Shown: positions 1 through 64,000 of the stretch, one piece after another
Layout of the letters: each line of letters opens with the position of its first letter
Position numbering within the stretch: position 1 is the first letter of the stretch
Assembly (NCBI GenBank): GCA_964645745.1
Contig: CAZXZW010000002.1
Span: 5,299 to 69,298 of the forward strand
From: an uncultured Bdellovibrio sp.
GTDB lineage: Bacteria > Bdellovibrionota > Bdellovibrionia > Bdellovibrionales > Bdellovibrionaceae
Length of the DNA: 64,000 bases
Direction of reading: 5' to 3'
Notes under the pieces: model-generated
What the model was told of the DNA's origin: nothing
Database searches by the model: none
The model's input: only the letters and a program-made list of their open reading frames with translations
Made by a program: the position numbers and the translations under genes

Positions 1-25
1 AACCGGGTATTTTTTATAAAGTTTT

Positions 26-58
26 AAAGGAGCCAGTTCAAAAGGCTCCTTTTCTTTT
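26..58 (+). terminator. Rho-independent terminator of the gene upstream of the window
   Basis: Inverted repeat aaaggagcc (26-34) / ggctccttt (44-52) followed by a T-rich run tcttttgt. Confidence 0.55.
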
Positions 59-127
59 GTCTTTCGGTGTATGTACTGCTGAAAGCTTTCATTCTATTAC
101 AGAAGTGCTATTCAAAGAGTTGGTTAT

Positions 128-1171
128 ATGAAATTTGTCGATGAAGTTAAGATTACAATATCGTCTGGACGTGGCGGCCCTGGAGCCGTGACTTTTAGAC
201 GCGAATCAATGCAACCACGTGGCGGCCCAGATGGCGGTGACGGTGGAAAAGGCGGAGATGTGATCGTTCGTACTTCGAAACATATCAATTCGCTTTTTGA
301 TTTCAGAACTTACAAAAAATATAATGCTGAAAACGGTAAAGCCGGCGCTTCAGCTCAGTGTACTGGTGCTGATGGTGAAAACTTAGTGTTGATCGTTCCA
401 GAAGGAACAATCATTCGCTCAGCTGAAACGGAAGAAATTCTTTACGACTTAACGGATATCAATGAAGTTACAGTTCTTAAAGGTGGCCGTGGTGGACGCG
501 GTAATGAATTCTTCAAAAACAGTATTAATCAAGCTCCTGAATATGCTCAGCCAGGTGAAGATAACGAAACTTTAGAAATCAATTTAGAACTTAAGTTGAT
601 TGCTGACGTGGGAATTATCGGTTTCCCTAATGCAGGAAAATCAACTTTGATTTCTCGTATCTCAGCCGCTAAACCAAAAATTGCTGATTATCCTTTTACA
701 ACATTAACTCCACAACTAGGCGTAGTGAAAGTAGGGGATTACAGTAGCTTCGTGGTAGCTGACATTCCTGGATTAATTAAAGGCGCCCATCAAGGTGTTG
801 GTTTAGGAATTCAATTCTTACGACATATCGAACGTACTTCATTATTCATTCACGTAGTGGATGTATCAGGTATGAATGGTCGCGATCCGATGCAAGATTT
901 CGAAGATATTAATTTCGAAATCGAAAAATACGATTCTATGAATCAAGACAAAGATGGATTCTTCCCATTGGCGACACGCGAACAAGTGGTAGTCTTCAAT
1001 AAAATCGATCTTTTACCAAAAGATTCATTAGAAAAGTTAGTAACTAAATTTAAGAAAAAATATAATACAGATGTTTACGCAATTTCTGGGGTAACCGGAA
1101 AAAATATTAACGAACTACTAACGGTAGTTGCCGATAAGATTTTAAAAGCTAAAGGCGTAATCGAAACGTAA
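128..1171 (+). CDS. obg: GTPase Obg/CgtA
   Basis: The N-terminus MKFVDEV is followed by a glycine-rich Obg fold (GRGGPG, GGPDGGDGGKGGDV, GGRGGRGN). G motifs present: GFPNAGKST, DIPG, NKID. Confidence 0.95.
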   Translation: MKFVDEVKITISSGRGGPGAVTFRRESMQPRGGPDGGDGGKGGDVIVRTSKHINSLFDFRTYKKYNAENGKAGASAQCTGADGENLVLIVPEGTIIRSAETEEILYDLTDINEVTVLKGGRGGRGNEFFKNSINQAPEYAQPGEDNETLEINLELKLIADVGIIGFPNAGKSTLISRISAAKPKIADYPFTTLTPQLGVVKVGDYSSFVVADIPGLIKGAHQGVGLGIQFLRHIERTSLFIHVVDVSGMNGRDPMQDFEDINFEIEKYDSMNQDKDGFFPLATREQVVVFNKIDLLPKDSLEKLVTKFKKKYNTDVYAISGVTGKNINELLTVVADKILKAKGVIET

Positions 1172-1189
1172 TTTTACAACAGGTGATAC

Positions 1190-2203
1190 ATGAAAATAGG
1201 AATCTTCGGCGGAAGTTTTAATCCGCCTCATAACGGACACGTAAATAGTTTAGTCACAGTACAAAAGAAAATGGGATTTGATAAAATCCACATTATTCCT
1301 AACAATCAAAATCCGTTAAAAATTCCAACGGAACTTCCGAATGCAGAGCACAGAATCGAAATGTCTAAACAGGCATTTGCGACTTATGGACCAGCTTTCT
1401 TCGTTGATGATATCGAAATCAAACGCGGTGGCAAAAGCTATACAATCGATACAGTGATGGAGCTTCGTAAACAGTACGACGCTAAAGATCTTTATTTGAT
1501 TATTGGTGCAGATAACTTCGAAACTTTCTCTGAGTGGAAAGACTGGAAAAAAATCTTAACTGAGATCAATCTCGTTGTAACAACTCGTCCTGGTTATGAA
1601 ATTCCAGAAGCGGAATCAGACTTCCCTGATTATTTAACAACATTAATCGGTGAAAGTGATTTCGGAGCGGTTGAATTAACAACTGGTCGTTCGATCGAAT
1701 TCATCACTTTAGATGATTTAGATATTTCGTCTTCGGAATTACGTAAGAAATTACGTATTGGCCGTACGACTGAAAAATTCTTACCTCTTTCAGTTGAAAG
1801 CTACATTAAAGCTAATAAACTTTATCGTGGATCGAATGAGAAAATTGCTGATTATGCAAAATTCACTCAATTCTGTGCTCAAGTACTTTTTGATAAAAAA
1901 GCTATCGCCGTTCGTGCGTTTGATCTTCAAGCTTTAGGTACGACGACAGACTTCACATTGATCGCTTCAGGTACAAGTACTCGTCACGCGGGTTCTATGG
2001 CTGAAAACTTAGTGATGGCTGTTAAAGAAGAATTCAACTTACTTCCTCAAGGTGTTGAGGGTGTGGATGAAGGCCGTTGGGTGGTTGTGGATTACGGTCC
2101 ATTGATCATTCACTTATTCTACGATTTCGTTCGTCAAGAATACCGTCTAGAAGAGCTTTGGAAAGCAGGAACTGAGATTCCTGTGAAAGACACTAAAATC
2201 TAA
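1190..2203 (+). CDS. nadD: Nicotinate-nucleotide adenylyltransferase (NadD) fused to ribosomal silencing factor RsfS (iojap)
   Basis: The N-terminal ~200 aa carry GGSFNPPHNGH (HxGH nucleotidyltransferase) and ISSSELRKK. The C-terminal ~115 aa read like RsfS (AFDLQALGTTTDFTLIASGTSTRH ... WVVVDYGPLIIHLF ... YRLEELW). It is a single uninterrupted 337-aa ORF. Confidence 0.85.
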   Translation: MKIGIFGGSFNPPHNGHVNSLVTVQKKMGFDKIHIIPNNQNPLKIPTELPNAEHRIEMSKQAFATYGPAFFVDDIEIKRGGKSYTIDTVMELRKQYDAKDLYLIIGADNFETFSEWKDWKKILTEINLVVTTRPGYEIPEAESDFPDYLTTLIGESDFGAVELTTGRSIEFITLDDLDISSSELRKKLRIGRTTEKFLPLSVESYIKANKLYRGSNEKIADYAKFTQFCAQVLFDKKAIAVRAFDLQALGTTTDFTLIASGTSTRHAGSMAENLVMAVKEEFNLLPQGVEGVDEGRWVVVDYGPLIIHLFYDFVRQEYRLEELWKAGTEIPVKDTKI

Positions 2204-2673
2204 TGAAATCCGTACTGTTTGATTTTAAAACTGCTAAAGAAGAGTGGTTTGAACAGGCAGTACTTCAGTACTCCAAAAAAATATCTCATTACACTGAGTT
2301 CGAAGTTCAATCTTTAAAAACCATGAAACATGGCCGCGATGAAGCGGAACTAAAGAAGAAATTCGAAGCCAGTGAACTCTTTAAAAAAATCGATTACCAA
2401 GATTTTGTTATTCTGTTTGATGAAACAGGAAAAACTTTTAAATCTGAAGACTTCGCTGAACTTATTACGAAAGCTGAAGAGAGCGGTAAAAAGCGTATCG
2501 TCTACATCATTGGCGGAGCTTTTGGTGTAACTGACGAAGTGAAACAGCGCGCTCAAGTAAAAATCAGTTTATCTTCGATGGTGATGAATCACCTTGTGGC
2601 GGAAACCGTTGTGTTAGAGCAAATCTACCGCGCCTATACGATTAAAAACCGAATTCCGTACCACAATATTTAG
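2203..2673 (+). CDS. rlmH: 23S rRNA (pseudouridine1915-N3)-methyltransferase RlmH
   Basis: 156-aa SPOUT-type protein with IIGGAFG, a C-terminal LEQIYRAYTI and a PYH ending. The start overlaps the upstream stop (TAATG). It sits in the conserved nadD-rsfS-rlmH position. Confidence 0.9.
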   Translation: MKSVLFDFKTAKEEWFEQAVLQYSKKISHYTEFEVQSLKTMKHGRDEAELKKKFEASELFKKIDYQDFVILFDETGKTFKSEDFAELITKAEESGKKRIVYIIGGAFGVTDEVKQRAQVKISLSSMVMNHLVAETVVLEQIYRAYTIKNRIPYHNI

Positions 2674-2715
2674 TAAATCAATTTTAAATCACGCCAAACT
2701 TATTCTTGTTTTGCA

Positions 2716-3384
2716 GTGAATTCTCCTATGAAAATTCAATTTTTATATCCGCTGTGTTTACGTTGTGGATCTTTGTCGGTCCATTCCAGTTTGTTTTGTC
2801 ATTGCTGCGAAACAGAATTTCTATTACCACGTATGATGAATCATTATCGGGTGATTAAAGATCAAGGGTCTTTATTTGCTGTAGATTTTTTATTGCATTG
2901 GACGCCACAGGAAAGTGATAGTTTGTCGGAGTTAGTTTATTTATTAAAACATCGATTGAGTTTTCCGGTTTGGAAATTTTACGTCGAAAAATTTCTACAT
3001 TTCCATTCTCAAAATAGATCTTCTCAGTTGAAAACAGCTCTCATTCCCATTCCGGGAAGTCGACACGGAAAGACGGCGTATCATACTCAATACTTTGCCC
3101 AGGCATGGAAGCAGTTATCGCAGGGCGAGGTTGTGAATTGTCTGAAAAGCCACTCTGAACAGGGTGAGCAAAAGAGTCTTACGCTCGAGGAAAGAGGGAT
3201 CTCTCAAATGAGTTTTCTTGAAGATTTTACAACGGAAATGGATCAGTATGACCGGGTTATTCTGATAGACGATATAGTCACCTCTGGGTATACGCTGAAG
3301 GCTAGTTTGATGGCCTTAAAGCCACACCTTAAACCTGACTGCTTGATTGAAATAAAAGCACTTCTTTCCAGAGACAAAATCTGA
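2716..3384 (+). CDS. ComF-family phosphoribosyltransferase-domain protein
   Basis: N-terminal Cys pairs (CLRCGS ... CHCCE) plus the PRTase PRPP loop VILIDDIVTSGYT. The start is GTG at 2716; an alternative ATG lies at 2728. Confidence 0.7.
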   Translation: MNSPMKIQFLYPLCLRCGSLSVHSSLFCHCCETEFLLPRMMNHYRVIKDQGSLFAVDFLLHWTPQESDSLSELVYLLKHRLSFPVWKFYVEKFLHFHSQNRSSQLKTALIPIPGSRHGKTAYHTQYFAQAWKQLSQGEVVNCLKSHSEQGEQKSLTLEERGISQMSFLEDFTTEMDQYDRVILIDDIVTSGYTLKASLMALKPHLKPDCLIEIKALLSRDKI

Positions 3385-3396
3385 TATATCAAGAGT

Positions 3397-4071
3397 ATGT
3401 TTAAAGCCAAATCTCTTGTGATCCAAATGCTTGTTTTAGTTGTCGTTTTTATGACTTCCATAACTCATGCAAAAAGCCCTAAGGCTGATCCTAATAAAGC
3501 TATCGCGGTTAAAATTTTAAAAAAATATAATTCAGCGGCTGCAGTTGAAATGCAAACAAAGCGACAAGTAGCTAAAGTGACCCTAGGTACTACGACTGAT
3601 ACTGAAGGAGTTTTACTTTATTCAAAAAATAAAATTCATTTCAGTTCTGATAAACCAACAAAAACAGAAATCATTTATAATAAAAATGTTTGGGTGATTG
3701 AATCACCAGATTTAGATTTTGATGATAAAGCTGGTCGCAAAGTAACGGTGTTCGACGCAGATAAAGTTCCTTTCGTTAAAACAATTGCTGAACTGTTGTC
3801 TTCGCCGGATAAGTTTTTTACTAAAGATACGGTTATTACAGATAAAGACGACTTACTTTCTATTGAATCAGATAAAATCAAAAATGCTTCGTTAAAAAAA
3901 TTCGTTGTTGTTTTAAATAAGAAGGATCAATTAATTAGTTCGATTCTTATAACGGATGATTTAAACACAGATACAACTTTCAATATTCAAAAAACAGATT
4001 TTTTAAAAAATTCACCTAAAGGTAAGTTTAGCTATAAAAAAATCAAAACCGACGAGATCTTAAAGCCATGA
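3397..4071 (+). CDS. Periplasmic LolA-like (outer-membrane lipoprotein carrier-like) protein
   Basis: Signal peptide ending THAKS, then a ~200-aa beta-rich protein. Size and N-terminal helix (ILKKYNSAAAVEM) resemble the LolA family. The assignment is weak. Confidence 0.4.
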   Translation: MFKAKSLVIQMLVLVVVFMTSITHAKSPKADPNKAIAVKILKKYNSAAAVEMQTKRQVAKVTLGTTTDTEGVLLYSKNKIHFSSDKPTKTEIIYNKNVWVIESPDLDFDDKAGRKVTVFDADKVPFVKTIAELLSSPDKFFTKDTVITDKDDLLSIESDKIKNASLKKFVVVLNKKDQLISSILITDDLNTDTTFNIQKTDFLKNSPKGKFSYKKIKTDEILKP

Positions 4072-5444
4072 AAACGACTGAAACAAACCCTGTAGTAAAA
4101 CAAAAAGTTCACTTTATCAGCTTAGGTTGTCCTAAGAATTTAGTAGATAGCGAAATCATGGCCGGAACTCTAATGAAAGACGGTTACGAAGTTGTCGGAG
4201 AAGCAGAAGATGCTGATACAGTTATCGTTAATACGTGCGGTTTTGTTGAAGATTCAAAAAAAGAATCGATCCAACGTATTTTTGATATGTCGGCTTTAAA
4301 AGAAGAAGGCAAAATCAAAAAAGTTGTTGTGGCAGGTTGCTTAACTCAACGCTATAAAACGGACTTAGTCGACAGTATTCCTGAAGCGGATCTTTTCGTA
4401 GGTTCTGGAGAATTCCAAAATATCTCTAAGATCTTAAAAAATCATGATGCTGGTAACAAAACAAAAACATTCTTCAACTTACCAACATACCTTCAAGAAG
4501 CTGAAACACCGCGTGTGAATTCTCAACCGAAGCACCGTGCGTACTTAAAAATTTCTGAAGGCTGTATGAAGCGTTGTGCATTCTGCGCGATTCCTTTGAT
4601 CCGAGGTAATTTACAATCACGCACGATCACGAATGTGGTTAATGAAGCAAAGCTTTTAGTGGCTGGCGGAGTTAAAGAATTAATCATTATCAGTCACGAT
4701 TTTACAGACTACGGTTTTGATTTAACTCGTAAAAATCCAGAAGCAAAAGAATCTCCATTAGAGTTATTAAAAGCTTTAAATGAAGTCGATGGCGCTGAAT
4801 GGATTCGTTTATTATATTTATATCCAGATGGTATCACTGACGAAATGGTTGATCTGATCAAGAACAGCAAAAAATTAGTGAAGTACTTCGATATGCCGTT
4901 ACAACACATTAACAGCCAAGTGTTGAAATCGATGAATCGTAAAATGACTCGTGAAGAAATCGAAGAAGCTTTACGTAAAATCCGCACGAACATTCCTGAA
5001 GCAGTTATTCGTACACAGTTCATCGTAGGATTCCCAGGTGAAACCGAAGAGCAATTCGAAGAATTATTAGCTTTCATCGCCGAACAACAATTCGACCGCG
5101 TAGGTTGTTTTAAATACTCTCCAGAGGAAAATACTCCGGGTGGACGTATGGAAAATCAAATCGACGAAGAAACGAAACAACGTCGATTTGAAGCCGTGAT
5201 GGAAGTTCAACAAAATATCTCTCGTGAAAAACACCGTGCTTTCATTGGTAAAACAGTGGAAGTGCTAGTTGAAGGTTACAGTGAAGAGACAGATCTTTTA
5301 TTACAAGGTCGTACGTCTCAGCAAGCACCTGAAATCGACGGCGTGGTTCTGATCAATGATGGACAAGCTAAAGTTGGTGACATGGTGAAGGTTCTTGTAA
5401 CTGACAGCATGGAATACGACTTGATCGGTGAGATCGTAACTTAA
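4068..5444 (+). CDS. rimO: Ribosomal protein S12 methylthiotransferase RimO (radical SAM)
   Basis: VHFISLGCPKNLVDSE N-terminal MTTase domain, radical SAM CMKRCAFC, C-terminal TRAM domain. ATGA start/stop overlap with the upstream gene. Confidence 0.9.
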   Translation: MKTTETNPVVKQKVHFISLGCPKNLVDSEIMAGTLMKDGYEVVGEAEDADTVIVNTCGFVEDSKKESIQRIFDMSALKEEGKIKKVVVAGCLTQRYKTDLVDSIPEADLFVGSGEFQNISKILKNHDAGNKTKTFFNLPTYLQEAETPRVNSQPKHRAYLKISEGCMKRCAFCAIPLIRGNLQSRTITNVVNEAKLLVAGGVKELIIISHDFTDYGFDLTRKNPEAKESPLELLKALNEVDGAEWIRLLYLYPDGITDEMVDLIKNSKKLVKYFDMPLQHINSQVLKSMNRKMTREEIEEALRKIRTNIPEAVIRTQFIVGFPGETEEQFEELLAFIAEQQFDRVGCFKYSPEENTPGGRMENQIDEETKQRRFEAVMEVQQNISREKHRAFIGKTVEVLVEGYSEETDLLLQGRTSQQAPEIDGVVLINDGQAKVGDMVKVLVTDSMEYDLIGEIVT

Positions 5445-5446
5445 TA

Positions 5447-5480
5447 AAAAGTGTAAGATTATTTCTTACACTTTTGTATT
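5447..5480. terminator. Bidirectional hairpin between convergent rimO and the TPR gene
   Basis: 12-nt inverted repeat aaaagtgtaaga (5447-5458) / tcttacactttt (5464-5475) with A/T runs on both sides. It overlaps the stop codon of the minus-strand gene. Confidence 0.5.
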
Positions 5481-6661
5481 TCTTCGAAATAAAGATCTGC
5501 TAAATCACTTTTTTGTGTTCTTAAAGAATTCGCGGCCGCTGACATTTCAATAAGCGGCTGTAATCCCAATTTACAACTCTCTTTAAATTGCTCTAGCGCC
5601 TCTTTAAACAGGTTTTGTTTAAGGTAGGTATTAGCTAAACCTAAGCGGGCTCGCTTTGAAATAGGACTGATTTTAACGGATTCTTCAAACTGTTCAATGG
5701 CTTTGGTGAAATCTTTATTTAAGTACAAAGTTTCTGCCAAGCAAGTTGATGCATATTCGGTTTGTTTGAGCTTAAGTGATTTCTCAAAGCTTTTAATGGC
5801 CTCTTTATATTTTTCCTGATCACGGAGTGAAATCCCAATATAAATATCTGCCATATTGTTTTTAGGATCTTTCGTTTGAAGCAGATGACAGTATTTAGTC
5901 ACATTCACATGATCAGCACCTAAAGTGGCGCTTTCACATAAATCTTCAGCGTAGCTTTTTTTAGGATTCATTTTTTGCAAGTCTTCATAAGCCATCATGG
6001 CGTCAGAATAGTAACCCAAAACACCATAGACAGTGGCGAGTTTTTCTAGGGCTAAAATATCTTTTTGATGAGTCTCAAGATATTTATTTAAGTTATTTTT
6101 TGCTAGCTTTGGTAGTTTTTTATTTAAATCAATATCAGTCGCAATGATCATGCGATCGGTTTCGCTTAAATGAATTCCTTCACGTAAAAATAATTCCTCA
6201 GCTTTGAGGAAATTATTTTGTTTAATGTGTTCTCGAATTAAAGCGGCTTTAAGTAACTGAGTTGATTCTTTGTTTTTGTCTGCAATCGCTTTATCTAATT
6301 TTGTTTGAATCAGTGCTAAGCGTTTTTCTTTAATAGTCGTACTTAATACGGGAGGAATTTCTTCTTCTTTTATACAGATGGATTTAAATTCATAGTATTT
6401 TTTTGCAGGAGTTTTACTCGGATCTCCACTTGTTGTGCCTGCTAAACCAGTTGTTCCAGTGGTTCCCGAAGCTCCTGTCACACCAGGAGTTGTACCTGGT
6501 GCGAAGGCACCTCCACTGGAAGGTGTAATCGAAATCGGCGGAGCACCCATTCCAGGAGGTAAGTTAATCGTCTGGGCGTGACTCAGATTGAGACACAACA
6601 GGCTTGAACCGGTAAGAATTAAAAGAGAAAACCGTAACATATTCATACAGTTATTATTCAT
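5459..6661 (-). CDS. Secreted TPR-repeat protein with a Gly/Thr-rich N-terminal low-complexity tract
   Basis: Signal peptide (MLRFSLLILTGSSLLCLNLSHA), a tract GVTGASGTTGTTGLAGTTSG, then several TPR-like A/Y/L repeats. The true start may be the internal Met at about 6640. Confidence 0.7.
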   Translation of the reverse strand: MNNNCMNMLRFSLLILTGSSLLCLNLSHAQTINLPPGMGAPPISITPSSGGAFAPGTTPGVTGASGTTGTTGLAGTTSGDPSKTPAKKYYEFKSICIKEEEIPPVLSTTIKEKRLALIQTKLDKAIADKNKESTQLLKAALIREHIKQNNFLKAEELFLREGIHLSETDRMIIATDIDLNKKLPKLAKNNLNKYLETHQKDILALEKLATVYGVLGYYSDAMMAYEDLQKMNPKKSYAEDLCESATLGADHVNVTKYCHLLQTKDPKNNMADIYIGISLRDQEKYKEAIKSFEKSLKLKQTEYASTCLAETLYLNKDFTKAIEQFEESVKISPISKRARLGLANTYLKQNLFKEALEQFKESCKLGLQPLIEMSAAANSLRTQKSDLADLYFEEIQKCKK

Positions 6662-6681
6662 ATAATCCGATAAATAATCTA

Positions 6682-7602
6682 GTGAAACTCTTCAAAAAAT
6701 ACTCTTTTCGAAATAAACTTCCGCGAAGTTTAGATCTTCGCAAGTCTGACCAATCCGGCCAGGCTATGATCGAGTATGTTTTAGTAGTGATTATTGCGGT
6801 CACGATGTTGTTTGTGGCTAAAGGTCTTTTTTCTAATATCAATACTTATATTTCTGGTTATGTTGGCGGATATTTTAAATGCTTGATGACACAAGGTGAA
6901 CTTCCGGCCTTGGGAGTTTCCGATGGTGATCTCAGTAAACATACCGGAGCCGGTTATAAGTGTTCAGCTTCTTTAGCGAAAACAAATGCCGGTGCACAAG
7001 ATGGTAGTGGCGGAACTAAAAATCTAGGCACTGTCACACAGCTTTCCTCACAAACTCCTAAAGGTTCCACAAAAGCGACGGCGAGCAGTCGAGCCGGTGC
7101 ATCGGACACTAAAAAATCATCGGCATCGAAAAAACGAAAAGGTATGAATAATTCAAATGACGATGGTGATGATTCAACACGTTTTAGTGCCAGTATTCGT
7201 AACCGATCAGAAGTTTATAGTTCGTCTGACAGTGAAGGTGATGATGATGTCAGATCGGTTCCTATGGCCCGCCGAGATTTGGCGGCTGAAAGATCTGATA
7301 AATATCGACCGGTTTCTAATGAGATGAACGAAGCCTTGAAAAAAAGTACGCGCGGAGGAGGACTTTCACGTCGAGAGAATACCCCTAAACGACTCTCATT
7401 GCCTGAGGATGACATGCGACCGGGGCCAAGACGAACCAAGTTTGAACCTTATAAAAGAACCGTGGCTGCAGTTGTAGAGGAGCCTGAGGTTGAAATGGGT
7501 TTCGGTTATTTTATGAAATGGATTATGATTGCTGGTATCGGGATTGCGATTTTCATCTTCTTCGGCGGTCAGATCATGAACTACAATAACTCCGATAGTT
7601 AA
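6682..7602 (+). CDS. Membrane protein with a Flp/TadE-type prepilin-like N-terminus and a disordered Ser/Asp/Arg-rich body
   Basis: GTG start. The N-terminus KSDQSG/QAMIEYVLVVIIAVTMLF matches the G-xxxxEY class III signal motif. A C-terminal TM segment is present (WIMIAGIGIAIFIFFGG). Confidence 0.55.
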   Translation: MKLFKKYSFRNKLPRSLDLRKSDQSGQAMIEYVLVVIIAVTMLFVAKGLFSNINTYISGYVGGYFKCLMTQGELPALGVSDGDLSKHTGAGYKCSASLAKTNAGAQDGSGGTKNLGTVTQLSSQTPKGSTKATASSRAGASDTKKSSASKKRKGMNNSNDDGDDSTRFSASIRNRSEVYSSSDSEGDDDVRSVPMARRDLAAERSDKYRPVSNEMNEALKKSTRGGGLSRRENTPKRLSLPEDDMRPGPRRTKFEPYKRTVAAVVEEPEVEMGFGYFMKWIMIAGIGIAIFIFFGGQIMNYNNSDS

Positions 7603-7799
7603 CCTATTTCCGCGTTCAATTTACGCGAACTATGTAAGAAATAGTCGTTTCTGAGTCCAAAAAACGCGAATAATACCAGCTAGATAGCTCTAGGCTAGAT
7701 GCTCGGTTGTCTTGCACCAAATATATAATATACAAAGCGAAAGATCCTTATTGAAACTTTGCCGAATTTAGAAAATAACCTTGGTCATAGGGGTATATT

Positions 7800-8219
7800 T
7801 TGTTTGAAATTGTAGGTCACTCTAAGATCAAAATTTTCACGTTGAAACAAGTCGAAGACTTGTTGCCGTTAGTTTACCGTGTGACCGAAGAATACAGCAA
7901 AGATGTTAAATATCTTATGGCTTGTGTTGAAGCGATGCCGGATAAAAACTCTTCTCGTTGTTTAGAACTTCAAGATGAAATCAATGATCACATTCAAAAG
8001 TGGCAAAACAAAATGGAACGTTTAGGTGGAAAGCCTAAAGGTTTATGGTTGGCTGATTTCGATAACGGTGATGGCTACTTCTGCTGGAAATTCCCTGAAA
8101 CCCAAATCAAGTTCCACCATGGCTACCAAGATGGCTTTACGGGACGCCGCTTATTAAGTGACAGCACGGCAAATAAATCAGACACTAACGATCATGAGAA
8201 TAGCCCTAGCTCAAATTAA
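7800..8219 (+). CDS. Conserved hypothetical protein (DUF2203-like)
   Basis: TTG start. The helical N-terminal half and the motif GLWLADFDNGDGYFCWKFPE match my recollection of DUF2203. The 3' end overlaps the nadE start. Confidence 0.45.
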   Translation: MFEIVGHSKIKIFTLKQVEDLLPLVYRVTEEYSKDVKYLMACVEAMPDKNSSRCLELQDEINDHIQKWQNKMERLGGKPKGLWLADFDNGDGYFCWKFPETQIKFHHGYQDGFTGRRLLSDSTANKSDTNDHENSPSSN

Positions 8220-9798
8220 TTCGACCCTTGGTGATTTTGAATCTAATAAAAATAAAATCATAGAATCTATTTTATCACTCTCAGCCAAAAAAGCTGAGAT
8301 GATTGTTTTTCCCGAAGGATCTTTATTCGGGTATCATCCGTTTGATTTATTCGAACGCGACACTTTGATCACACAGCAAATTAAAGCGTTAAAGCAAATC
8401 ACAAAATCAATTCCTAAAAATGTTCATGTATTAATTGGTGGATTCGAAAAAAACACAGGTAAAGGTCGTCCTTACTTTAATACGGCGTTCTTGTGTACGA
8501 AGAATAAAATTGTTCGTAGCTTTCATAAAGAATTACTTCCTACTGGTGATGTGTTCGATGAAGCTCGTTTTATCGAACAAGGTAAAATCAAAGACAATTA
8601 CTTCAAATTAAATGGTAAAAGCTTTCTTCTGACTATTTGTGAAGACATCTGGGCTTGGGAATCAATCTATGCTGAAAATCCTCTAAAGAAACTTCCGCAG
8701 AAAAAAATTGATTTGATTATTAATATGAGCGCATCACCTTTCCATAAAGGCAAATTAGCGATGCGTTTAGATATGGCCAGCAAAACAGCTCGTCAGCTAA
8801 AAGCTCCGATTGCTTACGTCAATATGGTAGGTGCGCAAGATGAGATTATTTACGACGGGCAAAGTTTCATTTTAGATAAACAAGGTAAGTTGATTCAAAG
8901 AATGATGTCGTTTGAAGAAGATGCCAACATCTTTGATTTATCAACACATGAAAGCTGGAATCGTTCAGCGCCGAAAGAAACTGAAATTGAACAACTTCGC
9001 AAAGCTTTAGTTTTAGGTATTAAAGATTTCACAACTAAAACAGGCCTAAGCAAAGTTCACTTAGGTTTATCGGGTGGTATCGATTCAGCCTTAGTTGCTG
9101 TTCTTGCGGTGGATGCTTTAGGTCCGAATAATGTAAAACTATTTGCGTTACCAACAAAATTTAACTTAAGCGAAAGCTTTACGGTAGCTCAGCAGTTAGC
9201 CAAGAACATTGGTGTTCAATTGCAAGATATCAGTATTGAATCGACGTTCCAGCATATTAAACAAATTATCGACAAAGAATTTCAGATCTCTCAATTTTCA
9301 TTAACTCATGAAAACCTTCAAGCGCGTATTCGTGGAATGTTCTTAATGGCTTATTCAAACTTCTCAGGGAGTATGCTTTTAACCACAGGAAATAAATCAG
9401 AATACGCCACTGGCTACGCGACTCTTTACGGAGATATGTGTGGGGGCTTGGCTGTGATTGGAGATTTAACGAAACGTGAAGTAGTTGAGCTTTGTAAGCT
9501 GTATAACCGTGAGTCTGAAGTCATTCCAGAATTCATCATTACTCGTCCTCCCTCGGCTGAATTAAAACCAGATCAGAAGGATCAGGATTCATTACCGCCC
9601 TATGATATTTTAGATCAAGCTGTGGTAAATTTAGTCGAAAAGAAAAAACCAGCGAAAACAAAAACAGAACATTGGTTATTAGGTCAGTTGATGAAAACGG
9701 AATTCAAACGTTGGCAGGCTGCTCCCATTTTAAAAATCAGTTCTCATTCGTTTGGACGCGGCCGTCGTTATCCGGTGGCTCATAAAGCAAAAGGCTAA
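8194..9798 (+). CDS. nadE: Glutamine-dependent NAD+ synthetase
   Basis: N-terminal nitrilase/CN-hydrolase domain (MRIALAQIN, FPEGSLFGY, ICEDIW). C-terminal NAD synthetase domain with the PP-loop GLSGGIDSA. Start chosen at the MRIALAQ Met rather than the ORF-track 8158. Confidence 0.9.
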   Translation: MRIALAQINSTLGDFESNKNKIIESILSLSAKKAEMIVFPEGSLFGYHPFDLFERDTLITQQIKALKQITKSIPKNVHVLIGGFEKNTGKGRPYFNTAFLCTKNKIVRSFHKELLPTGDVFDEARFIEQGKIKDNYFKLNGKSFLLTICEDIWAWESIYAENPLKKLPQKKIDLIINMSASPFHKGKLAMRLDMASKTARQLKAPIAYVNMVGAQDEIIYDGQSFILDKQGKLIQRMMSFEEDANIFDLSTHESWNRSAPKETEIEQLRKALVLGIKDFTTKTGLSKVHLGLSGGIDSALVAVLAVDALGPNNVKLFALPTKFNLSESFTVAQQLAKNIGVQLQDISIESTFQHIKQIIDKEFQISQFSLTHENLQARIRGMFLMAYSNFSGSMLLTTGNKSEYATGYATLYGDMCGGLAVIGDLTKREVVELCKLYNRESEVIPEFIITRPPSAELKPDQKDQDSLPPYDILDQAVVNLVEKKKPAKTKTEHWLLGQLMKTEFKRWQAAPILKISSHSFGRGRRYPVAHKAKG

Positions 9799-9813
9799 CT
9801 TTCGTTAGCCTTT
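9790..9813. terminator. Hairpin between convergent nadE and the exonuclease gene
   Basis: Inverted repeat aaaggctaac / gttagccttt with a 4-nt loop. A T-rich tail appears only when read on the minus strand. Confidence 0.35.
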
Positions 9814-9844
9814 CATTCATTGTAACTTAAATTTTAAAATCAAA

Positions 9845-10456
9845 TTAAAGCATGAATCCCATTTGTTTAGGTGATCTTACGATTTGTGGGAATTTAAATT
9901 CAGGTTTACCTGTTAAAGAAACTAAATTTTCAATCGCAGGAGATTTTCCGCCAATTGAAATACGTTTAGTCATTTCAACGAATAAACGACCACAATAAGT
10001 CGCATCTTCTTCAGCTCTGTGGAAGTTAGAAGCTGGAATTTTCAAGTGTTGAACCAAAGTTCCTAATTTATAATTTGGAAGACCTGGGAACACTTTACGT
10101 GCGATCGGAAGTGTATCTAGAACGACTCCGCGAGGAGCAGCTAATTCAAGACGTTTAATATCAGCTAAAAGAAATTGAGAATCGAATGGTGCATTGTGAG
10201 CTACCATTGGAAGATCCTGACAGAATTCAGCGAATGAAGGAAGAATGTCTTCGATCAAAGGTTTGTCAAAAACCATATCATCCGTAATACCATTCACCGC
10301 AGATGCGCCAGCTGGAATAGGACGTTGTGGGTTAATTAAAGTTGAGAATACTGACTCAACTTCTTGGCCGTTAAATAATACCGCACCGATTTCGACGATT
10401 TGGTCAACACCGGGTACAGTTCCTGTAGTTTCTAAGTCAAAAGCTATGAATCTCAT
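9845..10456 (-). CDS. DnaQ-like 3'-5' exonuclease (DNA polymerase III epsilon family)
   Basis: Exo I FDLETTG, Exo II AHNAPFDSQFL, Exo III HRAEEDA. Start set at MRFIAFDLETTG. Confidence 0.85.
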   Translation of the reverse strand: MRFIAFDLETTGTVPGVDQIVEIGAVLFNGQEVESVFSTLINPQRPIPAGASAVNGITDDMVFDKPLIEDILPSFAEFCQDLPMVAHNAPFDSQFLLADIKRLELAAPRGVVLDTLPIARKVFPGLPNYKLGTLVQHLKIPASNFHRAEEDATYCGRLFVEMTKRISIGGKSPAIENLVSLTGKPEFKFPQIVRSPKQMGFML

Positions 10457-10479
10457 ATATATTTTGATACAAATAAAAC

Positions 10480-10827
10480 ATGACTGTTTCAAGAAAAACA
10501 CTCACCTTAGCTGAAACTTTTTTCCAAGAGGAAATTAAACTGGAAATTGATGTAAAAAGATCAACTTCAGTGACATTACTTGAGACTTTTAACGCCAACA
10601 AAGTAAGCATAAATCAGTCTTGTGGTGGAAATGGAACCTGCGGTACTTGCCGAGTGGAAATCATGCAAAATTCTGATTTTTTAAGACCCAAATCGGATTA
10701 TGAAACAGACGTCACTCAAGAGCTCGATTTGCTTCCCCATCAGAGACTTTCTTGTCAGGCTGAAATTAATGTAGACTCAGAAGCCGTAGATTTTTTGGTT
10801 AAAATCGTCAATGAACCTATCGATTAA
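10480..10827 (+). CDS. 2Fe-2S ferredoxin
   Basis: Cluster-binding pattern CGGNGTCGTCRV plus the distal LSCQA. Confidence 0.8.
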   Translation: MTVSRKTLTLAETFFQEEIKLEIDVKRSTSVTLLETFNANKVSINQSCGGNGTCGTCRVEIMQNSDFLRPKSDYETDVTQELDLLPHQRLSCQAEINVDSEAVDFLVKIVNEPID

Positions 10828-11984
10828 TTAACGTAGAAATTATTAGTGAAAATCCAGGTTAACCATTTATCCGCATCAGGAAATGGTAATGTCGTGCTTA
10901 AACGCACTTGAATACGGTAGACACCTTTTCCAGCAATAGGGAAATCTCCGATCGAAGTATTACGGTGATCGATGCGTTCTCCATTTTTGTATAAAACAAC
11001 TTCGTGATACACGTTAGGTTCGCGTGGCAGTTTAAAGAATAAACGTAATGATGAATCATAGCGTGTTTCATCACCCATAAAAGTGAATTGATTGTGACGT
11101 TTCGAAATCAAGTAAGATTCAAATCCGGTTGAATCCCCCATGGTATCTATCGAAACATAGAACGATCCGCTTTTGAGTGAATTGAAAATCGCTTTCTTAT
11201 CATTTTCCATGTTGCTGGAAAGCTCAGAGGTCATTAAGAGACGTTCACTCGCAATATTGAAAACGTTTTCGTAGCTGGGGAATTTGATGAGCCAGTTCGT
11301 GATCGGAACGGCCTTAGCTGTAGCTTCTGAAGACAGATAAAGATTGCGTTTCTTTTTTAAAGACATTTGGTCAAAGATTTTCAACTCATCGTCTGGATCA
11401 CGGTAAAGACGAAGCAAAGCTACTTTGGGATTAAAGGGGTAGAATAATAAACTCCAAATAGTGGAAACTTTTTTGTTTATCCACACTTTGTTGGCTAGAT
11501 TTTTTAGATTCACTACATCTAGTCCATCCGCAAAACCCAGGGGCTCAAGATTCGTGTTCATGTGGTCAATAACGATAACGTCTTGTGGATAATTCTCTAG
11601 ATAAGTGGCGTTGTAGTAATTAATGATATTTTTATTTGTGGCCGAATAGACGGTGTAAGAATTTTCATCGTTGATGATTTTAGCACCGAATAATTGGCCC
11701 ATGTTCATTAAATAACGATCTTGATCTAAATTTACAGATGGATTGAGATCAGTAAATAAAACAAATTTAGATTGAGAGCGCTTTGATTCTTCCGAAATAG
11801 AGCTATAAGTTCCAGATCCGATCGACATGCTCGAGTAAATATTTTGGTGAAGTTTGTAGTTATAAAAAATATTATTGGCTTTAATTTCTTTACCAAAGAG
11901 GTCAAATTGGTATTGAGAGAGATAAAATCCAAAAGTAACGTAAGCAAGAAAAAGAGTACTGATAGATATAAAAAATCTATTCAT
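10824..11984 (-). CDS. Hypothetical membrane-anchored protein, translationally coupled to the upstream GT39 gene
   Basis: 386-aa ORF with an N-terminal TM segment (ISISTLFLAYVTFGFYL). 8-nt overlap with the upstream gene. No recognisable motif. Confidence 0.6.
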   Translation of the reverse strand: MNRFFISISTLFLAYVTFGFYLSQYQFDLFGKEIKANNIFYNYKLHQNIYSSMSIGSGTYSSISEESKRSQSKFVLFTDLNPSVNLDQDRYLMNMGQLFGAKIINDENSYTVYSATNKNIINYYNATYLENYPQDVIVIDHMNTNLEPLGFADGLDVVNLKNLANKVWINKKVSTIWSLLFYPFNPKVALLRLYRDPDDELKIFDQMSLKKKRNLYLSSEATAKAVPITNWLIKFPSYENVFNIASERLLMTSELSSNMENDKKAIFNSLKSGSFYVSIDTMGDSTGFESYLISKRHNQFTFMGDETRYDSSLRLFFKLPREPNVYHEVVLYKNGERIDHRNTSIGDFPIAGKGVYRIQVRLSTTLPFPDADKWLTWIFTNNFYVN

Positions 11985-13335
11985 AGCTCAGCTCGTACAG
12001 TTCCAAATCGTATTTTGGCAAGTCCATGACTTTAACCATATGGTATTCATCAGTCCATTCGGGCCATGATGTTTGCGAGTATTTCAAAACGTAGAACTTT
12101 TCCATTTCATAAGACGGTAAAGATTCTTTAAGTGAGTCGTAAAAATCAATACGAGATAAAGCATCTAGTTTGTAAATCGGTTCATTTGAAATCGCATGCA
12201 TTAACGATGACATTTGATAAGTCGGACCGAAGAGTGGACGGTAATTTTTAGTGAGATCGTAAATTTCTTTAGCGGAATAGCTTTGCGGAATGTTCACTAG
12301 TTTTTTCGTACTGATAGGCGATACGATAAATCCTAAAATAATTAACCAAATAGCACACCAGTAAATCAGGCTGGCTTTGAAGTAAGGTTTAAAATCTTTC
12401 TTGATACTGGCCAAGCCGTGCGCGTGAGATGTAGTCGGCCAGTTGGCTTCAACAATAGCTTTAAATGAACTAAAGACGAAGAAGCCCCATTGAGATAGAG
12501 CCACATTCTTAGATAATGAATTGCGAACATTTTTAAAAATGTAGAATAAAATAATAGGATTAAATAAAAAGATCTGTCCCAACAAATAAGAAACAGTCCA
12601 CATATAGTTATAGCTTTTTTGCGCGTTGAATCCGTGATTAAGCTGGAATAAGAATGAAACCCATTCATTCTGATAGTTCCAGATCACTACGGGTAGTGAG
12701 AATATAAATCCAAAGACAACCGTGTAAATCAACTTTTTCATTTGAATGCTTTTCAAATCTTTTAAGAAGAATAGAGAAATGATCATCGAGATTGGTAAAA
12801 CTACGATATGATATTTAGAACAGAAACCTAAACCTAAACTGATTCCAAGGATTGAATACCATTTCGTCGACTGTGTTTCGCGAATTTTCAAAATAGCATA
12901 GTAGGCGATAGACCAGAAAAACAATAACGGAACATCTGGGGTGGCAAAAATTCCGCCTAAGCCCACCAAGGGATTGAGGAAATACAATGCGGTAAACGCA
13001 CCAGCATTTTCTTCGTCTTTTTGCTCAAATAAATAAGCTTTCAGCCAAACTAAGAATGTTAAGGAGCTAAGAACGATAAAAGGTAAACGAATACTGAGCC
13101 AATACCAAGACAGCGGAAAGACGGTATAAAGTTGATTGGATATCCACGTAAGCCACGCTACTGCTGGCGGATGATCGAAGTAGCTGAGCTGGAGATATTG
13201 TCCCCAAACTAAGTAGTAAGACTCGTCTCCGACAATAGGAAGTAAATAAGCTAAAGTAAATTTAGCAATTAATGAGAATATAAATACTCTTAAGGCAAAA
13301 GAGTTGTTAGTAAGAAAGTTTAACCGGTTTTGCAT
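11977..13335 (-). CDS. Polytopic glycosyltransferase, family 39 / ArnT-PMT-like
   Basis: About 11 predicted TM helices. The N-terminal loop motif GDESYYLVWGQYL...YFDHPP is typical of GT-C (ArnT/PMT) enzymes. Confidence 0.7.
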   Translation of the reverse strand: MQNRLNFLTNNSFALRVFIFSLIAKFTLAYLLPIVGDESYYLVWGQYLQLSYFDHPPAVAWLTWISNQLYTVFPLSWYWLSIRLPFIVLSSLTFLVWLKAYLFEQKDEENAGAFTALYFLNPLVGLGGIFATPDVPLLFFWSIAYYAILKIRETQSTKWYSILGISLGLGFCSKYHIVVLPISMIISLFFLKDLKSIQMKKLIYTVVFGFIFSLPVVIWNYQNEWVSFLFQLNHGFNAQKSYNYMWTVSYLLGQIFLFNPIILFYIFKNVRNSLSKNVALSQWGFFVFSSFKAIVEANWPTTSHAHGLASIKKDFKPYFKASLIYWCAIWLIILGFIVSPISTKKLVNIPQSYSAKEIYDLTKNYRPLFGPTYQMSSLMHAISNEPIYKLDALSRIDFYDSLKESLPSYEMEKFYVLKYSQTSWPEWTDEYHMVKVMDLPKYDLELYELSYE

Positions 13336-14236
13336 CCGTAGAAGCTAAGCCTTTATTAATGCCGTTCACGGTAATTGAAATAGAATTACCTTCGTCAGCT
13401 TTTAAGTGAAGTCCATTTTTAGACTTGATGATTTGGAATGTATTCTTTTTTAATTCTAAAGTTTTGAAATTATTTTCATTTCCAACAGAATAAGAAATAA
13501 CCGTGTCTTTTGTCGCTTCGATTACTAGCTCAACGGATTTTGTTGAAACTAAAACTTCTGGTTGCTTAACTTCAGGGGCAGCGTTAATTACCGTATTTTC
13601 AACGGGCTTTTGAGTCGTCGCAGGAGCCGTTGTTACGGGGGCTGATGTGATAGGCGCTGTTGTTGTTGGTGTAGCTGGAGCATTTGTTTCAACTGGAGGG
13701 TTCATTGCTAATTCTTTGCTAGCATTAGCTTCTTGTGTGAGATTCTCTACTGTTAACTTAGGAGCTTCTGCATTTGGTGAAACTTCTTTTTGATATTTGT
13801 TGATGACTTGGTTGATTCCACCAATAACGATCACAGCAAAAGTAATTAAGGCCACAATTTTTAAAGTATTTTTATTGAGATTCATTTTCAAGTTAGGTGT
13901 CACTGAAGCCATTTCTTGCTTCGGAGCACTTTCCTCAAAATTGTAAGTTTTAGCTTTAGCATTTTCGCTAGGAGCCGCAACTACTTTAGAAACGGGGCGT
14001 GTAGTTCCCATTTCCTCTTGGAACTGATTCAAAACCATATTCGGATCAAGCTTTAACATTTCAGCGTAAGATTTTACGAAACCACGCACGAACGTTTTTG
14101 CAGGCAAAGCTTCTGTGTCGCCCTCTTCGATCGCGTTGATGGTGCGAGGACTTAATTTTAAAGCGAAAGCGATATCCTGTTGAGAGAGTTTTAGTTTAAT
14201 TCTTTCAGATTTCAATAGTTCGCCTGTGATTTTCAT
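13307..14236 (-). CDS. rodZ: RodZ-like cytoskeleton protein (HTH, TM segment, C-terminal domain)
   Basis: XRE-type HTH (LKSERIKLKLSQQDIAFALKLSPRTINAIEEGD), FVRGFVKSYA, a single TM segment, a Pro/Thr/Ala linker and a C-terminal beta domain. Confidence 0.7.
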   Translation of the reverse strand: MKITGELLKSERIKLKLSQQDIAFALKLSPRTINAIEEGDTEALPAKTFVRGFVKSYAEMLKLDPNMVLNQFQEEMGTTRPVSKVVAAPSENAKAKTYNFEESAPKQEMASVTPNLKMNLNKNTLKIVALITFAVIVIGGINQVINKYQKEVSPNAEAPKLTVENLTQEANASKELAMNPPVETNAPATPTTTAPITSAPVTTAPATTQKPVENTVINAAPEVKQPEVLVSTKSVELVIEATKDTVISYSVGNENNFKTLELKKNTFQIIKSKNGLHLKADEGNSISITVNGINKGLASTDAKPVKLSY

Positions 14237-15024
14237 TATCTCATTTCCTTTTGAATCAATTGGATCATTTCGGTTGATTTAGCGCGGTGTTTGCCTTCAG
14301 GGAATATTTTAACTAACTCTTCAAAACGCGCTAAGGCTTTTTGTTTATTACCTGTACGGTAGTAAGCGATGGCTCCGTAGAAGTGAGCATCATCGACACG
14401 CTCAAGCACGCAGAATTGAGTGGCCTTATCTAATTGCTCTGCTGCTAGTTTTGCGTAGTTCGTTTCCATAAGAGATCGAGCATAGTAAACTTGAGTGTAA
14501 CAGTCTTCGCGGTTGTCACTTAAGATTTTAGAAAGATAAAGTTTCGCCTGATCAAATTTATTTTGATTAAAATAAAGAAGACCATAGTTGAAATAAGCAC
14601 TGTGAGCATTCGTGTAAGTTAAATCTGCTAAGACTTCATCTAATAAACGAGCCGCTTTGCTGTATTGTTTCTGTTCGATGTACACACGCGCTAAATTATT
14701 TTTAGCTTCGGTGAAGGCCGGATTTAAAGTGACTGCTTCAGTAAAATACTTAACCGAGAGATCATATTTTTCACGAAGATAATAAACAATACCGAGATTG
14801 TTGTGAACGTAAGGATTTTTAGGATCTAATTCCAGCGCACCTAAAAGTTCTTTTAAAGCTAATGGTAAATTGTTTCTCTGCATGTGAGAAACGCCGATTT
14901 CCATTTTAAGCTCAGCGGCCCGGGCCTTATTATTTTGATTAGTACTTACGCAACCCCATGTGAACAACACTGTGATCACAATTGAGAATGAAAGTAAGAG
15001 GTTTCTCATCATTTTACTGGTCAT
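14236..15024 (-). CDS. TPR lipoprotein, PilW/PilF-like
   Basis: Lipobox LFTWGC, then about six TPR repeats. The position upstream of rodZ matches the common pilW-rodZ pairing. Confidence 0.6.
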   Translation of the reverse strand: MTSKMMRNLLLSFSIVITVLFTWGCVSTNQNNKARAAELKMEIGVSHMQRNNLPLALKELLGALELDPKNPYVHNNLGIVYYLREKYDLSVKYFTEAVTLNPAFTEAKNNLARVYIEQKQYSKAARLLDEVLADLTYTNAHSAYFNYGLLYFNQNKFDQAKLYLSKILSDNREDCYTQVYYARSLMETNYAKLAAEQLDKATQFCVLERVDDAHFYGAIAYYRTGNKQKALARFEELVKIFPEGKHRAKSTEMIQLIQKEMR

Positions 15025-15078
15025 GTCTTTATGCTAGCATCAGACAGATTTGAGTCAATGAATGAAAGCGATTTATGC

Positions 15079-16302
15079 TTAGGATTTACGAGTTAAAACG
15101 CACAGAGTTTCGAAATGATCTGTCTGTGGAAACATATCAAATATTTGAAGATGTTTTACTTGATATTCCGGAGCTGATTTCATCAATAAAGCGATATCGC
15201 GCACAAGCATCGTTGGGTGACAGCTGATATAAACGATATGCTCGGGGCGTTTTTCAGCTATGCGCTGAATCACTTCCGGTAAGCAGCCGCTGCGAGGCGG
15301 ATCAAGCAAGATGATTTCTTTAGATAATGGTTGATGGAAAGCAAAAGTTTCCACTTTAGTTGTGAAAAAAGTAACCTGCTTAATCAATTTTTTAGCTTTA
15401 ACTAATTCAGCTGCGGCATGAGTTAAACGGTGATTTAATTCGACCGCTTCAATACGCATTTTAGTGAAAGTAGCAGCTAAAGCAAAAGTGAAATTTCCAG
15501 CTCCAGCATAGAGTTCTGTCAGAAGACCAGAAAAATCAGAGGGAATTAAAGCTTTAATTTGTTTTAAAGTTTCATCGACTAACAATTGATTCACAAAATT
15601 GTTCACTTGAGAGAAAGCTAAACCTTCTCCGTGTGAACCAATGTCGTAATGTTCCGTTTTTCCGTCTTGGTTGATCTTAATTTCGTACTTTTTTAGTTCT
15701 ACTGAGGGTTTTAAAGTCTGGCTTAATTCAGCGATTTTAGAGCGAATAGGAGGCTCCGCTAATAAACAATCGGTGATCGGAACAATTTCGTGGGAATTCG
15801 GTTTAAAATAACCGAGTTTATTTTGTAAATGTTTAAGCTGAATACGATTTCGGTATTCAAAAACTTTATCGGAAATAACTGTCGGTAATAAAGTGTATTT
15901 CACCGCAGGTAAAAATTTAGTGAACAATTCTTTTAACAGGATTTCTTTTTGATTAATTTGTTCAGATTCAGTGAATTGTTGCCAAGAACACCCACCACAT
16001 TGGTTTGCAACGGGACAAGGTGGTTCGCGACGAAACGGAGAGGGTTTGGTAATTTCAAGAATTTCACCAAACAAAAATGTTTTTTCAGCCTGAGTGATTT
16101 TGATTTTAACTTCGTCCCCAGGAGCTGATTTAGGAATGAAAACAACGACCGTACGGTCAAGAACGGGGATACGAGCCACGCCATCGCCACCAATTGACAT
16201 TTTTTCAATGGTCACAGTGTGCTCAGAATGCAAAAGGGACTCTAAACCAGAGCCCCTTTTGTTTTGATTATTCGCTTGAGGAGTAATCTTTCTAAAACCC
16301 AC
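15079..16302 (-). CDS. RNA (uracil-5-)-methyltransferase, RumA/RlmD/TrmA family
   Basis: GTG start. N-terminal TRAM domain (GGDGVARI), Fe-S Cys cluster (CPVANQCGGCSWQ), SAM fold (ELYAGAGNF) and the catalytic region LDPPRSG ... YISCHP. Confidence 0.85.
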   Translation of the reverse strand: MGFRKITPQANNQNKRGSGLESLLHSEHTVTIEKMSIGGDGVARIPVLDRTVVVFIPKSAPGDEVKIKITQAEKTFLFGEILEITKPSPFRREPPCPVANQCGGCSWQQFTESEQINQKEILLKELFTKFLPAVKYTLLPTVISDKVFEYRNRIQLKHLQNKLGYFKPNSHEIVPITDCLLAEPPIRSKIAELSQTLKPSVELKKYEIKINQDGKTEHYDIGSHGEGLAFSQVNNFVNQLLVDETLKQIKALIPSDFSGLLTELYAGAGNFTFALAATFTKMRIEAVELNHRLTHAAAELVKAKKLIKQVTFFTTKVETFAFHQPLSKEIILLDPPRSGCLPEVIQRIAEKRPEHIVYISCHPTMLVRDIALLMKSAPEYQVKHLQIFDMFPQTDHFETLCVLTRKS

Positions 16303-16305
16303 GTA

Positions 16306-16731
16306 TTAGAAGTTTACTAATTCGTGACGGTCAAAGAAGATTGCTAATTCGCGCTCAGCAGAAGCTACAGAGTCTGATCCGTGAACTGCGTTTTCGCCCA
16401 TAGAATCACCGTGTTTAGCACGGATAGTTCCAGCGTCAGCTTTTTTAGGATCAGTAGCACCCATGATTTCGCGGTTTTTTAAAACTGCGTTTTCACCAGT
16501 TAAACACATCATAACAACAGGTCCTGAAGTCATGAAAGTGACTAATTCACCGAAGAAAGGACGTTCTTTGTGTTCAGCGTAGAATAATTCAGTTTTTTCT
16601 TTAGACATCATACCTAATTTCGCTGCTGCGATTTTTAAGCCTTTTGATTCAAAAGTAGCGATGATATCGCCGATAACGTTCTTTTTTACCGCGTTTGGTT
16701 TGATGATTGAAAATGTTCTTTCGTTAGCCAT
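16306..16731 (-). CDS. ndk: Nucleoside diphosphate kinase
   Basis: [15 protein letters not shown] ... NAVHGSDS (active-site His). Confidence 0.97.
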
Positions 16732-16751
16732 GATAATCTCCCTTTATTGAG

Positions 16752-17621
16752 TTATTTTAACATTGATTTAAGTGTAGTGCCCATATCTGCCGGATTACGC
16801 GCGATTTTGCAACCTGCAGCTTCTAATGCTGCAAATTTTGCTTCCGCCGTACCCTTACCACCGCTAATAATAGCGCCGGCATGGCCCATACGTTTTCCTG
16901 CTGGAGCCGCTGCCCCTGCGATAAACACCGCTACAGGCTTTTTGAACTCTTTTTTGATGTATTCAGCAGCTTCTTCTTCAGCTGAGCCACCGATTTCACC
17001 GATCATGATCACGCCATCAGTTTCTGGATCCGCGTTAAACATTTTCAATACGTCGATGAAGTTCGTTCCATTCACTGGATCTCCGCCTATACCTACGCAA
17101 GAAGATTGACCTAAGCCTAAAGCTGATAATTGACCAACAGCTTCGTAAGTTAATGTTCCTGAACGAGATAATACGCCGATACGACCTTTTTTGTGAATGT
17201 GGCCTGGCATGATACCAATTTTACATTCGCCTGGAGTGATAACGCCCGGGCAGTTAGGTCCTACAAGGCGAGATTTTTTTCCAACCATGTATTGTTTAAC
17301 TTTAACCATGTCTAAAACAGGAATACCTTCAGTGATACAAACGATTAATTCGATACCTGCATCAACAGCTTCCATGATTGAATCAGCTGCGAAAGCCGGT
17401 GGAACGAAAACCATAGTTGCAGTACAACCTGTTTTTTCTTTAGCTTCTTTAACAGTATTGAATACTGGTAAACCTAAATGAGTTGTTCCGCCTTTACCTG
17501 GAGTAACGCCACCTACGAATTGAGTTCCGTAAGCTAAACATTGTTCCGTATGGAAAGAACCTTGAGCTCCTGTGATACCTTGGCAAATAACTTTTGTGTC
17601 TTTATTTACGATAATTGACAT
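16752..17621 (-). CDS. sucD: Succinyl-CoA ligase subunit alpha
   Basis: [30 protein letters not shown] (phospho-His loop). Confidence 0.97.
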
Positions 17622-17628
17622 CTAAGAC

Positions 17629-18792
17629 CTACTTCTTGATCGCTGCAGTAATTTTTTTAGCAGCATCTGTTAAATCGCTTGCAGGAATGATGTTTAAACC
17701 ACTGTCTGCTAAGATTTTTTTACCTAATTCAACGTTAGTACCTTCTAAACGAACAACTAAAGGAACTTTCAAACCTACTTCTTTAGAAGCGGCGATAACA
17801 CCTTCAGCGATCACGTCACACTTCATGATACCACCGAAGATATTAACTAAAATACCTTTAACATTTGGATCTTTAAGGATGATTTTGAACGCGTTTGTTA
17901 CCTTTTCTTTATTTGCGCCGCCGCCAACGTCTAAGAAGTTCGCTGGAGATTCGCCGAATAATTTAATGATATCAAGAGTGGCCATCGCAAGACCGGCACC
18001 ATTCACTAAACAGCCGATGTTTCCATCTAATTTAATGAAAGCTAAGTCAAACTTAGAGGCTTCGATTTCTGCTGGATCTTCTTCGTTTAAGTCACGTAAT
18101 TCCATGATTGATGGGTGACGGAATAATGCGTTTGAATCGAAATTCATTTTCGCATCTAAACAAATCACATCGTTTTCTTTAGTGACAACTAAAGGATTAA
18201 TTTCTGCGATAGAGCAGTCATACTTAACGAAAGCTTCGTATAAACCCATGAAGAATTTAGTCGCTTTGTTGATGATTTCAGGTTGCATACCGATTTTGAA
18301 CGCTAATTCGCGAGCTTGCCATGCACCTAATCCAGTAGTTGGATCGATATCTACTTTGTGGATCGCTTCGGGTCTGTGTTCAGCAACTTCTTCGATGTCT
18401 ACTCCGCCTTCGCTCGATGCCATCATGGCGATACGACCAGTTTCACGGTCAACTAAACATGCTACGTAGTATTCTTTAGCGATGTTACAGCCTGATTCAA
18501 TGTAAACTTTTTGAACTACTTTACCTTCAGGACCTGTTTGGTGAGTCACTAAAGTCATTCCTAACATTTGTTTCGTTAGCGTTCCAACTTCTTCAATTGA
18601 TTTTGCTAACTTAACTCCGCCACCTTTACCACGGCCACCGGCGTGGATTTGGGCTTTAACAACCCAAATATTTCCACCGATAGCTTTAGCTGCAGCGATG
18701 GCTTCATCTGGAGAATGAGCAATTTGACCTTTTAAAGTCGCGACTCCGAATTTTCCAAGAACTTGCTTGGCTTGATACTCATGAATATTCAT
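17629..18792 (-). CDS. sucC: Succinyl-CoA ligase subunit beta
   Basis: [15 protein letters not shown]-grasp domain, [22 protein letters not shown]. Confidence 0.97.
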
Positions 18793-19736
18793 TATTGAAC
18801 CGTTTTTAACCCTTCACAAAGTGTGCGAACTGCGTTGACTGATTTTTCGAATTCAGCTTTTTCATCAGCGTTGAATTTGTAGTCGATGATTTTTTCTAAA
18901 CCTTTACCACCGATAACACACATAACACCAACCATCATACCGTCATTAACGCCGAACTCACCTTTAAGTTCAACAGCAACTGGTAATACGCGTTTTTGAT
19001 CTTTAAGAATCGCTTCAGCCATTTCAACTGCACCGCGAGAAGGAGCGTAGTAAGCAGATCCTGTTTTTAAGTGTCCACCGATTTCGGCACCTGCAGATTT
19101 AGTACGTTGAACGATCGCAGCGATTTTATCAGCTGGTAACATATCGATTAATGGAACTGAACCTACAGAAGCTGTGCGAACTAAAGGAACCATCGCATCA
19201 CCGTGGTTACCAACAACAACACCAGTTACGTCTTTGTAAGAAACTCCACACTCTTCAGCGATGAAAGTACGGAAACGAGCTGAATCTAAACATCCACCCA
19301 TTCCAAGAACGCGTTCACGTGGGAAACCTAATTGTTGTTTAGCGTAAAGAGCCATAACGTCCATTGGGTTACAAACTACGATAACGATAGAGTTTGGAGC
19401 GTTCGCTTTGATTCCTGCGCAAACATCTTTAACGATTTTCGCGTTGATTCCGATTAATTCATCACGGCTCATGCCTGGCTTACGTGGCATGCCTGCAGTT
19501 ACGATCACGATGTCTGCATCTTTGATGTCTGCATAATTAGAAGTACCTTTTACTTTTGTATCAAACATTTCGATCGTTGCTGCTTGAGCTAAATCTAAAG
19601 ATTTACCGATAGCTGCGCCTTCGTTAACGTCTAAAAGTACAACGTCACCTAGTTCTTTTTGAGCTGCCCAGTGAGCTGTTGTTGAACCAACAAAACCTGC
19701 GCCGATAACGGCGATTTTTTTACGTGTGTGAGCCAT
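18792..19736 (-). CDS. mdh: Malate dehydrogenase (LDH-like type)
   Basis: [15 protein letters not shown] Rossmann motif, [18 protein letters not shown] catalytic His. 1-nt overlap with sucC. Confidence 0.95.
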
Positions 19737-19757
19737 AGAATCTCCTTAAATAGATTG

Positions 19758-19771
19758 TCTGCATATGCAGA
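19758..19771. promoter_or_regulatory. Perfect 14-bp palindrome in the mdh 5' leader (candidate operator)
   Basis: TCTGCATATGCAGA, about 22 nt upstream of the mdh start codon. Confidence 0.25.
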
Positions 19772-19960
19772 ATTTAGATTAATGTGTGAGTCATTGTTTT
19801 AGAGTGAAAAAGCCAAAATCTCAAGTCTAGAACAGAAATGCCGCATTGGCGAATCCCCGTGGGGATTTCAGAGACAAAATGAAAAATTTAATTGCGTTTA
19901 TTCGAAGCATTATTATGATAGAGGCTGATATAACAATTAATGATCATCACCGGAGGTTTC

Positions 19961-20578
19961 ATGAAACAAACAATTTTGGCCGCATTCGTCCTGGGTTTAG
20001 CACTCGTTTCCCAAAATGCATTGGCTGACACGACAACAGGAACGACTTCAATCTTTTCGAAGAACCAAAAATTCGATAATGAAGGTGTTGAGCTTTACAA
20101 TAACAACCTAGATATGAAATCGATGAAGAAAATCGGCGCCGGATTGGCCGCTGCGGGTATGATGGGAACGATCGGATTGAATGTTGAGGTCAATCTTGAG
20201 CCGGAAGATACAGTTTTCTTCGGTTTAGGAACTGGAAAAGGCTTCAATACATTTAATTTCGGATATAAGAAAAATTATGAAGGATATTATATGTCGCCCT
20301 ACACAAAAGTCGGGTTAACAAGATGGTCAAGCGCCTCAAATGCGGGTGCCGGAGCCTCTTCCGGATCAGATGTTTTACGTCAAGTTTTGTCGGATAATGA
20401 GATCAGAGAAAACAATTTTTATGTGAACTTTTTAGCGGGTGGAGCGGGCTTAGAATACAACCAATTAGAAGGAAATTTATCGGGTGTAAATTTGTTCGGA
20501 GAGTTGTTAGTGTTAGCTGATATTTCTGATTTGAAATTAGTTCCAACAGGTTCAATCGGAATCACATACTTCTACTAA
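19961..20578 (+). CDS. Putative small outer-membrane beta-barrel protein
   Basis: Signal peptide MKQTILAAFVLGLALVSQNALA, Gly/aromatic alternating strands and a C-terminal GITYFY typical of OMP termini. Start set at the internal Met. Confidence 0.5.
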   Translation: MKQTILAAFVLGLALVSQNALADTTTGTTSIFSKNQKFDNEGVELYNNNLDMKSMKKIGAGLAAAGMMGTIGLNVEVNLEPEDTVFFGLGTGKGFNTFNFGYKKNYEGYYMSPYTKVGLTRWSSASNAGAGASSGSDVLRQVLSDNEIRENNFYVNFLAGGAGLEYNQLEGNLSGVNLFGELLVLADISDLKLVPTGSIGITYFY

Positions 20579-20610
20579 GACATTTTTTAAATTACATTTT
20601 TATCACACAA

Positions 20611-20648
20611 AAAAGCGTAACTATATTAAGTAGTTACGCTTTTTTATT
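20611..20648 (+). terminator. Rho-independent terminator
   Basis: Inverted repeat aaaagcgtaact / agttacgctttt followed by ttttatttt. Confidence 0.7.
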
Positions 20649-20676
20649 TTCATCTCTCTAAAATGAATTTGGACAT

Positions 20677-20710
20677 AAAAAAAGGGCCGGTATTACTACC
20701 AGCCCTTCTC
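20677..20710 (-). terminator. Rho-independent terminator of the Lys-rich micro-ORF
   Basis: On the minus strand: gggctgg / ccggccc stem with one G-U pair, followed by a T8 run. Confidence 0.6.
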
Positions 20711-20740
20711 AGAAAGCGCTAAATCGCTTTTCTAAAAGAA

Positions 20741-20827
20741 CTACTTTTTTTTCTTTTTAGTAGCTTTTTTAGTTGTTTTTTTAGCTGCTTTTTTTGTAGC
20801 TTTTTTTGCTGCTTTTTTCTTAGCCAT
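20741..20827 (-). CDS. 28-aa lysine/alanine-rich basic peptide (histone H1 tail-like)
   Basis: MAKKKAAKKATKKAAKKTTKKATKKKKK, preceded by GAGGAG 7 nt upstream of the ATG and followed by a terminator hairpin. The ORF-track 63-aa version has an implausible N-terminal extension. Confidence 0.5.
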   Translation of the reverse strand: MAKKKAAKKATKKAAKKTTKKATKKKKK

Positions 20828-20989
20828 GGTTTGCTCCTCTTCGATGTTAGTATTTCTACTAACACTGTTGTTGTTGTTTCGACTTTTCAGTCTCCCTAAT
20901 AAAATTGTTCCTAATTTGATCTGTCCCGTCAACTAATTTTTTACGCGCATGATAATTGCGAGGTCCTTTTCATCGTTTGAAAGGATCAT

Positions 20990-21724
20990 ATGACGTATTT
21001 TTTGTTGTCGAGCCTCGGATTTCTTTCCGTTCATCGGATAATGTATCGTCTTGAGAAGTTTTTTTTGATGAATCGAAAAAAATCGACTCTTTCATTCGTG
21101 ATTTTGACATCTCCGATGTATTTTTTTGTGTTTATCAAAGACCATTTTGCGATTCTCATGGTCTATATCGGACTAATTTTGGTAAGCTTGATCTTTTTTT
21201 CGTTTTTTTATGAAATAAAATTAAAAAAAGTGTTCTTAACATCACATTTGAACGTGATTGATGGCCTAATTTTGCAAATTCGTGTTGGAAATTCCACACA
21301 AAAAGCGATTTCGGAGACTTTTTCGCACATGAAAGGCTTTGAAAATATAATTTATGAACCTTTGCGATCGATTTTAAAGCCTGATTTTGACGTTCATGCG
21401 AATTCTTATCGATGGATTCGCTTTTATTTTTCGGAATTGCACCATATTTTTAGATCTGAAAGCCGCGTGGGCGAACAATTAGAGATGTTTAAGCGTGGTT
21501 TGAAAGTTCAAAACCGATTTTTGGCACGCACATCGCATGTCACTCGACAAATTAAGGCGCAAGCGCTCGTCGCATGTCTAGTTTACGGTTTAATTTTCGC
21601 ATTATCTTATTATCAACTCGATCTTTTAAGTTCGCCGACGACCGTTATATTGTCGCTTATGCTTTTCTTGATCGGAATTTTTCTTATTTTTAGGATCGGG
21701 AGTCGAATTAAATGGAAAATATGA
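20990..21724 (+). CDS. Integral membrane protein, possibly T2SS-F/TadB-like
   Basis: Three N-terminal TM segments, a helical soluble segment (VIDGLILQIRVGNSTQKAISETF ... LEMFKRGLKVQNRF), then C-terminal TM segments. The topology resembles the T2SSF domain. The assignment is weak. Confidence 0.35.
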   Translation: MTYFLLSSLGFLSVHRIMYRLEKFFLMNRKKSTLSFVILTSPMYFFVFIKDHFAILMVYIGLILVSLIFFSFFYEIKLKKVFLTSHLNVIDGLILQIRVGNSTQKAISETFSHMKGFENIIYEPLRSILKPDFDVHANSYRWIRFYFSELHHIFRSESRVGEQLEMFKRGLKVQNRFLARTSHVTRQIKAQALVACLVYGLIFALSYYQLDLLSSPTTVILSLMLFLIGIFLIFRIGSRIKWKI

Positions 21725-22134
21725 ATTTACCAGCGTCATTAGTGCTGGTGTGGGATCTGCGGCGCGCGGTTGAACGAAGCCAATCATTACATATCGGCAT
21801 AAAAAGATTCACTGAACGCAATCTAAAGTGCAAATTCGCACTTCAATTTCAAAATTGGTGGCATCATTACCGCTTGAATCATGCCATGCCTGCGATGAAG
21901 TGGACGATGCATCAACGTGTGTTGATTCAATTGATAGAAAAAGGTCTAGCTGGAACTCCAATATATGATTACCTTGTGGATTTAGATGCGCAAATGATCA
22001 ACTCGTGTGAAGAAGATATTGAAAAACACATCTCACTGCTCCCTTTGATTTTGCAAATACCTTTACTTGGTCTATTGTTTCCAGCTATTTTAATGTTGTT
22101 ATTGGTGCCAGCGCTCAAACTCTTGCAGCTGTGA
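21712..22134 (+). CDS. Small membrane protein, possibly T2SS-F/TadC-like
   Basis: Soluble helical part followed by a C-terminal hydrophobic segment, LLPLILQIPLLGLLFPAILMLLLVPAL. It overlaps the upstream gene by 13 nt. Confidence 0.3.
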   Translation: MENMNLPASLVLVWDLRRAVERSQSLHIGIKRFTERNLKCKFALQFQNWWHHYRLNHAMPAMKWTMHQRVLIQLIEKGLAGTPIYDYLVDLDAQMINSCEEDIEKHISLLPLILQIPLLGLLFPAILMLLLVPALKLLQL

Positions 22135-22155
22135 TCATCCAAGGAATAGGACGTT

Positions 22156-22389
22156 ATGCAAAAGAATGCCGTGAAAAGTAATTTAGACAGTATATATGGA
22201 CTGATCAGTGAATTGAGCAGTCATAAACCGAATTCCAAAGTTCTTAAAACACTTTGTGCTGATGCAGGCCTAACTTATGAATCCGATCTTGTTCAATTGA
22301 TGTCAAAAGTACTTGTGGTCGCCAGTTCGTATTCAAAAACCGGTTCGAAAATCAAGAAACCTACAAAATTATTAACATCAGAGGCCTAA
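22156..22389 (+). CDS. Hypothetical 77-aa protein
   Basis: The ORF is tightly packed between its neighbours, with its stop 1 nt before the next start. No motif recognised. Confidence 0.35.
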   Translation: MQKNAVKSNLDSIYGLISELSSHKPNSKVLKTLCADAGLTYESDLVQLMSKVLVVASSYSKTGSKIKKPTKLLTSEA

Positions 22390-22390
22390 A

Positions 22391-23458
22391 ATGAGTCAGT
22401 TATCGATCTCAAATACTATTTTAGACACGATTGGATCAACTCCATTAGTGAAATTAAATAAAGTGATCCCGCAAAAATTATCAAAACATCAATTCTTCGC
22501 CAAAATGGAATACTTTAATCCAGGTGGATCAGTAAAAGACCGTATCGCTTTAGCGATGATCGAAGCCGCTGAAAAGCGTGGTGAATTAAAACCAGGTGGC
22601 TACATTGTGGAAGCGACAGCTGGAAATACCGGTTTAGGCTTAGCTTTGGTAGCAGCTGTTAAAGGTTATAAATGTATTTTTGTTCTTCCAGCCAAAATGA
22701 GCGAAGAAAAACGTGCTTTACTTCGCGCTTACGGAGCTCGTGTGGTGATTACACCGATGGGGGTGGAACCAGAAGATCCAATGAGTCACTATTCAGTCGC
22801 TAAAAAAATCGCAATGTCGATCAAAGCGAAAACGAATAACTGTTTCTATTCGAATCAATATCACAATTTAGATAATATGGACTTACATTATAATGTAACA
22901 GGTCCTGAACTTTGGAATCAAACTAACGGAGAAATCGACGTGTTTGCCGCCGGAGTGGGAACAGGCGGAACATTATCTGGTGTAGCGAAATATTTAAAAG
23001 AGAAGAAAAAAGATATAAAAATTCTTTGCACAGATCCTGTGGGAAGTATTCTTTACGATCTTTTCTATCACGGTAAAGTCGTAGATCCTCCAGCATCATA
23101 CAAAGTGGAAGGCGTCGGCGAAGATATGTTGCCTGATAACTGTAAATTAAATCTTTACGATGGTTTCGTTAAAGTGACAGACCAAGAGGCTTTCACGTTA
23201 ACTCGTAAATTAGCGACAGAAGAGGGTCTTTGTGTAGGTCCGTCAAGTGCGTTGATCTTAGCGGGTGCGATGAAACACGCTGAAACTTTAGAAAAACCAT
23301 CTCGTATCGTGGTGGTGATGCCGGATTCGGGTAAATCTTACTTAAGTAAAGTATTTAACGATAACTGGATGGTGGAAAACAAACTTGAATCAGCTGAGAA
23401 TATCAAATCAGCCTTCAATATTGAAGTTCCCGCTCAAGAAGAAATGAAAAACTACTAA
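22391..23458 (+). CDS. PLP-dependent cysteine synthase / cystathionine beta-synthase family enzyme
   Basis: NPGGSVKDR (PLP Lys), TAGNTGLGLA and GVGTGGTLSG loops. No C-terminal CBS pair. Confidence 0.9.
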   Translation: MSQLSISNTILDTIGSTPLVKLNKVIPQKLSKHQFFAKMEYFNPGGSVKDRIALAMIEAAEKRGELKPGGYIVEATAGNTGLGLALVAAVKGYKCIFVLPAKMSEEKRALLRAYGARVVITPMGVEPEDPMSHYSVAKKIAMSIKAKTNNCFYSNQYHNLDNMDLHYNVTGPELWNQTNGEIDVFAAGVGTGGTLSGVAKYLKEKKKDIKILCTDPVGSILYDLFYHGKVVDPPASYKVEGVGEDMLPDNCKLNLYDGFVKVTDQEAFTLTRKLATEEGLCVGPSSALILAGAMKHAETLEKPSRIVVVMPDSGKSYLSKVFNDNWMVENKLESAENIKSAFNIEVPAQEEMKNY

Positions 23459-23479
23459 TATATAGATATAGAGGCTTAT

Positions 23480-24649
23480 ATGTCAGAAATTAAAGATAAA
23501 ATGAAGTTTGCAACACGCGCGATCCATGCTGGTCAAAATCCAGATCCTACAACAGGCGCGATCATGACGCCGGTTTATTTAACATCTACGTATGTTCAAG
23601 AATCTCCGGGCGTTCATAAAGGTTGGGAATATTCTCGTACTCACAATCCAACTCGTAAAACTTATGAAAATTGTATCGCTAATCTTGAATCAGCTAAATA
23701 TGGTTTTGCTTTTGCCTCAGGTTGTGCGGCGACGACAACGATTATGGCGATGTTAAAAAGTGGTGATCACGTTATTGCCATGGATGATATGTACGGCGGT
23801 ACTTTCCGTTTATTCGATAAAGTTTTACGTCACCAAGGTTTAGATTTTACATTTACCGATTTAACTCAGGTTTCTAATTTGGAAAAAGCGATTAAACCGA
23901 ATACGAAATTACTTTGGTTAGAAACTCCGACAAATCCCACTTTAAAATTAGCTGATATTAAAGCTTTATCTGCCATCGCGAAGAAAAATAACATTCTTGT
24001 CGTAGTAGATAATACGTTTATGTCTCCGTATTTCCAAAAGCCAATGGAATTAGGTGCAGACATCGTAGTTCACTCAGCAACTAAATACATCGGTGGTCAT
24101 AGTGATATGGTTGGCGGTGTTGCGGTGATGAATGATCCAAAGCTTGCTGAAAGAACTCAGTTCTTAAGTAACTCGATGGGTGGTATTCAAGGACCGTTCG
24201 ATTCTTTCTTAGCGTTACGTAGTTTAAAAACTTTACCGATTCGTATGAAAGCTCACGCAGAAAATGCGATGAAGATCGCGGACTTCTTAGAAGCTCATCC
24301 GATGGTTGAAAAAGTTGTTTACCCAGGATTGAAATCTCATCCACAACACGCCCTTGCAAAAGAGCAAATGTCTGGTTTCGGTGGAATGATTACGTTCTTC
24401 ATCAAAGGTGGATTTGATTCAGCGAAGAAATTCTTAGAAAGCGTTCAAGTGTTCGCGTTAGCGGAATCATTAGGTGGGGTTGAATCTTTAATTGAACACC
24501 CGGCGATCATGACTCACGCGTCGGTTCCGGCAGAACAGCGCAAAATCCTAGGAATTGATGATTCTTTAATCAGATTATCAGTGGGTATTGAAGACTGTGA
24601 TGACTTATTAGCAGATTTAAAACAAGCCTTCGCCCAAATTAAGCTCTAA
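23480..24649 (+). CDS. Cystathionine gamma-lyase/gamma-synthase family (Cys/Met metabolism PLP enzyme)
   Basis: YSRTHNPT, DNTFMSPYFQ, HSATKYIGGHSD (PLP Lys), SLGGVESL. Confidence 0.9.
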   Translation: MSEIKDKMKFATRAIHAGQNPDPTTGAIMTPVYLTSTYVQESPGVHKGWEYSRTHNPTRKTYENCIANLESAKYGFAFASGCAATTTIMAMLKSGDHVIAMDDMYGGTFRLFDKVLRHQGLDFTFTDLTQVSNLEKAIKPNTKLLWLETPTNPTLKLADIKALSAIAKKNNILVVVDNTFMSPYFQKPMELGADIVVHSATKYIGGHSDMVGGVAVMNDPKLAERTQFLSNSMGGIQGPFDSFLALRSLKTLPIRMKAHAENAMKIADFLEAHPMVEKVVYPGLKSHPQHALAKEQMSGFGGMITFFIKGGFDSAKKFLESVQVFALAESLGGVESLIEHPAIMTHASVPAEQRKILGIDDSLIRLSVGIEDCDDLLADLKQAFAQIKL

Positions 24650-24662
24650 TTTGGGAGAAGTG

Positions 24663-24691
24663 TTGACTTAAATTGCTGAAATCGTTAATTT
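24663..24691 (+). promoter_or_regulatory. Candidate sigma70-type promoter for tRNA-Phe
   Basis: TTGACT (24663-24668), a 17-nt spacer, then TAATTT (24686-24691), about 47 nt upstream of the tRNA 5' end. Confidence 0.3.
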
Positions 24692-24738
24692 TCTAGTTCA
24701 CTTTGTCGAGGCCATTTGGCTTCGCCAAAATCCAGAAT

Positions 24739-24814
24739 GGCTCGGTAGCTCAGTTGGTAGAGCAGAGGATTGAAAATCCTTGTGTCGGCGGTTCAATTCC
24801 GTCTCGAGCCACCA
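24739..24814 (+). tRNA. tRNA-Phe (anticodon GAA), CCA encoded
   Basis: Cloverleaf read by eye. Acceptor GGCTCGG/TCGAGCC, D-arm TAGCTCAGTTGGTAGAGC, anticodon loop TTGAAAA, T-arm GGCGGTTCAATTCCGTC, discriminator A plus CCA. Confidence 0.95.
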
Positions 24815-24857
24815 TTCTCTTTTTCACTTAAATTTTGTATCATTAAGATTTTTAAAG

Positions 24858-25490
24858 TTACTTCATTCCACCCACGAAGCTTGTGTCCTTATTGGATCTC
24901 ATTTCTATTTCGGCCCAGAAGCGTCTTTGTGAAAAATCCTCAAAATATTCAGGATTTAATTTTAAAGGTCTGATAGTCCCACCAAATTCATTATGGCAAA
25001 TAATACCTACCAATTGATCGAGTTTAGAGTCTGCGCTTACAGTACCTAAAATGATTGTATTTTCAGAATGAGGTCCACATAAATTATTGAATTCTATATC
25101 GAGCTGCTGTTTGTTCTCAGGCGTAAGTATATTCAAAAAAGAGTGAGCTGTTAATGAAATGAACTTTTCATTTTTAAAAAATAGTGAGGCTTTATGTGCT
25201 CCTATATCGTAAATCTCATCTATTTGAAAAAGTTTTTTCTTTTCCACATAAGCCCAATAGAGCGTTTGATTTTTGATTGTTGCACAGTCTTCGCAAATTG
25301 ATTCGATTACTTTACAATAATGTGAATTTCCACAGGTTTCCACACAAATTTTATCATTAGCTGTACAAGATATAACAATACTTTTTTCTAGAACTTGACT
25401 ATCCGAAAAACCGACAACGCTCTCAAAATATGCTGCTTGAGAGTAGACAGTAGTAGAAATTAAAAGAATAAAGAGAATGAAATTTTTCAT
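24858..25490 (-). CDS. Secreted Cys-rich hypothetical protein (210 aa)
   Basis: Signal peptide MKNFILFILLISTTVYSQA, 8 Cys including the cluster SCTANDKICVETCGNSHYCKVIESICEDC. 1-nt overlap with the upstream gene. Confidence 0.65.
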   Translation of the reverse strand: MKNFILFILLISTTVYSQAAYFESVVGFSDSQVLEKSIVISCTANDKICVETCGNSHYCKVIESICEDCATIKNQTLYWAYVEKKKLFQIDEIYDIGAHKASLFFKNEKFISLTAHSFLNILTPENKQQLDIEFNNLCGPHSENTIILGTVSADSKLDQLVGIICHNEFGGTIRPLKLNPEYFEDFSQRRFWAEIEMRSNKDTSFVGGMK

Positions 25491-28015
25491 TAATTAACCT
25501 CGCATGATTGAATATCTTTATCGTTTACGCTTAAGTGAAAACGACTACCATTACTCGAACATTTCATTTTTACACTGACTGGATTTTTACAAGATTTTGA
25601 AATGAAAGTTGCTTGTACATATTTGTCAGCGCGACGTTCACTTTGTTTTAAAATAACAGCATCTGTAATTATTCCTGTTTTGCTTTCAAAATCTTTTTTC
25701 GCTAATTCCTCACATGCGCTAGGTGAGCAATTTAGACCACGGGCTAATAAAGGCACGCACTTTTCAGGAATTTCCCCGTATTGCTTGTAAGTATCCACGA
25801 GGTAATCAACATTTATATTATACTCACGTGGGTTAAGAACATCGCTACGTCTAATATTTCTATATCTCATAATGCTTTCGAACAACCTTACAGCAGATCT
25901 GAGTGGTGAAAATACATTTAAAAAAGAAACTGTGCTTACTTCTTTGAAATTCAAAGCACATTCTACACAACCTTTGTAGTTTGATTTAATGAGTTTCTCT
26001 GTTTGATCAACAGAAGATCCTACGCTAGCAACAGTTTGAGTTTTGCTCCCTTTGCAAGCCTGAACATTTATACCAGAGAAAAGTAGGCGATTGTTCGCTG
26101 CATTTTTGTCATAATTAGCAGTCGAGATACTGATAGAACAAGGCACATTAACAAACGAACCTAAGCTTAGTGCTAGGCTTTTCTCAGATTGTTGCTTGAA
26201 ATCTAAATCAAAAGTAATTTTACCACTTTCTACAAGTTTATTAAAAGAAACTAATTCTTTAGGTTTATATTGGACATCCAAGTAAATAGGTAACTGTGTC
26301 CAACCGAACAATACTGATGTTCCTATGTCAGTTAGCAATTGTTTGTTGTTTAAACGATTAATCTCAAAAGGGTCATAGATCTTACAAGCCACTTTATCAG
26401 CACGATCATTAAATAATGGACTAGATACAATTTGTGTTCTTAAAAAACTACGCGAATGGATGAGAAGTTTATTAGTTTCTACAATACTCTCTGTCATTTT
26501 TCTAAAGCAATCGATAGCATTTTCACACAAATTATTAATATAAGTTTGATTTTTAACTGTAGGTAAAACTTCATTCTTTTCAACTTTTTCTTCAGTATTC
26601 ATAAGGGCAGAAATAATCTGATAGCGACTTAAGAAGTTTTTATACCATTTAGCGTATTTATTCCATACGGCCTGATCTGTTTCAGTTTCAGCAATTCTTG
26701 TGTCAAAATTATCACAAATTTGAGTTAACATAGGAATAACTGATTTATGTGCTAATACAATTTCATGAACTGTCATTCCATATTTTAAATGTTGATCAAA
26801 AACAGCACTATTTTTTTCTAAATTTTCTAGATCCGTTTTCATTAAATTTAAAGGCTGCTCCTGAGTAAGTAAGCGATGTTCAGAACAAAGATAGTGCGCA
26901 AATTCTTTATTATTAGAGTTCGAGAATTCCATTTCTAAATCAGATTTAAGTTGAGATAGGGTTTTTTGCGTGAAAACAGAACTATAGAGCTTGTTTGCTT
27001 TATATAAGTTTTCAATGTTTTTAGATGAAAAACTCATGTAAGATTTCTGAAAATCAGAAATCCATCTGTTTTCGCCTGATTTAGCAGCCATTTCTAAACG
27101 AATCGATTCATCAATTTTATCTGTGTTGTCTGTCAATAAATCTTTCATTTCAAGAGATGAACTCGTCATTTCTAGTTTTGAACGATCAGTTGTAAATAGA
27201 TTTTTTAACTCTGTTGAACTTAAAAATTGAGAACTACATTCAGGTCTTTCTACACTTTTGCAACCATTAGAAATAATAAGTGTTTGCTCTTCGAATGGAA
27301 CTAATTTTGTTAAATTATCTAAGTTTGAATTCGGTAATGATTTTACGTCGTTAATTCTCCAGGCCTGGCTTAAATAAATTTTAAAACTATCCCAAAAATC
27401 AAAACCAATCGAATTCCAATTTTTTTTGTTTTTTATATTAACTAAATCAAAGTTGAATACAGGATAAAGTTCAATTTCAGTCGTAATGTTTTGGCTTCCA
27501 CAATTAAGTTGATTTTGATCAGTCGAGTATTGTTTAGCAAGTTCGGTTAACGCATCTTTAGTCACGCCGCGGATAAACAAATTTGAGTATTTTGTATTAA
27601 TTGCATTTACTTGCAAACAGTTAATTTTTTCAAAATGATTAACTAAATTAATCTTTTTTAAATTTTTCAAATTATATTCAGCTTCCGATTTTGATTTAAC
27701 AAGCGGAAGTTGACCAGAGTTCATTAAGTTAAAAATTTCACTTGAAAGAAATACTAATTTTCTTTTATAAAACTGAAGACCTTCTCCGACAAAGGTAGCT
27801 GGATCTTTTTCAGTTTGTTTAGCAATGTTATTTAAAATGATTCCTGTGCTTCTTAGAGATGCTGTTATAAAAACGGATTCTGTAGGCTTAGCCATATCAG
27901 CTGCGCACTTAGGCGTATTCACTATATTTAGCATTTCATTTTGAGACTGTGAGTTCTGTCCTAATGTTATGCTGGCAAAAATAGAGATAAGCGTGAAATA
28001 GATGATTTTGTTCAT
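25490..28015 (-). CDS. Secreted large hypothetical protein (841 aa)
   Basis: Signal peptide MNKIIYFTLISIFASITLG. Asn/Lys/Ser-rich with about 20 Cys. No recognisable motif. Confidence 0.7.
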   Translation of the reverse strand: MNKIIYFTLISIFASITLGQNSQSQNEMLNIVNTPKCAADMAKPTESVFITASLRSTGIILNNIAKQTEKDPATFVGEGLQFYKRKLVFLSSEIFNLMNSGQLPLVKSKSEAEYNLKNLKKINLVNHFEKINCLQVNAINTKYSNLFIRGVTKDALTELAKQYSTDQNQLNCGSQNITTEIELYPVFNFDLVNIKNKKNWNSIGFDFWDSFKIYLSQAWRINDVKSLPNSNLDNLTKLVPFEEQTLIISNGCKSVERPECSSQFLSSTELKNLFTTDRSKLEMTSSSLEMKDLLTDNTDKIDESIRLEMAAKSGENRWISDFQKSYMSFSSKNIENLYKANKLYSSVFTQKTLSQLKSDLEMEFSNSNNKEFAHYLCSEHRLLTQEQPLNLMKTDLENLEKNSAVFDQHLKYGMTVHEIVLAHKSVIPMLTQICDNFDTRIAETETDQAVWNKYAKWYKNFLSRYQIISALMNTEEKVEKNEVLPTVKNQTYINNLCENAIDCFRKMTESIVETNKLLIHSRSFLRTQIVSSPLFNDRADKVACKIYDPFEINRLNNKQLLTDIGTSVLFGWTQLPIYLDVQYKPKELVSFNKLVESGKITFDLDFKQQSEKSLALSLGSFVNVPCSISISTANYDKNAANNRLLFSGINVQACKGSKTQTVASVGSSVDQTEKLIKSNYKGCVECALNFKEVSTVSFLNVFSPLRSAVRLFESIMRYRNIRRSDVLNPREYNINVDYLVDTYKQYGEIPEKCVPLLARGLNCSPSACEELAKKDFESKTGIITDAVILKQSERRADKYVQATFISKSCKNPVSVKMKCSSNGSRFHLSVNDKDIQSCEVN

Positions 28016-28136
28016 ATAAGCTATTATGCATACTGAAAGCCAAAGAATCGTTTCGCTTTGAAGCAGCTATATACGCTATGGTTAATTTAAAATAAGAGCT
28101 GTCATATCGCCGCCAAAAGAATAAAAGATCGACGTA

Positions 28137-29282
28137 CTATTTTGAGAAACCCCAACGTTTTGCGATTGTGTCATTAGGATTAGAAGAAATTGTTTGAGAA
28201 TTCCAATTGTTCACAAGTTCGCCTAAGGATCTTAGTTTACTATCAATTAAGAATTCATTCTCTGTCTGTGCCTGTGACCATTTCAGAACCATTTGACCTG
28301 CTATCTGATCATCTGAGCTGTATACATTTTGATTATTGTAAATTAATTCAGTAATTTGAATGATTAAAGCTTGTATGACGGCGTCTCTGGAATAAGTGCT
28401 GAAGTTGTAATAGCGCTCGCTATCAACTGCGCAAGTTGATTTTCTGCACTCTCTAGCTCCTGTTTCGACAGATTGAATACGCTCATCAATCCTTTGAGTT
28501 AAGTGTGAAATAATATGAATCAACTTACTGTTTGAATCTACAGGATGACCGATGAGTTTTGTTGTCACGAAGTCATCAAAATTCATCTTGAGTATATTAA
28601 ATTGTTCACTTTTGTCTGATTCAGAATATTGAGGATATGAAAATTCACTTTTTTCAAGTTTAGGCCATTTAAATTTATAAAAGCCTGATACGTATTTACT
28701 TGGCCATTTAGTTTTTGCAAACGGATACTCAAGAAGATCACGTACAATCCGAGGAGAAGTAGAAGACATTAAAGTTATAGGAGGGGAAAATCCATTTAGA
28801 TTAACATTAGAAACCCATTCTACATGGCTTGAATTCATATAAAGAATCCCGGGTTTAACAGTGCTCGCATTTATGCTAATGGGTTCAAGATCTTTCATGA
28901 GACTATTTGTGTTTGTTGAATTTTGTATCCAATCCAAAGCAGCCAAAAATCTTTGGTCTGAATTCCAAGACAATCCTTTTTCTATTTTGTTCCATTGAAA
29001 AGATAAATTACTAATTTTTGTTCCATTTGTTAGCGTAGCTAAAGCGGGTAGTTTGTTTTCATAAGCATAGATCCAACGAATAGCTATAGCTGCATCAGCA
29101 CAATCAGTTTTTAGCTTATGAATTCTAAAAAACGATGAATTAATGTTTTTTTTAACCCAATTCGAATATGCAGTTTCAGCTTGAACATCCCAATTTTTAT
29201 CAGAACTCCAAATTTGAGCATGAACTAAAATCGATGAAAAACAAATTAAAAAAAACAAATTAAAGTATTTCATTACTGACAA
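28137..29282 (-). CDS. Secreted hypothetical protein (381 aa), possible papain-like Cys/His fold
   Basis: Signal peptide ending VHAQ. KTDCADAAIAIRWIYA and, about 85 aa later, PGILYMNSSHVEWV resemble NlpC/P60-type Cys and His segments. This is speculative. Confidence 0.6.
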   Translation of the reverse strand: MSVMKYFNLFFLICFSSILVHAQIWSSDKNWDVQAETAYSNWVKKNINSSFFRIHKLKTDCADAAIAIRWIYAYENKLPALATLTNGTKISNLSFQWNKIEKGLSWNSDQRFLAALDWIQNSTNTNSLMKDLEPISINASTVKPGILYMNSSHVEWVSNVNLNGFSPPITLMSSTSPRIVRDLLEYPFAKTKWPSKYVSGFYKFKWPKLEKSEFSYPQYSESDKSEQFNILKMNFDDFVTTKLIGHPVDSNSKLIHIISHLTQRIDERIQSVETGARECRKSTCAVDSERYYNFSTYSRDAVIQALIIQITELIYNNQNVYSSDDQIAGQMVLKWSQAQTENEFLIDSKLRSLGELVNNWNSQTISSNPNDTIAKRWGFSK

Positions 29283-30829
29283 ACTTTTTTTGCAAAACTT
29301 ACTATGTTTAGTTGATAATTTTCAAACACAGGAGAAGATTTTTTTACACTTAATGGGATGATATTTTTATTCGTATCTATAGAAAACTTAATTTCTAGAC
29401 GAATAAATGATTTGTTTGTTCCAGAAAGTTTAAAACAGTTTAAGTTCTTTGAATCGCACACACGGTCATAATAGTTAGACCAGCTTTTTTTCATATTTTG
29501 AGCGTCACTGAATTCAATTATACCTTTTTGACCAAGACTTATTGTTGGAAGTGATGCTAGTTTTGATAATTGGCCTAGTTGACCTGCTTTAGGCAAAGAA
29601 GGAAGTCTTTCTTCGTCGTAGCTATTACTCACATCTAAGTTAGAATTCAAATTTAAGTAATCATCTGAAGAAGTTAGCTCATCCAAAGATGAGCGAGGTT
29701 CATAAAATTCAGCAACTAATGTCAACTCTTGATCTACTAGTAAGTCAGGATTGATTTCAAGAGCTCCCATAGATACACCGGATAAATTATTCTCAGTTCT
29801 GAACTCAGCGAGGCCAGTCCAATTTGAAGGTATTTTCAATGCATGAACCCAGCTTGATACAAGATTAGTTTTTTGAGTTTTAATATTATGATTGTATAAG
29901 CGCAATTTTCCAACAACAGGAGCAGAGTAAGATGAAGTTCTAGCACAAGTCCCGTCTTTACAGAATTCTTTAGCAAAGTTTTCGACTAAAAACGAAGGCT
30001 GTAATAAAGCTTTGTTTTTTCCACTTGGAATAAGATTTACAGAGCCAGGGCTAATGTTAGTCGTTATCGCGCTTACAAATAATGAGTCCTCGTTCGACTC
30101 TTTGATAGAGCGTGGCATGAAACCTTTAGCCGGAAGCAAAGTATGACGTACGTATCGCGCTCCGATTGGTGATTGAACTTTTAATTCCCCAGCCTCTACG
30201 CTAACAGGCCATAGTTTAATGACAGATTCATAATCAGCGGCTTGAATTTGATTTTCATTTAAGAATTGTGAATTGTAGCAATCAGGATTTATTTTTTGCT
30301 CTATATTTAATTTCGACATAGTATCAACAGCTATAAAGCATCCATTGCCATCAGTTACTACAGTCGAACCTTGTTCGTTTAAAGAAGTTATTTTACATTG
30401 TGATTTAGGATGTGTTTTTACTTTGAACCCACGGATATCAGAAATGATAAGTTGAACACATTGTTTTTGAAATTCGTTCTTTTCTGCTAGTAGTTTAGAA
30501 GATATTTGGTTATCAATTCTTTGAAAAGGAACTGATGTTTCAATACTGCAGTTAGATTTATTTTGAACTAAGTTACCAGAGATAGATTCTAATCGAGAAG
30601 TGTCATCTTGGTAGTAAATCGAGTTGAAATTAACTAAGATATATTTTTCATCAGAAGTACAACGCTCGATTCCGATCTGAGCGTTGTTTGTTTTCGAATT
30701 CATTTTAGTTGTTTTACTTGCTGGATCGATCACGAACTGAGTTTCTGTTAATGCTCTTGCAACTTCACAGGCCAATACTTGAGAACCTATTGCTGATACT
30801 AAAAGTCCGATTATTGCTGCTTTTAACAT
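29273..30829 (-). CDS. Secreted or lipoprotein-like hypothetical protein (518 aa)
   Basis: N-terminus MLKAAIIGLLVSAIGSQVLAC (signal or possible lipobox), 12 Cys, GAGGA RBS. 10-nt overlap with the downstream gene. Confidence 0.7.
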   Translation of the reverse strand: MLKAAIIGLLVSAIGSQVLACEVARALTETQFVIDPASKTTKMNSKTNNAQIGIERCTSDEKYILVNFNSIYYQDDTSRLESISGNLVQNKSNCSIETSVPFQRIDNQISSKLLAEKNEFQKQCVQLIISDIRGFKVKTHPKSQCKITSLNEQGSTVVTDGNGCFIAVDTMSKLNIEQKINPDCYNSQFLNENQIQAADYESVIKLWPVSVEAGELKVQSPIGARYVRHTLLPAKGFMPRSIKESNEDSLFVSAITTNISPGSVNLIPSGKNKALLQPSFLVENFAKEFCKDGTCARTSSYSAPVVGKLRLYNHNIKTQKTNLVSSWVHALKIPSNWTGLAEFRTENNLSGVSMGALEINPDLLVDQELTLVAEFYEPRSSLDELTSSDDYLNLNSNLDVSNSYDEERLPSLPKAGQLGQLSKLASLPTISLGQKGIIEFSDAQNMKKSWSNYYDRVCDSKNLNCFKLSGTNKSFIRLEIKFSIDTNKNIIPLSVKKSSPVFENYQLNIVSFAKKVCQ

Positions 30830-30855
30830 AAATTCCTCAGTTCGTTTATTTTAAA

Positions 30856-31911
30856 TTACTCTCTAGTTTCGTCGATAGCAGTGTATGTACACATTTCAGC
30901 ACCGCGACGAGTCCAGTCACGGAAGATTGAAGCTTTGTCTGCTCCACATTGAGCACCTTTAGTCTCAGTGAATACATATCTAATTTTGCAAAATCTTAAG
31001 TTAAGAGCTGAAGTGCTTAATAAGTCCATTGCATCACCAGTTAAACTTCTTAAATCAGACGAACGGAAGAAGCTTCCATTTTGTCCGCCAGTTGGAAGTC
31101 CATCAGCACCGATTACGAAGTCAGCTTCATTTTCAGAAGTGTTGTATACACCTGAAGAATTTGTAGCATTTTGTAATACGCCTTGACCTTGTAAATCACA
31201 CACAACATATGATTGAACTTTTACGCCAGCCATTTGTGTATAACGTTGTAATTCAGAGTTGTTCAACATGATTAAACCGTCACGATTGTTATCACCTTGT
31301 GTTTGTCCTACTGATAAAAAGTCAGTAGATCCCACATTATTTAAAATGCTGTAGTTAGCGCTAATTCCATTTTGAGTATATTCATGTTGAGGGGCACGGT
31401 AACAAATATCGACGAAGTATTGAGCTGTGTAGGCTTCAGAACCTAATTCAAATAATACATCTTCAACTTTTGTATCCATAGCTGCGCTGTTCGGAGCTAA
31501 CTGTTGAAACACACTTGGTTTTCCAGTCACTACCATGTTTGAACGTGGACCTTGAGCTTGAGAATGATCTGTCCAGCCGCGTTTACCAGCTGTTAAGTAA
31601 TTCATATAAGCTTCACCGTTTCCAGTTCCGCGGCTGATACATTTAATACGAGATCCGCAGTTTGTTGCAGTCGTAGCACATGACCCTGGACGATCTACAG
31701 GAGTTTTAGTTCCATCTGAATTTTCTTTATAACACACGTCACAATTAAGTGGAATTGTTCTTAATCCAGCGTTACAGGCATACATATCTGGACCAGATGA
31801 TGTGACCTTGAATTTAAATCGATACTCTAATGCGGAAGCGTTTTGAGCTAGCGGTAAAAGTACAGCTATTGTTGCAAATGCTTTTTTCAAATTTTTTACG
31901 ATCGTTTTCAT
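30856..31911 (-). CDS. Secreted Cys-rich hypothetical protein (351 aa), candidate major component
   Basis: Signal peptide ending AQNASA, about 11 Cys. It has the strongest RBS in the cluster (AGGAGA 6 nt before the ATG). A spot GC count is higher than for its neighbours. Confidence 0.7.
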   Translation of the reverse strand: MKTIVKNLKKAFATIAVLLPLAQNASALEYRFKFKVTSSGPDMYACNAGLRTIPLNCDVCYKENSDGTKTPVDRPGSCATTATNCGSRIKCISRGTGNGEAYMNYLTAGKRGWTDHSQAQGPRSNMVVTGKPSVFQQLAPNSAAMDTKVEDVLFELGSEAYTAQYFVDICYRAPQHEYTQNGISANYSILNNVGSTDFLSVGQTQGDNNRDGLIMLNNSELQRYTQMAGVKVQSYVVCDLQGQGVLQNATNSSGVYNTSENEADFVIGADGLPTGGQNGSFFRSSDLRSLTGDAMDLLSTSALNLRFCKIRYVFTETKGAQCGADKASIFRDWTRRGAEMCTYTAIDETRE

Positions 31912-31965
31912 GTTTTCTCCTGTTTGTTGTTTTTAAGTTTACTTAGTTATTATTTTAGTTAAAGG

Positions 31966-32550
31966 TTAGTTTAAGCATCCGCCCTGTGCTAATTGCTTAT
32001 AAATTTCTAATTTAATTAATTGAATGAATTTCATGTCTGAAGTTAGTGCCTTCATGTTGTAGGTTCCGTCTTCGCGTTCAGCAATAGCGCGTGCTTTATT
32101 ATTAATAAAGTCATCGACATCAATTTTGAAGTCTGTCGCACACTTCATATTGGTATAAGAAATGTTAACACCTAAATAAGGTAGGCTTTGGTTTTGATTT
32201 GCTCCACCTAAATTGATTGTTGTTCCTGCTGCACCGGTTTGATTGCCTACACCAGCATTGAATGAGATAGCCCATCCTTTTTTCTTGTCCACGCGAGATA
32301 CGAATGTACATCCGTGCTCATCACACTTTTCTTCAATTTCAGCATTCATATGAGCAATTAATGCCGCATCAGTTTGAGACAAATAAGATTTGCTATCTTG
32401 CTTAACTGTGCCGATTTCTAACTCTCCTAAACCTTTTTCAGTTGCAGATTGTGTTTGAGTAGAAATAACTGGCTGGGTTTCAGGAGGTTGTTGGGCGAAT
32501 AATACTAAACTTGTAAGTACGCATAATGTTGAAAGTAATATATTTTTCAT
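31966..32550 (-). CDS. Secreted hypothetical protein (194 aa), first gene of the cluster
   Basis: Signal peptide MKNILLSTLCVLTSLVLFAQ, a Gln/Thr-rich linker, 4 mature Cys, C-terminal GGCLN. Confidence 0.6.
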   Translation of the reverse strand: MKNILLSTLCVLTSLVLFAQQPPETQPVISTQTQSATEKGLGELEIGTVKQDSKSYLSQTDAALIAHMNAEIEEKCDEHGCTFVSRVDKKKGWAISFNAGVGNQTGAAGTTINLGGANQNQSLPYLGVNISYTNMKCATDFKIDVDDFINNKARAIAEREDGTYNMKALTSDMKFIQLIKLEIYKQLAQGGCLN

Positions 32551-32957
32551 TTATTTTGTCTTTCTGTTGTTTGTTATGATTACACAGATCTGTAAAGCAA
32601 ATCGTTAGCCAAACATTATCTAACTAAATCTCATTTAAACGATTTGGAGTTTTGAAAAATTAGAAATGACAATTAGTGCAAACAGTATGTAAATAATTAG
32701 TCGCTCGGCAAAATTTCTTATCTATATAGAGTAGACAGCATTAAAATATATATATCAAAATGAGACGAAATATATTTCGTTCTTTTTTAGAAGCTTCAAG
32801 ATTTATTATATAATATCACAACAAGTGACCTGAAGACGCACAAGTTCAAAAAATTATATATAAAATTATAGGTAAAAAACGTATCGATCTAGAGCTTGTC
32901 TGGAAAATGGGGAAAAAGGATGTGTCAGAAAATATCAACTGATTTGTAAGTAGTCAT

Positions 32958-33698
32958 TTATTTTTCCCACCAACCAAATGGTCCTGAAAGATGTAGATAG
33001 GAAAACGTTTTTGCATCAGAATTTTTATTCTTCATTCGCATGCTTGATAGTAGAGAATACTTTTTAAAAACTGTCTGCATCTCTGAAATATAGCTCCGTT
33101 GTTCTTCTGTAGTCAAAAAGAGCTCTTTAGCTGCACATTGCATCGAATCTTTAGGTGTGGAGCGATTAATACCATATTTAGTCATTTCCTTTTGGACTTT
33201 TTCAATAATTTTTTTTTTGTAGGTTTTTTCAAGCGGTCCATTTTCTATCCACTGAAAAGGAAAGTGTGCTAAGATTTTAATTTTATCATTCGGCCATAAT
33301 TCAATCAGCTGACATTTTTCGAGAGCTTTGATCGAACGATTGAGTTCGATTCTATTTATTTTTAACTCTGATTGAATGTTATCAAGATCAGTATTCATCA
33401 ACATCAGTCTAAAAACGAGAAAGTGCTGAAAATCTTTCGACAAAGTATTTTCTTGCTCTAAAGAAAACTCATAAACTTGAGCTGTTTGTTCTTTGGCTTG
33501 TTCAATCAATTCAAAAAAATCCACGCCGATACAGCGACTGATTTCGATAAGTTTTGATAGCGAAATATCATCACTATTTAAAATACGCTTAACCGAGGGA
33601 AGCGAAAGATTTAGTTTTTTCGCCAGCTGTTCATACTTAACACCCGAAGCTTTTAGACTATTTTTAATAGTGGTTTGAATTTGAGAAAGTTCATTCAT
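32958..33698 (-). CDS. XRE-type helix-turn-helix transcriptional regulator with an uncharacterised C-terminal domain
   Basis: N-terminal HTH (YEQLAKKLNLSLPSVKRILNSDDISLSKLIEISRCIGVDF). The ~170-aa C-terminal part has no recognised motif. Confidence 0.65.
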   Translation of the reverse strand: MNELSQIQTTIKNSLKASGVKYEQLAKKLNLSLPSVKRILNSDDISLSKLIEISRCIGVDFFELIEQAKEQTAQVYEFSLEQENTLSKDFQHFLVFRLMLMNTDLDNIQSELKINRIELNRSIKALEKCQLIELWPNDKIKILAHFPFQWIENGPLEKTYKKKIIEKVQKEMTKYGINRSTPKDSMQCAAKELFLTTEEQRSYISEMQTVFKKYSLLSSMRMKNKNSDAKTFSYLHLSGPFGWWEK

Positions 33699-33806
33699 AA
33701 CGATCCTTAAGGTATTGTAATTTAATACTACAAATAACGATATGCTTTATATTTGTCAAATATTGATACTTTTAAATAAGATGCTCTTTTAAACAAGGAG
33801 CATCCC

Positions 33807-34688
33807 ATGAGAGTCGTATTTTTAATTGTCAGTTTTGCACAGTTGGTTTTCGCCGCGACTGAGCCGGTTTTATTTCATTCTATCAACAGCTTTAATCACC
33901 CCGAAAGCGTTTTGGTTGAACAGAATACTTTATGGATTTCAGATATGGGCCAAAATCCTTCTGAAGTAGAAAATGCCGATGGGAATCTAGTTAAATATAA
34001 TTTATCCGGAGACCTTGATCAGACTTTTACTTTGAAGACAAAACTGAATTCGCCAATGGGTATGGCGATTATTAAAGATACGATTTACTTAGCAGATATT
34101 AATCGTGTCGTTGGTGTTAACAAAAATTCAGGAGAACTCGATCAAGTCTTTGATCTTTCATTTTCAAGCTCTGTGTTTTTAAATGATATCGTGGCTATCG
34201 AGGATCAATATCTTATCGTCACAGCGACTGACATTAAAAAAATATACTTAATATCTTTAAATCAAAACAAAGTCGAAGAGCTTAATATTGATTTTCATGG
34301 ATATACCCCTAATGGAGTATTCTATGAAAAACAAACTCATATTCTTTATTTTGCCTCAAATGAAAAACATGCCTTAGGTCAAGAGGGGAATGGGAAGGTT
34401 TCAAAGTATTTATTTGAAAATAAAAAGGCTACTTTCCAGCAGGAATTTTCCGTTGGCAAATTTCTTGATGGTGTCTTTGTTAAAGAAGATCAGATAGTCG
34501 TGTCGGACTGGCAATCTGCCGGTAATGACGGCAAGATTTATATCTTGGACAAATCAAGCATAGTCTTATCTCATGAATTCAGTCTTAAAACATCAGGTTT
34601 AGCTGATATGGATTACTCTGAGAAAAATAAAGTTTTAGTGACTCCTGATTTTATTCAAGGAATCGTTAGGCTTTACAAGTTTCAGTAA
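33807..34688 (+). CDS. Secreted hypothetical protein, possibly a beta-propeller
   Basis: Signal peptide MRVVFLIVSFAQLVFA. Repeated short beta-strand blocks (IYLADIN, YLIVTATD, LYFASNE, IVVSDWQ) suggest propeller blades. Confidence 0.45.
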   Translation: MRVVFLIVSFAQLVFAATEPVLFHSINSFNHPESVLVEQNTLWISDMGQNPSEVENADGNLVKYNLSGDLDQTFTLKTKLNSPMGMAIIKDTIYLADINRVVGVNKNSGELDQVFDLSFSSSVFLNDIVAIEDQYLIVTATDIKKIYLISLNQNKVEELNIDFHGYTPNGVFYEKQTHILYFASNEKHALGQEGNGKVSKYLFENKKATFQQEFSVGKFLDGVFVKEDQIVVSDWQSAGNDGKIYILDKSSIVLSHEFSLKTSGLADMDYSEKNKVLVTPDFIQGIVRLYKFQ

Positions 34689-34691
34689 GAT

Positions 34692-35186
34692 TCAGTGTTT
34701 AATGTTTGAGGCTTCTTCCTCTTTTGAAACTTTCATGACGTAGCTGACGAAATCAGGGTCTTCGCCGTGAAGCAATTCCGGAAGTAATTCACGGAAATCT
34801 TTGCGGCGGCACCAGATGCGAATATAGTCATCCCATGAAAGCCACATACGCGCGGTTTGTTTGTTCATGTCTTCTTCGTAGACTAAGATGAAGGCACGTT
34901 CAAACAGTGAAATGAGAATATCAAAAATAATTTTTTTACGTTCAATTTGTTCTTCAGTGAGATTTGTATTTGAAATCTCTTTTGAAGTTAATTGAAGGTC
35001 GGCATTTTCTAGTAACAATTTTGAAAACTCAACGTACTCTTCAGAAAGCTTTTGATAGATTTCTTCTTCTTCGTTTTGTCTTTCGCGTCTTTGTTCCCAG
35101 TAAAAGACACCAATAGCGAGCGGCAAACCGACAACGGTTACGACATAACTAGCAAGTTCCCAATTTTCAAGATTTAGAAATTCCAT
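34692..35186 (-). CDS. Hypothetical membrane-anchored protein (164 aa)
   Basis: One N-terminal TM segment (LASYVVTVVGLPLAIGVFYW), then an acidic helical domain. No motif recognised. Confidence 0.45.
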   Translation of the reverse strand: MEFLNLENWELASYVVTVVGLPLAIGVFYWEQRRERQNEEEEIYQKLSEEYVEFSKLLLENADLQLTSKEISNTNLTEEQIERKKIIFDILISLFERAFILVYEEDMNKQTARMWLSWDDYIRIWCRRKDFRELLPELLHGEDPDFVSYVMKVSKEEEASNIKH

Positions 35187-35306
35187 AAAGATATCTTAGT
35201 AATAAACCTAGGCCCGCGCCAAATTAAATCCGTGATCCGGTCTTAAATTGTTTTAAAGTGTCAATTTTGTACTGTGAATTAGGGATTTATTTTTGCTTTA
35301 AAGATT

Positions 35307-35831
35307 TTGATGGAAAAAATATCTTTAAGTGAAATTGAACAATGCATTTTTATTGTGAGGAAGCAGAAAGTGATGCTAGATGCGGATTTAGCCAAAATCT
35401 ACGGAGTTGAAACACGACAGCTCAATCAAGCAGTTAAAAGAAATATGCATCGGTTTCCTAGTGATTTTATGTTTAGGTTGAGTGTCGAAGAAACTGATTT
35501 TTTAAAATCTCGGATGGTAGATCTAAACTTGAGATCACAATTTGTGATCTCAAAAAAGCCCGGTGGTTCTAGGTACTTACCTCATGTTTTTACTGAACAC
35601 GGGGCTTTAATGCTAGCTAATATTCTTAATAGCGAAGCGGCCGCTGAAGCTAGTATTCAAGTTGTGCGTTCATTTGTTCGGTTGCGCGAAATGATTGTAT
35701 CGCATGCGGAACTTTCTCGAAAGTTATCGGAATTGGAAAAGAAATATGATTCGCAATTTAAAGTAGTGTTTGAAGCTATTCATAAATTGATGGTTATTCC
35801 CGAAGTTCCGAAAAAGAAAATCGGGATTTAG
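35307..35831 (+). CDS. ORF6N-domain DNA-binding protein (phage/mobile-element associated family)
   Basis: VRKQKVMLDADLAKIYGVETRQLNQAVKRNMHRFPSDFMFRLSVEE matches the ORF6N signature as I recall it. C-terminal coiled-coil tail. Confidence 0.75.
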   Translation: MMEKISLSEIEQCIFIVRKQKVMLDADLAKIYGVETRQLNQAVKRNMHRFPSDFMFRLSVEETDFLKSRMVDLNLRSQFVISKKPGGSRYLPHVFTEHGALMLANILNSEAAAEASIQVVRSFVRLREMIVSHAELSRKLSELEKKYDSQFKVVFEAIHKLMVIPEVPKKKIGI

Positions 35832-36457
35832 CTGAGGAGTTGAATATAATATTTTAAAACTGTGTCGTATTCTTTTTCGTCGCAAACAACGCGTTTCGCA
35901 TGGGCCTTTGATGGTTCAACAAATTGATCATGCATGGGTTTAACTTGGCGAAGAAATTGTTCTTTAACGCCTTCAGGTGTGCGACCACGCTCGCGAACAT
36001 CACGCTCTAATCTTCGACTGTAACGAAGATCTTCATGAGTATCAAAAAAGATAGCTTCATCAAATAATTCGCGTACTTCAGGAATATGTAAAATCAGAAT
36101 ACCATCTACGATAATAATCGGAGCTGGTTGAATCAGAAGTGTTTCTTTTTTTCTAGAGTGAGTTGCAAAATCATATGTAGGAATTTGGGTAGGCTTTCCC
36201 TCTTTGAGAATTCTCAGGTGTTTGGCTAAGAGAGAAAATTCAATTGAATCGGGGTGGTCAAAATTAACTGAACCACCATCGAAATCAAATCGCGAAGATT
36301 GATCAAAGTAAAAATTATCCTGCAACACTAAGGAAGTACGCTCGGTTCCTAAAGTTTTAACCAGATCCTGAGCAAAATATGTTTTACCTGAACCGGAACC
36401 GCCTGCGACGCCGATGATAGTAGGCTTATTTTGTTTGATAAAGCCTGTCACCAGCAT
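35828..36457 (-). CDS. udk: Uridine kinase
   Basis: P-loop IIGVAGGSGSGKT, QDNFY, DHPDSIEF and RRLERD motifs. Confidence 0.9.
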   Translation of the reverse strand: MLVTGFIKQNKPTIIGVAGGSGSGKTYFAQDLVKTLGTERTSLVLQDNFYFDQSSRFDFDGGSVNFDHPDSIEFSLLAKHLRILKEGKPTQIPTYDFATHSRKKETLLIQPAPIIIVDGILILHIPEVRELFDEAIFFDTHEDLRYSRRLERDVRERGRTPEGVKEQFLRQVKPMHDQFVEPSKAHAKRVVCDEKEYDTVLKYYIQLLS

Positions 36458-37064
36458 CTCCTAGGCCAGGCACTAAATAGCCTAGTTCGTTAATTTCAGT
36501 TTCAACACCTACTGTATGTAATTCCACGTCGGGGTGAAGATTATAAATTTTCTCCACAGCGAATTCACTGATGAGAATAGCTAGAACTTTAATTTTTTTA
36601 ACTTCGTATGATTTTAAACGATCAATCGAGGCAATAATCGTATCAGCTGTTGAAATCAAAGGATCACAAATGATTGCAGTTTTCCCTTTAATATCCACGG
36701 GCATTTTAAAGTAGTATTCCACAGTGTTATGCACGAATTTGTCTCGGTAAATACCGATAAACCCTGCTGATGCAAATGGAATCATAGATAAAACAGCATC
36801 AAGCATTCCGTTACCAGCACGCATGATAGATACAACCACTGGAGCGTTGACGATACGTTCAATCGTTGCTTTTGCAATCGGTGTTTGAATCGTTACTTTC
36901 TCCATGTCAGTCCAATCTTTCATGACTTCGTAAGCTAAAATACGACTGATCTCTTTTGTTAATTCGCGGAATTCGTGAGAGTAAGTTGTTTGATCACGTA
37001 AGTAGCCCAACTTATGTTTAAGTAAAGGGTGATCGTGAATGTGAATATTTGGTGTCTTTGCCAT
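36426..37064 (-). CDS. upp: Uracil phosphoribosyltransferase
   Basis: HPLLKHKLGYLR, SIMRAGNGM and a C-terminal YLVPGLGDAGDRLY. The PRPP loop reads CDPLISTADT rather than the DPMLATGGS I recall for E. coli Upp. Confidence 0.9.
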   Translation of the reverse strand: MAKTPNIHIHDHPLLKHKLGYLRDQTTYSHEFRELTKEISRILAYEVMKDWTDMEKVTIQTPIAKATIERIVNAPVVVSIMRAGNGMLDAVLSMIPFASAGFIGIYRDKFVHNTVEYYFKMPVDIKGKTAIICDPLISTADTIIASIDRLKSYEVKKIKVLAILISEFAVEKIYNLHPDVELHTVGVETEINELGYLVPGLGDAGDRLYQTK

Positions 37065-37092
37065 TTTGTATATCCTTCTAAAAATAAATTAA

Positions 37093-38283
37093 TTAAAAAA
37101 CTGTTCCGTCGCTGATGATTTGGAATGGAGGTCCGCCGCCTTTACGTTTCTCAGCTGCGATTTTTCTTCCGGCCCACCAAGTTCCACCTTCGAGGACTTT
37201 TGCCAAAGGAAATTCTTGAGCCGATTTGCCTAAATTCTTTTGTACAGCAGATCCAATCAAATCCAACATACAAACTGTTAGCGCACGCCATTCGATAATG
37301 AAATCTTCTTCTGGTTTCCAGGCTTTTTCTAAATCCGCAGGATTTTTAGCCGTGATTAAACCGAAATCTAAAATTAAACCACCATTGCGGTATTCAGCTA
37401 GGCCCGTTAATTTTTCTGCGCCTGAAACTTTAAGACCAGCTTCCATTAATGGTTCGACTAATGAATAAGTCATCCACTGAGAAAGTTTGTGGAAGGCAAT
37501 CAATTCGCCTGTGCCTTGGTGTTTCCATACATCACCAAGATTTACGCCATCTAAGTTAATACGTCCTGGCCAGATACTGCCTAAGCCATCAAGTACTGCG
37601 CGAAGTAATCCTTCGGCGGGAATATCGTTTCCATATCTAGTCATTAAATAATCAATGATGCTGCCTGGGCGCTTTTTAGGAAAGATCGTTGTGTTTTCCA
37701 CAGCAGATCCTAAATTTTTCAATAATGAAACACGTCCTGCAACACCGATCAATGGGTTTTCAGCAGTCACTTGGAAATAGTTTTCAACGGAGGCTTCTGT
37801 TAAATTTTTTAAACCTTGTGAGTCAGCTTGCATGGGTTTTGCGGAATCAGAGCTGAAGGCTCCTTTTATAAACATGTGAAAGCTTGCTACTCCTAAACCC
37901 TCTGAACGAGTAATGGTTTTGCCAGTTGAAGCTTCATTGTATTTCCAGGTTGGGCCCGAACCAGCATCAAGTAAAACGCTTGTGATGACTAGATCTAGTT
38001 TGCAACGCGCTTTTTCGATAGGATCAGCTGATTTTAAATTTTCATTTAAAGTCATTTCACGATTTACACCAGCTGCACGGAAATGTCCCCAGCGTGAATG
38101 GAAAGGAATATCAAGTGTTGGATAATTTTCTTTAATCACCGTTAAAACATAATCCACACATGGATTTAGTTTTTCCATATGAATATTGAAATAGCCTTTT
38201 CCTGATTGCGTGTAATCAAGAAGAAGCTTTGTGCGATCACGAATAGCTAAAGGAGATAAAAGGTAATCAATATTATTCTTCAA
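37093..38283 (-). CDS. DUF1688 family protein (URC4-like)
   Basis: 396 aa. Recalled family segments are present (VLLDAGSGPTWKY, FHKLSQWMTYSL). Context next to a URC1-like gene supports the call. Confidence 0.65.
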   Translation of the reverse strand: MKNNIDYLLSPLAIRDRTKLLLDYTQSGKGYFNIHMEKLNPCVDYVLTVIKENYPTLDIPFHSRWGHFRAAGVNREMTLNENLKSADPIEKARCKLDLVITSVLLDAGSGPTWKYNEASTGKTITRSEGLGVASFHMFIKGAFSSDSAKPMQADSQGLKNLTEASVENYFQVTAENPLIGVAGRVSLLKNLGSAVENTTIFPKKRPGSIIDYLMTRYGNDIPAEGLLRAVLDGLGSIWPGRINLDGVNLGDVWKHQGTGELIAFHKLSQWMTYSLVEPLMEAGLKVSGAEKLTGLAEYRNGGLILDFGLITAKNPADLEKAWKPEEDFIIEWRALTVCMLDLIGSAVQKNLGKSAQEFPLAKVLEGGTWWAGRKIAAEKRKGGGPPFQIISDGTVF

Positions 38284-39535
38284 TTTTACGTCCTTTGATA
38301 TTTTTTAATTCTTCCGCGGTTAAAGCCCCATCTTGATGGAAGTATCCAGCGGCTTTTTTAGCTTCCATTTCTACTGAAGCATCACCAGGGATAAGTCCTT
38401 CTGGAATTGAAATACGATTCACGACTTCGATGCCACTTTTAACGATGGCTTCGTATTTCATGTTACTCATTGAATGAAGATTATGAATTTTTTGAATACC
38501 GAAGAATTGAAGAATGTCTGGCATAAATTCTTGGAAGCGAGCATCTTCAACACCGGCTACACATTCTGTGCGACGGAAATAAGTGGCCGCTGTGTCTCCA
38601 CCTTCTTGACGTTTACGAGCATTGTAAACCAAAAATTTTGTTACTTCGCCCAGAGCGCGGCCTTCTTTGCGGTAGTAAGCGATAAAGCCGACTCCACCAC
38701 GTTGAGCCGTGCGAACAGCATCTTCGATTCCGTACATCAAATAAGGACGGCAAGTACAGATGTCAGATCCGAATACGTCTGAACCATTACATTCATCATG
38801 AACACGGCAAGTTAATTCAATTTCAGGTTTTGCTAAGTGTTTTGCATCGCCGAAAATATAAACTGTCGTACTACCGATAGGTGGTAACCAAGTTTTTAAA
38901 TCACGACGAGTAATAAGTTCTGCGTACATACCGCCAGTTTCTTGGAATAAGATACGGCGAAGATCACCTTCATCAACATTCAAGCGCTGTGCAATTCCCG
39001 GTAAATACCAAACAGGATCCATAGCAACTTTAGTCACTTTGATATCTTTGTTTTCACGAATGATTTTTCCATCGATTTTCAAGCGACCCGCATTGATAGC
39101 GTCTTGGAGTTCAGGAATTTGTAAGTGGGCTTGCGTCACTGAAATAGAAGGGCGGATATCTAATCCTTGATCGTACAAACTTTTAAAATGAATTTGTGGA
39201 TCTAATCCCCAAGGATCGATGCTCACCATTTTTGTAGGATCGTGCCATTGAGGGTAAGGACCAATTTCTACTGGGCTTTGTGTATTGTGTAAATCTGGCT
39301 TATGCGTTGGAGAGAATTTTCCAGCTGCCATTGAAAGTGCGCGATATACAGAATAACTTCCACTGTGAGTTCCGATCGCATTACGAGCTTTCGCATTTGT
39401 TAATGAAGCCACGACCGGTCCACGCTCTAAAGGATCTTTAGCGCCCCAGTTGATTGGTAGTGATTCTTTGTATTTTAGATTTGTGTGTGAAGCTAAAATA
39501 ACATGATTGGATCTATTTTTTGGATCTAGTTTCAT
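38273..39535 (-). CDS. GTP cyclohydrolase II-like protein with a long N-terminal extension (URC1-like)
   Basis: The C-terminal half carries the RibA-type zinc/active-site pattern RVHDECNGSDVFGSDICTCRPYL, YYRKEGRALG and DARFQ. The extra ~230-aa N-terminal domain is typical of URC1 rather than RibA. Confidence 0.8.
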   Translation of the reverse strand: MKLDPKNRSNHVILASHTNLKYKESLPINWGAKDPLERGPVVASLTNAKARNAIGTHSGSYSVYRALSMAAGKFSPTHKPDLHNTQSPVEIGPYPQWHDPTKMVSIDPWGLDPQIHFKSLYDQGLDIRPSISVTQAHLQIPELQDAINAGRLKIDGKIIRENKDIKVTKVAMDPVWYLPGIAQRLNVDEGDLRRILFQETGGMYAELITRRDLKTWLPPIGSTTVYIFGDAKHLAKPEIELTCRVHDECNGSDVFGSDICTCRPYLMYGIEDAVRTAQRGGVGFIAYYRKEGRALGEVTKFLVYNARKRQEGGDTAATYFRRTECVAGVEDARFQEFMPDILQFFGIQKIHNLHSMSNMKYEAIVKSGIEVVNRISIPEGLIPGDASVEMEAKKAAGYFHQDGALTAEELKNIKGRKIEE

Positions 39536-39572
39536 AATTTCCTCTGTGTATTCTTTTCTATTCTAAAATTAA

Positions 39573-41057
39573 TTAAGACATCCAACCTGAGTCGGTTTGT
39601 TTTTCCCATTTCACAGTCACTTTTTTCATGTTTGACCAGAAATCAAGAGAGTGAGCCCCGGTGATATCACCGTGACCATATTTGGAAGCGTTAATTCCAC
39701 CGAAAGAGAATGGCTCACGCGGAACAGGAACGCCAATATTAACGCCGACCATTCCTGTTGAAGCTTCGCGAATCACGCGCTCTGCAAAAGCTCCACTTGA
39801 AGTAAAGATACTGCAAGCATTTCCATATTCGACTGAATTTTCAATTTTGATCGCTTCTGTTAAATCTTTAACGCGTACGATACTTAATACGGGACCGAAT
39901 AATTCTGTCGTTGCAGCATCGCTACCAGGCTTAACATTATCTAAGATAGTTGGACCAATCCAGTTGCCTTCTTCTAATCCCGCAGGAGCTTTAGCTTTGC
40001 GACCATCCAGAAGAATTGTGGCTCCTTCCCTTGAAGCTTTATCGATCATAGTACTTAAGAAGTTCACTTGATCACGTGTGATGATGGCTCCCATCGTATC
40101 ACCTAAAATCATAGAGCTTGCGCGCTCTTTAATTTTATCGATGTGTTGATTAATTTTAGGATCATTGCCAACAGCCAAAACTACGGCTGCGGCCATACAA
40201 CGTTGACCTGCACAACCTGTGAATGAATCAGAAATACCAGAACCACTGATATCAGAATTTGCGTCTGGTAAAAGAATAATATGATTTTTAGCTCCGCCCA
40301 ATGCAAGAACGCGTTTACCTAAACGAGTTCCACGATCATAAACCATGCGAGCAATTTTTGTCGAACCGACAAAGCCGATCGCTTTAATCAGAGAATGATC
40401 AATCAAAGCTTCAACCGTGGGTGCTCCGCCATGAAGAACAGTCATTAAACCTTTTGGAAGACCGGCTTCTTTTAAAGCGTCAGCAATAGCAATGGCTGTT
40501 AAAGGAGTTTTCTCAGAAGGTTTCCACACATAAGCATTTCCTAGAGCTAAGTTGATTGGAATCGTCCACATCGGAACCATAGCTGGAAAATTAAATGGAG
40601 TGATATTTAAAATAACACCTAATGGTTCACGACGGTATTCACAACTGACGCCACGAGATACTTCCATGCGTCCACCGATATCTAAGTTTTGTAATGAAAG
40701 GGCGTATTCTAAAACTTCGATACCTTTCATTAATCCAGCTTTACCTTCTTCAAAAGTTTTTCCAGATTCAGAAGCTTTTAAATGAGAAATTTTATCTAAG
40801 TCGCGCATTAAAATATTACGGAAATTAAAAAGAACACGTGCACGATCTTTCATAGAAACGGCAGCCCAGTCTTTTTGAGCTACAGCAGCGGCTTTGATAG
40901 CTGTATCAATTTGTTCTTGATCAGGTGTTGTCACTTCACCAATCACTTGTTGGTTGTAAGGACTACGTACAGTAAAGTTTCCTGCGCGGCCCGGAATCCA
41001 TTCTCCGTTGATCATACAATTGGCGGCTATTTTTTGTGTTGGTACTTGAGCTTTCAT
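39573..41057 (-). CDS. mmsA: CoA-acylating (methyl)malonate-semialdehyde dehydrogenase
   Basis: Aldehyde dehydrogenase fold with WKPSEKTP, ALGGAKNH and the MMSDH-type catalytic segment FTGCAGQRCMA. Confidence 0.85.
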   Translation of the reverse strand: MKAQVPTQKIAANCMINGEWIPGRAGNFTVRSPYNQQVIGEVTTPDQEQIDTAIKAAAVAQKDWAAVSMKDRARVLFNFRNILMRDLDKISHLKASESGKTFEEGKAGLMKGIEVLEYALSLQNLDIGGRMEVSRGVSCEYRREPLGVILNITPFNFPAMVPMWTIPINLALGNAYVWKPSEKTPLTAIAIADALKEAGLPKGLMTVLHGGAPTVEALIDHSLIKAIGFVGSTKIARMVYDRGTRLGKRVLALGGAKNHIILLPDANSDISGSGISDSFTGCAGQRCMAAAVVLAVGNDPKINQHIDKIKERASSMILGDTMGAIITRDQVNFLSTMIDKASREGATILLDGRKAKAPAGLEEGNWIGPTILDNVKPGSDAATTELFGPVLSIVRVKDLTEAIKIENSVEYGNACSIFTSSGAFAERVIREASTGMVGVNIGVPVPREPFSFGGINASKYGHGDITGAHSLDFWSNMKKVTVKWEKQTDSGWMS

Positions 41058-41168
41058 AAGCTTCTCCTATTTAAAAAACTGAATAGAAAAGTCTAGATTT
41101 TTAACTCTCATTTGTGAAGACGGCACGCATTAAAGTAGGCTTAAAATAGATGATGAAAGTGGGGCAAA

Positions 41169-41618
41169 ATGGGCTTTTTATTTATATTACTTTTTCCGAC
41201 TTTATTATGGGCTGAAAAACCTGCTAAAAAAGAGATTCCATTGTGGATTTGCGACGGCTTTGTCAAAGGTTACGACGAATCAGTACCAGTAGATCAAGAT
41301 CGCTTTAAAACCTTAAAGACATTTAAACTTGAAGAGTCATTTAAAAATACGAATACAGTCGCTACTCAGTTTTCAGTAGAAAATCACGAATTTGCAGTAA
41401 GTTTTGTTTTTAATGCTAAAGGCCGATCATCCATGTTTGATGAAAAGATAGAATCTGAAGGCGTGAGCATGTCTGTGTCTGTTAATGGCAAAGGCTTTGG
41501 CGGAAGTAGTTTTCAAGTTATGGACGGAGCCGTTTTACCTAAAATGATTGGATTACGTACTGATTTAGAATATGACAAAAAAGATTATTACGTGCGAATG
41601 ATCTGTAAAAAGAAATAA
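41169..41618 (+). CDS. Secreted hypothetical protein (149 aa)
   Basis: Signal peptide MGFLFILLFPTLLWA. No motif recognised. Confidence 0.5.
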   Translation: MGFLFILLFPTLLWAEKPAKKEIPLWICDGFVKGYDESVPVDQDRFKTLKTFKLEESFKNTNTVATQFSVENHEFAVSFVFNAKGRSSMFDEKIESEGVSMSVSVNGKGFGGSSFQVMDGAVLPKMIGLRTDLEYDKKDYYVRMICKKK

Positions 41619-41623
41619 AAAAT

Positions 41624-42550
41624 ATGACACGCATTTATCAAGAAATTGAAACATTCCTGGAGTCCAAACAAAAATTGATCGATCTAGGGCACCAAGTTGA
41701 AACCCTTGATGGGCATGGCTTTGCGATCTGCGGAAATAAATCAGACCGTTTAGATTTATTAATTACAGGCTTGATGCATGGTAATGAAGTGATCGGAATC
41801 GAAGTGATTAATCGAATTATTAGTTATTTTATCAAAAATAAAGAAATTAATATTAATCTAGGATTATTGCTTTGTAATTTAGAAGCAGCTAAGCAAGACG
41901 TACGATTTATTGAAAGTGATTTGAATCGAAGTTTTTCAGTAGCTGAAGTTAAAACGCTTGAACACCGCCGAGCTGTAGAAATTGCAAAAATAGTCGATCA
42001 AGCTGATTTTGTTTTTGATCTTCATCAAACAGTTGAGCCTTCGTTAACGCCATTTTTTGTGATTGAACACAATCACGAATTGATTCAAATCGCGAATCAA
42101 TTATTACCGCAGTTTCCAGTTGTCACTTTTGGGGCCGGAGGTTTTTCTAAATCAGGAAAAACGATGTTAGAGTATTCTTCTTCAAAAAAAATCAAAGCGA
42201 TGGTTATAGAATGTGGACAAAAAGGTTTTTCCATGGAGCTTTCCGAAAAAGTGGCTGAGGGCTGTTTAGAATTGGTAAAAACTTTAAAAACAACAGAGAT
42301 AAAAAAACCAAAAGACATTTCTGTACTACACCTAGTAAATTCGATTACCAACATGGGAAATACACATTTAGTTCCGGGTTTAGTCAGTTACTTACCAATT
42401 AAACAAGGACAAGTTTTAGCTCACGAAGGAGTGATAGAAATTAAGGCCCCTTTTGACGGCCGCTTAATTTTCCCAAGTTATGGAGAAAAAGCTCGGACGA
42501 ATCACGAGCTTTGTAATTTGGGTCGAATTATTAATTATACAGATATTTAG
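41624..42550 (+). CDS. Succinylglutamate desuccinylase/aspartoacylase (AstE/AspA) family zinc hydrolase
   Basis: LLITGLMHGNEVIG (HxxE zinc site), DLNRSF, DLHQT. Confidence 0.75.
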   Translation: MTRIYQEIETFLESKQKLIDLGHQVETLDGHGFAICGNKSDRLDLLITGLMHGNEVIGIEVINRIISYFIKNKEININLGLLLCNLEAAKQDVRFIESDLNRSFSVAEVKTLEHRRAVEIAKIVDQADFVFDLHQTVEPSLTPFFVIEHNHELIQIANQLLPQFPVVTFGAGGFSKSGKTMLEYSSSKKIKAMVIECGQKGFSMELSEKVAEGCLELVKTLKTTEIKKPKDISVLHLVNSITNMGNTHLVPGLVSYLPIKQGQVLAHEGVIEIKAPFDGRLIFPSYGEKARTNHELCNLGRIINYTDI

Positions 42551-44083
42551 TTACGGTTCTTCTGGAGCTTCTAAAATACTTTGCGTATTTCTTTGAATAA
42601 CCATGATACCGGGGCCCGAAGACGGCGCTCCTGGAATAGCGTAATCACGAGGAGAAAGAGCCGTTAAGACACCTGTAATTTTATTCACAGAGAAGGCGCT
42701 GACTGAGGCTGGATTTCTTGAATTACAAGTGTACGCATAATTTCCTGTCGTATCGATACGAACATCGTTAGGTCCTCCGCCAGTATCAACATTAGATACG
42801 CGATTCAATCCACCAGTTGTTTGATCAATAGAGTATGTTACGATTTTTTTCGGATCTCCTGCCGCTGTAGAGAAGGCTGTTCCGTATAAAAACAGTCCAT
42901 CATCAGAGACAGTTGAAGCTGATCCTCCGTTATCATTAAACGGAGTCGGCGAGTTATTCGCAATGGGAGCTTCCACTGGAGTTAATGATCCTGATGTTTG
43001 ATCGATCGACCAAACTGAGATCTTGTGGATGTTCACTAAACCCATGTAAAGCCATTTACCATTCGGGTGAATTGAAATTCCATCTCCTGGGTTTGAAGTG
43101 TCTCCACCTAGTGTATTGATAAAAGGAGTTCCAGGAATTGAAGTTAAGAAACCTGTTGTGGGATCAATTGTGAATGCGGCCACACCGCCATTTCCACCCA
43201 TAGCAGCTGCGTATAAAAAGCGTCCATCAGAACTAATAACAACTCCGTTGATGGTTGAAGCGCCAGTCGTAGGGAAAGTAGCTGGCATCGTAGTAAGAGT
43301 TCCGTTATTTGCGACGTAAAATCCAGTGATGTCATTTGTTGTTTGGTTGGTGACGTAAACATAACGACCACTTGGATGGAAGAAAAGTCCATTTGGTGAT
43401 CCACCGCCTGAAGAAATGGGTGCACCTAGCGAAACTAATTTTCCTGTTTCAGGTGTAATAGAAAATGCAGAAACAGTTCCGGTAGAAACGTTGGCTGCGT
43501 AAATGTATTTATTATTTGGATGGATCACTACGCCGTATGTTCCGACATGACCAGCAATCGAGAAAGGACTACCGACGATATTCAACAACGCTCCGGTTGT
43601 GGGATGTTGAGCATAGCCGTAAACTTTTCCTGGATTTTCTTGCGAGCCTAAATATAAAAATGAAGCGTAAGAAAATTGAAGTGTTGTAGGATCTGTTACA
43701 GATTCATCTAAAACGGAAGCTTTTCCGTCGAAGTTAACTACTTTGATATCGTAAACACCATTTTGTCCTGGTCCCACGACACATGAAATTTTTTCGAAAT
43801 CGTCGCTAATCACCGTTTCTAAACATGGATAGTTTCCGACGTAAACTTTTGCTTTTTTGAAAAAATTTTTCCCAGTGACTTCTAAAGGACAGCCACCAGA
43901 AATACTGCAATAAAAAGCTCCGCCATTATTAACTTTGATGGTTTTAACAATCGCTTGCGGCAAATCGCCTGGAGCGAAACTTTCTTCAGTTGACTCATTG
44001 CCTGCACAATTCGAGATAAGCAAAACTGAACTCATTAGTCCACTGACTAAAAGCAGTTTCTTTAGTTTTTTTTGTAAAGTCAT
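42551..44083 (-). CDS. Exported protein: IPT/TIG-like domain plus lactonase-type 7-bladed beta-propeller
   Basis: Signal/lipoprotein-like N-terminus (LLISNCAG). An N-terminal Ig-like segment (CPLEVTGKNF ... YDIKVVNFDG). Repeated blades of the form HPNGKYIY / DGRFLY ... V(S/A)AF(S/T)I(D/T)P.TG.L. Confidence 0.65.
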   Translation of the reverse strand: MTLQKKLKKLLLVSGLMSSVLLISNCAGNESTEESFAPGDLPQAIVKTIKVNNGGAFYCSISGGCPLEVTGKNFFKKAKVYVGNYPCLETVISDDFEKISCVVGPGQNGVYDIKVVNFDGKASVLDESVTDPTTLQFSYASFLYLGSQENPGKVYGYAQHPTTGALLNIVGSPFSIAGHVGTYGVVIHPNNKYIYAANVSTGTVSAFSITPETGKLVSLGAPISSGGGSPNGLFFHPSGRYVYVTNQTTNDITGFYVANNGTLTTMPATFPTTGASTINGVVISSDGRFLYAAAMGGNGGVAAFTIDPTTGFLTSIPGTPFINTLGGDTSNPGDGISIHPNGKWLYMGLVNIHKISVWSIDQTSGSLTPVEAPIANNSPTPFNDNGGSASTVSDDGLFLYGTAFSTAAGDPKKIVTYSIDQTTGGLNRVSNVDTGGGPNDVRIDTTGNYAYTCNSRNPASVSAFSVNKITGVLTALSPRDYAIPGAPSSGPGIMVIQRNTQSILEAPEEP

Positions 44084-44085
44084 TT

Positions 44086-44688
44086 TTAGCGGCCTCTTCC
44101 TGTTCCCGCGAAGTTAGAGAAGACGATCCCCAACCCAATACGATCCCATTTAATATTTCCACTCGCTAAACTCTCGTTGAATTCACCCGTTGTATAATCA
44201 ATAACGAAACCGATTCTTTTTTTAAGTTGGCGCATGTACTGAACACTGAAGCCCGTACCTTTATAAGTTGCACTCACTCCGGCCGCAGTTTGTTTTTCTA
44301 ACGTATATGTTGTTGATGCGTGATATACAGCACCGAAAGCATTTTTACCGTCGTAGTATTCTAAACGAAGACCGATAGAATTTCCTGTACCGCTTGTATT
44401 CGTGTTAGCGACTTCAGCTGGATCTGTGTTTTGGCTCGACATCATGTATTCGTAGTTCAAACCTAAACGGAATTTTTTCATATTCACGCCGGCAAAAAGG
44501 GCTACAGGAATATAAGTCATATCACGCTCAGGCGCATCAGCCAGGCCGTTCCCCATTTTACCTTTTCCCGCCATCAACATGGCACCAGCAGAAAATCTTG
44601 GAGGTTGGCTCTGGGCAAAAGCTTCTGTCGTTACCAAACAGCTAAGAACGAATAATATAGTAACCAAATAGTGTAGTTTTTTTAACAT
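44086..44688 (-). CDS. Putative outer-membrane beta-barrel protein
   Basis: Signal peptide ending EAFAQ. Alternating hydrophobic beta-strand pattern with Gly/Tyr-rich turns. Confidence 0.4.
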   Translation of the reverse strand: MLKKLHYLVTILFVLSCLVTTEAFAQSQPPRFSAGAMLMAGKGKMGNGLADAPERDMTYIPVALFAGVNMKKFRLGLNYEYMMSSQNTDPAEVANTNTSGTGNSIGLRLEYYDGKNAFGAVYHASTTYTLEKQTAAGVSATYKGTGFSVQYMRQLKKRIGFVIDYTTGEFNESLASGNIKWDRIGLGIVFSNFAGTGRGR

Positions 44689-44925
44689 GATAGCTCCTCA
44701 TCAATTTTGCTCATACTGTATTTATTATAATTGAAAAATGGCGAAAGTTTAAGAGTGTGCGTCTCAGATTAGGACCTACGGCTGCTCTATATTAGCTATA
44801 GACAATTTTTTTCTGAATAATTTTCAATGTAATTTCATGAGCTTGTCTCTGTAAAAAGACTCTCTTAACATGCGTTTTGTTCGATCTGACGAGTTATATT
44901 ACGTCTGAAAGCAAAGGGGTTCTTT

Positions 44926-45609
44926 GTGAAAGCTTTTTTATTTTTATTATGTGCATTACTAGCGACATCTTCGTTCGCTCAAAATATTGATCACGATGAA
45001 GACCCAAATGTTGCACCTGCAGATTATGTAGCACGTCCTTTTGTCGAGTCGGATTTCAACACACAACCTTGGTTGAAAGAATTCACAAATGTGATCGTGA
45101 TTAACAAAGCTAATTCTGGAAAAGACAAACAAACTTTGCGTGTTTATGTGAATGGTAAATTAAGCAACATCACACGCATTTCCAGTGGCCGTGAAACTTT
45201 TGAAAAAGGATGTTCGAAAGGACAAGATCCTAAAAAAGATCACTGCTCGAACCGCGCATACTGGTCACAAACTCCAACAGGTTATTTTGATATCGATGAG
45301 TTAGTTGAAAATTATTTTTCTAACTTGTGGCAAACATGGATGCCTTACGCAGTATTCTTTGAAGCTGGTATTGCAACACATCAAGCTCCAGGTGGAACTG
45401 AGGGCAATTTAGGATCACGTGCATCGGGTGGTTGTGTGAGAATGCATCCAAGCCAAGCTCCTGTTCTTTATGCTATGGTGAAAAATGCCGGAAAAGGTTT
45501 AGTGCCTAAATTTAATCGTAAAGGTGAAGTTTTAAAAACTGCTCAGGGTGATGTTATTCGTTGGCAAGGCTATAAAAGTTTAGTTATTGTTCATAACACA
45601 ATAAAGTAA
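44926..45609 (+). CDS. L,D-transpeptidase (YkuD domain)
   Basis: GTG start, signal peptide, catalytic motif HQAPGGTEGNLGSRASGGCVRMH. Confidence 0.8.
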   Translation: MKAFLFLLCALLATSSFAQNIDHDEDPNVAPADYVARPFVESDFNTQPWLKEFTNVIVINKANSGKDKQTLRVYVNGKLSNITRISSGRETFEKGCSKGQDPKKDHCSNRAYWSQTPTGYFDIDELVENYFSNLWQTWMPYAVFFEAGIATHQAPGGTEGNLGSRASGGCVRMHPSQAPVLYAMVKNAGKGLVPKFNRKGEVLKTAQGDVIRWQGYKSLVIVHNTIK

Positions 45610-45637
45610 ACCATTAGGTTTAGAGAGTCTTATATAC

Positions 45638-46294
45638 ATGAACACGTTACCTGATTTATTGAAAGTACCTGAACAAGATCGCAATTTTGCTTGGGAAGAA
45701 AAGTTTTTTAAAAAGTTCTCTGACGAACAGGTTCGTTTACTTTCAAAAGATCCTCAACAGGGCCCAGACGGTTGGCCTTATCTGATTTGTGAAACATTCG
45801 GTAAAGACACGGACGAAGCTCATGAAGTCGAAACAACACAAAAATTATTTTTCTGGTTATCAACTAAAGGTATCGGCTTAGTCGTTAATCCTCGTCGTGA
45901 ACCATATCCTGACTACGTTTTCTCATACGGTATGATTTGGTCTTTCCGTGAAACAGGATATTTCTTACGACCTGACCTTGCTAATAAGTCTGGAGAAGCA
46001 GCTTACGAAAACAATAAGATCACGACCGGTGTACCGACAGAACAGTTCTTACCGTTGTACGTTCGTAAAGTATTAAAAGATTTCTTCCGTGACCAATCTG
46101 TATTGGCTCCGAAAGTCTTGATGGTTTCACAAGACGGAACAAATTATGACTTATGCTTTTCATTGGAATCTTTAGGAAATCCTCCAGCGAAAGAACATGC
46201 TGGAGTGGCTGAAGCCATAGCGTGGTTCTTACCACCACACTATTCAATTGTATTGATCAGCGAAAAAGACTTACCAGCCTTCGTCGCTCTCTAA
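45638..46294 (+). CDS. Hypothetical cytoplasmic protein (218 aa)
   Basis: ORF with normal composition and no signal peptide. No motif recognised. Confidence 0.5.
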   Translation: MNTLPDLLKVPEQDRNFAWEEKFFKKFSDEQVRLLSKDPQQGPDGWPYLICETFGKDTDEAHEVETTQKLFFWLSTKGIGLVVNPRREPYPDYVFSYGMIWSFRETGYFLRPDLANKSGEAAYENNKITTGVPTEQFLPLYVRKVLKDFFRDQSVLAPKVLMVSQDGTNYDLCFSLESLGNPPAKEHAGVAEAIAWFLPPHYSIVLISEKDLPAFVAL

Positions 46295-46827
46295 TTACTT
46301 CGTCGGTAACATATCCATTAGACATTCACGCCAGTATTCCGGAGAATCGCTGCTGTAGTCCACGGCGATCAGGAATCCTTTTTTGCCTAAGAATTTAGTA
46401 CGGGCTACTTTACCCGAAATTTCTAAATCCATTTCGTGAATATTAAAGAAAACTTCTTTTCCGATAAGTTGATCAATAGTTAAATTAGCACGTAAGTCTT
46501 TACTTACGAAATCTTCGCGTTGGATGCAGATCAAAATCCCTGTAGCAGACGCTTCAACGATTTCACCGTATTTAGCGAGCTTCTCTAAGTTCTCCATGGA
46601 AGAAATAGAATCCAACGTCAACTTAGCTTCATCTTTATTAATCTCTTTACGTAATGCAGATCTGTATTTATCTCTCATTGCATTTTGTTTTTTTGCAGCT
46701 GACATATTTCAGGCCTTTCTTCTAGTTCGTTACCACATTTCTCGGCAAGCCATGGACCAAAGTAAAGTGTTTATTGGAATTTAAATATTTTTTTCCTTTA
46801 ATCAAAGATAAATTCTCACTTTGAGAC
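46278..46827. repeat. Copy A of a direct segmental repeat (3' tip of the 218-aa gene, the intact PilZ-like gene and its promoter region)
   Basis: Aligned by eye to 48781-49022. Blocks 46278-46288, 46430-46453 and 46625-46827 match copy B at roughly 85-90% identity. Confidence 0.8.
46295..46705 (-). CDS. PilZ-like domain protein (candidate c-di-GMP receptor)
   Basis: RSALR (RxxxR) near the N-terminus and EASATG (D/NxSxxG-like) about 40 aa later. 136 aa. Confidence 0.45.
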   Translation of the reverse strand: MSAAKKQNAMRDKYRSALRKEINKDEAKLTLDSISSMENLEKLAKYGEIVEASATGILICIQREDFVSKDLRANLTIDQLIGKEVFFNIHEMDLEISGKVARTKFLGKKGFLIAVDYSSDSPEYWRECLMDMLPTK

Positions 46828-46928
46828 GTATACTTTAGGTCATTAATCGATTGTTTATACAATCTAGACTAGGGCACAAATTTGAGTCAGACGAATCTTT
46901 AATTAAACAATAAACGAAAGGAATGTTT

Positions 46929-47462
46929 ATGAAACATTTATTAATCTGTGTATCTGTACTGGCTGCTGTTTCGATATCTTCAGCTAAAAGTTTTAAAACA
47001 ATGGAGTCAGGAAAAAGAAATCCAGCTCAAACTGGAAATGTAGGACCTGCCGGTGTAAAAGTAGAAATTCCGGCCTCTGCCGTTTGTAAATTTTTAGTGA
47101 ACGGTTCTGGCGGACCTGAACAAAATATTCCTCTTAACATCACAGGAAGTGAACCGACAGGAGATTTTGAAGTGGATACTAAAGCTGACTTAGGTGGCGG
47201 CAGCGGCATCCAGGCTAAAATTAGCATAAGACAAATTGATGGCGCTATGTATGGTTCAACTCTCTGGTTAACAGATGACGTGACAGGTGTTCAAACTCTT
47301 GAACAAGATTTTATTAATTTTCCTGCAAAGACGCAATCAAGTAGTATTTCAGCGATGTTACTTTTCTCAAAAAGTACACGTGAAATCACTTTTGGCGGGA
47401 AAAAATTACCCTTTTATAATGTCCAACTCATTTGCTCTTTAGAAAGAAAAAAATCTATTTAG
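46929..47462 (+). CDS. Secreted hypothetical protein (about 177 aa)
   Basis: Signal peptide MKHLLICVSVLAAVSISSA. AGGA lies upstream of the second ATG. Confidence 0.5.
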   Translation: MKHLLICVSVLAAVSISSAKSFKTMESGKRNPAQTGNVGPAGVKVEIPASAVCKFLVNGSGGPEQNIPLNITGSEPTGDFEVDTKADLGGGSGIQAKISIRQIDGAMYGSTLWLTDDVTGVQTLEQDFINFPAKTQSSSISAMLLFSKSTREITFGGKKLPFYNVQLICSLERKKSI

Positions 47463-48312
47463 TATAAACTTGAGATACCGGATAGGCTTGTAAATTTAGT
47501 TTTACGAGCCTTTTTTTGTTCAATGATCCGCCCGCATATTTACGCTTCATTTTAGCTAAGAAAATTTCTACCTCTTGTTTAAGTTCTTCAGTCGCATCTT
47601 CATTTACACTAAAATAAATACTTCTAAAATGGCGAAATGCTTGATTGCCAGCTAATACTTGGCTGGCTTCTTTTAAACTTTGCTGATGAAATTCAACAAT
47701 CGATTTGTCTTTCGGTCTTCCTGGGATACGGAAAGATTTTGAATTAGAAACCCATCTTTTTTTAGACCCCGAGTAAGTTTCAGATTTAATCATGCCCATT
47801 GTTTCTAATGTTTTTAAAGCTTTCTTTAAATCAGTCGTTTTGACGTCGATTAGTTTTTTTAGATTAGCTTCGGTTGAAACCATGTCTTCAAATGAAATCA
47901 ATAAAAACAGCATAGATAAGTAAGGTGAAGATAAAAACTTTTCATATTCTTTAATTTCAATTAAATCTGGCTCTGCTTCAGTAAATTCTAACATTTTTTC
48001 GACGTAGATCTTTTTTTGAGAAGGTGTTTTCGCATTACTGTGTTGAACCAATAAAGAGAAGTATTCTTCCTGCTCCGGTGTAAAACCTAATTTTGCAGAT
48101 AGAATTTGGGCCACTCTAGGTGTAACATTGCGCTCGCCATTAGAAAGCATTCTCATGAATGAGCGACTTTTAAAGCCCAGTTCAGCGCCCCAAATATCAT
48201 AAGAGAAATTTTTTTCCATTGATTTGCGGTAAGTAAAGTAATCGCTAAGATACTGTTTAAGTTGGGTGCAGTTCTGAACAAAGGGAGGCTTTAAATTTTT
48301 AGTCTTATTCAT
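47455..48312 (-). CDS. TIGR02147/DUF4423-family putative regulator
   Basis: The N-terminal pattern LKQYLSDYFTYRKSMEKNFSYDIWGAELGFKSRSFMRMLSNGERNVT ... EEYFSLLV matches the family expanded in Fibrobacter and Bdellovibrio. Confidence 0.7.
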   Translation of the reverse strand: MNKTKNLKPPFVQNCTQLKQYLSDYFTYRKSMEKNFSYDIWGAELGFKSRSFMRMLSNGERNVTPRVAQILSAKLGFTPEQEEYFSLLVQHSNAKTPSQKKIYVEKMLEFTEAEPDLIEIKEYEKFLSSPYLSMLFLLISFEDMVSTEANLKKLIDVKTTDLKKALKTLETMGMIKSETYSGSKKRWVSNSKSFRIPGRPKDKSIVEFHQQSLKEASQVLAGNQAFRHFRSIYFSVNEDATEELKQEVEIFLAKMKRKYAGGSLNKKRLVKLNLQAYPVSQVYTK

Positions 48313-48471
48313 ATATTTTGATTATCATTGGCCACAGATTTGTGCCATAGAGTTTTTAACTGAATTTTCGGTTAAATTAACCGAACCCTCTAGTGTCACT
48401 TTATCAAAAGAACTATGGCCCGACCTTTGCTTTACCTTGTTTTCGTAAAACAAACAACCAAAGGAATCCCT

Positions 48472-48756
48472 ATGAAAAAATTAGTCTTAGTTTCACTATT
48501 ATTTGCAAGCGCAGCTTATGCTGAAGTCTTTTTTTATCCATCAATTAATTTTGTTAGTATTAAAAATACACCTGAAAACGCTCAGGCTGTTTGCAGCATG
48601 AACGGTTACACGTACGCAGAATACAGTGATTACACTTACGCTAATGAACATGAAGAAATGGTTGATAGCATCAATGCTGATGAATCAGTGAATACAACTC
48701 ACTGTATTTTAAAAGCAGAAAATTGCGAAATTATCCAAGCCATTAGCTGTAAATAG
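48472..48756 (+). CDS. Small secreted Cys-containing hypothetical protein (94 aa)
   Basis: AAAGGA RBS, signal peptide MKKLVLVSLLFASAAYA, 4 Cys. Start set at the internal Met. Confidence 0.5.
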   Translation: MKKLVLVSLLFASAAYAEVFFYPSINFVSIKNTPENAQAVCSMNGYTYAEYSDYTYANEHEEMVDSINADESVNTTHCILKAENCEIIQAISCK

Positions 48757-48780
48757 CTATGGCGAGCGTGCTGGGAATTA

Positions 48781-48900
48781 CCTTCGTCGCTTTATAAAAC
48801 CATTTCGTGGATGTTAAAGAAAAGCTTCATCGTTATTAATCTCTTTACGTAATGCTGATCTGTATTTATCGCGGATCGCATTTTTTTTTGCTGCTGACAT
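48781..48900 (-). pseudogene. Internally deleted remnant of a PilZ-like gene paralog
   Basis: It retains the start codon and reads MSAAKKNAIRDKYRSALRKEINNDEAFL then stop, against MSAAKKQNAMRDKYRSALRKEINKDEAKL in the intact copy. A second fragment, ccatttcgtggatgttaaagaaaa, matches 46430-46453. Confidence 0.75.
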
Positions 48901-49022
48901 ATTTCATGCCTTTCATCTAAGTATCGTTACCTAATTTCTTGGCAAGCCACAGACCAAAGTAAAGTGTTTAGTAGAATAAAAATATTTTTCCTTATAAAAA
49001 AGATAAATTCTCATTTTGAGAC
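48781..49022. repeat. Copy B (decayed) of the direct segmental repeat
   Basis: Same order and orientation as 46278-46827. The upstream/promoter part 48901-49022 aligns with 46706-46827. Confidence 0.8.
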
Positions 49023-49121
49023 ATTAGATTTTCTTGGAAATTCCAAAAATGAGTAAACAGCTGCATAGTTTAAAATATTTGACTATTGTTCAACTGACTG
49101 TTTACAATTGATTGAAATTAA

Positions 49122-49610
49122 ATGACAAAAAAATTAAGTTATATTCTTATCGTTCTTTTTATTTTTTTTAAAATTCCTGAAATATATAAAAATTTTAAAT
49201 TGCAAAATACTATTTCAAAAACAACTTCTTTAAGACGTTTATCAGGTGAAGAAATTAGTTTTCCAATCGAAAATCAAAAAATGATCATCGTATTCTGGGA
49301 CTCCGACTGTGAGACCTGTAAAATTGAACTGAATCGATTCAATAAATTAATGGCTCAAGGCCAAATTAAATCTAATGAACTGCTCGCGATCAACATGAGT
49401 GAGTCACAAGAAATTGTTAATAATTTCCTTAATAAAAATTCCTATCAATTTTTAATTGCATTAGACGAATCAGGATCTGCAGCCAATTCGTTTGAAGTGA
49501 CTCAAACTCCGACAGTTATCTTTTTAGATGAAAAAGCTAAAATACATTGGATGACATCAGGAATCAGTCCCACTTTAGAGAATAGAGTGAATCAATTTTT
49601 GAAAAATTAA
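49122..49610 (+). CDS. Thioredoxin-fold thiol:disulfide oxidoreductase (TlpA/redoxin-like), membrane anchored
   Basis: N-terminal TM segment, FWDSDCETCK (CxxC), and a QTPTVIF cis-Pro loop. Confidence 0.7.
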   Translation: MTKKLSYILIVLFIFFKIPEIYKNFKLQNTISKTTSLRRLSGEEISFPIENQKMIIVFWDSDCETCKIELNRFNKLMAQGQIKSNELLAINMSESQEIVNNFLNKNSYQFLIALDESGSAANSFEVTQTPTVIFLDEKAKIHWMTSGISPTLENRVNQFLKN

Positions 49611-49630
49611 TATCCTCAATTTGAAAATAA

Positions 49631-51730
49631 TTATGGACCTGATTCTATCGAATTATAGATCACATTTGTATTTGACATAAACTTAAAATCGGCTTTGACT
49701 TGTGCTGCTGATTGAACAGAATTAAAGATGCGAACCTCGTCTATTAAACCATTATAATTTAAGGCGTTAATCATTCGGCCTAACGATGAAAATGTTAAAG
49801 TTTTATTTCCTGTTTCCGATGTAGCGGACCCACTTTGTACACCATTTATATAAAATACAGCAGCTCCGGATGTAGCATTTCGAGTCATCGTTACGTGTCT
49901 CCAAGCATTATTATTCACGACAAAACTTGATTTTGCATTAGCACCGTTTCCTGCTGTTATTCCTATTAAACCAGTATTGTCGATCCAACCAAAAAAGATA
50001 TCGTTACCTCCTCCGCCTTGCTCAATACCAGTAAGTCCCGGAGACGCCCAAGAGCTGCCTGCTCCTGTTTGTGATGTGCGCATCCAACAGGAAAATGTGC
50101 TCGATGCCCCAAGTACTGGAGCTAAATCAACACTAATGTTGATGTAATCAGTGGCTCCATTTAAATCAGAAGCATCACCAATTTGGCCTGTCGTCCGTGT
50201 TGGCGAATTTGTGGCGGTCCCATTTCGTGCGTTTCCTGTTGAGTCAATAAATTGCGGAGCACTTCCAGCAGGATCTTCTCCTAAATGCCAGACAGCCCAG
50301 TAGTTCGTCCAAACACCACTTCTGTTTTGCGCATCCGTAGCGGTTGGATTTTTATAATACAAATAAAAATATCCTGCAGATGATGAGGCTGCGATCGAAG
50401 GAATTTGAACCCAAATTTCTGAAGTTCCATTATAGTTCCATTTATCGAATTCATAATTAAGTGATGTCGTATCATCTGAAGCTACCAAGCGAATATCAGC
50501 TCCGTTGGCTTGGATATCAGAATAGTTGACAATAGAAGTAGTCAATTTAACCAAGATGGGTTGATTGGTGAAAGACGTAGCTTGATCGGCATTATTAATA
50601 TCGATACGAATCCGACGAGTCCATGAGGCATTCCACCAAGTTAACGAGGAATTAAAATTAACGGACTTAGATGATAAAGTCAGAATAGCAGCGGCATCTG
50701 TTCCTGTTAAGGTCGCCGTTTGAATAGTAGCATTGTTAGTATAAATCGTTCTTGAACTTGTTCCTGATAAAATAGTTGTTGAAGTGATTGAAGTCGAACA
50801 CCCAGAATCAGAATAATAAACATTTGATCCTGTCGTTGTTAAATTAACTGTTACTGTTGTACCTGCATTTGATTGATAATTATTTGCATCCATCGTGTAG
50901 ACTGTAAAAGCAGTACAGGTATTAGTTTTTATAGTGGGTGCAGGATTAACAAATAATTTAGTGGGTGCTGCCGTAATCGTTACATTTTGGGACGCAGAAG
51001 TTAATCCTGTAGCTGTTGCGACTATTATTCCTGTTTGACCTGATGTGGTATTTTTAAAATAAATTGTAATTGAATTTGTGCCTGCCGCAATCGAAGAAGT
51101 TGTGATTGTAGTTGTGCATCCAGAATTAGAATAATATGTTCCTGCTGTTCCGCTGTTAAATAACAACGAAGTAATCGCCGTAGCTGAAGCTGTTGTAACA
51201 GGATTACCTGCTCCATCCTGTCGTTGAATAGTCACCGCATTACAATCGTTAATTTTCATGTAACTTGGAGTCGTTACCCATGCTAATTGAGTTGCTGTAT
51301 TAACAAAAGTGGCCGTGACAGGGCGACTGGCCGTAGTTGCCAATTTTGCTACATAGGAAATTTGTAGTGTACTGGCAATTGTCCCTATTGATGCACTGTT
51401 AGCTGTTACAACAACCGTGCAAGAACTAAGAGCCGCCAGAGTTGTGCTGCATGTACCACCAGTTCCTGGGTATGATCCACCTTTAAAAGTATAAGCAGCA
51501 TTTGAAAAAGCAAGCCCCGCTATTGAAGAAGCTGGGGCTGATCCAGAATTAGAAACGGTAAATGTCTTATCTACATTGGTACTGACAGTAATAGATCCGA
51601 AATTGTAAGTCGTAGCATCTGATATGACCAAAAGTGCAGAGGCTCCACTCCAAAAAGAAAATGGAATAAAAACCTGAGTCAGCGCGGATAAAGATATCAG
51701 TAATACACTTGTTAAAATAACTTTAAACAT
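49631..51730 (-). CDS. Large secreted protein: Ig-like repeats, DUF2341 and a LamG/concanavalin-A-like domain
   Basis: Signal peptide, Thr/Ser-rich Ig-like repeats (two similar SGC(T/S)T.IT. blocks), WWNASWTRRIRIDINN ... GADIRLV (DUF2341-like), and a C-terminal LamG-like GLIDEVRIFNSVQSAAQV. Confidence 0.7.
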   Translation of the reverse strand: MFKVILTSVLLISLSALTQVFIPFSFWSGASALLVISDATTYNFGSITVSTNVDKTFTVSNSGSAPASSIAGLAFSNAAYTFKGGSYPGTGGTCSTTLAALSSCTVVVTANSASIGTIASTLQISYVAKLATTASRPVTATFVNTATQLAWVTTPSYMKINDCNAVTIQRQDGAGNPVTTASATAITSLLFNSGTAGTYYSNSGCTTTITTSSIAAGTNSITIYFKNTTSGQTGIIVATATGLTSASQNVTITAAPTKLFVNPAPTIKTNTCTAFTVYTMDANNYQSNAGTTVTVNLTTTGSNVYYSDSGCSTSITSTTILSGTSSRTIYTNNATIQTATLTGTDAAAILTLSSKSVNFNSSLTWWNASWTRRIRIDINNADQATSFTNQPILVKLTTSIVNYSDIQANGADIRLVASDDTTSLNYEFDKWNYNGTSEIWVQIPSIAASSSAGYFYLYYKNPTATDAQNRSGVWTNYWAVWHLGEDPAGSAPQFIDSTGNARNGTATNSPTRTTGQIGDASDLNGATDYINISVDLAPVLGASSTFSCWMRTSQTGAGSSWASPGLTGIEQGGGGNDIFFGWIDNTGLIGITAGNGANAKSSFVVNNNAWRHVTMTRNATSGAAVFYINGVQSGSATSETGNKTLTFSSLGRMINALNYNGLIDEVRIFNSVQSAAQVKADFKFMSNTNVIYNSIESGP

Positions 51731-51801
51731 TTTATATTTTATTAGATATTAAAAGAGGCTTAAAACACAAGCCAATTCATACTAAAACAGTAAGAACTTA
51801 G

Positions 51802-52413
51802 TTATTTCAATCTATTGCCTAATATAGCTATGGCGAGCGTGCAGGGAATAGTATTGAGTGTTTCATTCGACGCTATTCCTTTGTAAGTTGTGCCATTTTT
51901 ATCCGTGGCTTTGAAAGACCACGTTTGATTCGTTAATTGTTCCCATTCGTTCAATTGAAAATCGCTCACGAGATAAACTGTCTTTTTAGCTGCTCCGGCT
52001 AGTTTGACTAAAGCTTCTTTAGCTGACCATAGAAATTTAAAATCAGGACAAGCTTTGATTTCATCGTCTTTACAAATACGCGACACCGTTTCTAAAGCTA
52101 AACGACTGACTTCTTCCAAATCAAAACCAACGCGTTGATCGCAAGCTACGTAACCACCGATCGATTTCGTGTGCGATATTGAAAAAAATAAATTTTCCCC
52201 TACCGGTAGTGAGACTAAATCTAAAATCGCTTTCTTTTCCCATGTGGATAACAGTGGGGAATAAGTTTGAACGATGTGTTTTCGAATATTTTCACGGTGG
52301 CCACCAGATATAGAGCCAAATTTAGAATCAAGATGAATTTCTAAAAATTTAATTTTTAATTGAACTTTGATCTGATCTACAAAAGAAGATAGATCAACCA
52401 TATTAGCCCTCAA
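51802..52413 (-). CDS. 4'-phosphopantetheinyl transferase
   Basis: FSISHTKSIGGYVA, GFDLEE and WSAKEALVKL motifs. Confidence 0.75.
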   Translation of the reverse strand: MRANMVDLSSFVDQIKVQLKIKFLEIHLDSKFGSISGGHRENIRKHIVQTYSPLLSTWEKKAILDLVSLPVGENLFFSISHTKSIGGYVACDQRVGFDLEEVSRLALETVSRICKDDEIKACPDFKFLWSAKEALVKLAGAAKKTVYLVSDFQLNEWEQLTNQTWSFKATDKNGTTYKGIASNETLNTIPCTLAIAILGNRLK

Positions 52414-53365
52414 ACTTTGAAGGCCATGTAACTGGCTGTTTGCTGGTGATTTTCATCATTCGATCTAAAGATGTGAACGCTTTTAAACGTAAATCTTCAG
52501 GCACAGTCACTTCCGGTTTGAAAGTTTTAAGAGCGTGATAGATTTTTTCAACGCTATTCATTTTCATAAATGGACAATCATTGCATTTACAATTTTCATC
52601 CACAACTGGAGCCTGAATCAATTCAGCGTCAGGACGGCGTTTTTGCATTTCATGGAAAATTCCCGTTTCAGTAGCCACGATAAACTTTTTATATTTCTTA
52701 TTCGTTTCAACTTCGCTCAATAGTTTCGAAGTCGCACCAATCACCTGAGCATGTTTTAAGATTTCATCATCACATTCAGGATGAGCAATCACTAAAGCAT
52801 CTGAATGCTGAGCAATTAATTCTTGTAAACGAGTGGCATTAAATAAAATGTGAACCTGACAAGCTCCAGGCCAGAAGATCATTTCACGGCCAGTTTTTTT
52901 GCTGAGCCATTTTCCTAAGTGCTGATCGGGACCAAAAAGAATACGACGATCTTTGGGAATGCTATCTAAAATCTCGGCCGCATTACTTGAAGTGATAATC
53001 ACATCAGAAATTGATTTTACTTCGGCGCTAGAATTGATGTAGGTCATACAAAGCGCATCAGGGTACTGACGACGCCAAGCTAAGTATTTATCGTAAGGAG
53101 CGCCTTCTACTAAAGAACAAGACGCTTCTAATTCAGGAACCAGAACTGTTTTTTCAGGATTTAAAATTTTCACAGATTCACCCATGAAAACCACGCCCGC
53201 TAAAAGAATATTTTTCTGCGGAACTTGTTGACCCATTTTAGCTAAATAGAAACTGTCTCCGACATAATCGGCTAGATCTTGAATCGCTGCTTCGGCGTAG
53301 TAATGCCCTAGGATGGCGACGTCTTTCTCTTGTTTGAGTTTCTTAATTTCCGCTAAATAGTCCAT
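52403..53365 (-). CDS. nadA: Quinolinate synthase
   Basis: ILGHYY, VGDS, YINSSAEVK, HPEC, ATETG. Cluster Cys residues are present. Confidence 0.93.
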   Translation of the reverse strand: MDYLAEIKKLKQEKDVAILGHYYAEAAIQDLADYVGDSFYLAKMGQQVPQKNILLAGVVFMGESVKILNPEKTVLVPELEASCSLVEGAPYDKYLAWRRQYPDALCMTYINSSAEVKSISDVIITSSNAAEILDSIPKDRRILFGPDQHLGKWLSKKTGREMIFWPGACQVHILFNATRLQELIAQHSDALVIAHPECDDEILKHAQVIGATSKLLSEVETNKKYKKFIVATETGIFHEMQKRRPDAELIQAPVVDENCKCNDCPFMKMNSVEKIYHALKTFKPEVTVPEDLRLKAFTSLDRMMKITSKQPVTWPSKFEG

Positions 53366-53389
53366 ATACGAGTAGTATATAGCACAAAA

Positions 53390-53983
53390 CTAGATAGCAG
53401 TTCCACCTTTTAGTGTGTGGATGATGGACTTCGAAATTGACTTAAAGCTTTCTAGGACGCCTTTACCTTCAAAGGCACTAGCTTCAATTTCAACTGAATT
53501 ATAACGATTTAAATGCTTACGAAGTTCCGCTACAGGTAGAGCATTCGGAAGATCACGTTTATTATATTGAAGCACTAAAGGGATATCTTTGATGTTGTAG
53601 CCCTGTTGATACAGGTTCTTTTCTAAGTTTTCGAAAGCTTGAAGATTTTCATCTAAACGATCCGCTTGCGAATCGGCTACGAAAATCACGCCATCAATCC
53701 CTTGAAGAATCAGCTTACGAGTCGCATCGTACACGATTTGTCCCGGAACGCTGTAAAGATGAAAACGCGTGTTGTAACCGCGGATATCACCCACATCTAG
53801 TGGCAAGAAATCGAATAATAAAGTTCTTTCGATTTCTGTGTTTAAAGCCACCAGTTTTGATTTTTGATCAGAAGCCAACGATTGGTACATCCACTGAATG
53901 TTCGTTGTTTTACCGCCTAATGAAGGCCCGTAATAAACGATTTTACAGTGAATTTCTTTGGCGTTGTAATTAAACAAAGACAT
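53390..53983 (-). CDS. mglA: Ras-like GTPase MglA
   Basis: Near-colinear match to my recollection of Myxococcus MglA (NY..KEI.CKIVYYGP.L.GKTTN, LFDFLPL, RFHLY.VPGQ, FVADSQ, QYNKRDLPNA). The P-loop reads GPSLGGKT. Confidence 0.92.
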   Translation of the reverse strand: MSLFNYNAKEIHCKIVYYGPSLGGKTTNIQWMYQSLASDQKSKLVALNTEIERTLLFDFLPLDVGDIRGYNTRFHLYSVPGQIVYDATRKLILQGIDGVIFVADSQADRLDENLQAFENLEKNLYQQGYNIKDIPLVLQYNKRDLPNALPVAELRKHLNRYNSVEIEASAFEGKGVLESFKSISKSIIHTLKGGTAI

Positions 53984-54595
53984 TTATAGTTGTACCCGAT
54001 TTTCTAAAGCGCGACCCATCGTGCGGTCGTCGATAAAATCAATATCAGATCCCATCGGAATACCGTGAGCGATACGAGAGATACGAACATTTTTACTTTG
54101 GAAAAGTTTAGCTAAGTAAAGAGCTGTCGTATCGCCTTCAAGATCTGCGTCTAAAGCTAAGATGATTTCAGTGATCGGTTTTCCGTTTTCGTTAGAAGCA
54201 TCTACACGGTTGATCAGTTCTTGAATTTTTAAATGTTTCGCTGAAATACCATCTAACGGAGAGATCACACCATGAAGAACATGGTATTTTCCGTGGAAGG
54301 CCCCAGACGATTCGATACGAGAGATATCAGAAGGTTCCTCAACAACGCATAAACTTTCCGTTTGACGGTGAGGATCTTCACAGAATTTGCAAAGGTCACG
54401 GTCCGTGTAACTGAAACATTCAGGGCACGTGTGAACTTCGGCTTTAACACGCATTAACGCTTCAGAGAGTTTATCTGAATAGGCATCTTTTGAACGTAAA
54501 ATATAATACGCCAAACGTTGAGCCGTCTTCGGACCGATGCCCGGAAGACGATTCAATTCATGCACTAATTTTTCTAATGAAGCGATATGTAACAT
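53984..54595 (-). CDS. recR: Recombination protein RecR
   Basis: LPGIGPKTAQRLA helix-hairpin-helix, C4 zinc finger (CPECFSYT ... CKFC), Toprim domain. Confidence 0.95.
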   Translation of the reverse strand: MLHIASLEKLVHELNRLPGIGPKTAQRLAYYILRSKDAYSDKLSEALMRVKAEVHTCPECFSYTDRDLCKFCEDPHRQTESLCVVEEPSDISRIESSGAFHGKYHVLHGVISPLDGISAKHLKIQELINRVDASNENGKPITEIILALDADLEGDTTALYLAKLFQSKNVRISRIAHGIPMGSDIDFIDDRTMGRALENRVQL

Positions 54596-54600
54596 CGGGT

Positions 54601-54927
54601 TTAGAACATTCCTGGAATATTCATTCCGCCAGTGATTTTAGACATTTCTTTAGATGTTTCATCTTTAGCTGTTTTGTTAGCGTCATTTACGGCTGCTAAA
54701 ACTAAATCTTGTAACATTTCTACGTCACCAGATTTAACAACTTCAGGATTGATCGTTAAAGATAAAATTTTATTTTCGCCATTTACTTTAGCTGTTACAG
54801 CTCCGCCACCAGCAGTTCCTGTAAATTCTTTTTGTGCTAAATCTTCTTGAGCCTTTTTCATTTTCATTTGCATTTGATTAGCTTGCTTCATCAAATTGGC
54901 CATTCCGCCGCCGCCGAAACCTTTCAT
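54601..54927 (-). CDS. ybaB: Nucleoid-associated protein YbaB/EbfC
   Basis: 108 aa, MANLMKQANQMQMKMKKAQEDL ... GGGAVTAKVNG ... conserved dnaX-ybaB-recR order. Confidence 0.93.
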   Translation of the reverse strand: MKGFGGGGMANLMKQANQMQMKMKKAQEDLAQKEFTGTAGGGAVTAKVNGENKILSLTINPEVVKSGDVEMLQDLVLAAVNDANKTAKDETSKEMSKITGGMNIPGMF

Positions 54928-54947
54928 GTGAACTCCTTGAACGTCGT

Positions 54948-56681
54948 CTAATCTGCTTTGTTGACGACTTTAATTGTACCGTTAAATATTTCCTGGGCTT
55001 TTTTGATTCGTGGATCTTGAGCCCATGAATCTTTTAATTTTTCTTCGGCTTGAATTTCTTTTTTAGCTGCAATATTCAAAGCCGAATCACCCGTCGAAGC
55101 TTTTGTCTTCTGTATCTCAAAATTGTAGCCACTGCCAAAGAAAGAATCAATACATCCTTGCAGTTTTTGTTTAGTTTCCGCCTGAGTAATTTGATCCAAC
55201 AAGAAACCGAAAACCATCGGGATTCCCAGTTGAATTGTTTTTCCGTTTAACTGCTCAAAAACTAAATTTTCAGCTTTGGCAGCTAGAATAGGTTCATTCT
55301 GTTTTAAAAATTGAATGAATTCAAACCAAGTATCCTGCGAAGGCGTCTGAGGAACATGAACCTTAACCGGTGCCGGTTTTGAAGCAACGGGTTGAACAGT
55401 TTCCATTTTTACAGGAGTTGCCTGCGCAACGGGAGCTTCTGGTGCTGAAGGAGCCGCGGGTTTTGTGAAAGTGATCGGAGCAGGTTTTTTCGCCTGCTCA
55501 ACGGCCTTTGGGGCTGGAGCTGCTCCCGCGCCTGTGGTGGGCTGACCTAATAAAGATTGTAAATCTTTAATCTGAGGAGCTTGTGACATGCGAAGAAGAG
55601 AAATTTCTAAAACTAATAAAGGTTCATGCGAACGAAGCACATCGTTCATTGATTTAAAGCACATATCAAACAACATGTGTAAGTCCGTTAAACTTAACGG
55701 CTGAATCAAATCAGTTAAGATTGTGATTTCATCTGTCGGCAAATCAATTTGAACATTCGACACACCCTCAGCTGAAGCCGAACGTAATAAAATCGAATGA
55801 CGGAATAAACGAAGTAAATCATCTAAGAATAAAGATCCGTTCACCGAAGCTTCGCCTAAACGTTTTAATAAAGCTAACATCGCTTTATCATCACGGTGGA
55901 TAAGACATTGGAAGGCTTCGAACACTAAAGCACGATCTGTTAATCCTAAGATTTCAGAAACAGTGGCATCGGTGATCGCGTTACCTTGAAGAGCGGTCGA
56001 GAAATTAATAACTTGATCCAGTAAGCTTAAAGAGTCACGGGCAGAGCCTTCACCTTGACGAGCTAGAAGCCATAAAGCTTTTTCATCGATCTTGATGTTT
56101 TCTTGATTACAGATCCATTTTAAGTGATCGGCTAATTGCTTGATTGGAATACGGCGGAAATCAAAACGCTGACAACGAGATAAAATCGTTTGTGGAATTT
56201 TTTGAATTTCAGTCGTCGCCATAATGAAGATCACGTGCGGAGGTGGTTCTTCTAACGTTTTTAACAACGCATTAAACGCACTTGATGATAACATGTGAAC
56301 TTCATCGATAATAAAGATTTTATATTTTCCCGATGACGGGCTGAACATCACGCTATCACGAAGATCACGGATGGCATCCACACCATTGTTCGAAGCTCCA
56401 TCGATTTCGATAACATCGGTTGCACGACCGGCTGTGATTTCAATACAGCTTTCGCACACACCACATGGCGTGAAATCTTTTGAGTTAGTACAACGAATAC
56501 TTTTTGCCAAGATACGTGCGGAAGATGTTTTTCCAGTTCCACGGATTCCAGTAAAAAGAAGAGCATGTGGTAAACGATTATTTTTAAGAGCGTTCATGAT
56601 GGTTTGAGAAATATGATTCTGACCGACCATTTGATCGAAAGTCTGAGATCTATATTTTCTGGCCAACACTTGATAAGACAA
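54948..56681 (-). CDS. dnaX: DNA polymerase III subunit gamma/tau
   Basis: TTG start giving (M)SYQVLARKYRSQTF. Walker A GIRGTGKTS, zinc module CGVCESC, DEVHML, SRCQRF. Confidence 0.95.
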   Translation of the reverse strand: MSYQVLARKYRSQTFDQMVGQNHISQTIMNALKNNRLPHALLFTGIRGTGKTSSARILAKSIRCTNSKDFTPCGVCESCIEITAGRATDVIEIDGASNNGVDAIRDLRDSVMFSPSSGKYKIFIIDEVHMLSSSAFNALLKTLEEPPPHVIFIMATTEIQKIPQTILSRCQRFDFRRIPIKQLADHLKWICNQENIKIDEKALWLLARQGEGSARDSLSLLDQVINFSTALQGNAITDATVSEILGLTDRALVFEAFQCLIHRDDKAMLALLKRLGEASVNGSLFLDDLLRLFRHSILLRSASAEGVSNVQIDLPTDEITILTDLIQPLSLTDLHMLFDMCFKSMNDVLRSHEPLLVLEISLLRMSQAPQIKDLQSLLGQPTTGAGAAPAPKAVEQAKKPAPITFTKPAAPSAPEAPVAQATPVKMETVQPVASKPAPVKVHVPQTPSQDTWFEFIQFLKQNEPILAAKAENLVFEQLNGKTIQLGIPMVFGFLLDQITQAETKQKLQGCIDSFFGSGYNFEIQKTKASTGDSALNIAAKKEIQAEEKLKDSWAQDPRIKKAQEIFNGTIKVVNKAD

Positions 56682-56708
56682 AATCGCCCTCGATCTGATT
56701 TAAAATAA

Positions 56709-56806
56709 GGGCCAGGCGATCCATATCGCATAGCTCGTTAAACACCGTTGCTTCCTTCCGGACCTAGCGGATTCAGTAACAAGTCTATCGTATGGGACCT
56801 GGCCAC
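56709..56806 (-). ncRNA. ffs: Signal recognition particle RNA (small 4.5S type)
   Basis: The minus strand contains the universal domain IV core AGGTCCGGAAGGAAGCAAC (GGAA tetraloop). It is closed by the terminal helix GGCCAGG ... CCTGGCC. The element lies directly upstream of dnaX, a common location. Ends are approximate. Confidence 0.75.
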
Positions 56807-57087
56807 TTGTTGGTGTACTTGATTCAGTGAAATGTATCAAGTAAATGCCATGCTTGGCCCAGTGAAACAGGCCCTGGATGCTTATTTAAAGGCCAAATCT
56901 CCTGTTACAAGGCTGATAGGTGTAAAGATCGTAGACAGGAAATCACGTATCACTCTGAGACACTCTGAAATCGAAAATCCCTAGAACGAAATTAGACCAC
57001 TTTAAGCCTTCGAGAAACAGTTGGACCGGCTTTTGAAATAGAAAGCCTTGTATAGAAGTTTAAGAAAATTAAATTAATGGAGGCTTT

Positions 57088-58368
57088 ATGAAAGTCAGTT
57101 ATTCAAAATTATTAGTTCAAGGTGTGATCGCAACCGCTTTATTGATGTCGATGAGTTGTCAAAAAAAGGGAAGTGCTCGTGGTGTTCAACCAAACACAGT
57201 AACTAAAGCAGGAGCACCAACTGCAGGCGATGAGAATAAGAATGTTCAAGATCCTTCATTAAAAGATGTTCCAGGAACAAAAGATCAAACTGTAGTAACA
57301 AGTGGTGATAGAACTAAAGTAGAACCGCAAGTTTTACCACAGGCTGATTCTCCTGAGGTCGACGCCGAAAAAGTAGCGACAACATCATCTGCCGATAAAA
57401 CAACCGCAGCACCAGTAGCAACTAAAAAGAGTGCTGATGCTGATAAAAAAACAGAGAAAGCAACTGCTCCAGCTGTAGAAACAAAAACAGTTGAAGTTAA
57501 AGCCGCAGCTCCTAAAGCTTGCTCTGAAGTCATCGTTAAAAATGATGCTCAATTAAAAACTTTAGAAGCTAAAATCATCGAAGTTGATAAGCTTTCATCG
57601 ACTTTAGAAAAAGATAGAATTGCTAATTACACAACTTACCATCAATTATGTTTAGACTGGGCGAAAGCTTTCGAAACAGAAAAAATTGAATCATGCGAAG
57701 CGGATGGTAAAAATCGCGCAGTCAATAGCAAGTCAGTTTCTTGTATCAAGTACGCTTTAGCTTTAAAAGATTTAACAGGTAAAGAAAATACAATTTCAGC
57801 TAACGTAACTAAAGCGAGAAATGAAAGAATGGCTCAATTAAGAGCAGCTAAATTAGTTGTATCTGATGAAGCTAAAGAAATGTTTGCTAAAGAAAATACA
57901 TCTTGGAAAATGTTCATCGTTGATGGTGAATTACAAACAGATTCAGCTAAATTAGTAGATGCATTAAAAGCTAATAAAGTCGCATGTACGATTGCCGTAC
58001 CAGCGCAAGATAAATACACACACGCTCAAAACGTGATCGTAAATATCACAGCTGCTACTGAATTAATAGCGACAGATGAAGCTGACCCCGTTCAAAAAGG
58101 TGTTGAGCTTGCAATCAGAATGAAAGCTTCTGATAAAAATGCCACAGCTGAAGAAGCAGCTAAGGCAACTGAAGAAAAATCAGTGATGTTATGTTCGAAC
58201 TTAGATAGCAAGAACATGAATACAGCTGGATTACAAAAAGCTTTAGGTAAACACATCGCGGTTGCGGCTGCAGTAGCACCAACTGAGAAAACAGAAAAAG
58301 CTGATAAAGAAGACAAAGAAGAAAAGACTGAAGAAAAAACAGAAGAGAAAGTAGTTAAGAACAAATGA
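57088..58368 (+). CDS. Probable lipoprotein, Ala/Lys/Glu/Thr-rich (426 aa)
   Basis: Signal sequence with Cys (LLMSMSC), a long low-complexity N-terminal region, a C-terminal EKTEEKTEEK tail and 6 mature Cys. Confidence 0.6.
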   Translation: MKVSYSKLLVQGVIATALLMSMSCQKKGSARGVQPNTVTKAGAPTAGDENKNVQDPSLKDVPGTKDQTVVTSGDRTKVEPQVLPQADSPEVDAEKVATTSSADKTTAAPVATKKSADADKKTEKATAPAVETKTVEVKAAAPKACSEVIVKNDAQLKTLEAKIIEVDKLSSTLEKDRIANYTTYHQLCLDWAKAFETEKIESCEADGKNRAVNSKSVSCIKYALALKDLTGKENTISANVTKARNERMAQLRAAKLVVSDEAKEMFAKENTSWKMFIVDGELQTDSAKLVDALKANKVACTIAVPAQDKYTHAQNVIVNITAATELIATDEADPVQKGVELAIRMKASDKNATAEEAAKATEEKSVMLCSNLDSKNMNTAGLQKALGKHIAVAAAVAPTEKTEKADKEDKEEKTEEKTEEKVVKNK

Positions 58369-59180
58369 GAAATTTAATGGTACTTCTTGTATCCTTGATC
58401 TCTTTACATTCGCAGGCTTCAAATAACCAGATTTTCATAAATGAAGCTTTTGTTGAAACTCTAGATGTTAAAACTAAAGAAGCCGTTCAGCTACTAAGAA
58501 CGCCTTTTACTAAACCTGAGCAAATTACTCAGGTTTTTCATAATGTCGGTTCTTTATTGCATGATGCTCGAGATGGACGTGGTCTTTTTCTTGAGGTGTA
58601 TGCGACATCAAGTGAAAGCGTTAACGGCTTCATTAAAGATAGAAAATTCAAAAATCCTTATTGGGTCAATCAGCTTTTAATTTCATTCGGAAATATTTAC
58701 CGCGAGATTATTTTAGGTGAACTAGTAGGAGACGTTAAGAATGTTCCAAAAGCATGGCGTGAAGTTTTTAAAGCCATTAAAGATAAAAGTCCGCGATTAT
58801 CTTCTGAATTGATGGCCGCTATGCAAGCGCATATTTCACGCGACATGGTGTTTGCTCTTTTAGAGGTTAAAACGAACTTTAAATCTCCAACAGTAAAAGC
58901 TGACTACTTAAAAATTGCGGATGCCCTTAAGAATGAAACACCTGATATTTGGAAAGAAATAAAAAGCTACGGTCAGATGCGACAATTGCTTCCTTTGAAG
59001 TGGGAAGAAGAAATTTTAGTAGCTTGGACTATTAACTTAAGAAAAAGAGCTTGGACGCGTGCTAAAAACATCGCTGCTTGTAAAACGCCTGCTGAAGCTC
59101 AAAAAATGAGAGCTGAAGTTGAAACTAACGCAGAGAATAGAATCGAAGAAATAAACATTTTAGGCGGGCTTATTAAATAA
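58365..59180 (+). CDS. Secreted hypothetical protein (possibly DUF5995-like)
   Basis: ATGA overlap with the upstream gene, signal peptide ending HSQA. The motif MQAHISRDMVFAL resembles the family signature as I recall it. Confidence 0.45.
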   Translation: MRNLMVLLVSLISLHSQASNNQIFINEAFVETLDVKTKEAVQLLRTPFTKPEQITQVFHNVGSLLHDARDGRGLFLEVYATSSESVNGFIKDRKFKNPYWVNQLLISFGNIYREIILGELVGDVKNVPKAWREVFKAIKDKSPRLSSELMAAMQAHISRDMVFALLEVKTNFKSPTVKADYLKIADALKNETPDIWKEIKSYGQMRQLLPLKWEEEILVAWTINLRKRAWTRAKNIAACKTPAEAQKMRAEVETNAENRIEEINILGGLIK

Positions 59181-59188
59181 GGAATCAA

Positions 59189-59689
59189 ATGAATAAATCG
59201 ATAATCGTTATGTTGATCATTTTAAATTCGATTTTTGTTTATGCCGGCAGCGGTCAAATTAAAATTAAGTTAAAAAGTATTACTGATGTTGAAGCGAACT
59301 ATAATTCTGCAAATATAAATTTAATTAAATCGAACACTGGAGTTTTATTGCCTCAACAAATTGTTAAAGTAGATGAGTTAAATGTCGAGCCTGCTGCGAC
59401 AAAAAAGATGATGCGTTCTGAAAAAATGCTCAATGCTGAAAAATATCCGGAAATTATTTTATCTAAGGTTGTTTGTTCTTATACAACGTCTGATCAGGGT
59501 AATTGTACTGGTGATTTAAAGGTTAAAGGTGTAAGCAAACCTATCAGGCAGGCTGTCTTTAAAGTAGAAAAGAATATTTTTTATTTAAAGTTTAAATTTC
59601 TTCTCAGTGATTATAATATCGCTCGCAAAGCTCTGTTATTTAAAATTGATGATCTCGCTTTAGTCGAAGCAGCTATTCAACTTAATTAA
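59189..59689 (+). CDS. YceI-like periplasmic protein
   Basis: Signal peptide. AEKYPEIILSKV ... GDLKVKGVSKPI resembles the YceI domain. Confidence 0.5.
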   Translation: MNKSIIVMLIILNSIFVYAGSGQIKIKLKSITDVEANYNSANINLIKSNTGVLLPQQIVKVDELNVEPAATKKMMRSEKMLNAEKYPEIILSKVVCSYTTSDQGNCTGDLKVKGVSKPIRQAVFKVEKNIFYLKFKFLLSDYNIARKALLFKIDDLALVEAAIQLN

Positions 59690-60675
59690 AGAGAATGTGC
59701 AATACGGGCTAAGGACTCTGTTTCTTCGGCCCAGTATTTATACGTGTTAAATTCCGGAAATATTTTTGGGAAACTTGGATCGCTCCAACGATTTAAAATC
59801 CATGCGGCATAATTTATAATACGATAACCACGCAATAGCGGAATTAATGGTAATTCGTGGTATGGGAAGTGACGAAGTTCTTCATAACCCGACACAAATT
59901 CTTGAAATTCGTCTGTATCCTGAAAGTCTGTATCCTGAAAGTCTGTATCCGGCATGAGCATCCACACATCTTGAATCGAAGGCCCATTTACAAAGTCATC
60001 GAAATCGACCACGACAAAGCCGTCTGTGGGTGATTCTAAAATATTTCCGCGATGAAGATCGCCGTGAATACGAATGAGTTTTGTATCTGTCAGCACTTCA
60101 TCTAAACGAGAAAAAATGGTCTCGGCCGCATCAAAGTAATCGGCGCGAACTTCGGGTGATACGTGATCATATAATTGATCTAAGATGTCCCACTTGTTGT
60201 CGTTGGAAGGTCCTAATGTTGGACGATGAAGAGCGGTTTTTCTCTCGGCAATATTGTGTAATTGTCCCAGCCAGCGACCCATATGTTTGAAATGAATCGG
60301 CATCAGCTCTTGAAGAAGTCGTCCACGAATTTTCTCAAAGAATGTAAAATAAATGCCATCGAACACATCGACGGTAGACCCATTTTTAAGAGGGTAGGCG
60401 GTCGCCACAGCTAAAGATTCTTTTTTCAATTCAGCTTCAAAGGCGTGTTCATCGAGTAAAGTTTCGCGGCTCCAGCGAGCGGGGCGGTAGAATTTCGCGA
60501 TGAGTTCTGTCATAGGATAAGCGTCGCTTTGTTCTAATTTAATGTTGAAAACGCGGTTCTCGTAGGAGTTCAGCTGTTGAATTTCACCCGTCGGAATAAA
60601 GCCATTTTTCTCGACGCAATCAAGGATGGCGTCGGGGCTCAATTGATAGAAATTGGTGTTCGCGGGTTTTTGCAT
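59686..60675 (-). CDS. srkA: Stress-response Ser/Thr kinase SrkA (YihE/RdoA, APH-fold)
   Basis: LNSYENRVF, KFYRPARWS, HRPTLGP, RIHGDLHRGNIL, VDFDDFVNGPSIQDVWML and RWSDPSFPKIFP are colinear with my recollection of E. coli SrkA. Confidence 0.88.
   Translation of the reverse strand: MQKPANTNFYQLSPDAILDCVEKNGFIPTGEIQQLNSYENRVFNIKLEQSDAYPMTELIAKFYRPARWSRETLLDEHAFEAELKKESLAVATAYPLKNGSTVDVFDGIYFTFFEKIRGRLLQELMPIHFKHMGRWLGQLHNIAERKTALHRPTLGPSNDNKWDILDQLYDHVSPEVRADYFDAAETIFSRLDEVLTDTKLIRIHGDLHRGNILESPTDGFVVVDFDDFVNGPSIQDVWMLMPDTDFQDTDFQDTDEFQEFVSGYEELRHFPYHELPLIPLLRGYRIINYAAWILNRWSDPSFPKIFPEFNTYKYWAEETESLARIAHSL
59911..59950. repeat. 15-bp in-frame tandem repeat (about 2.7 copies) inside srkA
   Basis: gtctgtatcctgaaa repeated. 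It encodes DTDFQDTDFQDTDEFQ on the minus strand. Confidence 0.85.
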
Positions 60676-60828
60676 TTATGAAATATATCCGGAGATAGCT
60701 AGAAGTTCTACATTTATGTATGTCGTAAATGGTCTCTTTATGAGAATTTCGCGGCTCTAATCTCATATAACCGCGTAGGATAGGCATTGGTTTAGCATAT
60801 GACAATTGTAACCACTCTTGGAGGTTTT

Positions 60829-62148
60829 ATGAAGTTATTCAAAGTTACACGCTCATCTATTGCATCAACACTATCTATAGTATTGTGTGCGTCTGTTATT
60901 AGTAGTTGTGGATCGAGCAAAGATTCAAAGAAAGCTTCAGGTACTCCAACGATTGGTTCAACTTCAGGTACACCTACACCAGTTAATCCAGATGGAACTA
61001 CAGGAACAACGGGTTCAACAGGAACTACAGGTTCTACCGGAACTCCTTCAAATCAAATTCCTCAACCGACAAATCCAGAAGGTATTCCAGGAACTACGGG
61101 TGCTCCAGTTGGAACAACTCCTCCTCCAATTTCTCCTAATAATAACGGTGAGCAAGCAGCTCCAGTTGGTAAAGTTCCAGTAACTCCAAGTAAAGGTTCT
61201 GGTAGTGGTTCTTCTGAAGAAAAACCTAAAACATCAATTCCAGATTTCAAAGATGCTAAAGCAGTTGTAACAGGTGGCAAATCAGGTGATTTAAATTTCA
61301 CATCAGCTTCGGATGACGGTTTGATGGATGCGTTCAGAACAAATGCAGCAACAGTAGGAGCTGAACAACAAAAATTAAATAAAAATATCGCTCAAGCCAT
61401 TGCAGGTGCGCGTTTATTTAAAAGCGGCGCAGACATGAGTTTAGACTTAGTTGTGACTGAAGGCGGAGCAGCGAAGATCATCCGTTTAAAAGGCACGAAC
61501 GATGGATCTAAAATGAAATTATCATTACTTTCTTCAACAGCGGGTTCAGAGTTCCAAGGTGGATTCTTAAAATGTTTAGAAGCTTCATGTGATGATGCTT
61601 ACGCGAAAATTAAAATCGAAGGCGGATACGCTCGTATTATTTTCCGTAATACAAATATGAATAATTCATTCGGTATCCAAGAGAAAATCACAGATGCTGA
61701 TTTTACTAAATGGACTTCGTATATCTACAACACGATTCAAGGAACAAATCCGGCAGCAACGATCGCTTCAGTACGTGCTTCATCTTACGAAGTGTTAAAT
61801 GGTAAAGCTTCAATGGGAATTCAATTATTAACGAACGATAAAGAAGCGTTCAGTGTGGGAACTCCGTTATTAGCTCCTGAAGCGGGAACAGTAGTAGCTG
61901 TTGAAGCGACTAAATATAAAGATCCATCAGCGAACTACAACTTATCAACAACAACTGGAAAATCTTTTGTGTTATCACAATTAGTGAAATCAGTAAGCCT
62001 TGTGAATAACAATGGTAAAGGTCAGTTGAGATTAAAATTATCAATCGGTACAGGCGCGATCTGGATGACATTGTCACGTGTGCCTAAAACGACGATGACA
62101 GCTGCGGAAGTAAAAGCTTTCGAAGGAACTTTCCCTCAAGCTTGGTAA
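60829..62148 (+). CDS. Lipoprotein with a Gly-Thr-rich, Pro-rich N-terminal tract and a globular C-terminal domain
   Basis: Lipobox VISSCGSS, GTTGTTGSTGTTGSTGTP repeats and a Pro-rich linker. Start set at MKLFKV. Confidence 0.65.
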   Translation: MKLFKVTRSSIASTLSIVLCASVISSCGSSKDSKKASGTPTIGSTSGTPTPVNPDGTTGTTGSTGTTGSTGTPSNQIPQPTNPEGIPGTTGAPVGTTPPPISPNNNGEQAAPVGKVPVTPSKGSGSGSSEEKPKTSIPDFKDAKAVVTGGKSGDLNFTSASDDGLMDAFRTNAATVGAEQQKLNKNIAQAIAGARLFKSGADMSLDLVVTEGGAAKIIRLKGTNDGSKMKLSLLSSTAGSEFQGGFLKCLEASCDDAYAKIKIEGGYARIIFRNTNMNNSFGIQEKITDADFTKWTSYIYNTIQGTNPAATIASVRASSYEVLNGKASMGIQLLTNDKEAFSVGTPLLAPEAGTVVAVEATKYKDPSANYNLSTTTGKSFVLSQLVKSVSLVNNNGKGQLRLKLSIGTGAIWMTLSRVPKTTMTAAEVKAFEGTFPQAW

Positions 62149-62162
62149 TCATTTAGTATAAA

Positions 62163-62198
62163 GAAAGCGTACGAGTTACGCTTTTTCTATTTTTTTTA
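62163..62198 (+). terminator. Rho-independent terminator
   Basis: Inverted repeat gaaagcgta / tacgctttt followed by tctattttttttt. Confidence 0.65.
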
Positions 62199-62287
62199 CC
62201 TGGTCATTCTGACTCTAAAAATCTGGGCCCGTATATTGCTTTGTTTAAACGTACTTATTTAAATGAACACTAAATCGGGGGATTTTT

Positions 62288-62899
62288 ATGTTTTCAGCAC
62301 GTCTGAACAAGACTATTTTATCAGTTATTTCAATTACTTCACTAGTATCATCATTAGCGATGGCGCAATTAACACCAGGTGGCCCAGGCGGTGGTGGCGG
62401 AAGTAAACCTCCAAAGTATGATCCATGTGACGTTCCAACAGATCCTAACTGTCACGGTGGTGGCGGAATCACGCCGGGTCCTTCTCACCCATCTTATCCT
62501 TCGTACCCAGATTATCCATCGTATCCTTCATACCCAAGCTACCCAAGCGAGCCGTCATACCCTACTTACCCAGAGTATAACGAGACCTACATCACTAAAA
62601 CGATTTCTTTAAATCGTTCAGTGTATGACCAAACAATCAACTTAAACCGTTTGTTCAACTCTGATGGTCGTTACAATAACTACCGTGTTGTTTCTGTTTC
62701 TGCTTCAACAACGCCGAACAGCGCTGATACAACAAAAGCGAAATTAGTGATTAACGGTTCAGTTCACGATAGAGAGCGTAACCCAGGATACGACATCAAC
62801 TTGAAAGCGGATCGCGGAACTTATTTCAATTCAGATGTGAATTTGAAAATCGAAGGTTCGACTTACATTCAAGAATTAAGAATTCAATTAGCTTATTAA
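62288..62899 (+). CDS. Secreted Gly-rich / YPS-repeat protein, paralog 1 (203 aa)
   Basis: Signal peptide ending SLAMAQ, PGGPGGGGGSKPPKYDPCDVPTDPNCHGGGG, (P-S/D/E-Y) x10, and a ~105-aa C-terminal domain shared with the next gene. Confidence 0.7.
   Translation: MFSARLNKTILSVISITSLVSSLAMAQLTPGGPGGGGGSKPPKYDPCDVPTDPNCHGGGGITPGPSHPSYPSYPDYPSYPSYPSYPSEPSYPTYPEYNETYITKTISLNRSVYDQTINLNRLFNSDGRYNNYRVVSVSASTTPNSADTTKAKLVINGSVHDRERNPGYDINLKADRGTYFNSDVNLKIEGSTYIQELRIQLAY
62483..62578 (+). repeat. 9-nt periodic coding repeat (S/D/E-Y-P units)
   Basis: SHPSYPSYPDYPSYPSYPSYPSEPSYPTYPEY read from the sequence. Confidence 0.8.
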
Positions 62900-62934
62900 T
62901 ATTTTAACTTAAACACTAAATCGGGAGATTTTTT

Positions 62935-63816
62935 ATGTTCACAGCACTTAGCAAATCAGTTTTATCAGTGATCACAGTAACGCTTGTGTCATCTTTAGCG
63001 ATGGCGCAATTAACTCCGGGCGGACCAGGTGGCGGTCACGGTGGAAACCCTCCAAAATATAATCCATGTTCTGTTCCGACAGATCCAAATTGTCACGGTG
63101 GTGGCGGTCATCCAGGTCATGGTGGTGGCGGCGGAATCACGCCGGGTCCTTCTCACCCATCATATCCTTCGTACCCATCTCAACCATCTTACCCAAGCTA
63201 TCCGTCTTATCCTTCTACTAATTATGGAAGCTTAACAAGACAAGCGATCAACGGAAACTTAGGTCGTTGTACAGTAAGAACAAATGTATCTGGTCGTTAC
63301 AACCAACTTTACATTGGTGGAAACTTCTTAGGTAACTTCGAAAACGGAGCTTATGGTTACAACCAAAACCAACAGTTAGAAAACGCATTACGTGGTTACT
63401 ACCAAAACGGAAGATGTGATTATGGAACATACCCATCTAATCCATACCCTTCAAACCCGTACCCATCAAATCCATACCCAGATTATAACAACAACATCGT
63501 TAAAACGGTTCAAATCTACCGTTCAGTGATGAACCAATCTTTGGATTTACGTCGTTTATTTAACTTAGATAGCAACTACACTGGCTACCGTGTTGTTTCA
63601 GTTTCGGCTTCAACAACTCCAAACAGTCCAGCTGTAACGATCGCTAACTTATTAGTTAACGGTTATGTGATGGCGTCTGAGCGTAACCCAGGTCATGAAA
63701 TTTACTTAGCTCCGATGGAGCGCGTTCGTTTAGATAACAGCGGAACTCAAGTATTCTTAGGAATCCAAGGTTCAACTTATATCAACGAAATCCAAATCGA
63801 GTTATCTCGTAATTAA
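62935..63816 (+). CDS. Secreted Gly-rich / YPS-repeat protein, paralog 2 (293 aa)
   Basis: Same signal peptide end (SLAMAQLTPGGPGGG), same PPKY.PC.VPTDPNCHGGGG module, and YPS and NPYPS repeats. It has an extra ~90-aa Gly/Asn/Tyr-rich insert and a conserved C-terminal domain (YRVVSVSASTTPNS ... ERNPG ... GSTYI.E). Confidence 0.7.
   Translation: MFTALSKSVLSVITVTLVSSLAMAQLTPGGPGGGHGGNPPKYNPCSVPTDPNCHGGGGHPGHGGGGGITPGPSHPSYPSYPSQPSYPSYPSYPSTNYGSLTRQAINGNLGRCTVRTNVSGRYNQLYIGGNFLGNFENGAYGYNQNQQLENALRGYYQNGRCDYGTYPSNPYPSNPYPSNPYPDYNNNIVKTVQIYRSVMNQSLDLRRLFNLDSNYTGYRVVSVSASTTPNSPAVTIANLLVNGYVMASERNPGHEIYLAPMERVRLDNSGTQVFLGIQGSTYINEIQIELSRN
63151..63216 (+). repeat. 9-nt periodic coding repeat (S-Y-P units)
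   Basis: SHPSYPSYPSQPSYPSYPSYPS. Confidence 0.8.
63430..63486 (+). repeat. 12-nt periodic coding repeat (YPSN/PYPSN units)
   Basis: YPSNPYPSNPYPSNPYPDY. Confidence 0.8.
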
Positions 63817-63866
63817 TTAGTTCTTAAAAGCTGGGCAACCACGGATATTTTGGTTGTCATAGCCCT

Positions 63867-63902
63867 AACCTCATGAGATGAATTTCATGAGGTTTTTTTT
63901 GG
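63867..63902 (+). terminator. Rho-independent terminator
   Basis: 10-bp inverted repeat aacctcatga / tcatgaggtt followed by T8. Confidence 0.75.
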
Positions 63903-63912
63903 GGTGGGGAAA

Positions 63913-64000
63913 ATGCAAAATACGACAGAAGTGTTAAATCAAAACGTAGGAAATTCAAATAGTTCGTTAAATGCTCCGATGGTATCAGATTACATGGATT
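63913..64000 (+). CDS. 5' end of an unidentified ORF running off the window
   Basis: ATG preceded by GGGGTGGGGA. It reads MQNTTEVLNQNVGNSNSSLNAPMVSDYMD with no stop before the window end. Confidence 0.3.
   Translation, partial: MQNTTEVLNQNVGNSNSSLNAPMVSDYMD

Follow-up and report, generated by a model that had tools for sequence, protein, structure and literature searches.

Gene block, leader and export signals

The window, a 64,000-nucleotide stretch of DNA from an uncultured Bdellovibrio sp., was analyzed by means of its listed open reading frames. Six ORFs, named A to F here, are tightly packed on the minus strand, with the following features in and around the block.

24739-24814, tRNA-Phe, adjoining the block
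24858-25490, minus strand, gene F: 210 aa, small and exported, 8 Cys conserved
25490-28015, minus strand, gene E: 841 aa, large, exported and half helical, with 20 Cys
28016-28136, minus strand, D-E spacer: 121 nt, joining the A-B-C-D and E-F sub-blocks
28137-29273, minus strand, gene D: 378 aa from ATG, exported, resembling Cys-His hydrolases, with motifs of NlpC/P60-like (papain-fold) type
29273-30829, minus strand, gene C: 518 aa, predicted lipoprotein
30856-31911, minus strand, gene B: 351 aa, all-beta, exported
31966-32550, minus strand, gene A: 194 aa, small, Gly-rich and exported, first gene in the block
32551-32957, minus strand, AT-rich non-coding leader upstream of A
32958-33698, minus strand, HTH_3 gene, same strand as the block

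The ORFs, as listed, are separated by 54, 26, -10, 121 and -1 nt from A to F, exactly as an earlier note on this DNA had described them, but one start codon had to be revised. D was listed as 381 aa from a TTG (28137-29282). An ATG at position 29273 shares a base with the C stop codon (TAATG), and D is 378 aa long both in the prediction of gene callers and in a 96%-identical homolog, so that this ATG is almost certainly the true start. With this start, C and D overlap by 1 nt, as do E and F. An AGGAGA Shine-Dalgarno sequence 5 nt ahead of the ATG of B and the highest GC content of the six genes (0.394, compared with 0.317-0.369 for the other five and 0.317 for E) were both confirmed.

The 407-nt AT-rich region upstream of A is also as described (GC 0.28) and presumably contains the promoter. 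It harbors no Rfam family, its folding was no greater than that of shuffled sequence (z = 0.77), and its sigma-70-like matches were not above those in shuffles. A sigma-28 motif is absent from the leader and from homologous loci.

The signal peptides attributed to all six proteins were borne out. Each N terminus has a K/R n-region followed by a hydrophobic core and a cleavage site of small residues, as is typical of Sec substrates, and by a crude heuristic 79-97% of the family members have signal-peptide-like N termini, versus 35% of control ORFs. C bears the predicted lipobox (VLAC), whose Cys is invariant in 55 sequences together with five more. The mature parts contain 4 (A), 11 (B), 12 (C), 3 (D), 20 (E) and 8 (F) cysteines, in keeping with the description of these proteins as Cys-rich and exported, and conserved cysteines occur in all six families. 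In an alignment of 52 A sequences, C75 is nearly invariant and C80, C136 and C191 fully so; B has 6 invariant and 3 nearly invariant Cys, F has six and two, and E has 17 invariant Cys, or 20 with the nearly invariant ones. The invariant cysteines are paired in count throughout, except for one in D. We propose that all six products are exported by Sec and stabilized by disulfides in the periplasm or outer membrane.

Conservation and gene order in Bdellovibrionota

The block had been taken for an orphan operon, which its conservation refutes. The six families co-occur in some 80 species-level Bdellovibrionota genomes, of Bdellovibrio, Pseudobdellovibrio, Bacteriovorax and Halobacteriovorax, and are also found together in B. 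bacteriovorus and in Bdellovibrio NC01-like loci. As about 80 independent genomes hold the same six families together, their grouping is not due to chance. Judged by sequence comparison, the six genes are a local copy of an operon found throughout Bdellovibrionota. The closest relatives are Pseudobdellovibrio MAGs, which agrees with the earlier view that the host is a predatory-type bacterium.

All-versus-all clustering of every ORF in the fetched loci placed B in 80 loci, C in 78, A and E in 73 each, F in 66 and D in 35, and revealed no other recurring gene family beside the cluster. D is absent from about half of the fetched loci, many of which end at contig ends. Median intergenic gaps within the cluster range from -8 to +59 nt. 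C always lies directly downstream of B (76 cases, median gap 30 nt) and F directly downstream of E (66 cases, median gap -4 nt), and A, in its 73 loci, is usually followed directly by E or B. Lineages differ in the order of the sub-blocks, which are A-E-F, B-C, D and a paralog of B (B'). Locus L087 has the same arrangement as the block described here, with a D-E spacer of 125 nt; in the next-closest relatives (L005, L006, L008, L010 and L045) the A-B-C-D and E-F sub-blocks are on opposite strands, with F and E upstream of A. Some genomes carry two diverged copies of the cluster, and in the genomes returning two loci the B-family scan found only loci of the six-family architecture.

In a relative whose B protein is 83% identical, the six genes are present in unchanged order, with different flanks. 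D and F are only 41% and 40% identical there; B, the most conserved of the six, changes far more slowly than D, F and E. Synteny in related genomes extends to the six genes, which are kept together, and not to the regulator: the HTH gene and tRNA-Phe, which the earlier note had pointed out beside the cluster, are not retained there, and no regulator family recurs. The adjacency of the XRE gene and of tRNA-Phe is an accident of this genome.

These flanks bear on the idea that the block arrived by horizontal transfer, as cargo of an island or of a now degraded prophage integrated at tRNA-Phe, and is under the control of the adjoining XRE-type repressor, which we regard as very improbable. The cluster does adjoin the tRNA gene, its GC content is 0.34 versus 0.39 in both flanks, the XRE HTH gene matches phage-repressor PHROGs with an ORF6N anti-repressor-like gene 2.7 kb further on, and the cluster occupies differing genomic contexts in different genomes. 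However, the whole window contains neither an integrase nor a repeat of the tRNA 3' end, no relative of B was found in IMG/VR viral contigs, and the phylum carries the six genes widely by vertical descent, whereas the regulator and the tRNA are absent from the flanks in the 83%-B relative and in all fetched loci. As GC follows protein conservation within the cluster, from B down to E, it fits relaxed constraint rather than foreign origin.

Protein families and a candidate hydrolase

That none of the proteins could be placed in a family held for A, B, C, E and F, for which Pfam, NCBIfam, PHROG and PDB contain no relatives. Profile searches gave no Pfam or PDB match for A, C or F, none by sequence for E, and no Pfam match in 70 members of the B family. 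All 99 homologs of B come from Bdellovibrionota-type sources. Its AF2 model (pLDDT 88, pTM 0.85) is all-beta and has no Foldseek match in PDB (best TM <0.3) or BFVD. E forms 114 family clusters among 1.84 billion representatives; its model (pLDDT 85, pTM 0.84) is 50% helix with long beta-hairpins at residues 577-617 and 644-692 and has no Foldseek match in PDB (best E 0.09, TM <0.15). A literature search found no paper naming these genes and no study of the module.

The orthologs in B. bacteriovorus HD100 are Bd0754 (A), Bd0751 (B), Bd0750 (C), Bd0748 (D), Bd0753 (E) and Bd0752 (F). Legacy annotation calls Bd0751 a 'putative protease', Bd0752 a 'putative cation-transporting ATPase' and Bd0749 a 'pilus assembly protein', names without profile support.

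F-type type IV secretion systems (T4SS) include the Cys-rich periplasmic proteins TraN, TraU, TraH, TraW and TrbC, which are thought to work as a complex. Like the present products, these are Cys-rich proteins of various sizes that Sec exports to the periplasm or outer membrane and that adjacent genes encode. This loose resemblance in size and Cys richness, a lead only, raises the possibility of a very divergent assembly set for a surface fiber, pilus or conjugation-like structure, with its membrane machinery encoded elsewhere. B is beta-sandwich-like and has the paralog B', as is often the case for pilins and fiber subunits, and the legacy name of Bd0749 points the same way, unsupported by profiles as it is. 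Nevertheless, we consider such an assembly improbable. Per-member scans of 42-70 sequences per family yielded no Tra, Trb, pilin, usher or chaperone Pfam match, the six families lack profile or structural similarity to the Tra/Trb set, and the B and E models are without PDB counterparts. As had been noted, the block, which looks co-transcribed, contains no ATPase, transporter, usher or secretin; at no locus does an ATPase, secretin, usher or prepilin-type signal occur in or near the cluster, and no T4SS ATPase, VirB-type core or pilin gene lies beside it. Unlike F-type systems, the module is chromosomal and confined to one phylum.

D is the exception among the six. Its family alignment shows invariant residues D59-C60-A61, R68, H152, R267 and R298-D299, the Cys and His falling in the motifs TDCADA and PG[D/T/I]L[FY]...H[AV]xxI; members from Bacteriovoracaceae have the exact sequence PGDLY...RHVYII. 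Mature D has three Cys, so that one is left unpaired in a protein that otherwise forms disulfides; this one is the candidate nucleophile, and it is invariant. Weak matches to DUF4846 were obtained for 9/32 plus 2/37 members, and single ones to SpvD and Amidase_6, all below Pfam gathering thresholds (best E 1.6e-4). DUF4846 has been classed as papain-like, possibly an NlpC/P60-like cell-wall-modifying domain (PMC10318531). Because the invariant Cys and His lie in NlpC/P60-like motifs and weak DUF4846 matches recur, D is probably a papain-fold cell-wall hydrolase. Like those enzymes it is exported, with its invariant Cys in a D-C-A/S-type motif and a 'GD' motif, PG(D)-hydrophobic-[FY], ahead of its invariant His. 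It departs from NlpC/P60 proteins in that only the Bacteriovoracaceae members retain the 'D' of the GD motif, no third catalytic residue emerged as conserved, and its C-terminal half of ~200 residues, with invariant STxxRD and RWG, has no known relative. Stand-alone homologs of D occur in Thermodesulfobacteriota.

Expression and a possible envelope complex

Comparison of attack and growth phases, as the earlier note had suggested, was possible with HD100 RNA data. RPKM values of Bd0748-Bd0754 were 0-0.9 in attack phase and 0-37 in growth phase (GP3), near-silent in the former and low in the latter, with B and A highest. Transcription was so low that all seven genes were classed as 'silent'. 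On bdelloplast entry fold changes were 1.0-1.3 and not significant, and in host-independent growth A was up 5.3-fold and B 2.7-fold, while D, C and F were down. None of the cluster proteins appears in the part examined of a predation proteome table that lists the flanking genes. The suggestion that B is the abundant component is consistent with its being, with A, the most highly transcribed and, of all six, the most conserved. In contrast, a prey-interaction module is not supported by these data, in which the orthologs were unchanged on prey entry and near-silent in attack phase.

The same data weigh against a battery of prey-directed effectors, exported singly or in pairs and released to act in the periplasm or on the surface of the prey, with D as a prey-wall hydrolase and the others for binding or targeting. 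We hold this to be rather unlikely, although several observations agree with it: all six products are exported and disulfide-rich, the module occurs only in a predatory phylum, two diverged copies occur in some genomes, and D, F and E diverge fast relative to conserved B, as expected of arms-race interaction surfaces. An NlpC/P60-like enzyme is also among the products, and Bdellovibrio is known for specialized peptidoglycan hydrolases that it deploys on prey, e.g., DD-endopeptidases (PMC3276566). These are exported cell-wall-active enzymes of the same organisms, a plausible functional neighborhood for D, but they are serine enzymes of the PBP4 type, each encoded alone and induced as prey is entered, whereas D is of the Cys-His type, uninduced on entry in HD100 and encoded inside a conserved six-gene block. 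Furthermore, the invariant lipobox of C argues for retention on the producer, and fixed gene pairs with overlapping frames suggest stoichiometric complexes. The fast divergence of D, F and E may reflect diversifying selection on surface or interaction proteins, including prey- or phage-facing ones, and would fit a structural complex equally well.

We tentatively favor, at a little short of an even chance, a lipoprotein-anchored, disulfide-stabilized envelope complex with a peptidoglycan-modifying subunit. Lipoprotein C would anchor the conserved beta-rich B, large helical E would pair with the small Cys-knot-like F, A would serve as a small adaptor, and D, as an NlpC/P60-like Cys-His hydrolase, would cut or remodel peptidoglycan or a related envelope polymer. 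The complex would be made during growth for the predator's own envelope, not fired at prey on entry. What the sequences show are export signals and the lipobox, the invariant cysteines, phylum-wide co-occurrence with fixed B-C and E-F adjacency and overlapping or tight frames, the lack of a known family or fold for A, B, C, E and F, and the Cys/His catalytic-type motifs of D. That the six proteins physically assemble, where the complex resides, what D acts on and that the complex is built in growth are inferred. The faster divergence of D, F and E than of B, the very low transcription in HD100, the absence of the cluster proteins from the proteome rows examined, the below-threshold profile matches of D and the discordant host-independent fold changes within the cluster speak against it. 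So does the distribution of D; since it is missing from about half of the fetched loci and occurs alone in another phylum, D may be an accessory with only a loose tie to the module.

B. bacteriovorus offers a precedent for operons that encode mainly hypothetical proteins and exist in two diverged copies, namely the 'hub' complexes Bd2209-Bd2212 and Bd2723-Bd2726, in which smaller partners are predicted to dock into a hub protein of ~1000 aa (PMC12034629). Those four-gene operons are expressed in attack phase and linked to predation loss in Tn-seq (PMC12034629). The present module, with six or seven genes of other sizes and near-silent in attack phase, is set apart from them by description. Five of its six families match no known family or solved structure, and the module is conserved across a predatory phylum.

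Gene content, export signals and cysteines

The ORF listing bore out the earlier description of six tightly packed minus-strand ORFs of 194, 351, 518, 381, 841 and 210 aa, with gaps of 54, 26, -10, 121 and -1 nt; they are called A to F here, in transcription order. Five of the six sizes stood, and D was revised from 381 to 378 aa. Its ATG start, at 29273, sits in a TAATG that overlaps the stop codon of C, and the same length is given by independent gene calls and by a 96%-identical homolog. The locus comprises the following features.

24739-24814: tRNA-Phe gene, just beyond the 3′ end of F
24858-32550, minus strand: genes A to F
28137-29273, minus strand: gene D
32958-33698, minus strand: R246, an XRE-type HTH_3 gene upstream of A

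As reported, a 407-nt noncoding region (GC content, 0.28) lies between A and R246, and B has a genuine Shine-Dalgarno sequence, AGGAGA, and a GC content of 0.394 versus 0.317 to 0.369 in the other genes.

Inspection of the N termini agreed with the claim of Sec-type signals on all six proteins (basic n-region, hydrophobic core and small-residue cleavage site) and of a lipobox in C, VLAC, whose Cys is invariant in 55/55 aligned sequences. From these features, all six products are predicted to be Sec exported and C to be a lipoprotein. The call combines manual reading of the n-, h- and c-regions with a crude heuristic, by which 79 to 97% of the family members have signal-peptide-like N termini, versus 35% of control ORFs.

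Conserved cysteines are the strongest signal in each of the A, B, C, E and F families, a pattern consistent with disulfide bonding.

Table. Cysteines in the mature window proteins and their conservation in the family alignments
Family; Cys in mature part; conservation
A; 4; 3 invariant, 1 nearly invariant
B; 11; 6 invariant, 3 nearly invariant
C; 12; lipobox Cys and 5 others invariant, 5 nearly invariant
D; 3; see the section on family and fold searches
E; 20; 17 invariant, 3 nearly invariant
F; 8; 6 invariant, 2 nearly invariant

Conservation, gene order and genomic setting

The cluster had been presented as an orphan operon, a description contradicted by the co-location of the same six families in other genomes across the phylum. 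The 90%-identity clusters of the window proteins are tiny, with three to five members each. B has 99 homologs, the most distant at 28% identity; those with an organism name all come from Bdellovibrio-type bacteria, and NCBI labels some of them "protease." BLASTP revealed homologs of the six window proteins side by side at two distant loci, one in a B. bacteriovorus assembly and one that carries the Bdellovibrio sp. NC01 protein, both in the order A-E-F-B-C-B′-D, B′ being a shorter B paralog.

A motif-seeded scan of one genome per GTDB species, with 80 of 91 hits kept, yielded 80 loci, and all hits named to genus or family belong to Bdellovibrionota (Bdellovibrio, Pseudobdellovibrio, Bacteriovorax and Halobacteriovorax). 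Iterated profile searches of the locus ORFs detected A, B, C, E and F in nearly all sufficiently long loci and D in 35. When all locus ORFs of at least 100 aa were clustered all versus all, these six families were the only recurring ones; in line with the original observation that the cluster lacks an ATPase, a secretin and a transporter, none of these, and no regulator, recurs alongside it in the 80 loci. A response-regulator family considered as a seventh partner was rejected as generic, being found in 17 loci at variable distance.

Gene order varies by lineage. Bdellovibrio has A-E-F / B-C / B′ / D, most Pseudobdellovibrio-like metagenome-assembled genomes (MAGs) carry F and E divergently to A-B-C-D, Bacteriovorax and Halobacteriovorax have B-C / A-E-F, and the order A-B-C-D-E-F is shared by the window and its closest relative, locus L087. 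B is almost always followed directly by C (76 cases) and E by F (66 cases), and median gaps between adjacent module genes range from -8 to +59 nt. The window has a single copy of the module; at least three genomes labeled B. bacteriovorus (strains Bd5, kdesi and YOA24) have two diverged copies, the second of which reads A-E-F-B-C-B′ in Bd5 and kdesi (L081 and L082). Local rearrangements were seen in some MAGs, with two copies of D in L043, two copies of A in L060, and B′ divergent upstream of B in L053 to L061; these duplications and inversions suggest ongoing gene turnover inside the block. In B. bacteriovorus-type loci, the end of D is overlapped by a 133-aa ORF (plus strand of L001, 14663-15064; Bd0747 in strain HD100), which recurs in six loci and may be an eighth operon gene particular to that lineage.

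The six genes are thus kept together in related genomes, the synteny that the earlier note had proposed to look for, and the regulator is not included. R246 had been counted as part of the unit; its homologs were found at 0 of 84 loci, it is absent from L087, and it adjoins the cluster only in the same or near-identical assemblies. L087 is flanked by ABC-transporter and GST genes on one side and by an MCP gene on the other, with neither an HTH gene nor a tRNA gene.

Insertion of a mobile island or prophage remnant at tRNA-Phe could account for the lower GC content of the cluster (0.34 versus 0.39 in the flanks). Within the cluster, GC content tracks evolutionary rate, from the slowest gene, B (0.394), to E (0.317), and because the deviation scales with protein divergence, it is weak evidence for an island. 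The 3′ end of the tRNA has no second copy in the window with up to three mismatches allowed and no att-like repeat, no integrase was found among the ORFs at 24.8 to 36 kb, and no relatives of B were found in IMG/VR viral contigs. An island is therefore highly improbable. Given these results, the flanks of L087 and the lack of R246 homologs, we regard the regulator, the tRNA and the impression of an island as local accidents.

Searches for regulatory signals were negative. No sigma-28 (attack-phase) promoter was found upstream of the cluster genes in the window and about 70 loci, sigma-70 and terminator scans gave no more matches than shuffled sequences, Rfam returned only the tRNA across the region, and the leader upstream of A folds no better than shuffled sequence. 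In the window, the neighboring genes have housekeeping roles (malate dehydrogenase, succinyl-CoA ligase, NDK, cysteine metabolism and uridine kinase). Other ORFs observed in the flanks are listed below.

19940-20578, 20990-21724 and 21712-22134, all plus strand: consecutive ORFs of 212, 244 and 140 aa that precede the cysteine-metabolism genes; Pfam gave no match for the first two, and the C-terminal segment of the third is strongly hydrophobic
33807-34688, plus strand: 293-aa exported protein, divergent from R246, with weak beta-propeller-like hints (TIGR03118, E = 0.002; DUF5122, E = 0.1); near-identical Logan contigs carry its gene together with the cluster and R246
34692-35186, minus strand: 164-aa protein of no family, with a hydrophobic segment at the N terminus, adjoining the ORF6N gene
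35307-35831, plus strand: 174-aa ORF6N-domain protein (Pfam, E = 8e-33; PHROG "anti-repressor," E = 1e-25)

The last two, which lie between the cluster region and udk/upp, may be what is left of a small prophage or defense locus.

Family and fold searches

It had been stated that none of the six proteins could be placed in a family by motif. This stands for A, B, C, E and F, which match nothing, and fails for D, which carries NlpC/P60-like motifs. Single-sequence scans of all six proteins against Pfam, NCBIfam and PHROG returned nothing, as did PDB sequence and profile searches with all six families, and Pfam scans of 42 to 70 individual members each of A, B, C, E and F gave only scattered singletons. 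Hidden paralogy between families was rejected, as hhalign comparisons of A with F, B with C and C with E showed none.

An AlphaFold2 model of B from a 70-sequence alignment is all-beta (pLDDT 88, pTM 0.85). Foldseek found no match in the PDB with E below 0.001 (TM below 0.3) and just weak jelly-roll-like noise in BFVD. The model of E, from 81 sequences (pLDDT 85, pTM 0.84), is 50% helical, with several very long helices, a long charged beta-hairpin (577-617), a low-confidence hairpin (644-692) and a small C-terminal beta domain; its best PDB match has E = 0.09 and TM below 0.15. Since neither model has a meaningful Foldseek match, the NCBI name "protease" for B homologs is unsupported, and we rejected it, finding no backing in Pfam either.

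A divergent pilus- or conjugation-like assembly is very improbable on these results. No family matched a Tra/Trb, pilin, usher or chaperone profile or fold in Pfam, NCBIfam or the PDB; the locus holds no ATPase, secretin, usher or prepilin peptidase substrate, its neighbors are housekeeping genes, and no extra family accompanies it in 80 loci. The cluster thus differs from the periplasmic set of F-type type IV secretion systems, from pili and from chaperone-usher systems in lacking their profiles, folds and machinery.

For D, two motifs stand out, TDCADA(V/A)YAxR and PG[D/T/I]-L/I-[FY]...(G/R)H[AV]xxI. Residues D59-C60-A61, R68, G144, H152, R267 and R298-D299 are invariant in 32 Bdellovibrionota sequences, and D80-C81-A82-D83 are invariant in 37 distant homologs. 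The Cys nucleophile required of an NlpC/P60-like fold has a candidate in the invariant Cys of the N-terminal motif. This is one of the three cysteines of the mature window protein; the other two lie five residues apart. The catalytic His of such a fold would be preceded by a "GD" motif. The exact form PGDLY...RHVYII occurs in Bacteriovoracaceae members (L056, L061 and L066); most other members, among them the window protein (KPGILY...SHVEWV), have T, I or V in place of the Asp. Weak DUF4846 matches were obtained for 9/32 members and 2/37 distant homologs (11/69), the best at E = 1.6e-4 and below the gathering score, and single members match SpvD and Amidase_6; no member reaches a curated-family threshold. 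On this evidence, a Cys-His hydrolase of papain fold, similar to NlpC/P60, is the probable identity of D.

D-family proteins with signal peptides and C-terminal extensions also occur alone, with none of the other five families, in Thermodesulfobacteriota MAGs. On the contigs L085 and L086 (10001-11638), such stand-alone proteins of 530 to 700 aa end in a tandem repeat of about 90 aa (IEARWGL.KCEMI...SIAF.E..YRK.DP.YADFS), and the gene follows one for a 284-aa protein of no family, with A, B, C, E and F not nearby.

Expression of the HD100 orthologs and proposed function

In HD100, the B. bacteriovorus model strain, the cluster was located by the coordinates, sizes and order of genes in Table S1 of Karunker et al. 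2013. It spans Bd0748 to Bd0754 and adjoins the ECF sigma gene Bd0743.

Table. HD100 orthologs, legacy names and GP3 RPKM
Locus tag; family; legacy name; GP3 RPKM
Bd0748; D; hypothetical protein; 0.85
Bd0749; B′; pilus assembly protein; 0
Bd0750; C; hypothetical protein; 10.3
Bd0751; B; putative protease; 37.4
Bd0752; F; putative cation-transporting ATPase; 5.1
Bd0753; E; hypothetical protein; 8.3
Bd0754; A; putative protease; 28.4

No profile or structure search supports the legacy names of Bd0749, Bd0751, Bd0752 and Bd0754. All seven genes fell in the "silent" class (below 50 RPKM) and were biased toward growth phase, with the highest values for B and A; attack-phase values were 0 to 0.9 RPKM (Karunker et al. 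2013, Table S1). In the arrays of Lambert et al. 2010, the seven genes showed nonsignificant fold changes of 1.0 to 1.3 at bdelloplast entry; in host-independent growth, B was 2.7-fold and A 5.3-fold up, and D, C and F were down to 0.38 to 0.49. These data describe one copy of the module in one strain under laboratory conditions. The rows listed in a 2025 predation proteome include the flanking Bd0741, Bd0742 and Bd0755 and none of Bd0748 to Bd0754. The Tn-seq supplement PMC6561027 contained none of six nearby locus tags searched (Bd0745 to Bd0755), and no main text naming any of 12 tags from Bd0744 to Bd0756 was found in the searchable literature.

We tentatively propose an envelope-associated complex in which the lipid anchor of C would hold B, E would pair with F, A would act as an adaptor and D would be the catalytic component, with peptidoglycan or a similar polymer as its substrate; the complex would be made during growth and not at attack. 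As a whole, this arrangement falls somewhat short of probable. Its observed base is export and a lipid anchor on C as read from the N termini, conserved cysteines, obligate pairs whose reading frames are coupled, joint inheritance across the phylum and an enzyme-like Cys-His D.

The main rival explanation, a prey-directed effector set, would suit the fast divergence of some families from L087 (identities of 41% for D, 40% for F and 57% for E where B has 83%); the HD100 expression data and the lipoprotein anchor of C argue against it, and we consider it unlikely. Returning to an envelope complex, a further reading, itself rather unlikely, would make the module an undescribed extracytoplasmic machine, a hallmark of Bdellovibrionota with folds lacking solved relatives and an enzymatic D, serving a predator-specific envelope structure or process. 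Such a machine might, for example, form part of the junction between predator and prey, contribute to the architecture of the sheath or poles, or remodel the wall in filamentous growth and nonbinary division.

Apart from D, the module attaches to no known kind of system. As no description of it was found either, we rate it as new, meaning undescribed and unrelated to the libraries searched, which is distinct from a demonstrated new mechanism.

Bdellovibrionota are studied as "living antibiotics," and we know of no molecular parts list for much of their special envelope and life cycle. The module consists of six genes, or seven with B′, found together in at least four genera, from Bdellovibrio to Halobacteriovorax, and some genomes have it twice. 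Five of the six families escape Pfam, NCBIfam, PHROGs and the PDB altogether, and two have confident models with no solved structural relative. Under misleading legacy names, Bd0748 to Bd0754 offer a defined, genetically tractable experimental target. If the proposed complex exists, new folds, and perhaps an envelope machine of a new kind, would come with it; should D prove to be a cell wall hydrolase, it would represent a new enzyme family of possible antibacterial interest.

Follow-up and report, generated by a model that had tools for sequence, protein, structure and literature searches.

A five-gene operon that probably encodes a carbon-harvesting uracil catabolism pathway in Bdellovibrionota

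A block of five co-oriented genes from a Bdellovibrio-like predator, a member of the Bdellovibrionota whose closest relatives belong to the family Pseudobdellovibrionaceae, probably forms one transcription unit encoding a carbon-harvesting URC (uracil catabolism) pathway. The block occupies positions 35828-41057 on the minus strand of the window, by which we mean the whole 64-kb stretch of DNA analysed; it was first noticed in a sequence-only reading, and that observation is confirmed here. The same reading had proposed a bacterial URC-type pyrimidine catabolic operon, which is upheld by HMM, structural and comparative-genomic evidence. The URC core is already known in bacteria. Linkage of bacterial URC1, URC4 and UPRT genes is reported in a passage of PMC3869809 citing Andersen 2008, and NCBI already names DUF1688 homologs ‘URC4/urg3 family protein’, which makes the novelty of the operon smaller. 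Its distinctive part is the extension of this known core by mmsA and udk.

Layout and products of the operon

All five open reading frames lie on the minus strand as claimed, and the four junctions between them are all overlapping or short: in order, a 37-nt gap, an 11-nt overlap (URC1/URC4), a 28-nt gap and a 32-nt overlap (upp/udk), both overlaps matching the lengths given initially. The 11-nt overlap also appears in independent gene calls of two distant relatives, L085 and L087, and the TTG start of the DUF1688 gene agrees with the N-termini of close homologs.

The first gene (39573..41057, 494 aa) encodes an mmsA-like, CoA-acylating malonate/methylmalonate-semialdehyde dehydrogenase (MSDH). 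The product matches Pfam Aldedh with E=8e-123, and its best NCBIfam model is TIGR01722 (CoA-acylating MMSDH), which scores 440.1 bits, just under the cutoff of 448.5. The best 10 PDB matches are all MSDH/ALDH6A1 (up to 345 bits), and the protein carries the MSDH-type motifs GAKNH (255-259) and GQRCMA (Arg286-Cys287). Ahead of mmsA lies a 111-nt stretch, both leader and divergent intergenic region (41058..41168, minus strand), that contains a Shine-Dalgarno sequence AGGAG and a weak sigma-70-like site (TTCACA-17-TAGACT, 41118-41090). Promoter-like sites in this region do not exceed chance (14 against an expected 16.3), an Rfam search of it gave no match, and no upstream 8-mer is widely conserved across loci. 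Because no regulator, riboswitch or conserved operator for the operon was found in the upstream region, in Rfam or in the cross-locus comparison, uracil responsiveness is unsupported here; the regulatory assignment of the region is weak.

The second gene (38273..39535, 420 aa) encodes a URC1/UrcA-type cyclohydrolase, a probable UTP cyclohydrolase composed of GTP_CH_N (E=2e-81) and GTP_cyclohydro2 domains. Its subfamily assignment is borne out by a score of 714 bits against NF005536 (cutoff 403), as opposed to 47-57 bits for RibA models, far under their cutoffs; E. coli RibA itself matches with only 36 bits. Residues C249/C260/C262, Y304 and R333 align with the RibA zinc cysteines C54/C65/C67, Y105 and R128. 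The PDB entries 7EJ3 (dated 2022) and 7EEV (dated 2021), which represent a bacterial homolog of URC1, match with 559 bits and 62-63% identity, and both are titled ‘UTP cyclohydrolase’, the paper being Zhang et al., ACS Catal 2021, as cited in PMC12507026. The earlier remark that URC1 chemistry is poorly defined is thus overtaken by a homolog already solved. This degree of identity suggests that the ring-opening substrate is probably UTP rather than UMP, which would imply the participation of housekeeping UMP and NDP kinases. Of the UMP-entry route envisaged at the outset, entry through UMP survives, but the molecule whose ring is opened is more likely UTP.

The third gene (37093..38283, 396 aa, TTG start) is URC4/urg3, whose product matches DUF1688 over its full length (E=5.5e-143), in agreement with the family first assigned to it. 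How could this protein work? Its AF2 model (pLDDT 91.3) has significant Foldseek matches in the PDB only to Qng1/DUF2419 (E~1e-8, probability 1.0, TM 0.59-0.72), the next match standing at E=1.4. Since Qng1 is a queuosine-5'-monophosphate N-glycosylase, the model suggests that URC4 cleaves ribosylurea-5'-phosphate to urea and ribose-5-phosphate, as an N-ribosylurea-5'-phosphate N-glycosylase; the leaving group, queuine in Qng1, would be urea. The likeness lies in the HhH-glycosylase fold of the model and probably bears on how URC4 works, not on family membership: the protein is ~75 residues longer than Qng1 and without detectable sequence similarity to it. Pfam yielded no sequence-level link to Q_salvage even at E<=10, a PDB sequence search with URC4 gave no match, and no placement of the Qng1 Lys199/Asp231 pair on URC4 was obtained. 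Qng1 favours a 5'-monophosphate substrate and requires a free C-terminus (PMC9881137), with which the C-terminal SDGTVF of URC4, invariant across phyla up to the final residue, may be compared.

The fourth gene, upp (36426..37064, 212 aa), encodes a uracil phosphoribosyltransferase supported by UPRTase (E=1e-58), NF001097 (224.9 bits, cutoff 114), TIGR01091 (210.3 bits, cutoff 208.35) and the B. caldolyticus UPRT 1I5E (189 bits). The motifs RAG, YRD and GYxVPGLGDAGDR are conserved and the catalytic motifs are canonical. The 5-phosphate loop CDPLISTADT (ICDPLISTADT with the preceding residue) departs from the DPMLATGGS of solved UPRTs, and its TADT form is conserved in all Bdellovibrionota-type Upp copies; the oddity of DPLISTADT pointed out from the sequence is therefore real, being a clade-specific variant of an otherwise canonical enzyme. 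The last gene, udk (35828..36457, 209 aa), encodes a uridine/cytidine kinase that matches the PRK family with E=7e-39 and NF004018 with 220.6 bits (cutoff 180), and scores 188.6 bits with TIGR00235, under the 220.3 cutoff.

Conservation of the extended operon

We compared 80 species-level Bdellovibrionota loci with 84 loci from other lineages, together with four loci (L085-L088) from an assembly labelled Oligoflexia or Cryobacterium and from an unplaced lineage. Nearly all of the 80 Bdellovibrionota loci possess the five genes in identical order, with median junction distances of 11, 10, 13 and -32 nt, and a udk/upp overlap is projected in 72/75 loci. The flanks are unconserved, no flanking gene family occurring in more than nine of the 80 loci. 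Against this variable background mmsA adjoins URC1 in 64/66 informative loci and udk comes after upp in 70/71, which much strengthens the guilt-by-association argument for mmsA advanced earlier; one locus (L018) has the core trio only. L085, L087 and L088 contain all five genes, L086 is cut off after URC4, and the order with its tight junctions is kept across two to three classes. Supporting context comes from seven loci in which a deaminase and a xanthine dehydrogenase lie immediately downstream of udk, and from L085, where an RNase T2 gene adjoins mmsA.

Outside Bdellovibrionota the core trio recurs in the same order (URC1 in 47/48 and upp in 58/64 informative loci); examples come from replicons of Azospirillum, Cupriavidus, Gordonia and Pseudoroseomonas and from 80 metagenomic loci. 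In the 84 loci from other lineages, however, neither mmsA (0/37) nor udk (0/57) stands beside the core, whose neighbours are instead nucleoside ABC transporters of the BMP type, Amidohydro_3, phosphorylase-like genes or a TetR regulator resembling RutR, the last adjoining the Cupriavidus core. The Upp loop differs as well, reading DPMLATG[HN][ST] in these clusters and DPL[IV][SA]TADT in the Bdellovibrionota type.

A candidate route to acetyl-CoA and its alternatives

What pathway could these genes constitute? Udk would convert uridine, and Upp uracil and PRPP, to UMP; all steps beyond UMP we infer. Housekeeping UMP kinase and NDP kinase, encoded outside the operon, would raise UMP to UTP, whose uracil ring would be opened hydrolytically, with loss of pyrophosphate, by the URC1-type enzyme, which is zinc-dependent and related to GTP cyclohydrolase II. 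The resulting ureidoacrylate-type ribotide would then give malonate semialdehyde, a three-carbon aldehyde, and ribosylurea-5'-phosphate. This step is suggested by the name of the solved homolog and by the yeast Lachancea kluyveri, where a C3 unit, ribosylurea and urea are the sources of the end products (PMC7530994). URC4, with its Qng1-like helix-hairpin-helix glycosylase fold, would cut the N-glycosidic bond to release urea and ribose-5-phosphate, as its fold and the reported conversion of ribosylurea into urea by yeast URC4 (PMC7530994) lead us to expect. The mmsA product would finally turn malonate semialdehyde, CoA and NAD+ into acetyl-CoA, CO2 and NADH.

Two alternative bacterial routes, the Rut pathway (E. 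coli rutABCDEFG) and the reductive pyrimidine pathway with a malonate-semialdehyde dehydrogenase coupled to it, likewise free the C4-C6 unit of uracil at the level of malonate semialdehyde, but they attack the free base, through the flavin monooxygenase RutA or dihydropyrimidine dehydrogenase, whereas the route proposed here uses the nucleotide; none of their enzymes is present here. The reductive route of Bacillus megaterium also finishes at acetyl-CoA via an acylating MSDH. Hespell and co-workers reportedly observed in the 1970s that B. bacteriovorus releases surplus prey RNA bases as free bases, which would count against a large catabolic flux.

The same enzymes might instead serve yeast-like nitrogen scavenging, in which urea is the product of value, a urease or urea amidolyase from another part of the genome hydrolyses it, and MmsA just clears reactive malonate semialdehyde. 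L. kluyveri indeed grows through URC with uracil as sole nitrogen source and degrades urea with URC3,5 (PMC7530994), and the DNA inspected for urea genes comprises 64 kb of this genome and ~10 kb flanks of the relatives, so that such genes may lie elsewhere. We nevertheless consider this purpose unlikely. Neither urease nor urea amidolyase turned up among the window ORFs scanned with Pfam or among the conserved neighbours of any locus, and genes for urea handling accompany the operon in 0/84 Bdellovibrionota-type and 0/84 other loci; what is linked in Bdellovibrionota is a carbon-capturing enzyme and a nucleoside kinase. Nitrogen limitation, moreover, would not be expected in predators that eat whole prey cells.

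It is less probable still that the operon is directed not at bulk uracil but at the breakdown or sanitisation of pyrimidine nucleotides that are modified, damaged or in surplus, such as 5-methyl-UTP or further non-canonical analogues of UTP released in prey RNA turnover. A 5-methyl substrate would yield methylmalonate semialdehyde, also within the range of this dehydrogenase family, judging by PDB entry names that pair it with malonate semialdehyde, and the clade-specific Upp loop could mean changed specificity. Yet the uracil-binding C-terminal motif of Upp is canonical, the solved URC1 homolog is named for UTP, and in fungi the orthologous genes are responsive to uracil itself and serve to break it down. 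Among these fungal genes, the clustered urg1-urg2-urg3 genes of S. pombe, encoding GCH-II-like, UPRT-like and DUF1688 proteins (PMC2174524, PMC3869809), are strongly induced by uracil (PMC2174524); that cluster is eukaryotic, forms no operon and has neither MSDH nor uridine kinase. Hardly credible, finally, is a coincidental assembly of a RibA-like riboflavin enzyme, upp/udk salvage, a valine or beta-alanine catabolic mmsA and an unrelated DUF1688 gene: public sources do label all URC1 homologs plainly ‘GTP cyclohydrolase II’, and salvage is the classical role of Upp and Udk, but the poor RibA scores beside those of NF005536 and the UTP cyclohydrolase structure, and the trio's recurrence in other phyla, speak against it, and the synteny of the five genes amid unconserved flanks effectively refutes chance adjacency.

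Carbon and nitrogen in URC pathways

The carbon-harvesting reading is best appreciated against the URC pathway of L. kluyveri (Andersen et al. 2008, Rasmussen et al. 2014), which comprises URC1, URC4, URC6/UPRT, the urea amidolyase URC3,5, URC8 and URC2. Common to both systems are entry through UMP and orthologous URC1 (GTP_CH_N and GCH-II domain), URC4 (DUF1688) and UPRT. The yeast genes are mostly unlinked, serve nitrogen acquisition and include a urea amidolyase and a Zn-finger regulator; here a single operon has a uridine kinase built in and no linked urea enzyme or regulator. The fate of the C3 unit differs as well. In yeast URC8 reduces it and it is excreted as 3-hydroxypropionate, whereas in the operon it is predicted to become acetyl-CoA through the acylating MSDH. 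Urea nitrogen is the prize in yeast, while in Bdellovibrionota the pathway would recover the carbons of ribose and the pyrimidine ring for biosynthesis and energy, with urea probably a by-product that is excreted or handled elsewhere.

Layout of the operon and its surroundings

The URC-type operon (window 35828-41057) consists of five minus-strand ORFs, identified with Pfam and NCBIfam models as an MSDH-type aldehyde dehydrogenase of 494 aa (mmsA, 39573-41057), a URC1-type cyclohydrolase of 420 aa (38273-39535), a DUF1688/URC4 protein of 396 aa with a TTG start (37093-38283), a uracil phosphoribosyltransferase (UPRT) of 212 aa (Upp, 36426-37064) and a uridine kinase of 209 aa (Udk, 35828-36457). 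In the sequence, mmsA and URC1 are separated by 37 nt, URC1 and URC4 overlap by 11 nt, URC4 and upp are 28 nt apart and upp overlaps udk by 32 nt; the non-overlapping starts are preceded by Shine-Dalgarno-like motifs. The coordinates, overlaps and all five family assignments of the sequence-only reading are thereby confirmed, and its overall interpretation as a bacterial URC-type operon is supported by profile, structural and synteny evidence, with the corrections described below. The nearest relatives of all five proteins, at 74-97% identity, come from metagenome-assembled genomes labelled Pseudobdellovibrionaceae or Bdellovibrio (loci L001-L003). No promoter or terminator signal above chance was detected in the operon region, Rfam gave no match in the operon, 63 sequences upstream of mmsA share no conserved 8-mer, and the Bdellovibrionota loci have no conserved adjacent regulator.

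Outside the operon the window is ordinary chromosome, carrying obg, nadD/rsfS, nadE, sucC, mdh, dnaX, nadA and genes for cysteine and methionine enzymes. Downstream, at 32958-35831, the operon is adjoined by genes for an HTH_3 protein and an ORF6N-domain protein, both of types frequent in mobile elements; the ORF6N gene is convergent with udk, their 3' ends overlapping by 4 nt with no terminator-like site in between, and in the related locus L002 the same two genes lie about 1 kb farther from the operon. Upstream, plus-strand positions 41169-42550, between mmsA and a lactonase-like gene (42551-44083), hold a 149-aa ORF without Pfam match and a 308-aa AstE/AspA-like deacylase, which look like a local insertion because in L001, the closest relative, the lactonase-like gene directly precedes mmsA. 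Four successive minus-strand ORFs at 25490-31911 (841, 381, 518 and 351 aa), none with a Pfam match, form the stretch of lowest GC in the window, with 0.31-0.34 where the remainder has about 0.38, and may be lineage-specific or acquired. An SRP RNA at 56706-56811 on the minus strand, directly upstream of dnaX (54948-56681), was detected solely by the ‘Bacteroidales_small_SRP’ model at 55.3 against a gathering score of 55.2, which is not the model one would expect to score best in a Bdellovibrionota genome.

Identity of the five proteins

The aldehyde dehydrogenase belongs to the Aldedh family and scores best with the methylmalonate-semialdehyde dehydrogenase model TIGR01722, at 440.1 bits narrowly below the cutoff of 448.5. 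With the next best aldehyde dehydrogenase model at 268 bits, this narrow miss does not, as far as profile scores can tell, point to any other family. All 10 PDB matches at E<=1e-60 are acylating MSDHs, human ALDH6A1 and B. subtilis 1T90 among them. The protein has GAKNH at the position of the ELGGKS general-base motif of hydrolytic aldehyde dehydrogenases, and GQRCMA with Arg286 beside the catalytic Cys287; following the MSDH literature, we take both to be MSDH-type active-site motifs.

The cyclohydrolase displays the two-domain architecture of URC1, with PF12471 (GTP_CH_N, E=1.6e-81) at residues 10-199 and PF00925 (GTP_cyclohydro2, E=1.2e-14) at residues 228-375, and exceeds the cutoff of NF005536 by a wide interval (714 bits against 403). 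It matches PDB entries 7EEV and 7EJ3 with 559 bits across residues 4-419, at 62-63% identity; both entries, listed by Foldseek as released in 2021 and 2022, are titled ‘UTP cyclohydrolase’ (our own model of URC1 was poor, with pLDDT 58, and served solely to retrieve these titles). Residues C249/C260/C262, Y304 and R333 are invariant in 22 homologs and align with C54/C65/C67, Y105 and R128 of E. coli RibA, which we assume from the RibA literature to be the zinc-binding cysteines and the catalytic Tyr105 and Arg128. Their conservation is in line with a nucleoside-triphosphate substrate. That the protein is RibA itself, the GTP cyclohydrolase II of riboflavin synthesis, is rejected on HMM scores: the RibA models return 47-57 bits, far below their curated cutoffs (NF001591, 57.3 against 148; TIGR00505, 47.2 against 205.85), and E. 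coli RibA (2BZ0) is matched with only 36 bits. A grouping with bona fide RibA, which would have spoken against the sequence-only reading, is thus contradicted at the HMM level.

The sequence-only reading had described the chemistry of URC1 as poorly defined, which is outdated given the solved homolog. It had also proposed entry at UMP. As the entry point UMP is retained, while the level of ring opening would have to be corrected, since the close homology of URC1 to the solved UTP cyclohydrolase makes UTP the probable substrate. Among the URC-pathway references of PMC12507026 is the UTP cyclohydrolase paper by Zhang et al. (ACS Catal 2021). Every named public homolog of the URC1-type protein carries the label ‘GTP cyclohydrolase II’, and one cluster of URC4 proteins (P0078) is labelled ‘uracil phosphoribosyltransferase’. 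These labels are systematic mis- or under-annotation, and the former conceals the URC pathway in every Bdellovibrionota genome.

The DUF1688 identity of the 396-aa protein, on which the original proposal hinged, holds: the match to PF07958 (E=5.5e-143) is full-length, with residues 7-396 covering profile positions 1-420, and bacterial homologs are named ‘URC4/urg3 family protein’ by NCBI. Udk has the P-loop GGSGSGKT and passes NF004018 (220.6, cutoff 180) while scoring 188.6 with TIGR00235, below the cutoff of 220.3.

Upp exceeds the curated cutoffs of both NF001097 (224.9 against 114) and TIGR01091 (210.3 against 208.35), and its RAG, YRD and C-terminal GYLVPGLGDAGDRLY motifs align with those of 1I5E, 1V9S and 1O5O, all motifs outside the PRPP 5-phosphate loop being canonical. 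The loop itself reads DPLISTADT instead of the canonical DPMLATGG(S/T), an oddity already noticed from the sequence, and it is real, as seen both in the alignment with solved UPRTs and in every Bdellovibrionota-type copy, where the form DPL[IV][SA]T[AS]DT is kept. In URC-linked Upps from other phyla the loop is DPMLATG[HN][ST], against DPMLATGGS or DPMLATGVS in solved UPRTs; DPMLATGVS, found in T. maritima UPRT, indicates that the second glycine of the loop is variable. Judged from these alignments, the clade has its own conserved version of the 5-phosphate-binding loop within what appears to be an otherwise normal UPRT.

Conservation within and beyond Bdellovibrionota

Scanning one genome per GTDB species, we kept the best 80 DUF1688 loci, and all of them belong to Bdellovibrionota, including Bdellovibrio bacteriovorus, Pseudobdellovibrio, Bacteriovorax and Peredibacter. 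The gene order mmsA-URC1-URC4-upp-udk is essentially invariant among these loci: mmsA is present in 64 of the 66 with enough upstream sequence and udk in 70 of the 71 with enough downstream sequence. Among the 83 Bdellovibrionota-type loci with URC4, gene calls include URC1 in 78 and upp in 80. The junctions are short throughout the best 80 loci (medians of 11, 10, 13 and -32 nt), and no flanking gene family is common to more than nine of them. The five genes thus behave as one unit under selection, since order and short junctions are kept and flanks are not; the guilt-by-association argument linking mmsA and udk to the URC core is upheld, and the notion that the five genes are coincidental neighbours is rejected on HMM scores and synteny together. 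Two more distant lineages (loci L085-L088) share this arrangement, and independent gene calls there again give the 11-nt overlap of URC1 and URC4; one of these lineages is represented by an assembly labelled Oligoflexia or Cryobacterium. Only one Bdellovibrionota-type locus (L018, 8691-11850) has the core trio without mmsA and udk; its flanks are unrelated, with VIT1 and trypsin-like proteases and, further downstream, AstA/AstD.

Some loci of this type carry additional genes at their borders. Directly after udk, on the same strand, seven Bdellovibrionota loci have genes for a CDA-fold deaminase and for xanthine dehydrogenase (xdhA, xdhB, xdhC), as in L057 (3221-3706), L064 (12986-14434), L058 (14425-17522) and four further loci, so that a block for purine catabolism adjoins the URC operon. 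A Ribonuclease T2 gene (L085, 4187-4969) is divergent from mmsA in the Oligoflexia- or Cryobacterium-labelled assembly and hints at a link of RNA breakdown to the operon.

How far does the arrangement extend beyond the clade? A profile search aimed at other phyla returned mostly Bdellovibrionota again, and a metagenome scan reached them; the comparison set comprised four annotated replicons (Azospirillum, Cupriavidus, Gordonia and Pseudoroseomonas) and 80 metagenomic loci with a median GC of 68%. The non-Bdellovibrionota loci have URC1-URC4-upp only: URC1 accompanies URC4 in 47 of 48 informative loci and upp in 58 of 64, and adjoining the core we found no mmsA ortholog in 37 informative loci and no udk in 57. 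Recurrent accessories in these lineages are BMP-type nucleoside ABC transporters, an Amidohydro_3 protein and a phosphorylase-like protein. In a Cupriavidus metallidurans CH34 megaplasmid (L082, 11051-13080), in a stretch unannotated in the PLSDB table, the genes after the core trio encode a RutR-like TetR regulator (TetR_C_3/YcdC-like) and an Amidohydro_3 protein whose family recurs in 13 non-Bdellovibrionota loci. The transporter, Amidohydro_3, phosphorylase-like and RutR-like neighbours all fit pyrimidine or nucleoside utilisation.

Clustering of bacterial URC1, URC4 and UPRT genes has been reported before, as stated in PMC3869809, which cites Andersen et al., and the orthologous fission yeast genes urg1 (GCH-II-like), urg2 (UPRT-like) and urg3 (DUF1688) are clustered and uracil-induced (PMC2174524). 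The URC core is therefore known and widespread, its extension by mmsA and udk is a Bdellovibrionota-type variant, and the operon represents a familiar type of system that is extended in a conserved, lineage-specific way. The literature searched contained no description of a Bdellovibrionota URC operon; Andersen 2008 or Zhang 2021 might already show clusters containing mmsA or udk.

A predicted role for URC4 and the proposed pathway

Four routes are known by which the pyrimidine ring is degraded, and URC is, to our knowledge, the one that is least understood. What could be the reaction of URC4? A PDB sequence search found no solved structure matching it. An AlphaFold2 model built from 25 homologs (pLDDT 91.3, pTM 0.88) gave eleven significant Foldseek matches in the PDB, and all of them are Qng1/DUF2419 (E 1e-8 to 5e-7, probability 1.0, TM 0.58-0.72), the next match having E=1.4. 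The matched structures include bacterial and human enzymes, apo and queuosine-5'-monophosphate-bound. The likeness is at the fold level only, URC4 standing outside the Q_salvage family by sequence where, even at E<=10, Pfam gives it no match except DUF1688. The N-glycosylase Qng1 works independently of metal, has a helix-hairpin-helix (HhH) DNA-glycosylase fold, favours the 5'-monophosphate form of its nucleoside substrate and is inactivated by a C-terminal tag; the paper describing it makes no mention of DUF1688 or URC4 (PMC9881137). The C-terminus of URC4, SDGTVF (window 37093-37110), is invariant to the final residue in the Bdellovibrionota, Alpha- and Betaproteobacteria and Actinomycetota sampled, a suggestive parallel to the catalytically required free C-terminus of Qng1. 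That K266 and E297-Y298 of URC4, with similar spacing, might be the counterpart of the K199/D231 pair of Qng1 is only a guess. Yeast URC4 degrades ribosylurea to urea (PMC7530994), and combined with the Qng1-like fold and the invariant C-terminus this makes cleavage of ribosylurea-5'-phosphate into urea and ribose-5-phosphate the most economical proposal for the predicted reaction of URC4. The fold of the model suggests a function and is a useful new lead.

In the pathway that we propose, Udk and Upp would, by family assignment, deliver UMP, which UMP kinase and NDP kinase encoded outside the operon would presumably raise to UTP. The UTP cyclohydrolase URC1, so named by close homology to the characterised enzyme, would open the uracil ring, and to judge from the yeast products malonate semialdehyde and ribosylurea-5'-phosphate would be formed. 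URC4, if its fold is a guide, would release urea and ribose-5-phosphate from the latter, and MSDH, by its family and conserved linkage, would convert malonate semialdehyde to acetyl-CoA, CO2 and NADH. The linkage of mmsA lends support to the view that malonate semialdehyde is the intermediate in bacteria and that it ends up as acetyl-CoA.

The yeast URC system has, besides the core, a urea amidolyase (URC3,5), a C3 reductase (URC8) and a regulator (URC2), whereas none of these occurs among the Pfam-scanned ORFs of the window or the conserved neighbours in related loci. A 577-aa window ORF considered as urease alpha was rejected, being DnaX; the other scanned window ORFs are housekeeping genes or have no Pfam match. 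Since a carbon-capturing enzyme is linked to the operon and a urea-degrading one is not, we read this version of the pathway as serving to regain carbon and ribose, and not nitrogen as in yeast, whose logic it would reverse. The deaminase and xanthine dehydrogenase genes in seven loci and the RNase T2 gene in one are supporting context for this reading. Classical physiological reports, according to which B. bacteriovorus excretes excess prey RNA bases, count among the weak points of the proposal, as does the negative outcome for a regulator, riboswitch or conserved operator. Taken jointly, these considerations outline a phylum-wide, self-contained carbon-harvest URC operon by which uridine and uracil from prey would be burnt, through UTP, to acetyl-CoA and ribose-5-phosphate with urea as waste, and with URC4 as a Qng1-like HhH N-glycosylase specific for ribosylurea-5'-phosphate; we hold this combined reading tentatively, as a serious possibility that falls a little short of probable.

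If true, it would assign a function and mechanism to the long-orphan DUF1688, add a second family of nucleotide N-glycosylases on the DNA-glycosylase fold and turn the physiological rationale of the yeast pathway around, with carbon in place of nitrogen as the gain. The operon is the first genomic link found between the URC core and an enzyme for its predicted C3 product, and the Qng1-like fold narrows the URC4 question to one specific reaction, testable with three or four purified proteins. The operon also suggests how the large pool of pyrimidine nucleotides in prey might be a source from which predatory bacteria regain energy and ribose.
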